A stretch of 64,000 bases of DNA from Squalus acanthias. Taxonomy: Eukaryota. Shown here piece after piece: positions 1-64,000 of this stretch. The stretch covers positions 7,688,001-7,752,000 of the forward strand of contig CM059452.1 of assembly GCA_030390025.1 (NCBI GenBank). Direction: 5' to 3'. The number at the start of each line of letters is the position of its first letter. Position 1 is the first letter of the stretch. Made by a program: the position numbers and the translations under genes. A model generated the notes under the pieces. The model ran no database searches, was not told the DNA's origin, and saw only the letters and a list, made by a program, of their open reading frames with translations.

Positions 1-1977
1 ACCCACTGTACCTCCCACTTCCCCACCAGAGAGAGGGGAAAGGGCAATTGTTAACCCACTGTACCTCCCACTCCCCCACCAGAGAGAGGGGAGAGGGCAA
101 TTGTTAACCCACTGTACCCCCACTCCCCCACCAGAGAGAGGGGAAAGGACAATTGTTAACCCACTGTACCTCCCACTCCCCCACCAGAGAGAGGGGAAAG
201 GGCAATTGTTAACCCACTGTACCTCCCACTCCCCCACCAGAGAGAGGGGAAAGGGCAATTGTTAACCCATTGTACCCCCCACTCCCCCACCAGAGAGAGG
301 GGAAAGGGCAATTGTTAACCCACTGTACCCCCCACTCCCCCACCAGAGAGAGGGGAAAGGACAATTGTTAACCCACTGTACCTCACACTCCCCCACCAGA
401 GAGAGGGGAAAGGACAATTGTTAACCCACTGTACCTCCCACTCCCCCACCAGAGAGAGGGGAAAGGGCAATTGTTAACCCACTGTACCCCCCACTCCCCC
501 ACCAGAGAGAGGGGAAAGGGCAATTGTTAACACACTGTACCCCCCACTCCCCCACCAGAGAGAGGGGAAAGGGCAATTGTTAACACACTGTACCCCCCAC
601 TCCCCCACCAGAGAGAGGGGAAAGGGCAATTGTTAACCCACTGTACCTTCCACTCCCCCACCAGAGAGAGGGGAAAGGGCAATTGTTAACCCACTGTACC
701 CCCACTCCCCCACCAGAGAGAGGGGAAAGGGCATTTTTTAACCCACTGTACTCCCACTCTCCACCAGAGAGAGGGGAAAGGGCAATTGTTAACCCACTGT
801 ACCTCCACCCCCCACCAGAGAGAGGGGAAAAGGGCAATTGTTAAACCACTGTACCCCCACTCCCCCACCAGAGAGAGGGGAAAGGGCAATTGTTAACCCA
901 CTGTACCCCCACTCCCCCACCAGAGAGAGGGGAAAGGGCAATTGTTAACCCACTGTACCCCCACTCCCCCACCAGAGAGAGGGGAAAGGGCAATTGTTAA
1001 CCCACTGTACCCCCACTCCCCCACCAGAGAGAGGGGAATGGGCAATTGTCAACCCACTGTACCCCCACTGACCCACCAGAGAGAGGGGAAAGGGCAATTG
1101 TTAACCAACTGTACCTCCCACTCCCCCACCAGAGAGAGGGGAAAGGGCAATTGTTAACCCACTGTACCTCCCACTCCCCCACCAGAGAGAGGGGAAAGGG
1201 CAATTGTTAACCCACTGTACCCCCCACTCCCCCACCAGAGAGAGGGGAAAGGGCAATTGTTAACCCACTGTACCTTCCACTCCCCCACCAGAGAGAGGGG
1301 AAAGGGCAATTGTTAACCCACTGTACCCCCACTCCCCCACCAGAGAGAGGGGAAAGGGAATTTGTTAACCCACTGTACCCCCACTCTCCACCAGAGAGAG
1401 GGGAAAGGGCAATTGTTAACCCACTGTACCTCCACCCCCCACCAGAGAGAGGGGAAAAGGGCAATTGTTAAACCACTGTACCCCCACTCCCCCACCAGAG
1501 AGAGGGGAACGGGCAATTGTTAACCCACTGTACCTCACACTCCCCCACCAGAGAGAGGGTAAAGGGTAATTGTTAACCCACTGTACCTCCCACTCCCCCA
1601 CCAGAGAGAGGGGAAAGGGCAATTGTTAACCCACAGTACCTCCACCCCCCGCCAGAGAGAGGGGAAAGGGTTATTGTTAACCCACTGTACCTCCACCCCC
1701 CACCAGAGAGAGGGGAATGGGCAATTGTTAACCCTGTACTCCTACTCCCCCACCAGAGAGAGGGGAAAAGGGCAATTGTTAACCCACTGTATCCCCACAC
1801 CCCCACCAGAGAGAGGGGAAAGGGCAATTGTTAACCCACTGTACCTCCCACTCCCCCACCAGAGAGAGGGGAAAGGGCAATTGTTAACCCACTCTGCCCC
1901 CACTCCCCCACCAGAGAGAGGGGAAAGGGCAATTGTTAACCCACTGTACCTCCCACTCCCCCACCAGAGAGAGGGGA
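1..1977. repeat. 53-bp minisatellite (~37 copies; continues off the window start)
   Basis: Unit ACCCACTGTACCTCCCACTCCCCCACCAGAGAGAGGGGAAAGGGCAATTGTTA repeated with small variants; explains the repetitive ORFs at 580-1987. Confidence 0.97.
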
Positions 1978-2309
1978 GGTGAACCAATCTCTATTATATG
2001 AACTTAGTTGACATCAGTAAAAAGTCAGCTTTAACTCACAGTCTAAAAACGTTAAAGTTGCCGGATGAGAATCATATTGTAAAATAAATATTTGTTTAAC
2101 AACTTATCTTCAACTAGTGTTTGGGGTAAATCTGTCCCTGTTATTCATAAACTAACAGATTGAATTTTAATAGTCCAAATTTGAACTGGTGATTGAATCC
2201 TCTGCGGGTTTCTCACGGTTCTGTCCCTGATGGTTTGAGGCCCATCGGTTGACGTCACATTGCGTCTCACACAGAACACATTTACACAGAGCGGGGAAGA
2301 ATGCGTGTA

Positions 2310-3010
2310 AAGTGAGTGTGTGTGTGTTTATGTGTCAGTGCACACTTACACATAAACACACACAGACTTACACATAAACACACGCATTAACACATTGACA
2401 TAGAATATTACACATACCCAGAATATAATACACACCGTCATTGTCAGACCCAGTTATTGGTAATCTCTGAAACTTTGAACAGTACCGGAAATACACACGT
2501 GCACACCCTTAAACAAAGCACACACAAACACATGCATTAACACACACACACTTACACACCCATAAACTCACACATGAACACAAACACACACATACAAACA
2601 CACACTTACATACAAACACACACAATTACACAGAAACACTCACACGCTTACACCTGAACATACACAAACACTTACACATAACCATAAACATAAACATAAA
2701 CACACACATGGACGCACATACACAAAAAACAAACACACAATTAAACATAAACACACTTACAAATAAACTTACACACAAAAACAAACACACAATTACAAAT
2801 AAACACACACTTCTACAAAGACTTACACATAAACATACACAAACTGACAAAAATGCACGCACACTTACACATAATCACACACTTACACATAAATACACAT
2901 ATATAGAATTACACACACACACACACTTACACAGCAACACACACATTAACACACAAACACAGACTAAAACAAAACAAGAGATTGTCATACACACAAACGC
3001 AAACACGAAT
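2310..3010. repeat. CA-rich low-complexity/degenerate microsatellite
   Basis: Imperfect (CA)n/ACACAC runs. Confidence 0.85.
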
Positions 3011-3651
3011 GCGCGAAAAAACCTCAGGCTATAGAGGAATGTAGAATTAAAATGCACTTTTTGAACGAACACAGTTTCCAACGATTGTTCTGAATGAATA
3101 ATTCTTGATACTATAACATCTCACATTTCTCTATTCTGGTCCTACACATACACTGAATCACTGTTCTTGTTGGAAACTGATACAAGTTAATTATATTCAG
3201 AGCATTGCCGTAACAAATAAATAAACAAGATTATAACTCACATCTGATCTCTTACCTAGCCCCCTTGACAGTCTCCAAATAAGTATCTATCTAACCCTAT
3301 CGTTAAAATAATCGATATCAATCAGTAAACCTCCCTCGATATTTCATCCTATTATTCCCGAATGATAGATTGTACGAAATTGATGCAAAATCAATTAGCG
3401 TGAGACATTGAAGAAAAAACTGTCGTTTTTTTCCAACACGGACAAAAGGAGGATCATAAAGAAAGAGCGACTGTGGAGTTAGGAACAGAGATAGATTGCT
3501 GAGAGTGATTAACTTAACACAAGATATACATTGAAAATTAAATTAGAGAACAAACTAATACCTTAAGGAAAAGAAAAGAATATATAATAGTAATATGATA
3601 TCTTAGATTAATAAAGGATCTGAATATATTTCCTCCTCTACATCCCCGTAG

Positions 3652-3779
3652 ATTCCTCAGACCACATCTTGATTGAAGACTATGAGGAAGAGAGCGGCAA
3701 CATCTGGACAACCGCTTCCACATTCATCATCCTGTTCTTCCTGAGCATGTCCTACAGCGCTGTCGTCACTCTAGTGAAG
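3652..3779 (+). CDS. Immunoglobulin heavy-chain transmembrane exon TM1 (IgM-like; IgW/IgNAR not excluded)
   Basis: Acceptor tttcctcctctacatccccgtag, phase-1 start, translates (D)SSDHILIEDYEEESGNIWTTASTFIILFFLSMSYSAVVTLVK, donor AAG|gtgaga. Acidic spacer + NIWTTASTFIILF..S..YS...TL.K is the conserved IgH membrane (CART) motif. Confidence 0.93.
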
Positions 3780-4246
3780 GTGAGAAGATTCAATCCACTC
3801 ACACTTCGATCTCACTGAAGCGGTTTGACAAATCTCTAAAAGTTTCATTGATTAAAACCCTGAGATAAATGCCCCAAACCACTAAATCTCTGCTTCATTC
3901 TTTTATCCCTCTGAACGGTTGAATTTCGGACGCCGTGGATTTTCCTCATCTGTTTATTAACATCTCTGTGTCCTGAAAATAAAATATGTCCTCTGGGGAA
4001 TTCTCAGAGTCAAATGCCTTCAGTTAATAGATCCGAATCTATAGCTGAGAAAATCATAACCGGGATTTCCGTCTCTCTGTTTGAAATGTGTGAGATAATC
4101 GTGGCTGTAATGGAAATGTTTCTTAGAGTTTCACCGTTGTTTGAATATTTCATGTGTAAATAAGTCACTTTTCTCATTCGTAATTGACAATTGTTCCCTT
4201 CCCTTTATGCTGAGCCCCTGTTTTCTCTCCCTGGTGTCTGTTACAG

Positions 4247-4376
4247 TTGTACAGATAACTGGCAGCTCAGACCGCCTGTGTTCAGGTCTCAATGTGACGC
4301 TCTGTTGTTATATTCACTTTGTGTTAACTTTTTAAAAACTTCTCTGTAAATTGTTCTCTGTAAAATTGTTAATAAA
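4247..4376 (+). other. Candidate terminal TM2 exon/3' UTR of the IgH membrane transcript
   Basis: Strong acceptor cccctgttttctctccctggtgtctgttacag (ends 4246), then TTG TAC AGA TAA (LYR*), AATAAA at 4371-4376. The tail differs from the usual VK*. Confidence 0.45.
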
Positions 4377-7300
4377 TCTGGAATGACAAATGGACTACTT
4401 GGACTTTGCTGAATTCCTTCCGCCAAGGCCCCTCCACACCGCTCCATTTTCCCAATCACACTTTGCTTTATTTCCCTGACAGTATTTTTCACCCGTCCTG
4501 TCTGGGTTGTGTTTGAACCCAAGTCCCTTCGGATAAGCAGCTACTGCGCCACCCAGTGTTCCATCAGAGTAACGACACCTTTACCCCTGCCTTTTCATGT
4601 CAAGACCCAGAGGCGGAATGACTGCACAACGACCAGGCTCACCTCGCAGTCTCTTCCAATATTATGCTCTGTCACAGTCACATGCCAGGTTCTATTAACA
4701 AGCAGTGCTGTATGCTCTGCTCCATCACAGCCTGATAGAGAACAACACATGGCAGAGTAAAACTCCCTTTGAACTGTCCCATCAAACACTCCCAGGGCAG
4801 GTACAGCACGGGTTAGATACAGCAAAGCTCCCTCTACACTGTCCCATCAAACATTCCCAAGGCAGGTACAACACGGGCTAGATATCTGACACAGACTCAC
4901 CAGGGAGCACAAACCCTGGGGATGATTCCCAGAACCTGGGGCTTATCTGACGCACCGCCTCTTTCCTCCTGTTCTGTTATACACACACGTTCTCCAGCTT
5001 TTAGACAGTATTTGAGGGAGAGGAGATGAGGGATCTCACGATGTCCATAGACACATTTGGAGACTTCTGCGCCCGGTGGGTACAATTAGATAAAGGTTGT
5101 GATACAATCCAATTCTAATGGAATATAAAGTTTTAGATTTGTTCAGGCCAGGTGTGCGAGTGGAGCCCTCCTCTCGGGTGGGCACCAGTGGGATGTATTT
5201 TTTGTTTTGGATTAGCCGCTTTAAAGGAGACCCGAGTTCAAATGGTTCACACAGGCCAAGGAGAAAGTAGGTCCTGCACTGGGGTAACCACTTCCAAGCC
5301 TTTTCCAATCTCAGCTACACCCATTAACACTGACCCTCTGTCTCCTGTTTTCCTGACAACATTTCTCCCTGCTCTGCTCCATTCCCTCTTATAACATCAC
5401 CCTGAACTCACTGAACATCACCAAGGATCAGCAGTAACCTTCAGACCTTTGCTCCCTGTTTCCTTGAACTTTCTCTCCACATCCTTCACCGTCTCATCAG
5501 ATTAGTTCGGTGACTCCGTGCCACCTGAACATCTCCAGAGGTTTCTGGCCAGGCCCGAGTATCTTCCAGCATTTTCCTTCTAATGTGGTTTTGTTTTTCC
5601 TAGAAACTCCAGCAATTCAGGCGTGAGGTCTCCTGTAGTTGAATATGACATCGGGTTAAGAGAGGGAAGAAGGGAGATTGGGAATGTATGGAGTTGGTGT
5701 TTAAACTCAGTCTCTACTACAATCTCTCACCACTCCCCCTATCCGGGGCCGCCATCTCCTCTTATATCACCCTCGTCTCTCTGCCCTGTTCCCAGGCTCT
5801 CACTGACTCCGGGCTCGGTGATTCTCATGGACTGCAGGGCCCGTTTAAGAGGCTCCGTGCTGCCTCACCCCCCCACCCCCCACCCACAATCCGGGTCAGA
5901 GGACTGAGTCACGGGTCACAGGGGCAGCAAACTGGGGCTATTTAGCTCTGAGCGGAAGCTGGAGACGGCCGGTGATCTCCTGACCCTGAATCAATGGGGG
6001 AAACAGCCAATAAAGTTGCTGTGACGTGCTGATGGATTGTGGCGTCATCAACTGCAGGGCAATGTTGGTGTGACGATCGTGGACCATGTTTGTGTGACAT
6101 ACAATCGGCCATGTTGATGTGACCATCATGGACCATGTTGGTTTGACGAGCAGTCGGCCGTGTTGGTGTGACGTCCAGTCGACCATATTGGTGTGACGTT
6201 GAAACGCTGCGCATGTCTGCTGTTTATTTAAGTAAAACGGCTCGATTGAAAATAAAATGTATTTCATTTTCCATCAAAATAACCGTTTGATCTTAATCGA
6301 TAAAATTGAAAGTTTGGCGCGCGAGAGAACAAAAACGTTGCCATTAAAGCGGTTGGTGAGCTGCGCATGTGTGGACAGTTCTCCCAGAGTGCAGCACGGC
6401 CTGTGTCACAATGGGCCTGTTCACTGCCGCTATGAATTGTGGGAGCCGTAGCCCTCCATGGCCGAGTCATTAACTCACTGAATCCAAACCCATCCTCCTT
6501 CAGCCGAGAGCTGGCCGGGTTGTTGGTCCGGACAGACTGCGGGTGCTGTGCTGAGCGGAGAGAATCTCTGAGCAGATTGGACACCGAATCCGTGAAATCC
6601 CAGGAGGTGGAGACCACTCATCAGCCCAATCGGTGTAAGACGGATTGAACCAAAGAAAAGGAAAGAAGAAACTCTACTGGTCCTTGTGGAAACAGGCGGA
6701 CAATAAATATAACCCCTAGTGTGAAATATGACTCGGCAAAAGATTCATTTATATGGTGAAAAAAACAATTCTTTCCATTGAATGAGGGGAAAATGTGGAA
6801 TATCTGCAGGAATTATTTTAACAGGGTAATTGGATAGGGGGCTAGAAAGAGATAACTATTAAATTGTGTGAAGAGCGGGAAGGAAAGTGCAGACTTGATG
6901 GGCTTATCACTTGTTTCTGTGCGTTAAAATTCTAAGATGAATTGAGAATACATCCGTGCAGAATATTTGTACACCTTCTCTCCCTGTGCTCTGTATCACT
7001 GTGTGTCTGTAATCCCCACCATGTTCAAGTATTTGTAGCAGGGGAACGAAGCGGTGGGGGGGAGGGGGGGCGCGGGGGAGAGGGAATCAAAGGGGTAGTC
7101 TTGGGGAGCGCTCGAATTTGGTTCTAATTACCGATGGCGCAACGAGTGGGCGGGATTTACGGGCCAGGGGTGGCGATGGACCCGAACACTTGCAGAGGAT
7201 AATGATATTGGGAGGCGAAAATTTTGACTGCCATCCTTGGTTGAATGCTGGACATCCGTGCGTTTACCCCAAATACTGTCCCTCTGTAACTAGGGCTCGA

Positions 7301-7619
7301 AAGAACAAGAGAATAATGAATCAAAGCGGACCTTCGGCGGTGCTGTTTTTCCAACCTTACTATCTCATGCAGCCATAATTGGCACCTAACAGGAGTTTGT
7401 AATCCCAGTCAGATCGCAATGTCAGAGAAGAGAGGGGATCGAAGCGGGGAGAAGAGAGGGGATCTGGGGAGAGGAGAGAGGGGATCGGGGGGAGAGGAGA
7501 GAGGGGATCGAGGGGAGAGGAGCGCGGAGAGGGAGGGGCTCGGAGGGGGGAGAAGGTCAGAAACTCGGGGAGAAAAGGTCTGGAACTTGCATAACATTAT
7601 ATTTATGTGTTATATGCCG

Positions 7620-7910
7620 GACTCAATTATTCCAATGTTCTCCTGGGCAGTCTCCCATATTCCACCCGCAATGAACTTGAACTCATCCAAAACTCTGCTG
7701 CTTGTATCCTAACACGGAGCAAGTCCCATTCACCCAGCGCCCCTGTGCGGCCACGCAGCTGTCTGGAGGTCCGGCACAGCCCGTTAAAGGGACCGCATAC
7801 ACCCCCCACCCCCCTCAAAAATAATTAGGTGGAATATTGTCCACCAACACTTTGATTTTAAAATTCTCATCCTCATGTTGAAATCCCTGCATGGCCTCAC
7901 TCCTTCCTAT
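7620..7910 (+). mobile_element. L2-type LINE 3' fragment (interrupted)
   Basis: Reads LNYSNVLLGSLP...LELIQNSAACILTR; same family at 17640-17980 and 44920-45250. Confidence 0.65.
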
Positions 7911-8669
7911 CTAAGTCGGCAGTGTGAGTTCTCCTAACCCGGGAGGGTGAGTCCTGTCTGTTCTCTGAAACCAGTAATGTTGGCCCTGTGAGCTCTGTAG
8001 CCTGGCTGTCAATGAATGGATCAAATTATACATTGCAAAGATCTTGATTACTCAGGCAGGCGGGATCTAATTACACATTCCAGACAAACTGCTGGGCGTG
8101 TCTTGTCCTCCAAAGGGCCCAATCAGAAATCTGGTCTTGTCCTCCAAGGGGACCAATCAGAACATTGGTGTTACAAATAGTTACAGCCTAATTTTAATCA
8201 CCTCCATCAGGTCTCCTCGTTTTCTTCTCTTTTCCAAACAAAAGACCCCCGCCTGTTCTATCTTTCCAGAAATGTGTGGATTGCTGCTGCTGTCTTTTCT
8301 CAGGAGTGCAAGAAATCCAAAGCTGAGAAAAGGGCCGGTGTCCAATCGCAGCCGTCCCTCCAGTAAATCTCACTGCCCCGGTGTCGGATTGTGCTTTGAA
8401 CGGCCCAGAGACCGGTGTCTCCACACCCCCGCCCGGCCGGTGAAGTCCGATATTTCTCTCCCTTTCGGTGAATGATTTCTTGCTGGTTCTAAATGGGCTT
8501 CCCTCCAGTCTGTACTTGTTCCCTCGGGTGTTCCTGCTCTCCTTTATAGGAACATTAGAACCTCGCCCTCACTCGCTCACTGCCCAGTGTTGTTTCAGTT
8601 AACAGTAACCAGGGATACAGATAAATTACTGCAATCCGATCTCTCAAACATGAACATTAAATATTACAC

Positions 8670-8940
8670 AGCATCACACAGAATGTAGAGCACAGAAACA
8701 GGCCATTGGGCCCAATCGGTCCATGCCGGTGTTACTGCTCCACACGAGCCTCCTCCCACCCCTACTCCATCTCACCCCATCAACAGATCCTTCTATTCCT
8801 TTCTCCTCACCTACTTATCTAGATTCCCCTTCAATGTATCGATGTTATTCGGCTCAACTGCTCCTTGTGGCAGCGAGTTCCACATTCTGACCACTCTCTG
8901 GGGAAAGAAGATCCTCCTGAATTCACTATTGGATTGATTA
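8670..8940 (-). mobile_element. CR1-type LINE 3' fragment
   Basis: 3' UTR-like and RT C-terminal remnants resembling the CR1 copies elsewhere in the window. Confidence 0.6.
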
Positions 8941-9179
8941 GGAAATATCGAACAATATAAATAATATAGAAAAGTATCTGTAGTTCGAAGCTTTTACATT
9001 TCGACTTAAACGAGAGACATGGAGGCAAAATGATTGTTTATAGAAAAGCAATTGGAATAAATGTCAGATACTATACAAATAATTTCAGTCACTGAGTGTC
9101 CAATAATTAAATGCCATCTAGACCTACAGGCGGATCTCTTGTATCTGGAGCCCCGCCGTGTTGTGCTCCAGTATTTCTG

Positions 9180-9480
9180 CCGCTGTAGGTATCGGACGGG
9201 CCGCTGCAGGTATCGGACTGGGCCGCTGCAGGTATCGGACGGGCCGCTGCCGGTATCGGACGGGCCGCTGCAGGTATCGGACGGGCCGCTGCAGGTATCG
9301 GACGGGCCGCTGCAGGTATCGGACGGGCCGCTGCAGGTATCGGACGGGCCGCTGCAGGTATCGGACGGGCCGCTGCAGGTATCGGACGGGCCGCTGCAGG
9401 TATCGGACGGGCCGCTGCAGGTATCGGACGGGCCGCTGCAGGTATCGGACGGGCCGCTGCGGGTATCGGACGGGCCGCTG
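9180..9480. repeat. 21-bp CpG-rich minisatellite (~14 near-identical copies)
   Basis: Unit GGGCCGCTGCAGGTATCGGAC; ~500 bp 3' of the NAR-type J. Confidence 0.97.
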
Positions 9481-9976
9481 TATTGGGTTCACTCTCCCGG
9501 TACCTCATTCACACTGCCTGGCTCGGACTGCAATCTCCTGCCCAGGACGGAGCTCTGTGACCCCCTGCCCTGCTCACAGGGACAGGCAGAGCTCCCTCAG
9601 TCACAGTTAACACCGAGAGCGGAGGCGGAGTGTCGACAATCTGCGCTCATTTAAACGAACTGGGGATCAGAGTGATAGTCCTGTATATTCATGGGACCCC
9701 CGAGGTCCCCGTTAAACCAATGATGTCCATGGGGTCAAACCGCCCAGACTGCCTGCTCCGTGGGGGTCTCAAACCTCCTCTCTCCGGACTCACACCCGGA
9801 CCCGATCCCGGTTCATATTCTGCTCCCCAATCTAAAACTGCAATGAACCCCCCACCCTTAGAAAACCGCTCAGTTTTACTTTGAAGGGGATTGAGGTGAT
9901 ACTGATCACAAGTATAAACTGACGATAAACATTAACTGGGACAGTCTGTAACACGGCGGGGTTTGGAGTCACTTAC

Positions 9977-10034
9977 CGGCTGTGACAGTCACCACCGTCC
10001 CGGATCCATCCACATATTCAGTCCGTTCACCCAC
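9977..10034 (-). CDS. NAR-type J segment
   Basis: Translates VGERTEYVDGSGTVVTVTA + phase-1 G, donor gtaagt (9971-9976). DGSGTVVTV resembles the IgNAR J motif rather than FGxG/WGxG. 5' RSS: heptamer 10035-10041, 23-bp spacer, nonamer ACAAGAACC 10065-10073. Confidence 0.93.
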
Positions 10035-10417
10035 CACAGTGACACCGCTCTCAGTCACCCCGGTACAAGAACCACCGACACCTCAATCTGCCGGACACAC
10101 ATCACCAGACAGTCGGCGCTGCCCAATTATTCCAGGGATCAATAAACAATATTCCGTGTTCCACAGTCCCCGTCGGTTCAAACTGTTCTTTGTGAGACTC
10201 TGAGCTCTCAGTAAAATGGCCCAGGAACACGGGCCGGAGATGGGCGCTTCATAGAAACAGAGAAAATAGCAAAGAAAGATAACTGAAAGCAGGAAATTAC
10301 AATGAAATTAAACCAAATTACAGCGATAATAAGATCAAACCTACAATTCAGGTTCCGGGCCCGGGGAATTTATATTTTAATTGTACACAGGTATTTGCTC
10401 AGGTCTCATCCACTGTG

Positions 10418-10432
10418 AGGTTCCCCAATTAA
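10418..10432 (-). CDS. D segment (15 nt, TTAATTGGGGAACCT) flanked by 12/12 RSS
   Basis: Consensus heptamers at 10411-10417 and 10433-10439, each with a 12-bp spacer and a nonamer-like sequence (GCAAATACC 10390-10398; ATCAAATCC 10452-10460). Confidence 0.9.
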
Positions 10433-10820
10433 CACAGTGTTTCAAGTCAGCATCAAATCCCCCGGGACTCGGTGAGATGGGGGACATTAGTTACACGGCG
10501 GGGACCGCGGTTCCCGGTTCCAGCTGTTAGAACAGGATCCCATCTGGTGTTCGGGACTTGTAACTGGGATCAGTCATTCCCAATCGCCATTCATTGACAC
10601 CAATCCCGGGAAAGACGTCACCGCCCGCACACACTCAGCATTTACAAAACTCAAGGTGTTAACTGCAATAATCCAATCTGATTATAAACTAGACTGTGGG
10701 GCAGACGGTGCGAGGCGGAACTGTGGGTTTAACGGCAGATTAACTCCGCTCTTTCATTGTTTCTGTGAGAATCTGCAGCGAGAGTTTTTGTATCGTGGGA
10801 AGCCGAGGCCCATCACTGTG

Positions 10821-11298
10821 TGGTGTACCAGTACTCAGCTTTACAGTAATAGGTGGCGCTGTCTTCAACTCGCACATCCCGAATTTCCAGCGAAAATGTC
10901 TTTTCTGCCGTATTCGTCCTCACAACAAATCGCTCTCCGCTCGAAATCCGCTCCCACTCTGACCCGGTCTCGGTTTGTCTGAAGAAATGTCCATTTAGAA
11001 AATCATAATCCCAATAACCACCAGAGAAAACACAGGTGATGGTGAGAGACTGACACTCCTCCCTGGTCACCGCTAGCGGGGTCTGTGTCACTGACTGACT
11101 GAAAGAGCCTGGAAATTAAACAGAGAGAGTTTAATGGACCATCAGAGCCGAACCACACAACGGGGCTAAAACCCAGACAATGTCCGCAATTCGGATGGAC
11201 CCGGGCAGCTTTATATTAAATCCACACAATGTCGGTTTGTTTGATCGGTACTCACGGGGTAAACAGACACACAGGGTGAAAACAAGGAGGATTCCCAT
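10821..11298 (-). CDS. NAR-TCR-like (IgNAR-type) V gene: leader 11256-11298, V exon 10821-11108
   Basis: Spliced product MGILLVFTLCVCLPRSFS-QSVTQTPLAVTREECQSLTITCVFSGGYWDYDFLNGHFFRQTETGSEWERISSGERFVVRTNTAEKTFSLEIRDVRVEDSATYYCKAEYWYT: VNAR-like short FR2/absent CDR2, YYCKA end, extra FR1 Cys. RSS CACAGTG (10814-10820), 22-bp spacer, ACAAAAACT (10783-10791). Confidence 0.92.
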
Positions 11299-11559
11299 CG
11301 TTCTGCTGCCTGGAGCTGATGGTTTATATGACGGGGAGCTGGAGACTGCAGCCCTGGACTGTTCTGGGAGACTGTACCTCAGACCTGGACTGAAATACTT
11401 CAGGAGACCGAGTTAATTAGCACAGGGCGGTGTCCCGGAGATCATTGATGGGCCGCACGGATCTCTGGCTGTGTGTTGTGTGAATAAGCGACAGGTTTAA
11501 ATAAGGAACCTGCAGTTTTCTGGCCCTTTATTGGGTCTCTGAGCCCGATGTGAAGGCCC

Positions 11560-11850
11560 CTCCCACATTAGTCTGATGTACAGGGGGGAGTTGTTCTGTC
11601 AGCAGAGGCTGCCGCTGTCCTTTGCCCCGCAGTAATGAGCTGGGAGGTCGGTTCAAGTGTTTTATTGGATGATGTTTGTTGAGAGTGGAATGTGGGCCCA
11701 GGACACCGGCAGAATCCCCCGCTCTTATTCCAATAGTGCCGGGGATTCTTTAACATCCTGCTGAACGGGCTGGCGGGACCTCGGTTAAACCTCTGCTCGA
11801 AGGACGGCGCCCCAGACCCTGCAGCACACCCTCAGTCCAGCAACTGAGTG
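11560..11850 (-). mobile_element. Degenerate Deu-domain SINE
   Basis: Reverse complement resembles the SINE core at 12950-13370. Confidence 0.55.
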
Positions 11851-12949
11851 TCAGGTTACAATATGAGGCAGTCCAAGGCCATTTTCAATATACAGGCAGA
11901 TACACAAAATATACACGAAGAATAAATCTCCCTGTAATTTAAACAAATGCTTCATGCACCGTCCCCTTCTGTGGTTGCATTTAAAATTATGTTTCAATTC
12001 ACCAATGATTGATTTCAAGGTCTCTAATATTCAGAGTTTCCAGGTGCAGTGACAGAGAATGAAGCGTTACTCGGAAGGCCAATCGACATTGGGAGAACTT
12101 TGTGCTTGGGGCTTGTTTTAAAGAGCACAATCACTATCTTGTGAAATCTGTTCATTGTGTATAAACTGTCTCTGACCCAGCAACATACTCTGATCAAATA
12201 AACCCTGTGTACAGGCCGCGATCAAAGGGTCCGGGACACTAACAGGGGAGATGTGCAAAGGGCCGCACAATATTGCAGGCAGGCACGGAAAGGGCATCAA
12301 AGGACAAAGGCGAGTTAAGGGCCACAGACGGCACAGTACGTCACACATTCATGGCCGACAGTGCGTCAGAGAAACATGGCCGACTGTACGTCACGCAAAG
12401 ATGGTCGTATTGGACAGAGCCTTGAACCGTGACCTCAGCACCGCCGAATAGGCTGCCGCAGGGTCCTAAACAGCACTTGGTTCAAAAATTGGCCATTGTT
12501 TCAGCTCTGCGCAAAACAACTGCCCATCTCACATTTAAAATACTTTTTGCCTGCCCACCGATTCACAGTTCAGCATGGAACTGATCCCAAAAGCTAACAC
12601 CTTTTAGGCACCTGCTGCTTAGAGCACTGAACTGTGTCATGGGACTTGCAATAATGTATGTGACACCGAAGATGGCCCACGCAGAGCAATGGTTACTTTG
12701 AAAACTGGAATTGCTGCTAATATTGAAGTTATTGATCTTTGTGTTTAGTCTCACAGTATATTGCATTAACCCCTTGTAGAGAACCATAATTAACATCAAA
12801 ACGATGATATTGTGGGAGCTGTGCTGAAACACTACAATGCCGCAGTTACGCTGTAAGCATCAGTTGAAGCAAATATCAACTGATAAAAATTCCTGCTTTT
12901 AGAATGGTAATGAGTGTGAAAAATGTCTTATCTTGTTATCTTGTGTGTT

Positions 12950-13370
12950 GTGTGGCTCAGTGCTGGCACTCGCGCCAGTGAGTCAGAAGGTTGTGGGATC
13001 AAGTCTAGGCTGACACTCCAGTGCAGTACTGAGGGAGTGCTGCACTGTCGGAGGTGCTGGCTGTTGGATGAGACGTTAAACCGAGGCCCAGTCTGCTCTC
13101 TCAAGTGGACGTAAAGGATCCCATGGCACTATTTCGAAGAAGAGCAGGGAAGTTATCCCCGGTGTCTTGGCAAATATTTATCCCTCAATCAACATCACTA
13201 AAACAGCTTATCTGGTCATTATCACCTTGCTGTTTGTGGGAGGTTGCTGTGCACAGCTGGTTGCCGCGCATCCGACATTAAAACAGTGACTGCACTTCCA
13301 AAGTACTTCATTGGCTGTAAAGTGCTGTGGCACGTCCTGCGGTCGTGAAAGGCGCAATATAAGCTTACTT
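12950..13370 (+). mobile_element. tRNA-derived Deu-domain SINE (SacSINE1/AmnSINE-like)
   Basis: tRNA-like head (gtggctcagtg...ggatcaagtc), core GGATCCCATGGCACTATTTCGAAGAAGAGCAGGG...TATCTGGTCATTATCAC; partial copy at 18620-18945. Confidence 0.8.
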
Positions 13371-14470
13371 TCTTTATGTCTGGTGAGTGTGACATTCTTA
13401 GGGACTGTAATGATTAATTTAGGCATCCATAATCTTCAGATTTGGATTTGCAATGAGAGAGAATCGAGAGAGTGACGCATCGGCGCTTTTCAGCTAATTA
13501 CTGCTCATCTGCTCTAACTTCCGGGAGCAGAGCGCCGGAGCGGGTTCAAAGCCCCCAGGGTGAGGTGTCGGGCGGGTCCTCGTTAACAAGAGCTCAACAC
13601 CAGCAGGGCGTGAAAAACTCCTTACAACTTTCACTCATATTAGAAAAGGATGTGGCGCAGAAAAACAAACAAACTACAGACGGTTTCGATTTGTCTTTCG
13701 CCCCTTTAACATCGATCTCCACCATCGGTACAGTTAATGCCTTCAGAAATCAAAACTCAGGGTGTCTTTCATTCACATTTTGGTATTCCTTTCCCCATCT
13801 TCCACACCCTTCCACTCACTGGTCCTGCCCACTGGTTAGTATCAAAATTCAATCCTTCGATATGATGGATGTCTTTTTGTGATGATTATTGTCCGACCTA
13901 CCGACCCAGCCCATTCTGGCAAGTGGATTTCAAATATTAATCTTCAATTCATTCCAACATTTGTACAACTATTGGAGAAACAGCATTTAACTCACTACCC
14001 GGGGTCTGAGCCACAACAGGAATATTGAGACCTGACGCCCTCTGGTGGATATTCTGAGAACTGTTCAGATGTCTGTGGACAGGGTGAGAAATCCTGTGTT
14101 TATTCACTGACCTGTCTGCAGTTCCTGTTTGTGGGAAGCTGGGTTGGAGCGGTTCTGAATAAATGTACAGAAAAGCAGCAAAGGTTAAACTAAAGACTGG
14201 AGGAAGGAAGTTCAGAGGATTCTGGGTGAAGAGTAAAGACAAGATATGAGAAGGGACAGGCAGGCACGGAAAGGGCATCGAAAGACAAAAGGGGAGGATT
14301 TTTGAAGTTATTTTATTTATTATAAATGGGAGTTGAAATCACCAGCTAATATAATTGCGGCAGTGGAGTTCACTTGTTGAATTTGAGTATTGTATTTTTT
14401 GCCCTTTTAAGAATCTCCCTGTGACTCTCACTGTGGAGGCTGACTTATTGCTTCTGTTTATCGGCGTGAG

Positions 14471-14485
14471 AGCGCCCCCTGGTGA
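14471..14485 (-). promoter_or_regulatory. CTCF-consensus motif 3' of a V RSS (representative; see findings)
   Basis: TCACCAGGGGGCGCT, ~24 bp beyond the nonamer; equivalents at 19125, 46096, 54505, 60723, and a related motif at 59537. Confidence 0.75.
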
Positions 14486-14548
14486 GCACTACCTGGAACT
14501 CTCAGTGTGGTTTTTGTACGGGATCCGCTATATCTCTGCAGCAGTGTG

Positions 14549-15027
14549 GGGCTCATGGCACAGAAATACACGGCGGTGTCGGAGATCAGGGCTTTGCCAA
14601 TCGTTAGCTCGGTAATCTTCGTGTTTCATTAAACGTAGAATTAAATCGATCAGTGAAGTAGGGTTCCTGTTTACTATCCCTGCAATAATATAAAGCACGT
14701 ACTGTGGAGGCTTCCCGGGGTACTGACTGTACCATCACACATCAGGGCTTTTGTTGCTTGTTTTCACGGTGCAGGTTAGTGTGACATTACTTTCCTCTTC
14801 AACCATCATTTCAGGACCGGCTGTTCCACTGTGTCTTGGTGGCTCCATTCTAACATAAAATTACAGTAATAGTCATCATCATCACCTCAATCAACATAAT
14901 CATCATCATTTGAACAATAATAACATCTTAGTCACAGCAGTCAGGGGGAGGATGGATTTTTACTGGGAAGGAAATACTTACTGAGAAGTGATATAACGAT
15001 GAGGAGCGGTTCGAGACGGTTCCGCAT
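14549..15027 (-). pseudogene. TCR alpha/delta V pseudogene (WSHQDTVEQP family); leader 14982-15027, V exon 14549-14849
   Basis: Leader MRNRLEPLLIVISLL; V has frameshifts and a TGA before WYSQ; ends DTAVYFCAMS; RSS CACACTG-24bp-ACAAAAACC (14509-14548). Confidence 0.88.
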
Positions 15028-15353
15028 GATGCTCCGAGTCTGTAACTCTGCAGTCCGGGAAATCCTCTGTCGGAGCAGAAATACAGATCCCCGCCCCCAC
15101 TGCACTGCTGATCCAACCAATGCCAAACAGGGAACAGCGGCAGCTGTGGGCGGGGCTACCGCGGGCGGTGTTGCCACACGTAGGATCCACCTGTGAGGAA
15201 CTGAATTCAATAATAATGTCTCCATCGTAAATTATATAACTCTACCTCCCTATAAGGGCTGCGTTACTTCCACATACATTACAAATTCGGGGCAAGCTGT
15301 CTCGTGACAGGAATTGTAGTATTATTATATTATTCGATGTTACCGAAAACTTC

Positions 15354-15910
15354 ATCTGTTGGCCATTGCTCGGCGGAACCTCCAGAACTCAGTCCTGCAG
15401 AAAACATTCCTGGTTACCCAGGAAACAGNNNNNNNNNNNNNNNNNNNNNNNNNNNNNNNNNNNNNNNNNNNNNNNNNNNNNNNNNNNNNNNNNNNNNNNN
15501 NNNNNNNNNNNNNNNNNNNNNNNNNNNNNNNNNNNNNNNNNNNNNNNNNNNNNNNNNNNNNNNNNNNNNNNNNNNNNNNNNNNNNNNNNNNNNNAGATAA
15601 AACTATATGATCTTACTACTATCTGTGTATACCTGGAAATAAAGAGACAGAAAAAGAAAGCATTAGAACAATGGCTGGACATAGATACACAGGTACAGAG
15701 ACAGAACGAGATATAGCTATGCAGAGAGATAACAATACAGACAGACAGATAGAAAGCTGCACAGATAGATGGATAGACCTTGAGATCGATGAATGGAAGA
15801 CAGTTGTGTCAATAGTGGAATGGACAGACAGACAGACAGATGTATAAATAAATAAACCAACCGAATAACAACGTTGGAAGGCCCCAAATAACGAAAACCC
15901 CAAACTCCAT
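15354..15910 (-). pseudogene. Truncated V (paralog of the 59.2 kb gene): leader 15862-15910 plus first ~40 nt of the V exon
   Basis: Leader MEFGVFVIWGLPTLLF; exon starts 15394 GLSSGGSAEQWPT then joins sequence matching the flank at ~59830, so the V body and RSS are deleted. Confidence 0.8.
15429..15594. other. Assembly gap (166 N)
   Basis: Run of N inside the leader-V intron. Confidence 1.
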
Positions 15911-17039
15911 CATGGCCGCAGTCTCCCCGCAATGGGACCCCACACTTCACCCGGTGCCTCCTCTCAGTTGCAGCTTTCGGACTGAAGGGGAGAATTTGAA
16001 ATGTTTCTGTCAGCACACGGAGACCCGTCATTTCCTGAATCAAACCAAGAGCCTGGTTTCAATGAGCTGCCGGTGATCATTGTCGCTGTCTGTGTTCATC
16101 AACCCTGCCCGCGGCCCCGGCACACAGGCTCCGTGAGCTGCACTGCTTTGTCCCGGACATCTGATCATCCGATCCCGGGAATGGGTGAGGATTCTGTCTG
16201 ACCGTTACCGGCCTCACCCACAATACCTGGACACATCCCGGAAATGCTCCTAACGACGAAGAAATCCCTTCGGTTGAAGTCTATTCTTCAAAAGAATTCC
16301 CATTTTAACCGTGTTTTAAACGCGATGCTGACGGTTAATGAGGAATCGATTTTAGTCTTTTCTTGTTGATGAAAAAAGTTCCATTTGTTCGAAATTGAAA
16401 ATCTGACACGATGTTGTCGCAACGTCACTACTTCAGAATTTCCCATTAACCACAGTTTACTCTCGAACATTTTTGTCTGTGCCTTTCTGTGCGTTTATCT
16501 GTCTGTCTCTGTCAATGTGTGTGTCTGTGTTTATCTGTGAGTGTTTGTCTGTGTGTGTTTATCTGTGTCAATGTGTGTGTCTGTGTTTATCTGTGAGTGT
16601 TTGTCTGTGTGTGTTTATCTGTCACCCTGTGTCAATGTGTGTGTCTGTGTTTATCAGCCTCCCTGTGTTGATCTGTGCATGTTTGTCTGTGTGCGTTTAT
16701 CAGTCTGAGTTTCAGTGTTTCAAATGCTCTATGTGAGGGTTGTTGGAACACAGGAGGGCGCTGTCTGATCACTTCTTAAAGATCTTCCGTCTCAAACAAC
16801 TCAGCTGAATATAAATAAAGATCCTCCACAACAGGTCAACCACTTGTGGTTATCTGGTTTACGTTACCTGTGTGCGTGTATATGTTTGGGCGTATGTGTG
16901 TGTGTGTGTGTGTGTGTGCGTGCGTCCCATGGCTGATACTTATTGACAAGGGCGGGTTGCCTTGAACTGGAGGTTTTCTCTCCGGCAGTTTTATTTCGCC
17001 GAGGATTTTAACAGCGACAGATGAGTTTAAAACTCTGTG

Positions 17040-17454
17040 CGGCTCAGCAGACAGAAATACACGGCGGTGTCCTGGATTTCCGCTCCAGTGACCGTTAAGG
17101 GATATTTGTTTCTGTATTGGCTTGGCCGGCATTGAACCTTCCCTTGGTAAAATCCGCCTTATTTTGGCACTCTTATCCCGATACAAAATAAAACACGGAG
17201 CCTGGTCCGTGTGCTGCTGGTACCAGTACAGATCGGGGTTACTGAGCCTTGTTGTGTAGCTACAGTCTATTTTCACACCATTTCCTTCAGTGACACTGAA
17301 ACTGCTTGAATCTCCCCTGAATAAAAGTTAACTGATGGTTGAATACAATACTGAGATAGAAAGCCTATTAGCATCACATTGGTGCAAACAGACACAAGGC
17401 CTGGCCTTACCTACCGAACACCAGGCACAATATAACGAGGTGACGGTACGACAT
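17040..17454 (-). pseudogene. TCR alpha/delta V pseudogene (paralog of 44.3 kb V); leader 17415-17454, V exon 17040-17316
   Basis: Leader MSYRHLVILCLVF; 25-nt FR1 deletion and a later frameshift relative to the 44.3 kb copy; degenerate RSS (CACAGAG, poor nonamer). Confidence 0.88.
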
Positions 17455-17639
17455 GGACTCTATTGTATCTCCACCAACAACCCCTTGGAATAACAGTTCT
17501 ATTTCCCGTTGCAATCTGTTATACTGAGTAAAGTAAGAAACTGTTCTAAAGGAAGGTATAACAGAAGGTGAGGAAGTGTCTCGTGCAATTCTATTCCTGG
17601 TAAAAGGGACCGAATGCATTATTTGGGTGATAGCATTTT

Positions 17640-17980
17640 AACTTCGCCCCTACCGCAGCTCACCTTCTGCTGAAACCATCATCCGTGTCCTTGTTACCTC
17701 TAGACTCGACTATTTCAACGCTCTCCTGGCCGGCTTCCTGCCTTGCACTCTCCGTAAACTTGAGCACATTCAAAGCTCTGATGCCTGTATCCTAACTCCC
17801 TCCAAGTCAAGTTCACCCATCACACCTGTGCTCGCTGACCTACATTAGCTCCCGGTCTGACAACGCCTCCATTTTAAAATCTCATCCTTGTTTTCAAATC
17901 ACTCCAAGGCCTCGCCCCTCCCTATCTCTGTAATCTCCTCCAGCCCCACAACACTCCGAGATATCTGCGCTGCTCCAGTG
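17640..17980 (+). mobile_element. L2-type LINE 3' fragment
   Basis: LDYFNALLAG..L.KLEHIQ remnants; orthologous copy at 44920-45250. Confidence 0.7.
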
Positions 17981-18027
17981 CCTCTGTTGGAAATGAAAGC
18001 AGATTAAATGCGTTTGATCATAATTAC

Positions 18028-18073
18028 CGGCCAGAAATGCTCGTCACACAACCCAGATGCTGAGTAGCCGCAT
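18028..18073 (-). pseudogene. Orphan V leader exon (MRLLSIW family) with stop codon; V exon absent
   Basis: ATGCGGCTACTCAGCATCTGGGTTGTGTGA...G|gtaatt; promoter matches 62190-62420; the intron runs into the L2 fragment. Confidence 0.8.
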
Positions 18074-19203
18074 TGTCGCTGTCCGCTCTGTAAAATGGCG
18101 GGGGGGGGTGGATATTTGAAGACACCCGTTCTAAACCCACCCTCAATAATCTACTGTCGTGTCTCAGGATGCTCTCACCTCACTTCCTGGAGTCCCCAGT
18201 GGTGCTGTGAGACCGGTAGGTGGTGAGCTGGCTGTCAGTGAGTGGAAACACCCCGAGCTGGGCTCCAGTCAGTGACCTGACAGGCGAATTGTTCCGTTTT
18301 TAGAGACCGGGTTGGGAATGAAACTCTTGTCTGGTTATTGTAACCGGAAACTCAGGATTGTAAATGGTGACAGAAAATATTCCGGCACGGAAGAGACAAT
18401 CTGAAGGACAATGGACATTGTGGGAACTCTGTGCTTGGGGCTTGTTTTAAAGAGCACAATCACTACCTTCTGAAAATCTGAAATCTGTTCATTGTGTATA
18501 AAGTTTCTGACCCAGCAACATACTCTGATCAAAGAGTGCAGGCCGCGATCAAAGGGTCCGGGAAACTGACAGGGGAGATGTGTAAAGGACTGCGCAATAT
18601 TACAGACAAGAACGGAAAAGTCTTTCGGATGAGAAGTGAAACTGAAGCCCAGTCTGCCTCCTCAGGTGGATGTAAAATAACCCATGGCACTATTCGAAGA
18701 AGAGCAGGGGACTTATTCCCCGGTGTCCTGGCCAATATTTATCCCTCAACCAGCATCACTAAAGCAGATTTCTTGGTCATTATCTCATTGTTGTTTGTGG
18801 GAGCTTGCTGTGTGCAAATTGACTGCCGCGTGCCCTACATTACAACAGTGACTACACTTCAAAAGTACTTCATTGACTGTAAAGCGCTTTGGGACGTCCG
18901 GTGGTCTTTAATGGTGCTATATAAATGCAAGTCTTTCATTCTTTTGTAAAGTATAAAAGGGGATTTAAGGCTCCACAGATATGATTGGTGAAGGTAATTT
19001 TTATTATAAATGCGAGCTGAAATCACAAACAAATATAATTCCGCAAGTGGACCTCACCTGTTCTTGTTAGGTGTTGTGTTTTGTTGCTTTCACTCTGGAG
19101 GCTCAATTAGTTAATCGGGGTGAGAGCGCCCTCTGGTGAGCACCAACTGGAACTCTCAGTGTGGGTTTTTGTACGGGATCTGCTATATCTCTGCAGCAGT
19201 GTG

Positions 19204-19641
19204 GGCTCCATGGCACAGAAATATACGGCGGTGTCGGAGACAAGAGCCGCGGCGATATTTAACGGAACAGTTTTGTTTTCTTTTTGCAAAACAGCAGAGA
19301 ACCTCTCTGTGAAATCTGGAGACTGATCTCCCGTCCCCGAGCTATATCTACTCAGGAAATAACGTGGAGCTTCCCCGGGATACTGGATGTACCAGAAGAG
19401 AGTTGGCGCTTTGTACGTTATCGAGTAACTACAGTTCAGTATTACGGTCTGTCCTTCCTGAACCGTTAATTCAGGCGGATCCTGGGACACTGAATCTTTC
19501 CCACTCGTTCCTGTAACAAAACACAGAATGTGTCAAAAGTCTGGGAGTGAATATAACCCTTGGAACACACACTGACCCTTTAAACATAGACTCACCGGGC
19601 AGCATCACCACTATTACCAGCAAGGAACATGGAGAGCACAT
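19204..19641 (-). CDS. TCR alpha/delta V segment, intact; leader 19596-19641, V exon 19204-19510
   Basis: MCSPCSLLVIVVMLPGTSG-KDSVSQDPPELTVQEGQTVILNCSYSITYKAPTLFWYIQYPGEAPRYFL...SDTAVYFCAMEP; RSS CACACTG-24bp-ACAAAAACC (19164-19203). Confidence 0.93.
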
Positions 19642-21014
19642 GGTGCCTGGTTTAGAGTTCGACAGAAAATCACCGAAGGTTTTAAATATGTTGATCCTTC
19701 TAGTCTGATATTAAAGAGTAAACACAGATCAGGGGCAGGCTTCACTTATTGGGAAACTGAGGGGCGTTTCGCAGTGACATGATTGGCTGTTCTCTCAGAA
19801 CAGACGACAGTTGGGCACCAATCAGTGTTAGTTTTGGTTGAATTAATTTCTCTGCCTGTTTCTCTTTCTGTCTCGCTGGCTTTCTCTGTCTCTCTGTCTC
19901 TCTCTTTGATTCTGGCGTTTGCCTGTCTGTCTCTCTCTGTCTGCCATTCTCTCTGTCTCTCTCTCTCTCTGTGTGTCGTGTTCCATGAAGGTGCAGCGTG
20001 TAGAAAACCAATTTGTCCCAATCTCTCGTTTCAACACAACAAAATGCTCAATTAATAGTTGCAGTTATAATAGATAATATATGATAACTACAGCTCAGAG
20101 ACATGTTTGAATTGGCAGCAGTTACTTTAAAAATCTCACACTTTATTAGACAGGCGGGAATCATGAGACGAAGCTATACCCACTGTATATGGCGCCGTAA
20201 AGCTATACCCACTGTATGTGGCGCGGTACCTCAGAGTTGGAATCTGTCTGGTTTCATACTGTTTTGAACGAGCTACATTCATCGGTTATGTCTTAGATAT
20301 TAAAAATAAACAAAGGGAATCACCGGGATTTACACTGAAGTTGTCATTAACGCCGTGTATATGTTTACATGCATTAAAGTGTCTAATAATAACAAGAAAA
20401 ATGTGACGTAATCATGCAAAAACAACCACCAGTAATTTGAGAAAGATTCAGCAGAGAGCCGATTCTTCCACCAGAGGGAGCTCACTCGTCGTGTTTGCCT
20501 GTTCACTGCAGCAGATTAAACGCAAGATTACATGGCACTTGCGGATGTGGAACGCCGTTGAACCCATTTTAATTTACCTTCGAGAAAACCCCACCCCCCA
20601 TAATTTCCTTTATTTGTTACTAAACTCATCCCTTGATGTTGGATTCTGACGCTTTGACTGGAGTCCATTCCAAGTGTCGATCGCTCTCTGTGTGAACAAC
20701 ATTCTCTTCATCTCAGTCCTAAAGTTACCATTTACTAGTTTGAACCTGTGCACACTTGTTCTACTGCCACTGTTTAATTTAAGTCATTTTCCGCATTAAC
20801 TCTTTTCCCTATCACGTGCTATCTTATATATTTATGTAATTTGTTTTTGTTCCCTGGAGTTCATAAACATTGCTTCTCTCATGGTCTCTCTCTGTTCCTC
20901 TTATTTACTCTACATCTGTTTCCCTCACTTTCTAAATCTTTTACTCTCACTGTTGTTCTCTGTTTCTCGCACTGCCTCTACGTCTGTTTCTCTCTCTCTC
21001 TCTTTCCTTCTACA

Positions 21015-23050
21015 GAAGAACATAAGAAGTAGGAGCAGGAGTAGGTCATTTGGCCACTCGAGCCTGCTCCGCCATTCGATAAGATCATGGCTGATCTGAT
21101 CTTGGCCTCAACTCCACTTCCCTGCCCGCTCCCCATAACCCTTGACTCCCTTATCGTTCAAGAATCTGTCTATCTCCACCTTAAATATATTCAATGACCC
21201 AGCCTCCACAGCTCTCTGGGGAAGAGAATTCCAAAGATTCACGACCCTCCGAGAGAAGAAATTCCTCCTCATTTCCGATTTAAAAGGGTGCCCCCTTATT
21301 CTGAAATTATGCCCCCTAGTTCTAGATTCCCCCACGAGGTGAAACATTCTCCCTGCATCTACCCTGTCAAGCCCCTTCAGAATCTTATATGTTTCAATAA
21401 GATCCCCTCTCATTCTTCTAAATTCCAATGAGTATAGGCCCAACCTGCTCAACCTTTCTTCATAATATAACCCCTTCATCTCCGGAATCAACCTCTTGAA
21501 CCTTCCCTGAACTGCCACCAATGCAAGTATATCCTTCCTTAACTAAGGAGACCAAAACTGTACGTAGTACTCCAGGTGTGGTCTTACCGCCGCCCTGTAC
21601 AGTTGTAACAGGACTTCCCTAATTGTATACCCCATTCCCTTTGCAATAAAGGCCAACACTCCATTTGCCTTCCTAATTACTTGCTGTACCTTCATGCTAA
21701 CTTTTTGTGATTCATGTACAAGGACCCCCAGATCCCTCTGTACCTCAGCATGTTGTAATATCTCCCCATTTAAATAATAATTTACTTTGTTTTCCCTGCC
21801 AAAGTGGATAACCTCGCATTTTCCCACATTAAACTCCATCTGTCAGATTTTTGCCCACTCACTTAGCCTACCTATATTCCTTTGGAGATTCGTTGCGTCC
21901 TCCACACAATTTGCTTTCCCACGTATCTTTGTAGCATCAGCAAATTTGTCAAATTACACTCCTTCCCTTCATCCAAGTCATTAATATAGATTGTAAATAG
22001 CTGAGGCCCCAGCACAGATCCCTGCGGCACCCCACTAGTTACAGTTTGCCAACCTGAAAATGACCCATTTATCCCTACTCTCTGTTTTCTGTTAGTTAGC
22101 CAGTCCTCTATCCATGCTAATATATTACCCCCAACCCCGTGAGCTCTTATCTTATGTAGTAACCTGTTATGTGGCACCTTATCGAATGCCTTCTGGAAAT
22201 CCAAATACACGACATCTACTGGTTCCCATTTATCCACCCTGCTCGTTACATCCTCAAAGAACACCAGCAAATTTGTCAAACATGATTTCCCTTTAATAAA
22301 ACCATGCTGACTCTGCTTGACTATATTATGATATTCTAAATGTCCTGCTATCACTTCCTTAATGATGGACTCCAGCATTTTTCCCATTGACAGATGTTAG
22401 GCTAACTGGTCGATAGTTACCTGCTTTCTTTCTCCCTCCTTTCTTAAATAGGGGCGTTACATTTGCGGTTTTCCAGCCCGCTGGGACCTCTCCAGAATCC
22501 AGGGAATTTTGATAGATTACAACCAGTGCATCCACTCTCTCGGCAGCCACTTCTTTTAAGACTCTAGGATTCACGCAACCGGTCCAGCGGACTTCTCCAC
22601 CTTTAGTCCCATTAGTTTGCCTATTACTTTCTCTCCAGTGATAGTGATTGTATTAAGTCCCCCCCACCTCATTAACTCCTTGATTATTCATTATTGGGAT
22701 GCTTTTAGTGTCTTCTACCGTGAAAACTGATACAAAATATTTGTTCAAGGTCTCCGCCATTTCCCTGTTTCCCATTATTAATTCCCCAGACTCATCCTCT
22801 AGGGGACCAACGTTTACTTTAGCTACTCTCTTCCTTTTTATATACCTGTAGAAGCTCTTACTGTATGTTTTTATATTTCTTGCGAGCTTACTCTCATAAG
22901 CAATCTTCTCTCTATCATTTTTTTAGTCGTCCTTTGCTGCTTTTTAAACATTTCCCCATCCTCTGGCCTTTCACTATTCTTCACAACATTGTATACTTCT
23001 GTTTTCAATTTGATACCATCCTTTACTTCCTTAGTTACCCACGGAAAGTT
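21015..23050 (-). mobile_element. CR1-clade LINE, 5'-truncated, frameshifted RT
   Basis: ORF pieces [47 protein letters not shown]; CR1-type 3' end. Confidence 0.95.
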
Positions 23051-24208
23051 CGTTAGAATCTTTTTCTGATTCTTTCACTGTGCCTTCATTTGCTGCTCTC
23101 CGTTTCTCAGTCTGTATGTCCCCCTGTTGCTGCATCTGTTTCTCTCTCGCTGCCTTTCCCTCTGTTTCTCTCCCACCTTTTATCATCCACCCCTCTGTTG
23201 TCTCCCTGTAAATTCATTTATTTCCCTCCCGGTTTCTCTCTCATTTTTCTCACTGTCTCTCCATTTTACTCTCTCCGTCTCTCACTTAATTTCTCTCCCT
23301 GTATCTCTATCTGTTTATTTCCCTGTCTCTCCCTCATTTTCTGTCATTGTCTCTCCCTGTGTTTCTCTCCTTGTCTCTCTATCAATAACAGATTTGAAAA
23401 AGAGGTATTTACCCGAACGGGCCGCTAGGGGGTGCTTTGATGTGTCGCTAGTTTTCATTGCAGTGAAAATATCCAAGTGTTTCTTTAGGATTCCATTCCC
23501 GGTAGATTACACTCGATTAGGTGACGGTTACTGTTGTAGAGGGAGAGAGAATCAATACTGTGCACCAGTGCAAACAGCACAGGTCAGGTATATCCCGGCC
23601 CGGCCGCAACAAGCCTCAACCCCTCCCTCGTAAATTTCAAGACCTTCCCATCCAAAACCAAATGCGGCATTTACTCATTTTATGGGCTGTATTTGAATGG
23701 AGGAGAAATATTAACATTAACCCAACTGATCTGCTTGGTCCCCATCAAACACAATAGATCTCCATCCTTTCTGTCCCCACTGGATTCTAAACCAAGTCCC
23801 AGAGGGTGAAAGGTCAGTGTCTGACCCACTGACCCACTCAGTCCCCCATCAGAGGGAGAGGAGACCTTCATCCTCTTCCTGGGCTGGATATGAACCTGGT
23901 CCCAGAGGGTGAAATGTCAATGTCTGACTCACTGTCCCAGCAGCACTGCATGAGTTAATGGTAACCTTGGCTGTTATTCAAGAAGATCAATGTGAAACCG
24001 GGCCAACAGAGGGCGTGTCAGTTAGAATAAAGCGTCATCACTTGCATTGTTCCCTCGCCCTCAGTGAGGATATAAGAGATACTTACCATAATACCTGAAA
24101 ATCATATCATCATTAGAATAGCACATTAGCATATTAGAATATTCCCGAATTAAATCGATGTTCCACTAATACTCTGGGACCACCGAGCGCAGAAACTCGG
24201 AAAACGAA

Positions 24209-24606
24209 ATGAATGAAATTGTAACTTTCACTTTTTTGATTTTAGGTGAGTGTTTTGTGCAGAAAAGCGTTCACCATTAAAACATATTTCTTGTGTCTAA
24301 TTTTTCATCTCTTTTGTATCGACAGTTATCGGCGGCGAGGCTGTGATCCACCAACCACAGCAAGTGTTTTCACAAGAGGGACAATCGATTCAAATCCAGT
24401 GCAACGCGACCACCAGCGGCACTGATAGTATCTTCTGGTACAGACAACTACAGAATCGTGGCCCGAAATTTTTCATATCTGCTATCCAGGGCAACGCCAC
24501 TGATGGACGATTCAGACTCTTCATTGACCCAACAAGAAGTTATAACATTCTCGGTATGGACAGCACCGCGGTATCAGACGCTGGAGTGTATTACTGTGCA
24601 GTGAGG
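24209..24606 (+). CDS. TCR alpha-type V segment, intact; leader 24209-24245, V exon 24326-24606
   Basis: MNEIVTFTFLILVIGG-EAVIHQPQQVFSQEGQSIQIQCNATTSGTDSIFWYRQLQNRGPKFFISAIQGNATDGRF...DAGVYYCAVR; RSS CACCGTG-23bp-ACAATATCT (24607-24645). Confidence 0.9.
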
Positions 24607-25620
24607 CACCGTGTGACAAAGGCTGAGCGCCCCAGTACAATATCTCCTGCAGGTGCCTATCAGACAATCTCCACACCGCTCCTCTGCTCTCCTGAATGTG
24701 TTAACTCCTTTGTGGCGGTACAGTTCCACAGGCTCCATTCATTCGGTGAGAAAGGGTTAATCAGACTGTTCTAAAGTCTGTTAATGTTATATTGCTATTT
24801 CATATTGCAGTAATGTTAACCTTTAGCCTTTGCCTGTTAAATAGGGAAGTTTAAGTCAACTTAAATTATCACTGGCTATTGAGACAGGGCTGACCCCCAA
24901 GCAGTGTTTAGTTTAGTCACTTCAATTGCAGACGGATACCATTCATGGAATTATAGAATCAATGAATCATACAGCACAGGGGGAGGCCATTCGGCGCTTT
25001 GTTCCAGTGCCAGCTCGATGAAAGAGAAATCCAATTACTCCCACTCCCCGGCTCTTTCACTTTAGCCCAGTAAATTTCTCCTTTTCATGTTTGAAACATT
25101 GCTCAGTTACTTTATTTAAGAAAATGTATTAAATTAACAGATTTGGCAATAGCGGCATTAAATTCAAATGCAAGTTGTGTTTTATTTTAAATGTTATTAT
25201 GAATTATTAAGGTATTTTAAATGTCAAGATGTTGTAGCTAGTTTTACTGAGCAGCTCGCCTCAATATCACTTATCCCATTTCCTGCTTTCTCCCTCCCAT
25301 TCTACTCAAACCTATCATTCACTCCCCATTTCATTCATACAAGACGTGCCGTTTGTCTAATTTACCGCATCGTTGTGTTCAAATCCCTCAGGACCCGCTG
25401 GCCGTCTTAACCCCCCTTTATAACGGCGGTGGGTAAGTCGTGGGTCAGTGAGCAGCTCTTTTAATGGGAGCCTCCGGCACTGCTGCCAGAACAACATGAA
25501 CTATTTCCCTTCACTGCCGCCACCTCACAGACTGACCCTGTTAAAGGGCCAAAATTGGGTTTATTCCCCGCCCAGTTCTCTGTTGTGAGGAGATTTCACT
25601 CCGATCCCTGCTCCCCGCTC

Positions 25621-25845
25621 TGACGTCATGAATTGGAGAACAAATGATTTATGAGCCGATTGGATCAATTTGAAAACAAAGTCGCTGAGATGATTGGATG
25701 ACTTGGAGAGCAAAGTACCCGTGAGCTGATTGGATTAATTAGAGAAAACAGGATCTGTGACTTGATTGGACGACTTGGAGAACAAAGGATCCGTGAGCTG
25801 ATTGGATACCACCTGCTGACTCTGTCAGGAATAAACCAATCGGCA
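25621..25845 (+). promoter_or_regulatory. V promoter: CRE (TGACGTCA) followed by a tandem array of CCAAT boxes
   Basis: TGACGTCA at 25621; ATTGG at ~25632, 25659, 25693, 25729, 25765, 25801 (~35-bp period); paralogs at 47711-47860 and ~51950-52090. Confidence 0.6.
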
Positions 25846-25943
25846 GAGAGACCGGATATTACTCAGCATCTTCCGAACTCTTGAAAAAGACAATTACAGG
25901 TTCAAACCGTTCTGTTCAAATGCGCCATCAACTCTCTGCAAAC

Positions 25944-26456
25944 ATGTTGGCTGTTACTTTTTCTTTATTCCTCACAGCTGCAGCTCTCTTAACTGGTAAA
26001 GTTTACAAGTTTCGCAGTTTCCCTCTTGCAGGTGTCTTTGACATCACTTTAACAGCGTTTTCTCTCTATTTCCTATGGTTATTCGGTATGATATTAATAG
26101 TAAAACGATGATAAAACTTACAGTTTTATATTTCTAAATTTCTGCAGGAGTTAGTTGTGCAGACTCGGTCTCACAGGGACCGCTTGCAGCGATGCAGTTT
26201 GAAGGAGACTCGGTGACCATTAATTACAGTTATTCGATCACTGCTAATTCGTATTCCTTACAACTGTACCGTCAGGACCGCGACAAAGGCCCCACATTGC
26301 TGATCTATATCCCTTCCTACGGGGATGTTTTCAGAGCAGAGGACGCGGGGGCTCGATTTTCCGCATCTCTCGACACTTTGAAAAGTGAGGGGAATTTCAC
26401 CATCGGCGGCCTGCGGCTGTCTGACAGCGCGGTGTATCACTGCGGGCTGAGAGTGA
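25944..26456 (+). CDS. TCR alpha/delta V, open frame but Cys23->Tyr and Trp41->Leu; leader 25944-25995, V exon 26148-26456
   Basis: MLAVTFSLFLTAAALLTGVSCA-DSVSQGPLAAMQFEGDSVTINYSYSITANSYSLQLYRQDRDKGP...LSDSAVYHCGLRV; RSS CACAGTG-23bp-ACAAAAACA (26457-26495). Confidence 0.88.
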
Positions 26457-26924
26457 CACAGTGACAGGAACCAGAGGGAGCCTCGTACAAAAACACTGCG
26501 GAACGTGACAAGGTCAACAGGATAGCGGGCAGTGTGGGGAGAAACGGGGACTGTTAGTACTTCTCACAGGAGAGTGTCCGTGAAAAAACAGACAAATCAA
26601 TCGCTATCCAACTAACAATTCAGAACTTGAATAATGTTTAATATTAATAAAAATAATCTTGCTGTTAATTTCATAATAAGTTGTTTGATTGGACAATGCT
26701 TCCAATCTCTGTTCATGTAATGGACACCTCAACTTTCAATCTTAGTGAAACAAATATAAAACCAGTTCTCATTCAGTGTCAGAATCGCACTCCGACCTGG
26801 CGCTCCAGTCGGCAGGAAATGAACTGAACGGAGGGGACACATTCAGTAACGATTTAATAACACATTGAGGGGACAAAAACATTCAGAACAACTCTGACCC
26901 CGTGAGTCTCATTTCCTACCGACC

Positions 26925-27228
26925 TTTGCGGCTGCCCGGGGCGCTGACTGTCTCTTTACACATAATGTGCAGCACCGCTTGTTTTCAAGGTGCAGTTTAG
27001 TGTGACATTACTTTCCTCTTCAACCGTCATTTCAGGAACCGGCTGTTCCACTGTGTCTTGGTGGCTCCATTCTGACATAAAATAATAGTAATTATCATCA
27101 CCATCATCACTTGACTAATAATAACGTCTGGGTTGTAGCAATCAGGGGGAGAATGGATTTTTAGTGGGAAGGAAATACTTCCTGAGAAGTGATATAATGA
27201 TGAGGAGCGGTGCGAGACGGTTCAGCAT
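26925..27228 (-). pseudogene. 3'-truncated V pseudogene (WSHQDTVEQP family)
   Basis: Leader 27183-27228 with mutated donor (ggaagt); exon from 27071 WSHQDTVEQPVPEMTVEEESNVTLNC...YV*; ends in FR2, no RSS. Confidence 0.82.
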
Positions 27229-28890
27229 GACGCTCCCTGAGTCTGTAACTCTGTAGTCCGGGAAATCGTCTCTCGGAATTCAAATACAGATCTCCGGACC
27301 ACTGCACTGCTGGTCCACCCAATGCTAAAGAGAGAACAGCGGCAGCTATAGATTTATGTAAAGTGACTGTCGGCAGATCGAGGCCGAGAGAGGCTCCTGG
27401 AGAAGACAGCGCTGTGTGTATCAATCTAAGCTTGACACCAAGACACTGTGCCCGTTACACACGGGTCTCTGGGACTCAAAAAGTGAGCCTGTGGGGGAAG
27501 CTCCGGGCTCAGCATTGATGGGGATTGGGGAGGGGTATAGCGCATGCGCCAGAGCATCCACGCGCCATCCTGAAGCAAATGAGAAGAGAGAGAGCACAAA
27601 TAGTGAACAATGTTCTGAGATCAGCTCAAAGAGGACCACTTAAACCCGGCCACCAGGTGGCGCTGACAGGCAGCTGCTTCCCACCTCCGGTCACGTTGCA
27701 TCAACCAATACAGACTGACATTCTTTTAAATATAAATTAAGAAGAAATTCCTTTTCAACTCTTAGATTTCTGTTCATTGATATTATATCGTCACTGACAG
27801 TGTCACAATTTCACGCATTACTTGACTGTAAATGAGCTTGTCACCTCCAGTTGACAGTTTCGAATTAAATACCTTTCTCATTAATAATTACAATTCGAAA
27901 TTGGTTGGGATTATGTTATATTACCCAACATCTGCTTCCAACCCCATAGTTTAATCCCAGCTCAGTGATGAAGATGCTTGTAGCTAATATAATAACTGCA
28001 AATCCTTTCGCGAGCCTGGGGATAACACAGTTCTTATAGAGAAGCGGAGTTACATAGTTTCCAAAGGGTACATTATTATTGATGTAATTTCCTTGCACAT
28101 GTATTGTCTGTGTGTTGTACGGCTGAATGCTGCAATTAAACAAACGGCGCCAACAGATATTAAATCCGTTTGACCCAGTCAATGTGAACATCCCTTGTAA
28201 AGTGACCCCAGATCCTGGCGAGTATTCCATTTATTCTCCACTGCATTCCCTGCACGTGTGGGCCCTTTACTCCTCCCAGCACCCTTTTATATTCACCCTT
28301 AGCTATTTCAACACCACTTATGATGTATGTATGTTCTTCATTGTTCCTTCTCATGCACAATACCTCACACTTTTTCTAGATTAAGTTTCATCGAACATAA
28401 TGGTCTGTATTTTTCTCTCTCTCGGTGGGTGAATCCATTCAACGGGACCGCTAATGTTCAGTTCTCCCTTGTATTCGGTAGCCCCAAGTACCTTATCAAT
28501 TAATCTGTCTGACAAACTGCTCACCCCAGTCACCCCACCAGAAAAAGAGGCTCCATCCCCATTGTCTAGGCTGCATTTGAACACAGAGTCCCAGAGGGTG
28601 AAAGGTTGGCTTCGGAGTCATTGCAAGGACCTGATTTCCCCCACCAGAGTGAACAGGCACCAATCGCTTTTGATGTTTACAAAGTCCAACCAGCCCGAAT
28701 ATCGGCTGTGTCGGTGAGAAAGACGACAGCCGTCTGATAATTGGATGCTGAGGAACAAAGATATAAGAGGCGGCCGCCTTTGCCAGTCGCTGGCAAATTA
28801 AAAAATCGGTTATCGAATTGATTAGTGATACAGACGGATTTTCAGACAATCGATATCGCGGGAATTTCAGAACCAATATCCTGAAATGCG

Positions 28891-29287
28891 ATGCATCGAA
28901 TTGGGACCGACACCTTTTTATTGTCATGTGACTATTCTGAATGAAGATTGGATTGTAAAATAAAACTATTGAGCGTGTTGCATGTTCGCCTTGTATTAGC
29001 AGGGGTCCGTGGTGAGGAGGGATTTCCCAAACCGAGCAGGTGACGGCGGTGGAGGGACAATCGGTTCAAATCCGGTGCGATGCGACCACCAGGAACAGCG
29101 ACAGGGTTTCGTGGTACCGGCAAATACCGGGTCGGGCACCGGAATTTACAATCTCCGCCTATCAAGGTAATGCAACCGACGGGAGCGGAGGGTTCGATTT
29201 GTTTGTTGACAGAAGAGGAGTTATAACATTTTCGGTGTGTGGGAAACCGCGGCTCCAGACTCCGGGGTGTATTACTGTGTGAACACG
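28891..29287 (+). pseudogene. V pseudogene (24.3 kb family); V exon 29003-29287
   Basis: EGQSVQIRCDATT...WYRQIPGRAPEFTISAYQGNATDG with frameshifts in FR1 and FR3; RSS CACATTG-23bp-ACAATAAGT (29288-29326); probable leader 28891-28927. Confidence 0.85.
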
Positions 29288-30530
29288 CACATTGGGGCAA
29301 ACGGTCAGACATCCTGTACAATAAGTCTCCTCTATCTCAATCATCGAGATCAGGACTGTTAACCTCACCATCTTGGGTCCCCCATTAGAAAACAAACATT
29401 CAGAATTGTAGTATTGCCATTTAGTGTCACCTGACAAAGATCTACAGGGTTAAAGAAAGGGTTAATGGTGTCGCCACTTTAAGTGGACGCACTTGTAAGA
29501 ATCCCTCAGGGACTGGGCTACCCAGCAACCGGGATTTCACTGGGATACATCAAAGAGGGTGGTGTCATATTATTAAATACTCACTAAGGAAGCTACACAC
29601 AGTCGTCAGGACAACTAGGGATGGTCAATAAATGCTGGTCTTGCCAGCGACGCCGACGTCCAGAGAATGAATTAAAAAAACTTAAAATAACATTTTATGG
29701 CATTTTCAGTTTTATTATTTTGTGTCACTTCAAAGGAAATAAATGAAAATGGAAGTTACTACAATATTTAGCTCCGTGGTGATTTAATTTCTCCCTGCAG
29801 TAAACATCCTGTTCACATTAAAATAAATAGGAACAAAATACAAATAATTCAGAGAATTAATACTTAGTTTGACAAATTCGACAAATACGCATTTACCCAA
29901 AGCCACCACCAGGTGGCGCGCCTGTCTGTCAGGAGCTTTCACATTGATATCGGACTGAAAGGACAATCAAAAATTTGCGTTTCCGTTTGTCTTATACAAC
30001 GAAAGCATCGAGACCAAAGACAGGACGGAGGTCACGGTAACTATAAAGAGGACGGATAAGAGAAGGAAATATGAGGTAAATATTCATTTAAAGGAGTAAA
30101 GAAGGGGAATGATTTAGGGGTTCAGATACAGAAAGTTTGGAAGAAGTTGATGATGCTGTAAAATTCTATGATTCTGAGACCACGATGACCATTTGAGATA
30201 GAAATACGAAAGAGATCAAATATTCCTGAACAAGTTAATTCGTCGTTACACACAGCGACCAGTGGAATTCCTTCCCAGTGACGATTCAAGGGGTCTCTGG
30301 TTTGACAGACAGCCAATCCCCGAGTGGGACTGTGAATGACGTCAGGGGACAACATCCCATAATAGGCCGATTGGTGAGAATGTCGCCCATCAGTCTCACA
30401 CTGTACGGGGTGAAAGTGAAGCTCTCCCCTCTCCGCCCCCTCCCAACCATTGAAAGTCCGGGACTCGGCAACAAGGTCTAGTCTGGAAATCAGACCCTGA
30501 TTGATCCGCCCTTTGTCCATCTTCATCGTC

Positions 30531-30958
30531 ATGAGCAGGAACCTCGGCAAAGACCTGTTTGCAGTTGGAGCCCTGGTGCTGTTGATGTTGTGTGAGTTCA
30601 TTGATCAGCTCAGACGCCTTGTTTCATTAATCTCTTAATAGCTTGTGGTTGTTGAGTGAGTTTGTTTTGTTCACAGCCGTTCGGTGTGAGGATCGGATCT
30701 CACCCGCTGAGCAGGTGGTTTCTCGGGAAGGGGAACGGGCTGAACTGGACTGCCGGCTCTTCTTTGGTACTGTGGATACGGTAGTCTGGTACAGACAAGC
30801 ACTGGCGGGGGCGCCGACATTTATCGGTTCCATATACGAGGGGAATAAGACTACAGGACGTTACAAACTCTCCTTTGACCGAGTGAAGAAGTCTAACACC
30901 ATCTCTATACACGGCACCTCGGCCAGAGACGCCGGAGTGTATCACTGTGCGGTGGGGA
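30531..30958 (+). CDS. TCR alpha-type V segment, intact; leader 30531-30591, V exon 30677-30958
   Basis: MSRNLGKDLFAVGALVLLMLSVRC-EDRISPAEQVVSREGERAELDCRLFFGTVDTVVWYRQALAGAP...DAGVYHCAVG; RSS CACAGTG-23bp-ACAATATCC (30959-30997); CRE at ~30337. Confidence 0.92.
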
Positions 30959-31231
30959 CACAGTGAGGCAAAGAGCGGCTCCAGCTGCACAATATCCTGT
31001 TCGCTGCCGAGTCTCCGCTGCACCCTTAACCTTTCCTCAAATCAAGTACTTTAGAAATGCCGGTGACAGTCAGAAATGTTAGATTCCCGTGTTCAAACTT
31101 CATCTGGATAAAGTTACAACATCTTATAGTTATAACTACAGAGACAGTAAATCGAAACATATTAACTAAGATTTTCTATGTTTGGTTGTACAACATACAG
31201 AGTAAATAGATGGACAGACAAAGATCTCCGC

Positions 31232-31308
<77 letters not shown>
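31232..31308 (+). repeat. (GATA)n microsatellite
   Basis: ~19 perfect ATAG units. Confidence 0.98.
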
Positions 31309-31309
<1 letters not shown>

Positions 31310-31393
31310 TCGTTAATTCTGTCTGTATCCACTCAATTTGTTACATTCTCCTTGCATGTATCATTATGTTAATTCTTGTTCTTGGTTTGGCAG

Positions 31394-31674
31394 CTGCTCC
31401 TTGTCACTCGGAGACATTCCAAATATCGGTTTATCGGGGAACCGAAGCACAAACCATTTCGCTTCATCACAAGGCTACTTTCACTACAAATGAGTTCGTA
31501 TTCTGGTACCGGCAGTTCTCCAATCAAGCTCTCGAGTATCTCAGCTCCACATTCAGAGAAGAAAGAGTTGAGGACAGGTTTAAAGTGTCTGTGGACCGTG
31601 AGAAAGGCTCCACCACTCTCACCGTTAACACGGCTCGCCTGTCAGAGGCCGCGCTGTATTACAGTGCGGTGAGA
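31394..31674 (+). pseudogene. V pseudogene: open frame, both canonical Cys lost, defective RSS
   Basis: TISLHH (Cys23->His), FWYRQ, AALYYSAVR (Cys104->Ser); heptamer CAGGGTG-23bp-ACAAGAACT; no intact leader seen. Confidence 0.82.
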
Positions 31675-31924
31675 CAGGGTGAAACAAAGAGGTGAGGAGC
31701 CTGGACAAGAACTCACTCATCGCGGGGACCGAGGTGAATCCCGGCCCACGGGTTTCAGAAGCGAGAGCGATACAAGTACAATCAGTAACAACGTAATTAA
31801 AATGAATAAAATGCATCCTCAGAGTCAATTAATATAATATGATTTACTGTTTATTTGGAAATACAATTGCATTTTTGTCACAATTTCACACATAATCGGC
31901 CCTCTCGCTTATCGCTCCCGCAAT

Positions 31925-32540
31925 GTACCTGCCCTTGGACTGTTTGTTAGGACAGTGTAGAGGGAGCTTTACATTGTATCTAACCCGTGCTGTACCTGCC
32001 CTGGGAGTGTTTGATGGGACAGTGTAGAGGGAGCTTCACTCTGTATGTAACCCGTGCTGTACCTGCCCTGGGAGTGTTTGATGGGACAGTGTAGAGGGAG
32101 CTTTACTCTGTATCTAACCGGTGCTGTACCTGCCCTGGGAGTGTTTGATGGGACAGTGTAGAGGGAGCTTTACTCTGTATCTAACCGGTGCTGTACCTGC
32201 CCTGGGAGTGTTTGATGGGACAGTGTAGAGGGAGCTTTACTCTGTATCTAACCGGTGCTGTACCTCCCCTGGGAGTGTTTGATGGGACAGTGTAGAGGGA
32301 GCTTTACTCTGTATCTAACCCGTGCTGTGCCTGCCCTGAGATTGTTTGATGGGACAGTGTAGAGGGAGCTTTACTCTGTATCTAACCCGTGCTGTACCTG
32401 CCCTGGGAGTGTTTGATGGGACAGTGTAGAGGGAGCTTTACTCTGTATCTAACCCGTGCTGTACCTGCCCTGGGAGTGTTTGATGGGGCAGTGTAGAGGG
32501 AGCTTTACTCTTTGTCTAACCCTATGGGATTGTTTGATGC
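31925..32540. repeat. 67-bp minisatellite (~9 copies)
   Basis: Unit GTAGAGGGAGCTTTACTCTGTATCTAACCCGTGCTGTACCTGCCCTGGGAGTGTTTGATGGGACAGT; ~2 inverted copies at 4755-4885. Confidence 0.95.
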
Positions 32541-33633
32541 GCAATATTGACAAAAATGAACTTGACGAGGAATATATCAAACACCATATAGTGTTGATTC
32601 AACATTCAGATTTATCTTCAAGAGCCAAATGTTAATCACCGTTGCTTCATTGAGTTACTTAATTGTGCTTGATCTCCATATCGGATGATTAGAAATGTCG
32701 AATAACTTCCATTTTTGTGAAATTAACAATCGGAAATGATCAAATGTGGAATTATTAATGTAAAGTCCATCTAATTTATGCAAATGAACAGGTATTAATT
32801 TAGTGAGTTGGGTCTGCCAGAAAACTGACACAAGTAATCTCAGAATTTATATAAACAGCAACGGTCGTAAAAGCAAAGCTATAGAATAGCAGCAGTTACA
32901 TTAATAATAACAAAATATTAACAGTAATAAACTGGCATAATAATAATCCAGTATAATCACGCTGCAGTATTCGTTAATAAATTGAGAATCAATGTTTCAC
33001 AGGGATGATTCTATTTACCTCCTCTCGCCACTGGATGGCGCTACAGCACCTCATCTTTGCCCAACACTTACAGAGCCGTCAGCTCAACGGTTTCACATGT
33101 GACAGCTGGGGATTCCAGGAAATACTTCTGTGTCTTAACACCGCAAACAGCGGTGTATTTAGGGCAAGAGCCGCACATAAACTGCAGGTGTTACGGCACT
33201 GGAGACTGACAGCGAACTCTCCGTTTCACTGTATTTCATGGCCTACAGTCACTGTGAGCTCCGATGAGGGAGGATAACAATTCTTCAATCCAAAATGTTT
33301 CCTCAGTGTGCCATAAACAGTCAGTTGTGTAGATCATACACTAGGCCCTGTCTCAGCTATTACTGCACCAGGACATGTCTATCTATATTACACTAGGCCT
33401 TTTCTCAGTTATTACTGCACTAGACCATGTCTCTGTTTACAGTACACTCGGCCCTGTCTCAGTTAATACTGCACTAGACACTGTCTCTGCATATATTAGA
33501 TTAGGCCCTGTCTCAGTTATTACTGCACTGGACACTGCATATGTTTGCATTACGCTGGGCCCTGTCTCTATTATTACTGCACTAGACCATGTTTCTGTTT
33601 ATATTACACTAGGCCCCTTCTCAGTTATTACTT

Positions 33634-35212
33634 TTTTTTATTCGTTTATGCGATGTGGGCGTCGCTGGCAAGGCGAGCATTTATTGCCCATCCCTAGTTG
33701 CCGTTGAGAAAGTGGCGGTGAGCCGCCTTCTTGAAACGCTGCAGTCCGTGTGGTGATGGTACTCCCACAGTGCTGTTATGTAGGGAGTTCCAGGATTTTG
33801 ACCCAGCGACGATGAAGGATCAGCGATATACTTCCAAGTCAGGATGGTGTGTGACTTGGAGGGCAACTTGGAGGTGGTAGTGTTCCCATGCGCCTGCTGC
33901 CCTTGTCCTTCTAGGTGGAAGAGGTCGCGGGTTTGGGAGGTGCTGTCGAAGAAGCCTTGGAGAGTTGCTGCAGTGCATCTTGTAGATGGTACACACTGCA
34001 GCCACGGTACGCCGGTGGAGGAGGAAGTGAATGTTTAAGGTGGTAGATGGGGTGCCAATCAAGCGGGCCGCTTTGTCCTGGATTATGTTGAGCTTCTTGA
34101 GTGTTGTTGGAGCTGCACTGATCCAGGCAAGTGGAGAGTATTCCATCACACTCCTTACTTGTACATGTAGGTGGTAGAAAAGATTTGGGGAGTCAGGAGG
34201 TGAGACACGCGCCGCAGAATACCTAGCCTCTGACCTGCTCTTGTTGCCACAGTATTTATGCGGCTGGTCCAGTTAAGTTTGTGGTCAATGGTGACCCCAG
34301 GATGTTGATGGTTGGGGATTCGGCGATGGTAATGCCATTGAATATCAAGGAGTGGTGGTTACACTCTCGCTTGTTGGAAATAATCATTGCCTGGCACTTC
34401 TGTGGCGCGATTGTCACCTGGCACTTATCAGCCTAAGCCTGAACCTCGTCCAGGTCTTGTTGCATGCGGACATGGGCTGCTTCATTATGTGAGGAGTTGT
34501 GAATGGCACTGAACACTGTGCAGTCATCAGCGAACATCCCAATTTCTGACCTTATGTTAGAGGGAAGGTCATTGATGAAGCAGCTGAAGATGGGTGGGCC
34601 TAGGACACTGCCCTGAGGAACTCCTGCAGCGATGTCCTGGGGCTGTGATGATTGACCTTCAATCACCACAAACATCTTCCTTTGTGCTATGTTAGACTCC
34701 AGCCAGTGGAGAGTTTCCCCCCCGATTACCATTGACTTCAGTTATACTAGGGCTCCTTCATGCCACACTCGGTCAAATGCTGCCTTGATGTCACCTCTTC
34801 TCTGGAATTGAGCTCTGGTGTCCATGTTTGGACCAAGGCTGTAATGAGGTCGGGAGCCGAGTGGCCTTGGCGGAATACAAACTGGGCATCAGTGAGCAGG
34901 TTATTGGTGAGTAAGTGCCGCTTAATAGCACTGTCGATGACACCTTCCATCACTTTGCTGATGATTGAGAGTCGACTTATGGGGCGGTAATTGGCTAGAT
35001 TGGATTTGTCCTGCTTATTGTGGACAGGACATACCTGGGTAGTTTTCCACATTGTCGGATAGATGCCAGTTTTGAAGCTGTAATGGAACAGCTTGGCTCG
35101 AGGCGCGGCTATTTCTGGAGCACAAGTCTTCATCGCGATAGCCGGGATGTTGTCAGGGCCCATAGCCTTTGCTGTATCAGATGCGCTGAGCCGTTTCTTG
35201 ATATGATGTGGA
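33634..35212 (-). mobile_element. Non-LTR retrotransposon (CR1/L2-like RT), 5'-truncated, decayed
   Basis: [37 protein letters not shown] motifs; A-rich tail at ~33632-33640; same family at 56848-57172 and 63273-64000. Confidence 0.92.
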
Positions 35213-35494
35213 GTACTGCACCAGAACATGTCTCTATTACACTAGACACTGTCTCAGTTATTACTGTACTGGATCATGACTCTGTATATATTACACTAGA
35301 CCCTGTCTCTGTTTATATTACACTAGACCCTGTCTCTGTTTATATTACACTAGAACCTGTCTTAGTTTATATTACACTAGACCCTTTCTCTGCTTATATT
35401 ACACTAGACCCTGTCTTAGATAATATTACACTAGACCATGTCTCTGTTTATATTACACCAGACGATGCCTCTGTTTATATTGGCCTCATAACAA

Positions 35495-35632
35495 TCATAG
35501 TAAATCATGATGTGGAGATGCCGGTGTTGGACTGGGGTGGACAAATGTGACAAGTCGCACAACACCAGGTTATAGTCCAACAGCTTTATTTGAAATCACA
35601 AGCTTTCGGAGCGCTGCTCCTTCGTCAGGTGA
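35495..35632 (-). mobile_element. Penelope-like element terminal-repeat fragment
   Basis: Non-satellite insert carrying a minimal hammerhead core followed by AATAAA and CTGTTGGACTATAACCTGGTGTTGTG, a layout I recognise from fish/shark PLE repeats. Confidence 0.65.
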
Positions 35633-35634
35633 CC
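35594..35634 (-). ncRNA. Minimal type I hammerhead ribozyme motif
   Basis: Minus strand: ggucac-CUGACGA-a-ggagc(agc)gcucc-GAAA-gc-UU-gugauu; both catalytic boxes, 5-bp stem II, stem I cac/gug (extendable), palindromic AAGCUU in place of stem III. Confidence 0.7.
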
Positions 35635-37650
35635 CTGTCTCAGTTATATCTGCACTAGACCCTGTCTCGCATAAATTTTACACTCCACCCTGTCTCTGTT
35701 TGTATTACACTAGACGCTGTCTCTGTTTATATTACACTAGACCCTGTCTCTGTTTATATTACACTAGGCCCTGTCTCTGTTTGTATTACACTAGACGCTG
35801 TCTCTGTTTATATTACACTAGACCCTGTCTCTGTTTATATTACATTAGAAGCTGCCTCTGTCTATATTACACTGGTCCCTGTCACTCACTATCTTACATT
35901 AGACGCTGTCTCTGTTTATATTACACGAGACCCTGTCCCTGTTTATATTACACTAGACTCTGTCTCTGTTTATATTACACTCGATCCTGTCTCTGTTTAT
36001 ATTACACTAGACCCTGTCTCTGTTTATAATACACGAGACCCTGTCTCTGTTTATATTACACTAGATCCTGTCTCTGTTTATATCACACTAGACAGTGTCT
36101 CTGTTTTTATTACACTTGGCTCTGTCTCTATTTATATTACACTAGGCCCTGTCCCTGTTTATATTACAATCCCTATCTCTGTTTATATGACATTAGACGC
36201 TGTCTCTGTTTATATTACACCAGGCCCTGTCTGTGTTTATATTACACTAGACGCTGTCTCTGTTTATATTAAACTAGACCCTGTCTTTGTTTATATTACA
36301 CTAGACCCTGTCTCTGTTTTTATTACACTAAACCCTGTCTGTGTTTATATTACACTAGACGCTGTCTCTGTTTATATTACACTGGACCCTGTCTCAGTTA
36401 TGATTGCTCTAGACCCAGTCTCTGTTTATATTACAGTAGACCCTGTCTCTTTTATATTACACGAGACCCTGTCTCTGTTTATATTACACTGGACCCCGTC
36501 TCTGTTTATATTACACTAGACCCTGTCCCAGTTGTTACTGCACTAGACCCTGTCTCTGTTTATATTACACTGGGCCCTGTCCCTGTTTATATTAGAGTAG
36601 ACCCTGTCTCTGTTTATATTACACTAGGCCCTGTCTCAGTTATTACTGCACTATACACTGTATCTATTTATATGACACTAGGCCCTGTCTCTGTTATATG
36701 ACACTAGACTCTGTCTCTGTTTATATTCCACTAGACCCTGCCTCTATTAATATTACACTGGAACCTGTCTCTGTTTATATTAAACTAGACCCTATCTCTG
36801 CTTATATTACATTGGACCCAGTCTCTGTTTCTATTAAACTAGATCCTATCTCTGCTTATATTACACTGGACCCTGTCTCTTTTTTATATTTCAGTAGGCC
36901 CTGTCTCAGTTTATTTTACACTTGACCCTGTCTCTGTTAAGATTATACTAGACCCTGTCTTAGTTTAGATTACACTAGACCCTGACTCTGTTTATATTAC
37001 ACTAGGTCCTGTCTCAGTAAATACTGCACTACACACTGTATCTATTTATATGACACTAGGCCCTGTCTCTGTTTATATTACACAAGACCATTGTTTCAGT
37101 TTATATTACACCAGACGCTGTCTCTGTTTATATTTCACGAGGCCCTGTCTCTGTTTATATTATTCCAGACCCTGTCTCGGTTTATACTACACAAGGCCCT
37201 GTCTCAGTTATTCCTGCACTACACACTGTATGTATATATATGACACTAGACACTGTCTCTGTTTATATTGCACTGGACCCTGTCTCAGTTATGATTGTTC
37301 TACACCCAGTCTCTGTTTATATTGCAGTAGACCCTGTCTCTGTTTATACTACACGAGACGCTGTCTCTGTTTATATTACACGAGGCCCTGTCTCTGTTTA
37401 TATTACACTAGACCCTGTCTCTGTTTATATAACACTAGACCCTGTCTCTGCTTATAATACAATAGACCCTGTCTCTTTTTTTATTACACTAAACCCGGTC
37501 TCTATTTATATTACACTAGACCCTGTCTCTGTTTCTATTACACTAGACCGTGTCTCTGTTTATATTACACTAGACCCTGTCTCTGTTTATATTACACTAG
37601 ACCCTGTATCTGTTTATATTACACTAGACCCTGTCTCTGTTTATATTACA

Positions 37651-39911
37651 AACATAGAAACATAGAAGATAGGAGCAGGAGTAGGTCATTCAGCCCCTCG
37701 AGCCTGCACCGCCATTCAATGAGATCATGGCTGATCATCCAAATTCAGTACCCTGTCCCTGCCTTCTCTCCATATCCCTTGATCCCTTTAGTTTTAATAA
37801 ATATACCTAACTCCTTCTTGAATATATTTAATGAATTGGCCTCTACTGCCTTCTGTGGTAGAGAATTCCACAGGTTCACCACTCTCTGGGTGAAGAAATT
37901 CCTCCTCATCTCAGTCCTAAATGGCTTACCCCTTATCCTTAGACTGTGACCCCTGGTTCTGGACTCCCCGGCCATCGGGAACATCCTTCAAGCATCTAGT
38001 CTGTCTAGTCCTGTTAGAATTGTATAAGTTTCAATGAGATCCCCTCTCATTCTTCGAAACTCCAGTGAGTATAAGCCCAATCGACCCAATCTCTCCTCAT
38101 ACGCCATTCCTGCCATTCCGGGTATCAGCCTGGTGAATCTTCGCTGCACTCCCTCCATGGCAAGAACATCCTTCCTCAGATAAGGCGACCAAAACTGCAC
38201 ACAATACTCAAGATGTGGTCTCACCAAGGCCCTGTACAACTGCAGCAAGACATCCTTGTTCCTGTACTCGAACCCTTTCGCTACGAAGGCCAACATACCA
38301 TTTGCCTTCTTAACCGCCTGCTGCACCTGCATGCTTACCTTCAGCGATTGGTGCACAAGGACACCCAGGTCTCGTTGCACTTCCCCTTCTCCCAATCTAT
38401 TGCCATTCAGATAATAATCTGCCTTCCTGTTTTTGACACCAAAGTGGATAACCTCGCATTTATCCACGTTATATTGCATCTGCCATGCTTCTGCCCAATC
38501 CCCCAACCTGTCCAAATCATACTGGAGTTTCTCGGCATCCTCCTCCCGGCATACACTCCCACCCAGCTTTGTGTCGTCTGCAAACTTGGAGATATTACAT
38601 CCAATTCCATCGTCCAGGTCATTAATATATATTGTGAATAGCTGGGGTCCCAGGACCGATCCCTGCGGTACCCCACTAGTCACCGCCTGCCACTCGGAAA
38701 AAGACCCATTTATTCCAACTGTTTGCTTTCTGTCTGCCAACCAGTTCTCTATCCAAGTCAATACCTTGCCCCCAATCCCATGTGCCTTAACTTTACACGC
38801 TAATCTCTTATGCGGGACCTTATCGAAAGCCTTCTGAAAGTCCAAATACACCACATCCACTGGTTCTCCCTTATCCATTTTACCAGTTACATTCTCAAAA
38901 AATTCCAGTAGATTAGTCAAGCACGATTTGCCTTTTGTAAATCCATGTTGACTTTGTCCGATCCTGTCACTGTTTTCCATGTGCTCTGCTATTACATCTT
39001 TTATAATGGACTCTAGCATTTTCCCCACTACCGATGTCAGGCTTACTGGTCTATAATTCCCCGTTTTCTCTCTGCCAGCTTTTTTGAATAGTGGGGTAAC
39101 ATTAGCTACCCTCCAATCCATGGGTACTGTTCCAGAGTGTATAGAATTTTGGAAGATGACCAGCAATGCATCTACTATTTCTAAGGCCACTTCCTTAAGT
39201 ACCCTAGGACGTAGATTATCAGGCCCTGGGCATTTGTCGCCCTTCAATCCCGTCAATTTCCCTAACACTATTTCCCTACAAATACTGATTTCTTTCAGTT
39301 CCTCCTTCTCATTAGACCCAATGTTCCCTGACATCTCTGGGAGGTTATTTGTGTCCTCCTTTGTGAAGACAGAACCAACGTATGTATTTAATTGGTCTGC
39401 CATTTCTTTGTTCCCCATTATAAAATCCCCTGATTCTGACTGCAAGGGACCTACGCTTGACTTCACCAATCTTTTTCTCTTCACATATCTGTAAAAGATT
39501 TTACAGTCAGTTTTTATTTTTATCGCAAGCTTACTCTGATACTCTATTTTCTCCCTCTTAATTAATCCCTTTGTCCTTGTTTGCTGAATCCTGTACTGCT
39601 CCCAATCCTCAGGTTTTCTGCTTTTTCTGGCCAATTTATATGTCCTTTCCTTGGATCTTATGCTATCCCTAATTTCCTTTGTTAGCCACGGTTGAGTCAC
39701 CTTTTTTGTTTTATTTTTATTTTTATGCCAAACTGGAATGAACAAATTCTGTAGTTCATTCATGCGATCTTTGAATGCTTGCCATTGCCTCTCCACCGTC
39801 AACCCTTTGAGTGACATTCCCCAATCAATCCTACCCAACTCGCGCCTCATACCATCGTAGTTTCCTTTATTTAAATTCAGGACCCTAGTTTCTGAGTCAA
39901 CTACTTCACTC
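37651..39911 (-). mobile_element. Young CR1-clade LINE, 5'-truncated, 620-aa open RT frame (37988-39850)
   Basis: Full RT motif set incl. KFADDTKLGG; (TTCTATGT)n-type tail at 37651-37667; possible TTACA target-site duplication in the satellite. Confidence 0.97.
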
Positions 39912-42900
39912 TTACACTAGACCCTGTCTCTGTATATATTGCACTAGACCCTGTCTCTGTTTATATTAAAGTAGACCCTGTCTCTGTTTAGATTAAACTT
40001 GACCCTGTGTGTGCTTATATTACACTAGACCATGTCTCTGTTTATAATACACTAGACACTGTCTCTGCTAATATTACACTAAACCCTGTCTCTGCTTATT
40101 TTACACTAGACCCTGTCTCTGTTTATGTTACACTGGATGCTGTCTCTGTTTGTATTACACTAGATCCTGTCTCTGTTTATATTACACTAGACCCTGTCTC
40201 TGTTTATATTACACTAGACCCTGTCTCAGTTTATATTACACTGGACACTGTCTCAGTTTATATTACACTGGACACTGTCTCAGTTTATATTACTCTAGCC
40301 CCTGTCCCAGTTGTTAATGCACGAGACTCTGTCTCTGTTTATATTACACTGGGCCTGTGCCTGTTTATATTACAGTAGACCTGTCTCTGTTTATAATATA
40401 CTCGGCCCTTTCTCTGTTAGATTACACTTGACCCTGTCTCTGTTAATATTATACAAACACTGTTTTAGTTTAGATTACACTTGACCCTGTCTCTGTTTAT
40501 ATCACACTAAGCCCTGTCTCAGTTATTACTGAACTACACACGGTATCTATTTATATGACACAAGGCCCTGTCTCTGTTTATATTACACTAGACCCTGTCT
40601 CAGTTATGATTGCTCTAGACCCTGTCTCTGTTTATATTACACGAGGCCCTGTCTCTGTTTATATTATTCTAGACCCTGTCTCTGTTTATATTACACTCGG
40701 CCCTGTCTCTGTTTATATTACCCTAGAGCCTGTCTCAGTTTATATTTCACTGGGCCCTGTCTCGGTTATGAATCCTCAAGACCCTGTCTCAGTTTACATT
40801 ACACTCGACCCTGTCACAGTTTATATTACACTAGACCCTGTCTCAGTTGATATTACGCTAAACGCTGTCTCTGTTCATATTACACGAGGCCCTGTCTCTG
40901 TTTATATTACACGAAACGCTGTCTCTGCTTATATTACAATAGACCCTGTCTCTTTTTTTATTACACTAAACCCGGTCTCTGTTTATATTCACTAGGATCT
41001 GTCTCTGTTTCTATTACACTGGACCCTGTCTCTGTTTATATTTCAATGGGCCCTGTCCCTGTTGATATTACACTGGGCCATGTCTCTGTATATATTACAC
41101 TAGACCCTTTCTCTGTTTTTATTAAAGTAGACCCTGTCTCTGTTTATATTACACTAGGCCCTGTCTCTGTTTATATTACACGAGGCCCTGTCTCTGTCTA
41201 TATTACAATAGACCCTCTCTCTGTTTATATTGCACTGTACCCTGTCTCTGTTTATATTAAACTAGACCCTGTCTGTGTTTATATTACACTAGACCCTGGC
41301 TCTGTTTTTATTACACTAAACCCTGTCTGTGTTTATATTACACTAGACGCTGTCTCTGTTTATATTACACTAAACCCTGTCTCAGTTATTACTGCACTAG
41401 AACCTGTCTCGCATTACAAACACTCGAACCTGTCTCTGTTTCTATGATACCAGACGCTGTCTCTGTTTATATTACACTAGACCCTGTCTCTGTTTATATT
41501 ACACTAGACTCTGTCTCTGTTTATATTACACGAGATCCTGTCTATATTTATATTAGACTAAACCCTGTCTCTGTTTATATCTCACTAGATTCTGTCTCTG
41601 TTTGTGTTACACTTTGCCCTGTCTCTCTTTATAGTACACTGGTCCCTGTCCCTCTTTATATTACAGTAGACCCTGTCTCTGTTTATATTACACTAGGCCC
41701 TGTCTCTGTTAGATTACACTAGACTCTGTCTCTGTTTATATTACACTAGACCCTGTCTCTGATTATATTACACTAGACCCTCTCTCTGTTTATATTACAG
41801 TAGGCCCTGTCTCTGTCTGTATTAACTAGACCCTGTCTGTACTTATATTGCACAGGACCCTGTCTCTGTTTATATTACAGTAGGCCCTGTCTCACTTTAT
41901 TTTACACTTGACCCTGTCTCTGTTAATATTATACTCGACCCTGTCTTAGTTTAGATTACACTAGACCCTGTCTCTGTTTAAATGACACTGGGCCCTGTCC
42001 CTGGTTATATTACAGTAGTCCCTGACTCTGTTTATATTACACTAGGCCCTGTCTCTGTTAGATTACACTAGACTCTGTCTCTGTTTATATTACACTAGAC
42101 CCTGTCTCTGATTAAATTACACTAGTCCCTCTCTCTGTTTATATTACAGTAGGCCCTGTCTCTGTCTATATGAAACTAGACCCTGTCTCTACTTATATTG
42201 CACTGGACCCTGTCTCTGTTTCTATTAAACTAGATCCTGTCTCTGCTTATATTACACTGGACCCTGTGTCTGTTTATATTACAGTAGGCCCTGTCTCACT
42301 TTATTTTACACTTGACCCTGCCTCTGTTAATATTATACTAGACCCTGTCTTAGTTTAGATTACACTAGACCCTCTCTCTGTTTATATTACACTGCACGCT
42401 GTCTGTGTTTATATTACACTAGACTCTGTCTCTCTTTATATTACACTTGGCCCTGTCTCTGTTTATATTACACTGCACTACATACTGTCTCGCATTATAT
42501 TACACTAAATCCTGTCTCTGTTTCTATTACACTGCACGCTGTCTGTGTTTATATTACACTAGACTCTGTCTCTCTTTATATTACACTTGGCCCTGTCTCT
42601 GTTTATATTACACTAGACTCTGTCTCTGTTTATATTACACTTGGCGCAGTCTCTGTTTATATTACACTGGACCCTGACCCTGTTTATATTACACTAGACC
42701 CTGTCTCTGTTTATATTACACTAGACCCTGTCTCTGTTTATTTTAAACTAGAACTTGTCGCTGTTTATCTTACACTAGATCCTATCTCAGTCATTACTGC
42801 ACTAGACCCTGTCTCTGTTTTTTCCGCCAGTGACCTTCAGACCCTCGCTCCCTGTTTCCCTGAAGTATCGCTGCACGTCGTTCGTCGTTTCTTCGGATTC

Positions 42901-44293
42901 TTTCTGTGCCTCCCGGCCACGGGAACATCTCCTGATTTTTCTGGTTAGACCCGAATATCTTCCGATGTTTTCCTTCTGGTGCTGCGCTGCTTTTCCACTA
43001 AAACCCTGGAGTTCAGGCATGCGATGGAATAGCATATCTGGTTAAGCGAGGGAAGAAACAACGACCCTTCTGATGGGGCTGGACGGAAGTTTGGGAATGG
43101 GTGGAGTTGGTATTTTAACTCTGTGTCTGCCTCAATCCGTCTCCCCAACACCTTCACCACCCCACCACTCTAACCGGGGGCCTCGGTCCGCTCTAATTTC
43201 ATACCCGTCTCTCTGACCCCGGGTTCGGTGAGTTTCAGGAAGTGATTAAGCCCATCAAGTCTGCACTTTCCTTCTCGCTCCTCACTCCATTTACGATTCC
43301 TCTTTTGAGACTCCTATCCAGTTAATGATTAAAATAATTATTGCAGTTATTCCACATTTTCACTTGCTTCTGTGTAAAGAATTGTTTTTCTCACCATAAA
43401 AATGTATCTTTTGCCGGATTCACTCGGTTAATGACTCAGTCATGGAGGGCTGCGACTCCCACAATGCGCAGACGTAGGGTAAACCCCATCTTTCAGAATG
43501 AGAGAACTTTTCGCACATGCGCTCCTCAGCAACGTTTTCCGACAACTTTATAATTCTCTCGCGCGCTAAATTTTCACTTTTAAGATGGGGAGGTTATTTT
43601 AATGTAAAGTGAAGTCACTTTTCCTTTCAATCAAGCTGTTTTATTTAAATAAACGGCTGACTTGCGCAACGTATTACGTCACACAAACGTGGCCGTCTGT
43701 ATGTCACACAGACATGGCCGCCGGTTTGCCCTGCAGTGGATGACGCCACAATCCTTTCCGCACGTCACAGCACCGTGATTGGCTGTTTCTCCCATTGATT
43801 CAGTGTCGGAGGACACGGGCCGTCTCCAGCCTCCGCTCAGCGCTTAAGAGCCCAGTTGGTGCAGGCTGTGACCCTGACTCGGCCTGTGACCCCGGGGGTT
43901 CAGTCAGGGCCGGTTAAGCAGGCCACGCACCACCCAAGCTGTTTCTGTTAGTTTTTGTTCTTAGGACTTAAAGAATGGGAAGAAAGTGACATTTAACTCT
44001 TTAAATATTCGTTTGTTCAAAAGCAAGCATCTCTATCGGCCAATAACTCATTACAAATTCCTTTAAGCAAAGCTGTGAAGTAGGATCAGTACTGGCCACT
44101 GGGAGTGTTGGCCTGGATTATGGACTCAATTGTTTGGAGTGGGAATTGAATCCAACGACATTCTGACTTAAAACCGAAAGTTTTATTCACTGAGCCACGG
44201 CTGACACGTTCCCGTGAACTGGAGGCACCGTCGGCGGCAGTTTTATTTCCCTGAGGTTTTTGTACAGCGACAGATGAGTTTTAAAACATTGTG

Positions 44294-44736
44294 ATTCTCA
44301 GCCCGCAGAAATATACAGCGGTGTCCTGGATTTCTGCTCGAGTGATTGTTAAAGGAAACTTCTTTTCTGCATTTGCCTGGCCGGCCTCGAAACTTCCCTT
44401 GGCAAAATCCGCCTCGTATTTTCTGCTTTTATCCCGGTGCAAAATAAAGCGCGGAGCCTGGTTCGTGTGCTGTCGGTACCAGTACAGATCGGGGTTACCG
44501 TTTCTTGTTGTGTAACTACAGTCTATTTTCACAACATCTCCTTCAGTGACATTCAACGCGGTCTGAGGTTGTGACACCGAATCTGCCTCAATCTGCCCTG
44601 AAATAAAAGTTAACTGAGGGTTGAATACAATACTGAGATAGCAAGTCTACCAACATCACATCAGTGCAAACAGACACAAGGCATGGCCATACCTACCGAA
44701 CACCAGCCACAATATAACGAGGTGACGGTACGACAT
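44294..44736 (-). CDS. TCR alpha/delta V segment, intact; leader 44697-44736, V exon 44294-44597
   Basis: MSYRHLVILWLVFGQIEA-DSVSQPQTALNVTEGDVVKIDCSYTTRNGNPDLYWYRQHTNQAPRFIL...QDTAVYFCGLRI; RSS CACAATG-23bp-ACAAAAACC (44255-44293). Confidence 0.93.
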
Positions 44737-45300
44737 GGGCTCTATTGTATCTTCACCAACAATCCCTTGGATTAACAGTTCTATTTCCCGTTGCAGTAAG
44801 TTATACTGAGTATAGTGAGAAACTTTTCGATAGGAAGATATTACAGAAGGTGAGGGAGTATCGCGTGCAATTCTGCTGCTGGTAAAAGGGACCTAATGCA
44901 TTAATTGGGTAACAGCAACTTAACTCCGCCCCTGCCTCAGCTCACCTTCTGCTGAAACCCTCATCCGTGTCCTCGTTACATCGAGACTCGACTATTCCAA
45001 AGCTCTCCTAGCCGACCTCCTACCTTGCACCCTCTGCAAAGATGAGCTCATCCAAAACTCTGCTGCCCTTATCCTAACTCGCTGCGTGTGCCGTTCACCC
45101 ATCACGCCTGTTCTCGTTGACCTACATTGACTCCCGGTCCGAAAACGCCTCGATTTTAAAATTGACATTCTTGTTTGCAAATCCATACATTGTCTCGCTC
45201 CTCTCTCTATCTCTGGGCCCTCATCCAGCCCTACAACCCTCCAAGACCTCTGGACTGTGGAAGATACAGAACAGATGAAATGTGTTTGATCCACAGTTAC

Positions 45301-45346
45301 CTGTCAGAAATGCCCACCACACAGCCCAGATGCTGAGTAGCCGCAT
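45301..45346 (-). pseudogene. Orphan V leader exon (MRLLSIWAVWWAFLT); V exon absent
   Basis: Intact leader and donor; the intron runs into the L2 fragment 44920-45250, as at 18 kb. Confidence 0.8.
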
Positions 45347-46174
45347 TGTCGCTGTCTGCTCCGTAAAAGGGGGGTTGGATATTTGAAAACACTCGTACTA
45401 ATCCCCGCCCTCAATAATCTCCTGTCGTGTCTCAGGATGCTCTGACCTCACTTTCTGGTGTCCCCAGTGGTGCTGTGAGACCGGTAGCTGGTGAGCTGGC
45501 TGCCAGTGAATGAAAACACCCCGAGCTGGGCTACAGTCATGGTCCTTATAGGGAATGTTTCCGCTTTTAGAGACCGGTGGGAATTAAACCCTTTTCTGGT
45601 TATTGTAACCCGGAAGCTCAGCGATTGTTAATGGTGACATTAAACATTCTAGCGTTAAAGAGACATTCTGAAGGGCAATGGCCATTGGGGAAATCTGTGA
45701 TTGGTGCTTGTTTTAAAGAGCACAGTCACTACCTTGTGAAATCTGTTCATTGTGTATAAACTGTCTCTGGCCCAGCAACATACTCTGATCAAATAAACCG
45801 TGTGTACAGGCCGCGATCAAAGGGTCCGGGACACTGACAGGGGAGATGTGTAAAGGGCTGCACAATATTGCAGGCAGGCACCGAAAGGGCATCAAAGGAC
45901 AAAAGGTAAATTAAGACAACACAAATAGATTTAGGGAGTTCATTTTCGTCTAAATACGAGTTTAAATCAATTAATATAATACTGTAGGGGACCTCACCAG
46001 TTCTTGTTGAGTGCCCTTTTTTGTCGCCCTTTTAAGAATCTCCCTGTGACTCTCACTGTGGAGGCTGAATTATCGCTTCTGGTTATCGATGTGAGAGCGC
46101 CCTCTGGTGATCACTAACTGGAACTCTCAGTGCGTGCTTTTGTACGGGATCCGCTATATCTCTGCAGCAGTGTG

Positions 46175-46606
46175 GGGCTCATCGCACAGAAATAAACGGC
46201 GGTGTCGGAGACAAGCGCCCCAGCGATATTTAAAGGAACCGTTTTATTTATTTCGTTCATATCAGCAGAGAATCTGTCTGGTAAATCTGGAGACTTGTCT
46301 CCATCCTCTGAGCTATATCTCTTCAGTAAATATCTCGGAGCTTCCCAGGGATACTGGATGTACCAGAACACAGTTGCACCAGCTGTCGAGTAACTGCAGC
46401 TCAGTAAGATGGTCTGTCCATCCTGAACCGTTAATTCAGAAGGATCCTGGAGCACTGAATCTTCGCCGTTCGTTCCTGTAACAAAACAGAGAATGTATCA
46501 AAAGTTTGGGAGTAAATATAACCCATGGAACACACACTAACCCTTTAAACATAGACTCACCGGGCAGCATGGGCATTAATATCAGTGAGGAACATGTGGA
46601 GCACAT
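46175..46606 (-). CDS. TCR alpha/delta V segment, intact; leader 46561-46606, V exon 46175-46475
   Basis: MCSTCSSLILMPMLPGTNG-EDSVLQDPSELTVQDGQTILLSCSYSTAGATVFWYIQYP...SDTAVYFCAMSP; RSS CACACTG-24bp-ACAAAAGCA (46135-46174). Confidence 0.92.
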
Positions 46607-46704
46607 GGTGCCTGGGTTAGAGTTTCACGGAAAATAGTCGAATGTTCTAAATATTCCAGTCCGATATTAAAGCTTAAACTCAGATCAGGGACAGGCTTCA
46701 CTTA

Positions 46705-46866
46705 AGGTTAAAGGGATCACTTAAGGCTAAAGGGATATGGGGAGAAAGTAGGGACATGGTACTGAATTTGGATGATCAGCCATGGTCTCATTAAATGGCG
46801 GAACAGGCTCGAGGGGCCGAATGGCCTACTCCGGCTCCTATCTTCTATGTTTCTATGTTTCTATGT
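46705..46866 (+). mobile_element. Short CR1 3'-end insertion in the V promoter with 8-bp TSD
   Basis: TSD TTCACTTA (46697-46704, 46867-46874), (TTCTATGT)3 tail; empty sites in paralogs at ~19741 and ~55115. Confidence 0.92.
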
Positions 46867-47963
46867 TTCACTTACTGGGAGACTGAGGGGCGTTTCCCAG
46901 GGTCAGGATTGGCTATTCTCTCAGAACCGACGACAGTTGTGCACCAATCAGTATTAGTTGTGATCCAGTTACTTTCTCTGCCTATTTCTTTATATTCCTC
47001 GGTGTCTCTACCTCTCTCTTTATCCCGGTGTCTGTCTGTCTCTTTCTGTCTTTCGTTTGCTCTGTCTCTCCCTACCGTGTTCCAAGAAGGTGCAGAATAT
47101 AGAGAAATCCAATTTGTCTCAATCTCTCGTTTCAACACAACAAAGTGCTTCATTGATAGTAGCAGTTATACTGGATGAAATATAATAACCACAGCTTATA
47201 GTCGTGTTTGAAATGGCAGCAGTTACAGCAAAATCCAACCGTATATTCATTAGGTGGGAATAATGAGACAAATCTACATCCTTTGTATGTGGTATGGTTC
47301 CTAAGATTTGGAATCTATGTGGTTCCATCTTATTTTGATGAGATTCATTCATCAGTTATGTCTTGGATATTAAAAATAAACAAAGAAATCACCAGGATTT
47401 ACACTTGAAGTTGTATATGATTTTCTGCATTAAAGTGCATAATAATAATTGTAATAAGAATGAGAATAGCAAGAAAAATGTGACGTAATCGGGCAACAAC
47501 ATCCATCAGTAATTTGAGAATTCCGTGCTTTCCCAGGCAGAGGGCCGTTTACTTGACATCGCCACCAGAGGGAGCGCCCTCATCGTGTTTGCGGTTTCAC
47601 TGCAGCAAATCAATCGCAAGATCACAAGGTCGTTGAGGATGAGGATTTAATCCCCGTCAAGTTCTCTGTTGTAAGGAGAACAATCTCACTCCGTTCCCTG
47701 CTCCCCTCTCTGACGTCATGAATTGGAGAACAAAGGATCTGTGAGTTGATTGGTTGAATTTGAAAACAAAGGCGCTGTGAGTTGATTGGATGAATTGGAG
47801 AAAAAATGTTCCGTGAGCTGATTGGATATCTCCTGCTCACTCTGCCAGGAATGAACCAATCGGCAGAGAGACCGGATATTACTCAACATCTTCTCAACTC
47901 TTGATTAAGACAATTACAGGTTCAACCCGTTCTGTTCAAATCCACCATCAACTCCCTGCAAAC

Positions 47964-48484
47964 ATGTTGGCTGTTACTTTTTGTTTATTCGTCACAGCTG
48001 CAGCTCTCTTAACTGGTAATGTTTACAAGTTACACAATCTTTCTCCTGCAGGTGTCATTGACATCCTTTTAACAGCGTTTTCTCTCTATTTGCAATGGTT
48101 ATTACGTCACCTTTATGATCTTAGTAATAATAAAAAGATGAAAAAGCTTAAAGTTCTGTATTTCTAAATTTCTGCAGGTGTAAGTGCTGCAGACTCGGTC
48201 TCACAGGGGCCGCTTGCAACGATACAGTTTGAAGGAGACTCAGTGACCATTAATTACACTTATTCGACCACTGCTCCTTCATATTCCTTACAACTGTACC
48301 GTCAGGACCCCGACAAAGGGCCCACATTCCTAATCTACAGTCCTTTCTACGGAGATGTTTTCAAAGCAGAGGGCGCAGGGGCTCGATTTTCTGCATTTCT
48401 CGACACTTCGAAAAGCGTGGGGAATTTCACCATCCACGGCCTGCGGCTGTCTGACAGCGCGGTGTATCACTGCGGGCTGAGAGA
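47964..48484 (+). CDS. TCR alpha/delta V, open frame, Cys23->Tyr and Trp41->Leu; leader 47964-48015, V exon 48178-48484
   Basis: DSVSQGPLATIQFEGDSVTINYTYSTTAPSYSLQLYRQDPDKGP...SAVYHCGLR; RSS CACAGTG-23bp-ACAAAAACA (48485-48523). Confidence 0.88.
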
Positions 48485-48944
48485 CACAGTGACAGGAACC
48501 AGAGGGAGCCTCGTACAAAAACATGTGACAAGGTGAGCAAAAGAGCGGGCAGTGTGGGGAGAAACGGGGACTGTCTGTACTTATCACAGGAGTGTGTCCG
48601 TGAAAAATACAGATAAATCAATCGCTGTCCAAATTACAATACAGGACTAGAATAAAGGTTATTATTCATAATAATAATCTTGCTGTTAATTTCATAATAA
48701 GATGTTTGATTGGATAATGCTTACAATCCCTGTTCATGTAATGGGCACCTCAACTTTCAATCTTAGTGAAAAAAATATAAAACTTGTTCTCAGTGTCAGA
48801 ATCGCACTCAGACCTGGCGCTCCAGTCGGCAGGAAATTAACTGAACGGAGGGGAAACATTCAGTAACGATTTAAGAAACCATAGAATCAAACACTTTCAG
48901 AACAATGCGGTCGCTCCTGAAATGTGACCCCGTGAGTTTCAGTT

Positions 48945-49245
48945 CCTGCCGACCTTGGCGGCTGCGCGTGGTGCTGACTGTGTCAATACACATAATGTGC
49001 AGCAGCGCTTGTTTTCAAGTTGCAGGTTAGTGAGATTTTACTTCCCTCTTCAATCGTCCCTTCGGGAACAGGCTGTTCCACTGTGATATAAAATAATAGT
49101 AAAAGTGATTATTATCATCATCATCACTTGACTAATAGTAACATTTGGGTTTCAGCAGTCAGGGGGAGAATGGATTTTAGCTGGTAAGGAAATACTTACT
49201 GAGAAGTTATATAATGACGAGGAGCGGTGCGAGACGGTTCCGCAT
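48945..49245 (-). pseudogene. Truncated V pseudogene (paralog of the 27 kb fragment)
   Basis: Leader 49200-49245; V remnant TVEQPVPE...LTC with frameshift/stop; no RSS. Confidence 0.78.
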
Positions 49246-49689
49246 GATGGTTCCTGAGTCTCTAACTCTGCAGTCCGGGAACTCCTCTGTCGGAGCAGAA
49301 ATCCAGATCCCCGCACCACTGCACTGCTGATCCAACAAATGCCAAACAGGCAACAGCGGCAGCAATCTCTCCAATCACACAGGGCAGACAAGGCGGGTCA
49401 GAGCGAGAGCAGCAAACGGAAACTGTGGGCGGGGCTGCCGCTGACTCAAAATTGAGCGAATTCAAGTCTCTGTGTAATCGCAGAAAGTGCGCGGCGCCGC
49501 CTTGCTGCACTCGGAGCTGATGGAGCGGAAAAGGCGATGGTTGTGTCTCGAGAAGTCTGTGGTCAACTTCTCCTGTTCACTGAGCAAGTGAATGGAATAA
49601 ATAGAGGTGGAGGGAAATGAAGGAATTGCACAGCTTCAGAAATAATGACCGGGTTTAGTCAGCTCCAATCTGGAGTTTTGAGACACAAT

Positions 49690-50451
49690 GGCCCAGAAAT
49701 TGGAGTTCGATGGTTGCCGCGGGGGTAAGGATCCCCCGCGATATCGCACTCAGCGCCTACCTTTATGGTTTTGGCCCACACGAACTTCAGTTCCTGGGCC
49801 TCTCCCTGGTGCCGGCGCGCAGTGTGTCCGTGTCCCAGAGGCGCAGTTAATTCGATGCGACCTCTGGGATCACGTGGGCCAGTTAGAGCCAATGGCAGCA
49901 CACCATCTTTCATTCATAGTTTTGACTGCAAGTGCTGTCAAAACCATGAATACAACAAGCCCCCAAAAGAACAGCTAAACCTCAATTAAATTTTAATAAA
50001 GCCATCACATTAATAAAATAACTATAGTTAAATAAATTAACCACTTTAAACAAAAATTTAAATTTTTGAAAAAATTTAAATTCTTTTTAAAAGTTATAAA
50101 AATAAACTTACCTTTCTTTAAAGTCTCTAAAAAAGATAAACCTGTTGAAATTTTTTTAAATAATACTTAATTAACTACTTACCTTGTTAAAAGGGGGTCT
50201 TACGCCTGCTTTCTTTATGTGTAAAATCTTCACCACTTACCTGCGCGTTCAAACCTGAAAAAAAACTAAGTGCGCTGCGTGCGCACAACTTGTAGTGCGC
50301 ACGCGGTTCACTTAGGAACCGCCCCCTTCGCAATACCCGAAGTGCCGGTTTCCCGCGTATATGCAGTGCATGCAGGAAACCGGCACTTCGGGACCTAATA
50401 CGCGAGAGTACACAATGCGTACTCTCCCGCATTAGGTCTAATTTTCGGGCC
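49690..50451. mobile_element. Non-autonomous DNA transposon (PIF/Harbinger-like)
   Basis: Imperfect TIRs GGCCCAGAAATTGG ... CTAATTTTCGGGCC with 3-bp TSD AAT (49687-49689, 50452-50454); AT-rich core. Confidence 0.7.
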
Positions 50452-50500
50452 AATGTTGTTCTAGTATCAGAGCGGGAGACTCCCATCTAAACCAGACACC

Positions 50501-50850
50501 ATGTGCTCCCCATGTTTCTGCTGGTCCTGTTGCCCGGTGAGTCTATGTTTAAAGGATCGTATGTATTGCATGGGTTATATTTACTCCCAGACGTTGGACA
50601 CATTTTGTACTTTGTTTTTTGTTACAACAGCGAAGCCTCATTGTCCCAGGATCTAACCTGAATTAACGGTTCTAGAAGGACAGACCTTAATACTGAACTC
50701 CAGTTACTCCACATAGATTTCCCTAGCTCTTCTGCTACAACCAGTATCCCGGGGAAGATCAGAAATATTTAGTGAGGAGATACAGCTCGGGGCAAGGAGA
50801 CAAGTCTCCAGATTTCCCAGGACCGCTTCTCCGCTGATTTGGGCAACGAC
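50501..50850 (+). pseudogene. Decayed, 3'-truncated V pseudogene (MCSP/QDPPEL family)
   Basis: Shortened leader ATGTGCTCCCCATGT...CCCG|gtgagt; exon remnants SQD..ELTV.EGQT, YSSG.GDKSPDF, DRFSAD with stops/frameshifts; no RSS. Confidence 0.82.
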
Positions 50851-51011
50851 ACAGACACGAATACAAATCGCTGATATAGAAACCTGACGGTCTTTCGTCT
50901 CCGTGGTTTAGGATCAAATTAGAGATAGATAACAGCACAAAATAATTCTTAATGGAGCTGAAATTCTCGCTGAGATTTTTGTACGGGGCCTAGCTTTTAT
51001 CTGACGCTGTG

Positions 51012-51508
51012 CCTCACTGCACAGTAATAGACCGCCCCGTCCTCCACACTCAGGCCGCTTATATTGAGGTAACCGTACTTTCCGGTCTTGTCAACAGCCG
51101 CCAGATATTGTCCTGATGTTTCCTCTCCCTTCAGTGCTACTACTTTGCTAATTATCCAGCTTGGAGGCTGTGCCGGTTTCTGCCGATACCATTGCATGTA
51201 GTCAATATCCGGGCTTTTATATTCACAATCTAACTGCAGGGAACCCCCTGTTGACACGACAATTTTCACCGGAGACTGAGTTACTGGATCTGCACACAGT
51301 CCGCCTGTGAAGATAGGGGAACAGAAGAGCAGAAGATTAAATCGAAACTTGTTTGAGAGTGTGTAACCCTCCATCTACACAGCTGTCCATCATGTGGATA
51401 TGTTTGATCGGTAATTGCACTAAATCCCTGCACAATCTCTTTGCATCAATCTTTCAAAATAATCCAATACTTACTGTTCAACACAGCCGCCAGTATTATT
51501 AGAAACAT
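51012..51508 (-). CDS. TCR alpha-type V segment, intact; leader 51475-51508, V exon 51012-51304
   Basis: MFLIILAAVLNSGLCA-DPVTQSPVKIVVSTGGSLQLDCEYKSPDIDYMQWYRQKPAQPP...EDGAVYYCAVR; RSS CACAGCG-22bp-ACAAAAATC (50974-51011). Confidence 0.92.
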
Positions 51509-52190
51509 GTCTGATTGAATCTCTCACAGTGACTTGGAATTGAATGAGGCAGAGATTGAGAAGGAGAGCGGTAATCCGGGCTGTTCAGTTCATTGTTCCA
51601 CTCACACACTACAGGGGGCGGCCCCATTGTGACCTCATTCAGGCTTCGATTGTTGTTGGCTTTGGCGTTTATTTCACGTGACTTTCTAATTACCATTCTT
51701 GAGTTTGGCGCCCTCTGCTGGCGCATTGTGTAACATTGGGCTTAGAATGAGGTCATTGAGGGGATTTAGGGCTTTTGGTCATATATAAAAACACGATTGC
51801 CAGCTATTGACTCTCGAAGAGCAAGATTATAGCTGGTCACAGCCGCTCATCATTCCTGATGCGGTGTAATCCCTTAATTACGCTCTCACTCTATTTCTTC
51901 CCAGTTGCTTGCTCAGTAAGCAAGAGTAGTTTGACCACAGGCGTCATGAAGTGACGAACAAAGGAGCTATGAGCTGAGTGGGTGAATTGGAGAACAAAGC
52001 AGCTGTGAGTTGTTTGGAAGAATTGGAGTAAAAAGGAGCTGTGCGCTGCCTGAATCTCACTTGCTGACTCTGTCAGGAATGAACCAATCAGCAGAGACGC
52101 CGGATATCATTCAACACCTTCCCAAGTCTTGACTAAAATGTTTCAGGTTTAACCCGTTCTGTTCAAATCTGTTATGAACTCTCTGCAAAC

Positions 52191-52714
52191 ATGTTAGGAG
52201 TTACTTTTTATTCATTCATCACAGCTGCGGCTCTCTTAACTGGTAAAGTTTTCAAATTACACAATCTTCCCTCTTGTGAGTGCCATAGAGAATCTTCCTT
52301 TTACCTGTATTTTCTCGCTATTTCCTGTATATTCCATCACCTTGATGCTATCAGCTATTAAAAAAATGATAATAAAAGTTTAAAGTTCTGTATTTCTAAA
52401 TTTCTGTAGGTGTTAGTTGTGCGGACTCGGTCTCACAGGGACCGGTGACAGCGATGCAGTTTGAAGGTGACTCGGTGACCATTAATTACAGCTATTCGAT
52501 CACTGCTCCTTCACATTCCTTACAACTGTACCGTTAGAACCGCGACAAAGGGCCCACATTTGCTGATCTATATCCCTTCCTACGGAGATGTTTCCAAAGC
52601 AGAGGGCGCGGGGGCTCGATTTTCTGCATCTCTCGACACTTTGAAAAGTGAGGGGAATTTCACCATCGGCGGCCTGCGGCTGTCTGACGCGGTGCATCAC
52701 TGCGGGCTGAGAGA
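52191..52714 (+). pseudogene. V pseudogene of the Tyr23/Leu41 family; leader 52191-52242, V exon 52410-52714
   Basis: TINYSYS...LQLYR* (TAG), +1 frameshift, 3-nt deletion near the end; RSS CACAGTG-23bp-ACAAACACA. Confidence 0.88.
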
Positions 52715-53502
52715 CACAGTGACAGGAACCAGAAGGGGGCCCGTACAAACACACTGCCGGAACATGACAAGGTGAGCGGGATAGCGGTCAGTGTGGAGAG
52801 AAACGGGGACTGTCAGTACTTCTCACAGGAGAGTGTCTATATAAAAAGAGAGAAATCAGCAACAATCCAATTGACAGTACAGAACAGGAAACATCATGTT
52901 TATTATTCATAAAAATAATCGTGCTGCTAATTTCATAATAGATATTCGATGGGACGGTGCTTCCAAACCCTTTTCATGTAATGGGCACCTCAACTTTCAA
53001 ACTTAGTGAAACAAATATAAAACAGTTCTCATTCCGTGTCAGAATCGCACTCAGACCTGGCGCTCCAGTAGGCAAGAAATGAACTGAACGGAGGGTACAC
53101 ATTCAGTGACGATGTAATAAACCATTGAGGAGTCAAACCCCTTCAGAACAAAGAAGTCTCGGCTGAACTGTGACCCCGCGAGACTCCCATTCCCCAGCTG
53201 GTGCGTAAACTCAGAGAAAACTGTCCAGAAAACAGGCAAAAGAGCAACAGTCAATAGTCTGAAGATGAAGGTGGCAGTGATTCAGGAGAGACAGTTCCCA
53301 GTGAGTAACAGGGAAAACAACGCGGAAACTGCACAGACTGAACCCAACCGACAAATGAGAGACTTAGGGAACAGTTCTCAGGATGGCCGGAACCGCAAAC
53401 AGCACAAAGTGAGCCTTATATCCGGCTTCAGCAGGCGGAGCCTCTGATCTACAAAGCGGCGAGTGTTTCTGTATCAGGGTTTAACTGGTTTCCATCAGTG
53501 TG

Positions 53503-53644
53503 GTCTCAGGGCGCAGTAATAAACTGCAGTGTCGGTCAGCTGCAGCCCCGAGATGGTTAAACTGGTGAATTGATGAAATGTGTTTGGTCCACAATTACCT
53601 GTCAGAAATGCCCCCCACACAGCCCAGATGCTGAGTAGCCGCAT
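53503..53644 (-). pseudogene. Internally deleted V (MRLLSIW family): leader 53599-53644 joined via intron to FR3 end 53503-53571
   Basis: FTSLTISGLQLTDTAVYYCALR; RSS CACACTG-23bp-ACAGAAACA (53464-53502); acceptor and FR1-CDR2 missing relative to the 62.6 kb gene. Confidence 0.88.
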
Positions 53645-53854
53645 TGTCGCTGTCCTCTCTGCAGAAGGGGGGTTGGATATTTGAGGATACCCGTTCTAAT
53701 CCCCGCCCTCAATAATCTGCTGTCGTGTCTCAGGATGCTCTCACCTCACTTCCTGGTGTCCCCAGTGGTGCTGTGAGACCGGTAGGTGGTGAGCTGACTG
53801 CCAGTGAATGGAAACACCCCGAGCTGGGCTACAGTCAGTGTCCTGAAAGAGCAG

Positions 53855-54310
53855 TCCAATTTAGCCCCACACCCCAGCTTCTTCTCCTTAACCCTGCAAA
53901 CTAGTTCTCTTGAAGTACATGTTTAATTGCCTTTTGAAAGTTCCGATCGAATCTGATTCCACAACCCTTTCAGGTAATGCATTCGAGATCTTAACAACCC
54001 TTCTGGTGAAGAAGTGTCTCCTCATTTCCCCTCTAGTTCTTTTGCCAATTATTTTAAATCTGTAACCTCTGGTTACTGACCCACTTCTCAGATGAATCAG
54101 GTTCTCCCGATTTGCTCTCATATTTTTGGACACCTATATTAGGTCTCCCCATGAACTTCTCTGCTCTAAGTAGAAGAATCCCAGCTTCTGCAATCTCTCC
54201 ATAAAACTGAACTCCCTCATCCCTGGCATCATCCAGGTAAACCTCCTCTGTACCCTCTCCAGGGCCTTGACATCCTTCCTAAGCTGTGGTGCCCAGAATT
54301 GTACACAATG
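53855..54310 (-). mobile_element. CR1 LINE 3' fragment
   Basis: HCVQFWAP..RKDV.ALERVQRRFT, TRG..FKI remnants. Confidence 0.88.
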
Positions 54311-54582
54311 GAGAAATGGCAAAAGGGGACTTAAGGCGTCACAGACATAATTTGTGAAGTTCATTTTTATTATAAATATGAGTTTACATCACCAAAAAAT
54401 TCCGCCAGTGGACCTGACCTGTAGTTTTTGAGAGTTGTGTTGTGTTTCTTTTTTAAGAGGATCACTATGGAGGCTGAATGATCGCTGCTGTTTATCGGTG
54501 TGAGAGCGCCCTCTGGTGAGCGATAACTGGAACTCTCAGTGTGGGTTTTTGTACGGGACCGCTCTATCTCTGTAGCAGTGTG

Positions 54583-55014
54583 GGGTTCATGGCACAGAAA
54601 TACACGGCGCTGTCGGAGACAAGAACCGTGGTGATATATAAAGAAACGGTTTTGATTTCTTTGTGCAAAACAGCAGAGAACCTGTCTGGTAAATCTGGAG
54701 ACTGATCTCCCGACCCCGAGCTATATCTCTTCAGTAAATATCTCGGAGCTTCACCGGGATACTGAATGTACCAGAACAGAGTTGAACCAGCTTCCGAATA
54801 ACTGCAGTTCAGTATTACGGTCTGTCCCTCCTGAACCGCTAATTCAGACGGATCCTGGAACACTGATCCTTTGCCACTTGTTCCTGTAACAAAACACAGA
54901 ATGTATCAAAAGTCTGGGAGTGAGGATAACCCTTGGACCACATACTGATCATTTAAACATAGACTCACTGGGCAGCACGACCATTATTATCAGTAAGGAA
55001 CACGGGGAGCCCAT
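54583..55014 (-). CDS. TCR alpha/delta V segment, intact; leader 54969-55014, V exon 54583-54883
   Basis: MGSPCSLLIIMVVLPRTSG-KGSVFQDPSELAVQEGQTVILNCSYSEAGSTLFWYIQYPGEAP...SDSAVYFCAMNP; RSS CACACTG-23bp-ACAAAAACC (54544-54582). Confidence 0.93.
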
Positions 55015-55267
55015 GGTGTCTGGTTTAGATTTAGACAGAAAATAGCAGATCGTTTTAAATATGTTGACCCTTCTGTTCTTATATTAAAGAGTAAACTCGG
55101 ATCAGGGGCAGACCTCACTTATTGGGAGACTGAGGGGCGTTTCCCAGGGACAGGATTGGCTGGTCTCTCAGAACTGACACCAGCTGTGCACCAATCAGTG
55201 TTAGTTGTGGACCAATTACTGATGCCTCCCTACAAATCTATTTCAAGCCTTGCTATGTGAGTATCTA

Positions 55268-55305
<38 letters not shown>

Positions 55306-55962
55306 TCTTCTGCCTCGGTGTCACTCACTGGTGTCATTCTCTTTCCCTTTCTCTCTGTCTGTCTGTCTGTCTCTTTCTCTATTTCGGTGTCACTCACTGT
55401 TTAAATGTGTGTCTCTCTCACTTTCTCTCTCTCTCTCTTTCTCTCTTTCTCTCAGTAAGGTGAAAAGCGAAATATAATCTAAACCAGTCTCGATCACCGG
55501 TATCACTGAGTCCTCTCCACAGCTAATGAGCTCCATTGTTAGTCATAGCCTCAAGACTACGAGGGACATGACAAGTGGATAGCCCTCGGCACCTGTGAGA
55601 TAGCTTTTAAAATGTGATCTTCTGGATCGGTACTACTTCCAGGACTTTTACTTTTAGTGCTTGATCCTGTTATTCATCCCAGAAATCTGAAGGTCTGTGC
55701 TAACACTGGGGTGGAAATATCTGAATTTGACCCTGTGTTAAAATGGATGAGAAATTTCTCTTATCCCAACACTGACAGCACTGACTTTAACTGGAAAAAC
55801 CCGAACGGGTCAGGCTGTATTTTCCTAATCATTTTCTGTACAACCTCTCGTGGAGTCAATCCCTGGTATTTTCCTGACAATCCATCCCATCTCACCCTCC
55901 TTCCCCTATGCCGACCTGTGCCATGTTTTTGTATGAGGTCCAAGGGATCCTTATTCACTGTG

Positions 55963-56446
55963 GGTCTCAGGGCACATTAATACACGGCGCTTTCTGTGAC
56001 CTTCAAGCCTTTCAAGGATAAGTGAAAAGTGCCTTGTGTCCGGTTGGGATTCCCGCTGAAGTGTTCAAAGCTCGGAGCTGTCTCGTTATTCCCATGACTA
56101 TTGGCTCTGAGCAGATACTGAGGGGCTTGGTTGGGGAACTGTCGATACCAGAATAGGTTATAGAATGTAGCTGATCCCGAGACAGAGTAACTGCAGGTTA
56201 TTGCTGAATCTGAACCCTCTTCTGATCCGACACCTTATTCTGACTGGAACACCGAGTCTCCGTTACTCGTCTCTGAAAATTAACAGCGGGCACACAGCGG
56301 GTGAGACGGAGTAACAGAAAGAGAATAATCTCCCGGAGATGGAGATGGGAAATTGTCTGAGCAATTGGCAATGTTGTAGGAATGCTCCAATATCACCCAC
56401 CTGTGATCAGGACAATAATCAGAGTTAGGCAGAGTGTCACTTCCAT
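55963..56446 (-). pseudogene. Full-length V pseudogene with two in-frame TAA stops; leader 56401-56446, V exon 55963-56272
   Basis: MEVTLCLTLIIVLITETSNG-DSVFQSE*GVGSEEGSDSAITCSYSVSGSATFYNLFWYRQFPNQAPQYLL...TESAVY*CALR; RSS CACAGTG-23bp-ACAAAAACA (55924-55962). Not in the ORF track. Confidence 0.9.
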
Positions 56447-56847
56447 GGTTCCAGTCTGAACTCCAGAAACAAGAGACTGTGATCACTGCTTGTACCGGGC
56501 CTGGAACGGGAAGAACTGAAACAGCGCGGTGATCTCATCAGATCGGCTAGGATTTCTTCTCCCCGCCCATTTATATCCCTCGAACCAACCACTTCCTGTA
56601 GTTGGGGATCATATCCTTTAGCAAGTGATCAGAGAGCGCCCTCCTGTGGACAGTACAAGCTTGACGTACTGCATTGGAAACACAGACACAGACATATACA
56701 TACATATCACATACAGATATATACATACACACATACACACTGATATATACACATACAAACACATACACACACGTAAAGAAATATGCATGCACATAGACAC
56801 ACACAGAAACATTGACATACACACTGACTGGTGCACGCAGAGACACA

Positions 56848-57172
56848 TTTTTTGTTCGTTCCAGGATGTGGCCGTCGCTGGCAAGGCCAGCATTTATTGC
56901 CCATCCCTAATTGCCCTTGGGAAGGTGGTGGTGAGCCGCCTTCTTGAACCGCTGCAGTCCTCGTGGTGAACGTACTCCCACAATGCTGTTAGGGAGGGAG
57001 TTCCAGGATTTTGACCCAGTGACGATGAAGGAACGGTGATACATTTCCAAGTCAGGATGGTGTGTGACTTGGAGGGGAACTTGCAGGTTGTGGTGTTACC
57101 ATGCGCCTGCTGCCCTTGTCCTTCTAGGTGGTAGAGGTCGCGGGTTTGGGAGGTGCTGCCGAAGAAGCCTTG
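56848..57172 (-). mobile_element. 3' fragment of the 33.6/63.3 kb LINE family
   Basis: Near-identical to 33640-33960 and 63280-63600. Confidence 0.9.
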
Positions 57173-57174
57173 GT

Positions 57175-57855
57175 CAGTATACGCACACACATACACATAC
57201 ACAGACATAAGCGCACACAGACATATACACACAGATTCACAAACACAGAATCACACACACAGACATAAACACAGACATATACACACACACAGACATATAC
57301 ACACAGAGACACAAACACAGAATCACACACACAGACATAAACACAGAATCACACACACAGACATAAACACAGACATACACACACACACAGACCTATACAC
57401 ACAGAGACACAAACACAGAATCATACACACAGACATAAACACAGACATATACACACATACAGACATACACACAGAGACACAAACACAGAATCATACACAC
57501 AGACATATACACACAGAGACACAAACAGAGAATCATACACACGGACATAAACACAAACATATATACACACACAGACATATACACACAGAGACACAAACAC
57601 AGAATCATACACACAGACATAAACACAGACATATACACACATACAGAAATTCACACAGAGACACAAACACAAAATCATACACACAGACATAAACACAGAC
57701 ATATACACACAGAGACACAAACAGAGAATCATACACACAGACATAAACAGAAACATATATACACACACAGAGATATACACACAGAGACACAAACACAGAA
57801 TCATACATACAGACATAAACACAGACATAAGCACAGACACAGATATATACATGCA
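57175..57855. repeat. CA-rich compound minisatellite
   Basis: Recurring ACACAGAGACACAAACACAGAATCATACACACAGACATA units. Confidence 0.9.
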
Positions 57856-58526
57856 TCCACGTGTCAAAGTGATCCCAGATACACAAAATGGTTAAATGCT
57901 TGGAGGTCATTGATGTATATTCAGCTGAAAGTTTTTTCAGACGAATGACCTTGAACAAGTGATCAGAAAGCCCCCTCCTGTGTCCACTGCAAGCCTGACA
58001 TAGAGCATTGGACACAAACAGAGAGACGCAGACCGACATGCTCAGATAAACACATACAAATACAGACAAAACGTTCGAGAGTAAACTGTCGTTAATTGGA
58101 ATTCCGAGTTAGTGACATTGAGACAACATCGTGTTTGGTTTTATTTATCTAATGGAACATTTTCCAACAACAAGAAAACCTTAAAATCGATTCCTCATTA
58201 ACCGTGAGCATCGGTTTCAAAACACCGGTAATGGTCAGGCAGAATCCTCATCTATCCCTGGGATCAGATGATCAGATGTGCGGGACAAAGCAGAACAGCT
58301 CACGGAGCCTGTGTGCCGGGGCCGCGGGCAGTGATGATGAACACAGACAGCGACAATGATCACCGGCAGCTCATTGAAACCAGGCTCTTGGTTTGATTCA
58401 GGAAATGACGGGGACTCCGTGTGCTGACAGAAACATTTCAAATTCTCCGCTTCAGTCCGAGAGCTGCAACTGAGAGGAGGCACCGGGTGAAGTGCGGGAT
58501 CCCGGTGTGGGGAGACTGCGGCCATT

Positions 58527-59456
58527 ATGGAGTTTGGGGTTTTGATTGTTTGGGGCCTAACAACGTTGTTATTCGGTTGGTTTATTTATTTATACATCTG
58601 TGTCTGTCTGTCCATTCCACTATTGACACAACTGCATTCTATTCATCTATCTCTAGGTCTGCCCCGTTCTCTCTCTCTGTTAATCCCTCTGTCTCGCTGT
58701 CAATCTCTCTGTCTCGCTCTCTCAGGCCCTCTGTCTGTCTCTCTCTCTTTTTGTCTCTCTCTCTATCTCCCTCCCTCTCTTCTATTCATCGATCTCTAGG
58801 ACTATCCACCTGTCTGTCTAATTATCTGTCTGTCTGCCTGTCTGTCTCGCTCTCTGTCTGTCTGTGTCTCTCTGTCCGTCTGTCTGACTGTCTGTCTATC
58901 TGCCTGCTTTTCTGTCTCTATATCTGTCCCTCTGCTCATCTTTCTGTTTTTCTGTCTGCCTTTATGCCTCTCTGTCTGTCTGTTTGTTTATCAACTTGTC
59001 TATCTATCTTTATCTAGCCATTAAACCGATGCTATCTCTTTCTGTCTCTTTGTCTCCCTGTGTATACAGAGAGAGATGGAGAGATATATTCTTAAAGAAT
59101 GAGAAATATGTGATCTGTGCTTCTCTCTGTTTCCACGGGTAACCAGGAATGTTTTTGGCAGGACTGTGTTATGGAGACTCCGTCGATCAGTGGCCAACAG
59201 AAGCCCAATATCTGGAAGGAACGACGATGAGCATTAATTGTAACTATTCAACGTCAGAAGTGAGCTATTCCCTGCAGCTTTATCGTCAGAGCCAGAACAA
59301 GGCTCCGACTTTCGTAATTCAGGCACATTCCTTTGGAAAGCACGAAATTAACGGTCGTTTCTCTGTCATTCTGGAAAAGTCGAAAACTATCGGTGTTTTC
59401 AACTTGACTGAGCTGCAGCTCGCTGACAGCGCCGTGTACTACTGTGCACTGAGGCC
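58527..59456 (+). CDS. TCR alpha/delta V segment, open frame, Trp41->Leu; leader 58527-58575, V exon 59162-59456
   Basis: MEFGVLIVWGLTTLLFGLCYG-DSVDQWPTEAQYLEGTTMSINCNYSTSEVSYSLQLYRQSQNKAP...DSAVYYCALRP; RSS CACAGTG-23bp-ACACAAACC (59457-59495). Confidence 0.9.
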
Positions 59457-60196
59457 CACAGTGAGAAGGGCCTCTGGACACCTCGTACACAAACCGTGTT
59501 CTGTGAGATCAGCTCAAAGGAGATACTTTAAACCCGGCCACCAGGTGGCGCTGACAGAGCGCGGATTCACAGCGCCCGTCATGTTACATGAATCAATGCT
59601 GACAGACACTTTCTCAATATAACTTAACGTGAAATTGCTTTTGATCTCACATTTATGCATATTAATACTTTACATTAATTTACAGTTTCATAATTTCAGA
59701 ACTTAGTTAAGTGGAAACGAGATGTGCATCTCCAGAACATTCGGATTACTTGCCATTTTGTTCTATTTCTCACCGCTAGAAAACCTGGTTTTAACTCACT
59801 TCACTGTTGAATATTGTGACAACTATTGAAGAATATAATAATTCTGCTATTCCTATCGCGAGCCTGCTTGCCCCGAATTTGTAACGAATGCGAAAGTGAC
59901 AAAGCCCTTATCGAGATGCAGAGTGATATCATATGCGAAGCGGACATTATTATTGAATTCAGTTCCTCACAGGTCGCTCCCACGTGTGACAACACCGCCC
60001 GCGGCAGCCCCACCCACTGCTTCCGTTTGCTGCTCTCGCTCTGACCCGCCTTGCCTGCCCTGTGTTATTGGAGAGATTGCTGCCGCTGTTCCCTGTTTGG
60101 TATTGGTTGGATCAGCAGTGCAGTGGAGAGGGAATCTGTAATTCTGCTCCGACAGAGGATTTCCCGGTCAGCAGAGTTACACACTCAGGGAACATC

Positions 60197-60658
60197 ATGC
60201 GGAACCGTCTACTACCGCTCCTCATCGTTATATCACTTCTCAGCAAGTATTTCCTTCCCAGTAAAATCCATTCTGACTGCTGTAACCCAGATGTTATTAT
60301 TGGTGAAATGATGATGATGACGATGATGATGTATATTACTATGATTTTATGTTAGAATGGAGACACCAAGACATAATGGAACAGCCGATCCCTGAAATGA
60401 CGGTTGAAGATGAAAGTAATGTCACCCTAACCTGCACCTTGAAAACATTCACTACTAACCTTTATGTGTTCTGGTATAGTCAGCGCCCCGCGCAGACCCC
60501 AAAGTAAGTGGTTTATATTAGTGCAGGGATAGTAAACTGGAACCCCGACTTCACTGACCCATTCTCTTCTACTTTTAACAAAACTACCAAGATTACCAAG
60601 CTAACGATCGGCAACGCCCTGATCTGCGACACCGCCGTGTATTTCTGTACCATGACCC
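60197..60658 (+). pseudogene. V pseudogene (WSHQDTVEQP family), single in-frame stop; leader 60197-60242, V exon 60356-60658
   Basis: GC donor; ...NVTLTC...VFWYSQRPAQTPK*VVY...DTAVYFCTMT; RSS CACACTG-24bp-ACAAAACCC (60659-60698). Confidence 0.88.
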
Positions 60659-61126
60659 CACACTGCTGCAGAGATATAGCGGATCCCGTACAAAACCCCA
60701 CACTGAGAGTTCCAGTTAGTCATCACCAGAGGGCGCTCTCACACCGATAACCAGAAGCGATCATTCAGCCTCCACAGTGAGAGTCACAGAGAGATTCTAA
60801 AAAGGCCAATGGAACACAACGCACAAGAACCGGTGACGTCCACCGGCGGAATTATATTACTTGGTGATTTTAACTCGCATTTATAATGAAAATACATTGC
60901 GCAAAAGCATCTGCGGCGCCTTTTGTCTTTTAGCCCTTTCCGTGCCTTCCTGTCCCTTCTCGTCCCCTGTCTCCACTTTTTACCTACAATCGTATGAACT
61001 TTCTTCGTCCAGTGTTTAGTTTAACGATGTAAAACCTTTGCTTCTGCTCGACATATGAATTCAGAACCGCTCCAACCCAGCTTCCCAAAAGCAGGAACTG
61101 CAGACAGGGCAGTCAATAAACTCAGT

Positions 61127-61238
61127 GGCCTGGAGATTCGTCTCGCCCCATGGAACTGAATATCAGGCGTTGCGCGTAACCGGCGGCCGATCCGATAGCG
61201 TCCGACTTGAGCCACCGTCCGAGACGAATTTTTGGGCC
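61127..61238. mobile_element. Small MITE-like insertion
   Basis: TIRs GGCCTGGAGATTCGTCTCG / CGAGACGAATTTTTGGGCC; absent from the inverted paralog at ~14090. Confidence 0.7.
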
Positions 61239-62423
61239 AAAATCTATCACATCCTCTGCACCGGCATCTGAACAGTTCACAGAATATCCGCCAGAGGGCG
61301 CCAGGTCACAATATTCCTTTTATGGGTCAGACCCCGGGCAGTGAGTTAAATGATGTTTTTCCACCAGTTGTGTCAATTTTGGAATAAATTGAAGATTAAT
61401 ATTTGAAATCCACAATGCGCTGGGTCGGTACATCTGGCAATAATCATCACAAAAGGCATCCATCATATCGAAGGATTGAATTCTGATACTAACCAGTGAG
61501 CGGGACAAGTGAGTGGAATGGTGTGGAAGATGGGGAAAGGAATATTAAAATGTGAATGAAAGACACAGCCTGGGATCTGATTTCTGAAGCCATTAACTGT
61601 ACCGATGGTGGAGATCGATGTTAAAGGAGCGAAACACAAACCGAAACCGCCTGTATTTTGTTGCGTTCTCTGTGCCACATCCTTTTCTAATACGAGTGAA
61701 AGTTGTGAGGAGTTTCTCACGCCCTCCTCTGCTCGCGGGCAATTTAAGCAGATGTGCGGTAAATTGCATTAAAAGGCCAATGTGGCGCCCCTCCATTCTC
61801 GCCCATTGCAAATCCAAAATCTGAAGATTATGGATCAGTAAATAAATAATTTCAGTCGCAAAGAAATTATCAGATAGAATTTAAACAGCATTTTAAATAC
61901 AAACCACAGAAGGGGTCGGTGTTCGAAACGCTGTTTAAATTACAGGGAGAGTTTACTCTTTCAGTCTGTTCAATTGTTTGCTCAGTAACAGCAGACGTCA
62001 TCGTTCTAATATCACGGCTCCATAAACCACTCCGACAACAGACGGGATCATTAGTTCATGAGTTCACTGACCCGTGAGGGAAAGCTCACTGGAGTCGGTA
62101 AAAGTAACGAATGGCTCGCGGAATAAAACAAACCTATTCGCAATGATGTGCTTTCCGTTCTGAATGAACAGCCAAGGGTTTCATTCCCACCCCGGTCTCT
62201 AAAAGCGGAACCATTCCCCTATAAGGACACTGACTATAGCCCAGCTCGGGCTGTTTCCATTCACTGGCAGCCAGCTCACCACCTACCGGTCTCACAGCAC
62301 CACTGGGGATACAAGGAAGTGAGGTGAGAGCATCCTGAAACATGACAGCACATTATTGTGGGCAGGGATTAGAACGGGTGTCTTCAAATAGCCAACCCCC
62401 CTTTTACAGAGCGGACAGCGGTA

Positions 62424-62889
62424 ATGCGGCTACTCAGCATCTGGGCTGTGTGGGGGGCATTTCTGACAGGTAATTGTGGACCAAACACATTTCATCTTTT
62501 CTCTCATTTCTAACATGGTTTGAATCTGAATTTTAAACACCCGCCGGTCTGATCTTTTCCTGTTTGTACATGTTTTTCAGATCTGAGTCTTGGAGATTCT
62601 GTCACTCAGCCGCTGTCCTCAGGAGTTAAGACAGAAGGAGAAGCGGTGACTTTAAGCTGTACCTATGATACTACACAGAGCGGCTATTTTTTATACTGGT
62701 ACCGGCAACACCCAGACACACAGCCCGAGTTTATACTGAGCAAATACTGGAGCGGTGCTGAAGTTAAAGCAGATTTTGCTAAAACCCGTTTCTCTGCTGA
62801 GCTCCAGACCTCGACTAAATTCACCAGTTTAACCATCTCGGGGTTGCAGCTGACTGACGCTGCCGTGTATTACTGTGCTCTCTGGAACT
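62424..62889 (+). CDS. TCR alpha/delta V segment, intact; leader 62424-62469, V exon 62581-62889
   Basis: MRLLSIWAVWGAFLTDLSLG-DSVTQPLSSGVKTEGEAVTLSCTYDTTQSGYFLYWYRQHPDTQPEFIL...TDAAVYYCALWN; RSS CACAGTG-23bp-ACAAAAACT (62890-62928). Confidence 0.94.
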
Positions 62890-63272
62890 CACAGTGATGG
62901 AAAGCAGTCTCAGCCCTGTACAAAAACTGCCATTGGACTGTAGGGCGGAGCTCCTGTCTGTTGGGGTTGTGTGGAATCGCGGGCAGATGCAGCCACAATG
63001 AGCAGCGCGCTGTCAGGCGCTCAAACACACACCGAGAGGAAACCAAATTAACCTCGGATCAAACTGTCACCCAACTGTTTCCAGGAGTGGCCGAGAAAAC
63101 AAACTGCAGAATCCAATCGGCCCGAAAGATCGATCACAGAATGAACCGACCGGTTAAACTGTCCTTTCTGCTTCTGATCAGCTGTTTTCCCTTAAAGTCA
63201 TAGATCGATGTTCAGATCAGCTCCGAGAAAGAGGTTGCTGACAGCGCCAGGAACTTCCTGCTGGTCGCTCCG

Positions 63273-64000
63273 TTTTTTTATTCGTTTATGGGATGTGGGC
63301 GTCGCTGGCAAAGCCAGCATTTATTGCCCATCCCTAGTTGCCCTTGAGAAGGTGGTGGTGAGCCGCCTTCTTGAACCGCTGCAGTCCGTGTGGTGATGGT
63401 ACTCCCACAGTGCTGTTCGGCAGGGAGTTCCAGGATTTTGACCCAGCGACGATGAAGGATCGGTGATACATTTCCAAGTCAGGATGGTGTGTGACTTGGA
63501 GGGGAACTTGCAGGTTGTGGTGTTACCATGCGCCTGCTGCCCTTGTCCTTCTAGGTGGTAGAGGTCGCGGGTTTGGGAGGTGCTGTCGAAGAAGCCTTGG
63601 CGAGGTGCTGCAGTGCATCTTGTAGATGAACACACTGCAGCCACGGTACTCTGGTGGTGGAGGGAGTTAATGTTTAAGGTGGTGGATGGGATGCCAATCA
63701 AGCGGGCTGCTTTGTCCTGGATGGTGTCAAACTTCTTGAGTGTTGTTGGAGCTCCACTCATCCAGGCAAGTGGAGAGTATTCCATCACACTCCTTACTTG
63801 TGCCTTGTAGATGTTAGAAAGGCTTTGGGGATTCAGGAGGTGAGATATTTGCCGCAGAATACCTAGCCTCTGACCTGCTCTTGTTGCCACAGTATTTATG
63901 GGGCTGGTCCAGTTAATTTTCTGGTCAATGGTGACCCCCCAGGATGTTGATGGCGTGGGATTCGGCAATGGTAATGCCGTTGAATGTCAAATTGCCGTGA
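63273..64000 (-). mobile_element. Non-LTR retrotransposon 3' portion (same family as 33634-35212), runs off the window
   Basis: GVTIDQK.NW...YKAQVRSVMEYSPLAW; shared 3' end. Confidence 0.92.

What the first reader, a model, noticed from the sequence alone, without database searches (positions are those of the whole stretch)
3652..11298. IgH membrane exon lies tail-to-tail, ~6 kb from a NAR-TCR-type V-D-J at the edge of the TCR alpha/delta V array
Seen: an intact IgH TM1 exon on + (3652-3779; good splice sites, CART motif), a NAR-type V-D-J on - (9977-11298), then ~25 TCR V segments/fragments. Known: sharks use IgH V segments on TCR-delta chains, and IgH-like V material has been found in chondrichthyan TCRA/D loci; an ancestral IgH-TCRD linkage has been proposed. 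Inference: an IgH constant gene, not only stray VH, abuts the TCRA/D locus here. That would allow Ig/TCR chimeric rearrangement in cis: VH(D) of this cluster to TCR-delta, and by inversion the 22-RSS NAR V or 23-RSS TCR Vs to this cluster's 12-RSS D, giving NAR-V or TCR-V on an Ig constant region.
Basis: partly seen in the sequence, partly recalled or inferred. Interest (0 to 1): 0.9.

Follow-up and report, generated by a model that had tools for sequence, protein, structure and literature searches.

The report
IgM membrane exon beside NAR-TCR cassette
In a shark chromosome region where antibody and T-cell-receptor genes are interleaved, the tail end of one IgM gene copy lies six kilobases from a NAR-type V-D-J cassette; the layout is real, but this kind of layout is already published and this IgM copy looks partly decayed.

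Summary
3652-3779 (+) is an intact IgM-type TM1 exon. 9977-11298 (-) is an intact NAR-type leader-V, one D and one J, with RSS spacers 22 / 12-12 / 23. Beyond it lie 22 TCR alpha/delta-type V segments or fragments.

- No constant-domain exon lies anywhere in the 64 kb, so whether Cmu exons sit upstream of the window could not be tested.
- The TM block (about 3050-4650) lies far deeper in the DNA runs than its unique flanks, as a multi-copy family would.
- The window's own letter at 3763 (Val37) appeared in none of four runs.
- Where a contig from a run guessed to be RNA starts the TM2 exon (3912), the window has no AG, and probably lacks the two tail codons.
- The NAR cassette has no supporting V within 6.2 kb of its J.

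Linkage of IgM, IgW and IgNAR clusters to TCR alpha/delta, with TCR-type Vs between IgH clusters, was published in 2025 (PMC12227049). First-stage notes of this scan, unchecked, describe the same arrangement at many other places on this same piece of DNA. So this is probably an internal junction of a mosaic, not the array's edge. Cis chimeric joining is allowed by the RSS spacers but nothing here shows it. Verdict: real, a new member of a known kind, modest interest.

The parts
1..1977 (.). 53-bp minisatellite (37.7 copies, 93% matches). It lies upstream of TM1, in what would be the Cmu4-TM1 intron if a cluster lies upstream.
   Evidence: sequence
3050..4650 (+). Block around the membrane exons that lies far deeper in DNA runs than its unique flanks, as a multi-copy IgM-cluster 3' module would. 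Its left limit was not determined, because 3050 is where the laid stretch began.
   Evidence: table 2: X2 1005-2966 and X4 946-4117 per bin here, against X2 88-320 and X4 63-599 in the unique bins of 5050-7649. Summed contig depth is not a copy number.
3652..3779 (+). IgM-type TM1 exon: phase-1 acceptor (AG at 3650-3651), donor GT at 3780, open frame of 42 codons. It differs from every laid contig at 3763 (window T gives Val37; contigs have C, giving Ala).
3912..4390 (+). Stretch homologous to the TM2 plus 3'UTR exon of transcribed family members. It starts with a stop codon at 3912 and carries AATAAA at 4371-4376. No AG precedes 3912 in this copy, and the two tail codons appear to be missing.
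   Evidence: joint 3779->3912, skipped ends GT..TC, six contig letters unplaced; contigs of the runs guessed to be RNA end at 4337 and 4374, with depth 0 in 4450-4649; no Val-Lys-stop exon, AATAAA at 4371.
4650..5050 (.). Very high-copy interspersed repeat that bounds the deep block on the right.
   Evidence: table 2 (depth 1e4 to 1e7); (65-bp unit, 1.9 copies, at 4759-4884)
9179..9480 (.). 21-bp tandem repeat (14.3 copies, 97% matches) in the spacer between the two cassettes.
9977..10034 (-). NAR-type J segment ending one base into a codon, followed by donor GTAAGT (GT at 9976-9975).
10035..10073 (-). J RSS: heptamer 10035-10041, 23-bp spacer, nonamer 10065-10073 (7 of 7 and 8 of 9 to consensus).
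10390..10460 (-). Single D segment (10418-10432, 15 nt) flanked on both sides by RSS with 12-bp spacers.
   Evidence: sequence
10783..10820 (-). V RSS: CACAGTG, 22-bp spacer, ACAAAAACT.
10821..11108 (-). NAR-type V exon, open frame, Pfam V-set. The best solved relatives are all VNAR.
11256..11298 (-). Leader exon (ATG at 11298, donor GTGAG at 11255-11251), in frame with the V exon. A TATA-like ATATAAA lies at 11329-11323.
   Evidence: sequence, read by eye
14560..62876 (.). 22 TCR alpha/delta-type V segments or fragments, 11 on each strand, mostly with 22-24-bp-spacer RSS; several are frameshifted or partial.

Best explanation
This is one junction inside a mosaic antigen-receptor region of an elasmobranch chromosome, where IgM heavy-chain miniclusters, NAR-TCR cassettes and TCR alpha/delta V segments are interleaved. 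On the + strand lies the 3' membrane module of one IgM minicluster copy: at least 600 bp of the intron before TM1, an intact TM1 exon, the homologue of the TM2/3'UTR exon, and a polyadenylation signal. The module appears to belong to a multi-copy family, members of which appear to be transcribed. This copy differs from every laid contig by one Ala-to-Val change. It has no splice acceptor, and probably not the two tail codons, at the spot where a spliced contig starts TM2, so it probably cannot make the standard membrane tail (inferred, about 0.55). Convergent with it, 6.2 kb away, is a structurally intact NAR-type leader-V, single D and J. Its RSS pattern is antibody-like (22 / 12-12 / 23) and its J has a splice donor, but no supporting TCR-delta V follows it. 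Each part, if it works at all, works in its own receptor system. The arrangement most likely arose by segmental duplication or insertion of Ig clusters within the TCR V field (inferred). Whether Cmu exons lie just upstream of the window is not shown; my estimate is about 0.6.
For: TM1 is homologous to mu membrane chains and matches 28-31 of 42 residues in five shark IgM-type models. 6 of 6 shark or chimaera Ig heavy-chain models (five IgM-type shark models and one Callorhinchus Ig-like protein) hit only TM1 with their constant parts. DNA depth is much higher over 3050-4650 than in the unique flanks, in two DNA runs from different samples. Two runs guessed to be RNA cover 3050-4374 but have depth 0 in most unique bins, and one contig joins the TM1 donor to 3912. 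The NAR cassette anatomy is complete. No V-like sequence lies in 1-10,100: tblastn gave none at E<=1, a protein profile gave best E 2.8 and nhmmer E 8.2. The flanking Vs are TCR-type with 22-24-bp spacers. Published maps of four elasmobranchs show IgH clusters linked to TCR alpha/delta with TCR-type Vs between them (PMC12227049). As leads only: scan notes of IgM clusters, some next to NAR-TCR cassettes, at many other places on the same piece.
Against: No Cmu exon was seen, and the upstream DNA could not be read. Summed contig depth is not a copy number, as the tool itself warns. The TM2 inference rests on one contig in one run whose RNA nature is a guess, with six letters whose place is 'not known'. 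An unspliced contig (3751-3912) matches the window with one difference, so copies like the window exist in that run. Orphan TM cassettes are also noted in this genome (s1-889030, s1-889890), so 'no cluster upstream' is a live option. No long piece shows contiguity.
Confidence: 0.6

Rival explanations
1. Orphan membrane cassette: a partial duplicate of an IgM cluster (intron piece, TM1, decayed TM2, polyA signal) left among TCR V genes, with no Cmu exons upstream. It would be a relic without function.
For: No C exon in 64 kb. A 2-kb minisatellite and an AC-rich tract fill most of the 3.65 kb before TM1. TM2 is not canonical. The Val37 letter was not seen in any run. Scan notes of CH-less TM cassettes elsewhere in this genome (s1-889030, s1-889890; unchecked). 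The only note within about 10 kb upstream is a retroelement.
Against: The deep block includes at least 600 bp of intron before TM1, and the contig there runs 133 letters further left. Scan note s1-889863 speaks of IgM clusters flanking a TCR V array 24.5 kb before the window (unchecked). TM1 itself is open and agrees with the laid contigs at 127 of 128 letters.
Confidence: 0.3
2. One reading: a complete, working IgM cluster abuts the NAR-TCR and TCR V genes and takes part in cis Ig/TCR chimeric rearrangement. This would be VH to TCR-delta D-J, and by inversion NAR V or TCR V to the cluster's D, giving these Vs on a mu constant region.
For: The RSS spacers of the NAR V (22) and the TCR Vs (22-24) would pair with a 12-spacer D by the 12/23 rule. 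IgM/IgW VH to TCR-delta trans-rearrangements in sharks are established, as cited in PMC12227049 (passages read). TM1 is intact.
Against: The cluster's V, D, J and C were not seen. TM2 is probably defective. No transcript evidence for this allele. No paper found by searches reports a TCR V or NAR-TCR V on an Ig constant region.
Confidence: 0.1
3. Assembly artefact: the TM block was placed here by a misjoin at the minisatellite or at the high-copy repeat at 4650-5050, and does not really neighbour the NAR cassette.
For: The block looks multi-copy and is bounded by a 2-kb minisatellite and a very high-copy repeat. The window-specific letter at 3763 was not recovered in the DNA runs. No laid piece spans either boundary by more than a few hundred letters.
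Against: All 30 bins of 3050-9049 are covered in both DNA runs. The joints listed in DNA runs link repeat copies with sides of only 20-27 letters. Contigs drop rare variants, so the missing letter says little. Scan notes describe the same neighbourhood (IgM exons next to NAR-TCR cassettes) elsewhere on this piece (unchecked).
Confidence: 0.07

Closest known systems
Elasmobranch antigen-receptor complex: IgM, IgW and IgNAR clusters linked near TCR alpha/delta (Flajnik et al., Sci Adv 2025, PMC12227049; sections 6 and 15 read)
   Same: IgH cluster material and TCR alpha/delta-type V exons lie on one stretch of DNA. NARTCR Vs are drawn in the same map. The paper uses this proximity to explain Ig/TCR trans-rearrangements.
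   Different: The paper works at gene-map scale in four species. Its coordinates are in table S1, which I could not see because supplements are closed. It does not describe, in the text I read, membrane-exon cassettes, their state, or NAR cassettes without a supporting V. The species of this window is coded and unknown to me.
NAR-TCR, the doubly rearranging TCR-delta of cartilaginous fish (Criscitiello et al. 2006; not held here; described in PMC3457774, PMC3149040 and PMC6795676, passages read)
   Same: A NAR-type V with its own D and J, lying among TCR V genes, and a J with a splice donor.
   Different: As I recall the 2006 genomic description (not read here), each NAR V-D-J is followed closely by a leaderless supporting TCR-delta V. 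None is present within 6.2 kb here; an IgM membrane module on the other strand comes next instead.
Shark IgM minicluster, membrane form (Heterodontus 'Ig heavy chain C region, membrane-bound form', P0043; Chiloscyllium and Scyliorhinus models P0003, P0039-P0042)
   Same: The TM1 exon is homologous along its whole length, the conserved polar residues of the helix are kept, and the exon phase is the same.
   Different: All 10 shark or chimaera sequences end with two residues after TM1 (VK 7, IE 2, VE 1). The window has no such exon behind an AG. The C exons are not in view.
Ig VH use by TCR-delta: trans-rearrangements and TAILV (Criscitiello 2010 and Deiss 2019, known to me only through citations in PMC12227049)
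   Same: Physical closeness of Ig and TCR-delta gene segments with compatible RSS.
   Different: Those cases put Ig Vs on a TCR constant region.

Membership tests
IgM heavy-chain membrane exons (TM1-TM2 module) | TM1 peptide homologous to mu-chain transmembrane segments | tested here: met
   PDB phmmer: 6 of 8 matches are the mu membrane isoform, E 4.4e-7 to 2.1e-5. Library phmmer: 23 hits, with the Heterodontus IgH peptide and shark IgM-type models among the 10 named. 28-31 of 42 residues identical to five shark models.
IgM heavy-chain membrane exons (TM1-TM2 module) | Exon bounded by a phase-1 acceptor and a GT donor | tested here: met
   AG at 3650-3651 after a pyrimidine tract; GTGAGA at 3780. 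A contig joint starts exactly at 3779.
IgM heavy-chain membrane exons (TM1-TM2 module) | TM2 exon giving two residues and a stop, then 3'UTR and a polyA signal | tested here: not met
   No AG followed by Val-Lys-stop in 3780-7000. The skipped stretch before 3912 ends in TC, not AG, and six contig letters are unplaced. AATAAA is present at 4371. The 3'UTR homologue is present.
IgM heavy-chain membrane exons (TM1-TM2 module) | Cmu1-4 exons upstream on the same strand | not testable with these tools
   None in the 3,651 bases before TM1 nor anywhere in the window. Upstream DNA could not be reached.
IgM heavy-chain membrane exons (TM1-TM2 module) | Transcription of this copy | tested here: inconclusive
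   Runs guessed to be RNA cover the block, but with C at 3763 in all contigs (the window has T). Contigs drop rare variants.
NAR-TCR | NAR-type single V domain | tested here: met
   The 12 best PDB chains are all VNAR or new antigen receptor V. Pfam V-set E 4.3e-10.
NAR-TCR | Own D and J with RSS, and a J splice donor | tested here: met
   One D with 12/12 RSS, J with 23 RSS, V with 22 RSS. GTAAGT follows J.
NAR-TCR | Leaderless supporting TCR-delta V close behind the J (feature recalled, source not read here) | tested here: not met
   No V-like sequence in 1-10,100 on either strand. This agrees with scan note s1-890699.
NAR-TCR | Lies within the TCR alpha/delta V field | tested here: met
   22 TCR-type V units at 14.5-62.9 kb. 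For one of the two Vs tested the best PDB matches are TCR alpha chains. For the other they are mostly antibody light-chain or scFv chains, with TCR alpha chains lower in the list.
NAR-TCR | Expressed as a three-domain TCR-delta chain | not tested
   The single read-laying run covered 3050-9049 only.
IgNAR cluster (considered and rejected) | Several D segments and IgNAR C exons after J | tested here: not met
   Only one D was found at the thresholds used. The six IgM-type query models found no C-domain match in the window; no IgNAR constant sequence was used as a query.

The most novel reading that the evidence does not exclude
The pairing of an IgM-cluster tail with a NAR V-D-J cassette that has no supporting V is a recurring duplication unit of this chromosome. 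It would preserve the kind of intermediate through which a NAR V(D)J moved between the TCR-delta locus and an Ig cluster (the origin of IgNAR or NAR-TCR). Such units might still yield, by inversional joining in cis, NAR or TCR Vs on a mu constant region.
Probability: 0.08. Interest if true: 0.8.

Novelty: new member of a known kind. Interest (0 to 1): 0.3.

Why it matters
At base-pair scale it shows how closely antibody and T-cell-receptor gene pieces sit in a shark: an IgM membrane module 6.2 kb from a NAR-type V-D-J whose RSS pattern is antibody-like. That fits the published view that Ig and TCR-delta share one ancestral complex and exchange parts. If the NAR cassettes beside IgM clusters prove to be a repeated unit, they would be useful for dating the NAR V transfer. 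They would also help in asking which cassettes are used. On its own this copy adds detail, not a new principle.

Tried and rejected
Looked for CH exons in the window with six shark or chimaera Ig heavy-chain models (five IgM-type shark models, one Callorhinchus Ig-like protein). Only TM1 was hit by constant parts.

Looked for a canonical TM2. None was found. The candidate at 4247 (three codons and a stop) lies inside what the contigs show as continuous 3'UTR (3912-4337), so I rejected it as the normal TM2.

Looked for a supporting V or its remains in 1-10,100 by tblastn, a protein profile and a DNA profile. Nothing was found.

Tried to fetch a reference IgM locus and upstream DNA with the look-up of encoding contigs.

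Tried to find a gene model of this genome carrying this TM1:
- A region search with P0003 gave 7 shark proteins, none with the window's letters.
- The 42-residue peptide alone gave only the Heterodontus peptide.

The NAR V search gave 8 unnamed V-set proteins, 63-77% identical, which did not help to name it. The PDB search did.

All eight look-ups of the scan's findings were used, plus one errored try (error). No note describing a Cmu exon within 24 kb upstream came up. This proves nothing either way.

Papers not held: PMC7039070, PMC1458790, PMC7909615. The genomic layout of NAR-TCR and the RSS layout of shark IgM clusters are therefore recalled, not read. One search (TM1, TM2, CH4, shark) gave nothing useful on shark intron sizes.

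The species could not be named because run organisms are coded. IgNAR, IgW and a non-Ig receptor were considered as the source of the TM exon and rejected, because all named close relatives are IgM-type. No IgW or IgNAR membrane sequence was available for direct comparison.

Full report
**What is there, TM side.** The + strand at 3652-3779 is an exon-like stretch. It has a pyrimidine tract and AG just before it and GTGAGA just after it, and an open frame of 42 codons.
- Against solved structures, 6 of the 8 sequences at E<=10 are the membrane isoform of the mu heavy chain (E 4.4e-7 to 2.1e-5). One is gamma-1 (1.3e-3) and one is an unrelated kinase (0.55).
- Against 1.84 billion representatives, 23 proteins reach E<=0.001.
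- I looked up names for 10 of those 23. They include the 43-residue Heterodontus 'immunoglobulin heavy chain' membrane peptide and Chiloscyllium models. One of these (P0003) carries four mu-type constant domains before the same tail. The other 13 were not looked up.
- Ungapped, the window's TM1 matches 28-31 of 42 residues in five shark IgM-type models.

So the exon is an IgM-type TM1. No IgW or IgNAR membrane sequence was at hand for a direct contrast.

**What is missing on the TM side.**
- All 10 shark or chimaera sequences I could see end with TM1 plus two residues (VK 7, IE 2, VE 1).
- The window has no AG followed by such a two-codon exon anywhere in 3780-7000.
- tblastn of six shark or chimaera Ig heavy-chain models (five IgM-type shark models, one Callorhinchus Ig-like protein) against all 64 kb hit TM1 with 6 of 6 (E 3e-15 to 4.7e-9). 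Their constant-domain parts hit nothing below E 0.01. The remaining hits below 0.01 were the V domains of two models on the V segments.

The 3,651 bases before TM1 are a 53-bp minisatellite (1-1977), an AC-rich tract and about 650 bases of unique-looking sequence. Any Cmu exon must therefore lie outside the window.

**Reads.** The look-up of sequencing runs on 3560-4420 listed 22 coded runs, 20 of which hold part of the stretch. I laid four of them on 3050-9049: X1 and X14, guessed to be RNA, and X2 and X4, guessed to be DNA, from different samples. All were Logan contigs.
1. In both DNA runs the bins from 3050 to 4649 are far deeper than the unique bins of 5050-7649. The values are X2 1005-2966 and X4 946-4117, against X2 88-320 and X4 63-599. 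The single X2 contig over TM1 has depth 1216, against 51-98 for the X2 contigs in unique sequence. The tool warns that summed depth is not a copy number. I take it only as a sign that the module belongs to a family of near-identical copies.
2. At 3763 every contig in X1, X2 and X4 reads C (Ala), whereas the window reads T (Val37). X14 has no contig over that place. The window's own letter was seen in 0 of 4 runs. Contigs drop rare variants, so this is no proof of absence.
3. X1 has contigs from 3050 to 4337 and X14 from 3064 to 4374. Both have depth 0 in 4450-4649. X1 has depth 0 in all unique bins beyond, and X14 in most of them. This is what transcripts ending after the AATAAA at 4371 would give.
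4. One X1 contig (229 letters, depth 53) lies on 3912-4105 and then jumps to 3779. It has 29 letters on TM1, and six letters are left that the tool does not place. The skipped stretch begins GT and ends TC. The window reads a stop codon at 3912, right after a pyrimidine tract without AG.

Six letters is the length of the two tail codons. My reading is that transcribed copies start TM2 just before the homologue of 3912, and that the window lacks that acceptor and those codons.

Against this reading:
- it rests on one contig in one run whose RNA nature is a guess;
- an unspliced X1 contig (3751-3912) fits the window with one difference, so window-like copies are in that run too;
- contigs in both X1 and X14 end at or three letters past 3912, which I can only explain by copies differing at that spot.

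No long DNA piece tests contiguity. The listed pieces were 112-347 letters. The DNA joints link repeat copies, with 20-27 letters on the short side.

**What is there, NAR side.** On the minus strand lies a leader (ATG at 11298, donor at 11255), an intron, and an open V exon (11108-10821) in frame with the leader. The RSS scan found:
- V: heptamer CACAGTG, 22-bp spacer, nonamer ACAAAAACT;
- one 15-nt D (10432-10418) with 12-bp-spacer RSS on both sides;
- J: RSS with a 23-bp spacer.

J (10034-9977) ends one base into a codon and is followed by GTAAGT.

The V is a V-set domain. The 12 best-scoring solved chains are all named VNAR or new antigen receptor V (E 2.9e-16 to 7.9e-14), ahead of ordinary antibody Vs. 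One D, no C exons after J and the setting among TCR Vs speak for the NAR-TCR kind, not an IgNAR cluster.

The supporting V that should follow the J (as I recall the 2006 description, which I could not read) is absent:
- 0 of 33 tblastn places lie in 1-10,387;
- a protein profile of 14 window Vs gives best E 2.8 on 279 open pieces of 1-10,100;
- a DNA profile gives E 8.2.

This agrees with scan note s1-890699.

**The V field.** A strict pattern found 8 uninterrupted V frames. tblastn found 26 places at E<=2e-4 that make 23 units: the NAR V plus 22 TCR-type, 11 on each strand. 15 of the 23 units have an RSS scoring at least 13 of 16, always with a 22-24-bp spacer. For one of two Vs tested, the best solved relatives are TCR alpha chains. 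For the other they are mostly antibody light-chain or scFv chains, with TCR alpha chains lower in the list.

**Context.** Flajnik et al. [quoted passage not shown] They also report that TCR alpha/delta-type V exons lie between IgH clusters, and that this closeness explains VH-to-TCR-delta trans-rearrangements and chimeric genes such as NARTCR. Their coordinates are in table S1, which I could not open.

First-stage notes of this scan, unchecked, describe on the same piece of DNA:
- IgM clusters within TCR V arrays at about -1.68, -1.07, -1.0, -0.38, +0.20, +0.38, +0.90, +0.99 and +1.19 Mb;
- a NAR-TCR cassette between IgM constant and membrane exons at +1.26 Mb;
- an IgM relic right after a NAR-TCR cassette at +0.30 Mb;
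- CH-less TM cassettes at +2.44 Mb and on another piece;
- a TCR V array 'sandwiched between two IgM clusters' 24.5 kb before this window.

These notes moved me from 'edge of the locus' to 'internal junction of a mosaic', but I tested none of them.

**How it most likely works.** The TM module is the 3' end of one IgM minicluster copy, or a relic of one. In a working copy TM1 and TM2 would be spliced onto Cmu4 to give the B-cell receptor form. Here the tail exon looks disabled. The NAR cassette has all the parts needed to rearrange, but nothing nearby to splice to.

But the D it needs was not seen. Searches found no report of a TCR or NAR-TCR V on an Ig constant region. Nothing here shows such a product.

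**Verdict.** The kind of arrangement is already in print, so this is a new member of a known kind, with two small additions: a probably decayed TM2, and a NAR cassette without a supporting V next to an IgM tail. Interest 0.3.

Noticed in passing
window 1-1977: 53-bp minisatellite, 37.7 copies, 93% matches, running to the window's first base. It could sit in the Cmu4-TM1 intron and is a risk spot for assembly.
   Followed up: partly
window 2300-3000: Long AC-rich low-complexity tract (many overlapping periods of 6-52 bp) between the minisatellite and the TM block.
   Followed up: no
window 4650-5050, 6850-7049, 7650-7849, 8050-8249, 8650-9049: Interspersed repeats with contig depth of 1e4 to 1e7 in DNA runs, also present in the runs guessed to be RNA. 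Most of the spacer between the TM module and the NAR J is repeat.
   Followed up: partly
window 9179-9480: 21-bp tandem repeat, 14.3 copies, 97% matches, open in several frames on both strands (ORFs of 122-197 aa that are probably meaningless).
   Followed up: no
window 15429-15594: Run of 166 N inside the V field.
   Followed up: no
window 37988-39850 (-): 620-aa ORF with a reverse-transcriptase domain (RVT_1, E 4.2e-33), in a 36-44 kb stretch with strong negative GC skew and no V segments. Probably a LINE-like element.
   Followed up: partly
window 14560-14815, 17051-17312, 50657-50816: V segments whose tblastn match is split over two frames, so they are frameshifted pseudogenes. Further partial Vs lie at 26923, 48911, 52424 and 53513.
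   Followed up: partly
window 3560-4420 in public runs: Runs labelled with six other coded organisms (B to G) hold 0.27-0.46 of the sampled words, close to the best holder's 0.57. The TM module is therefore nearly identical under several species labels.
   Followed up: no
window 11323-11329 (-): TATA-like ATATAAA 25-31 bases before the NAR leader ATG.
   Followed up: no
window 3654-3695: The extracellular spacer of TM1 (first 14 residues) is closest to the old Heterodontus membrane peptide, while the helix shares Met-Ser with a Scyliorhinus torazame model. The species remains unknown to me.
   Followed up: no
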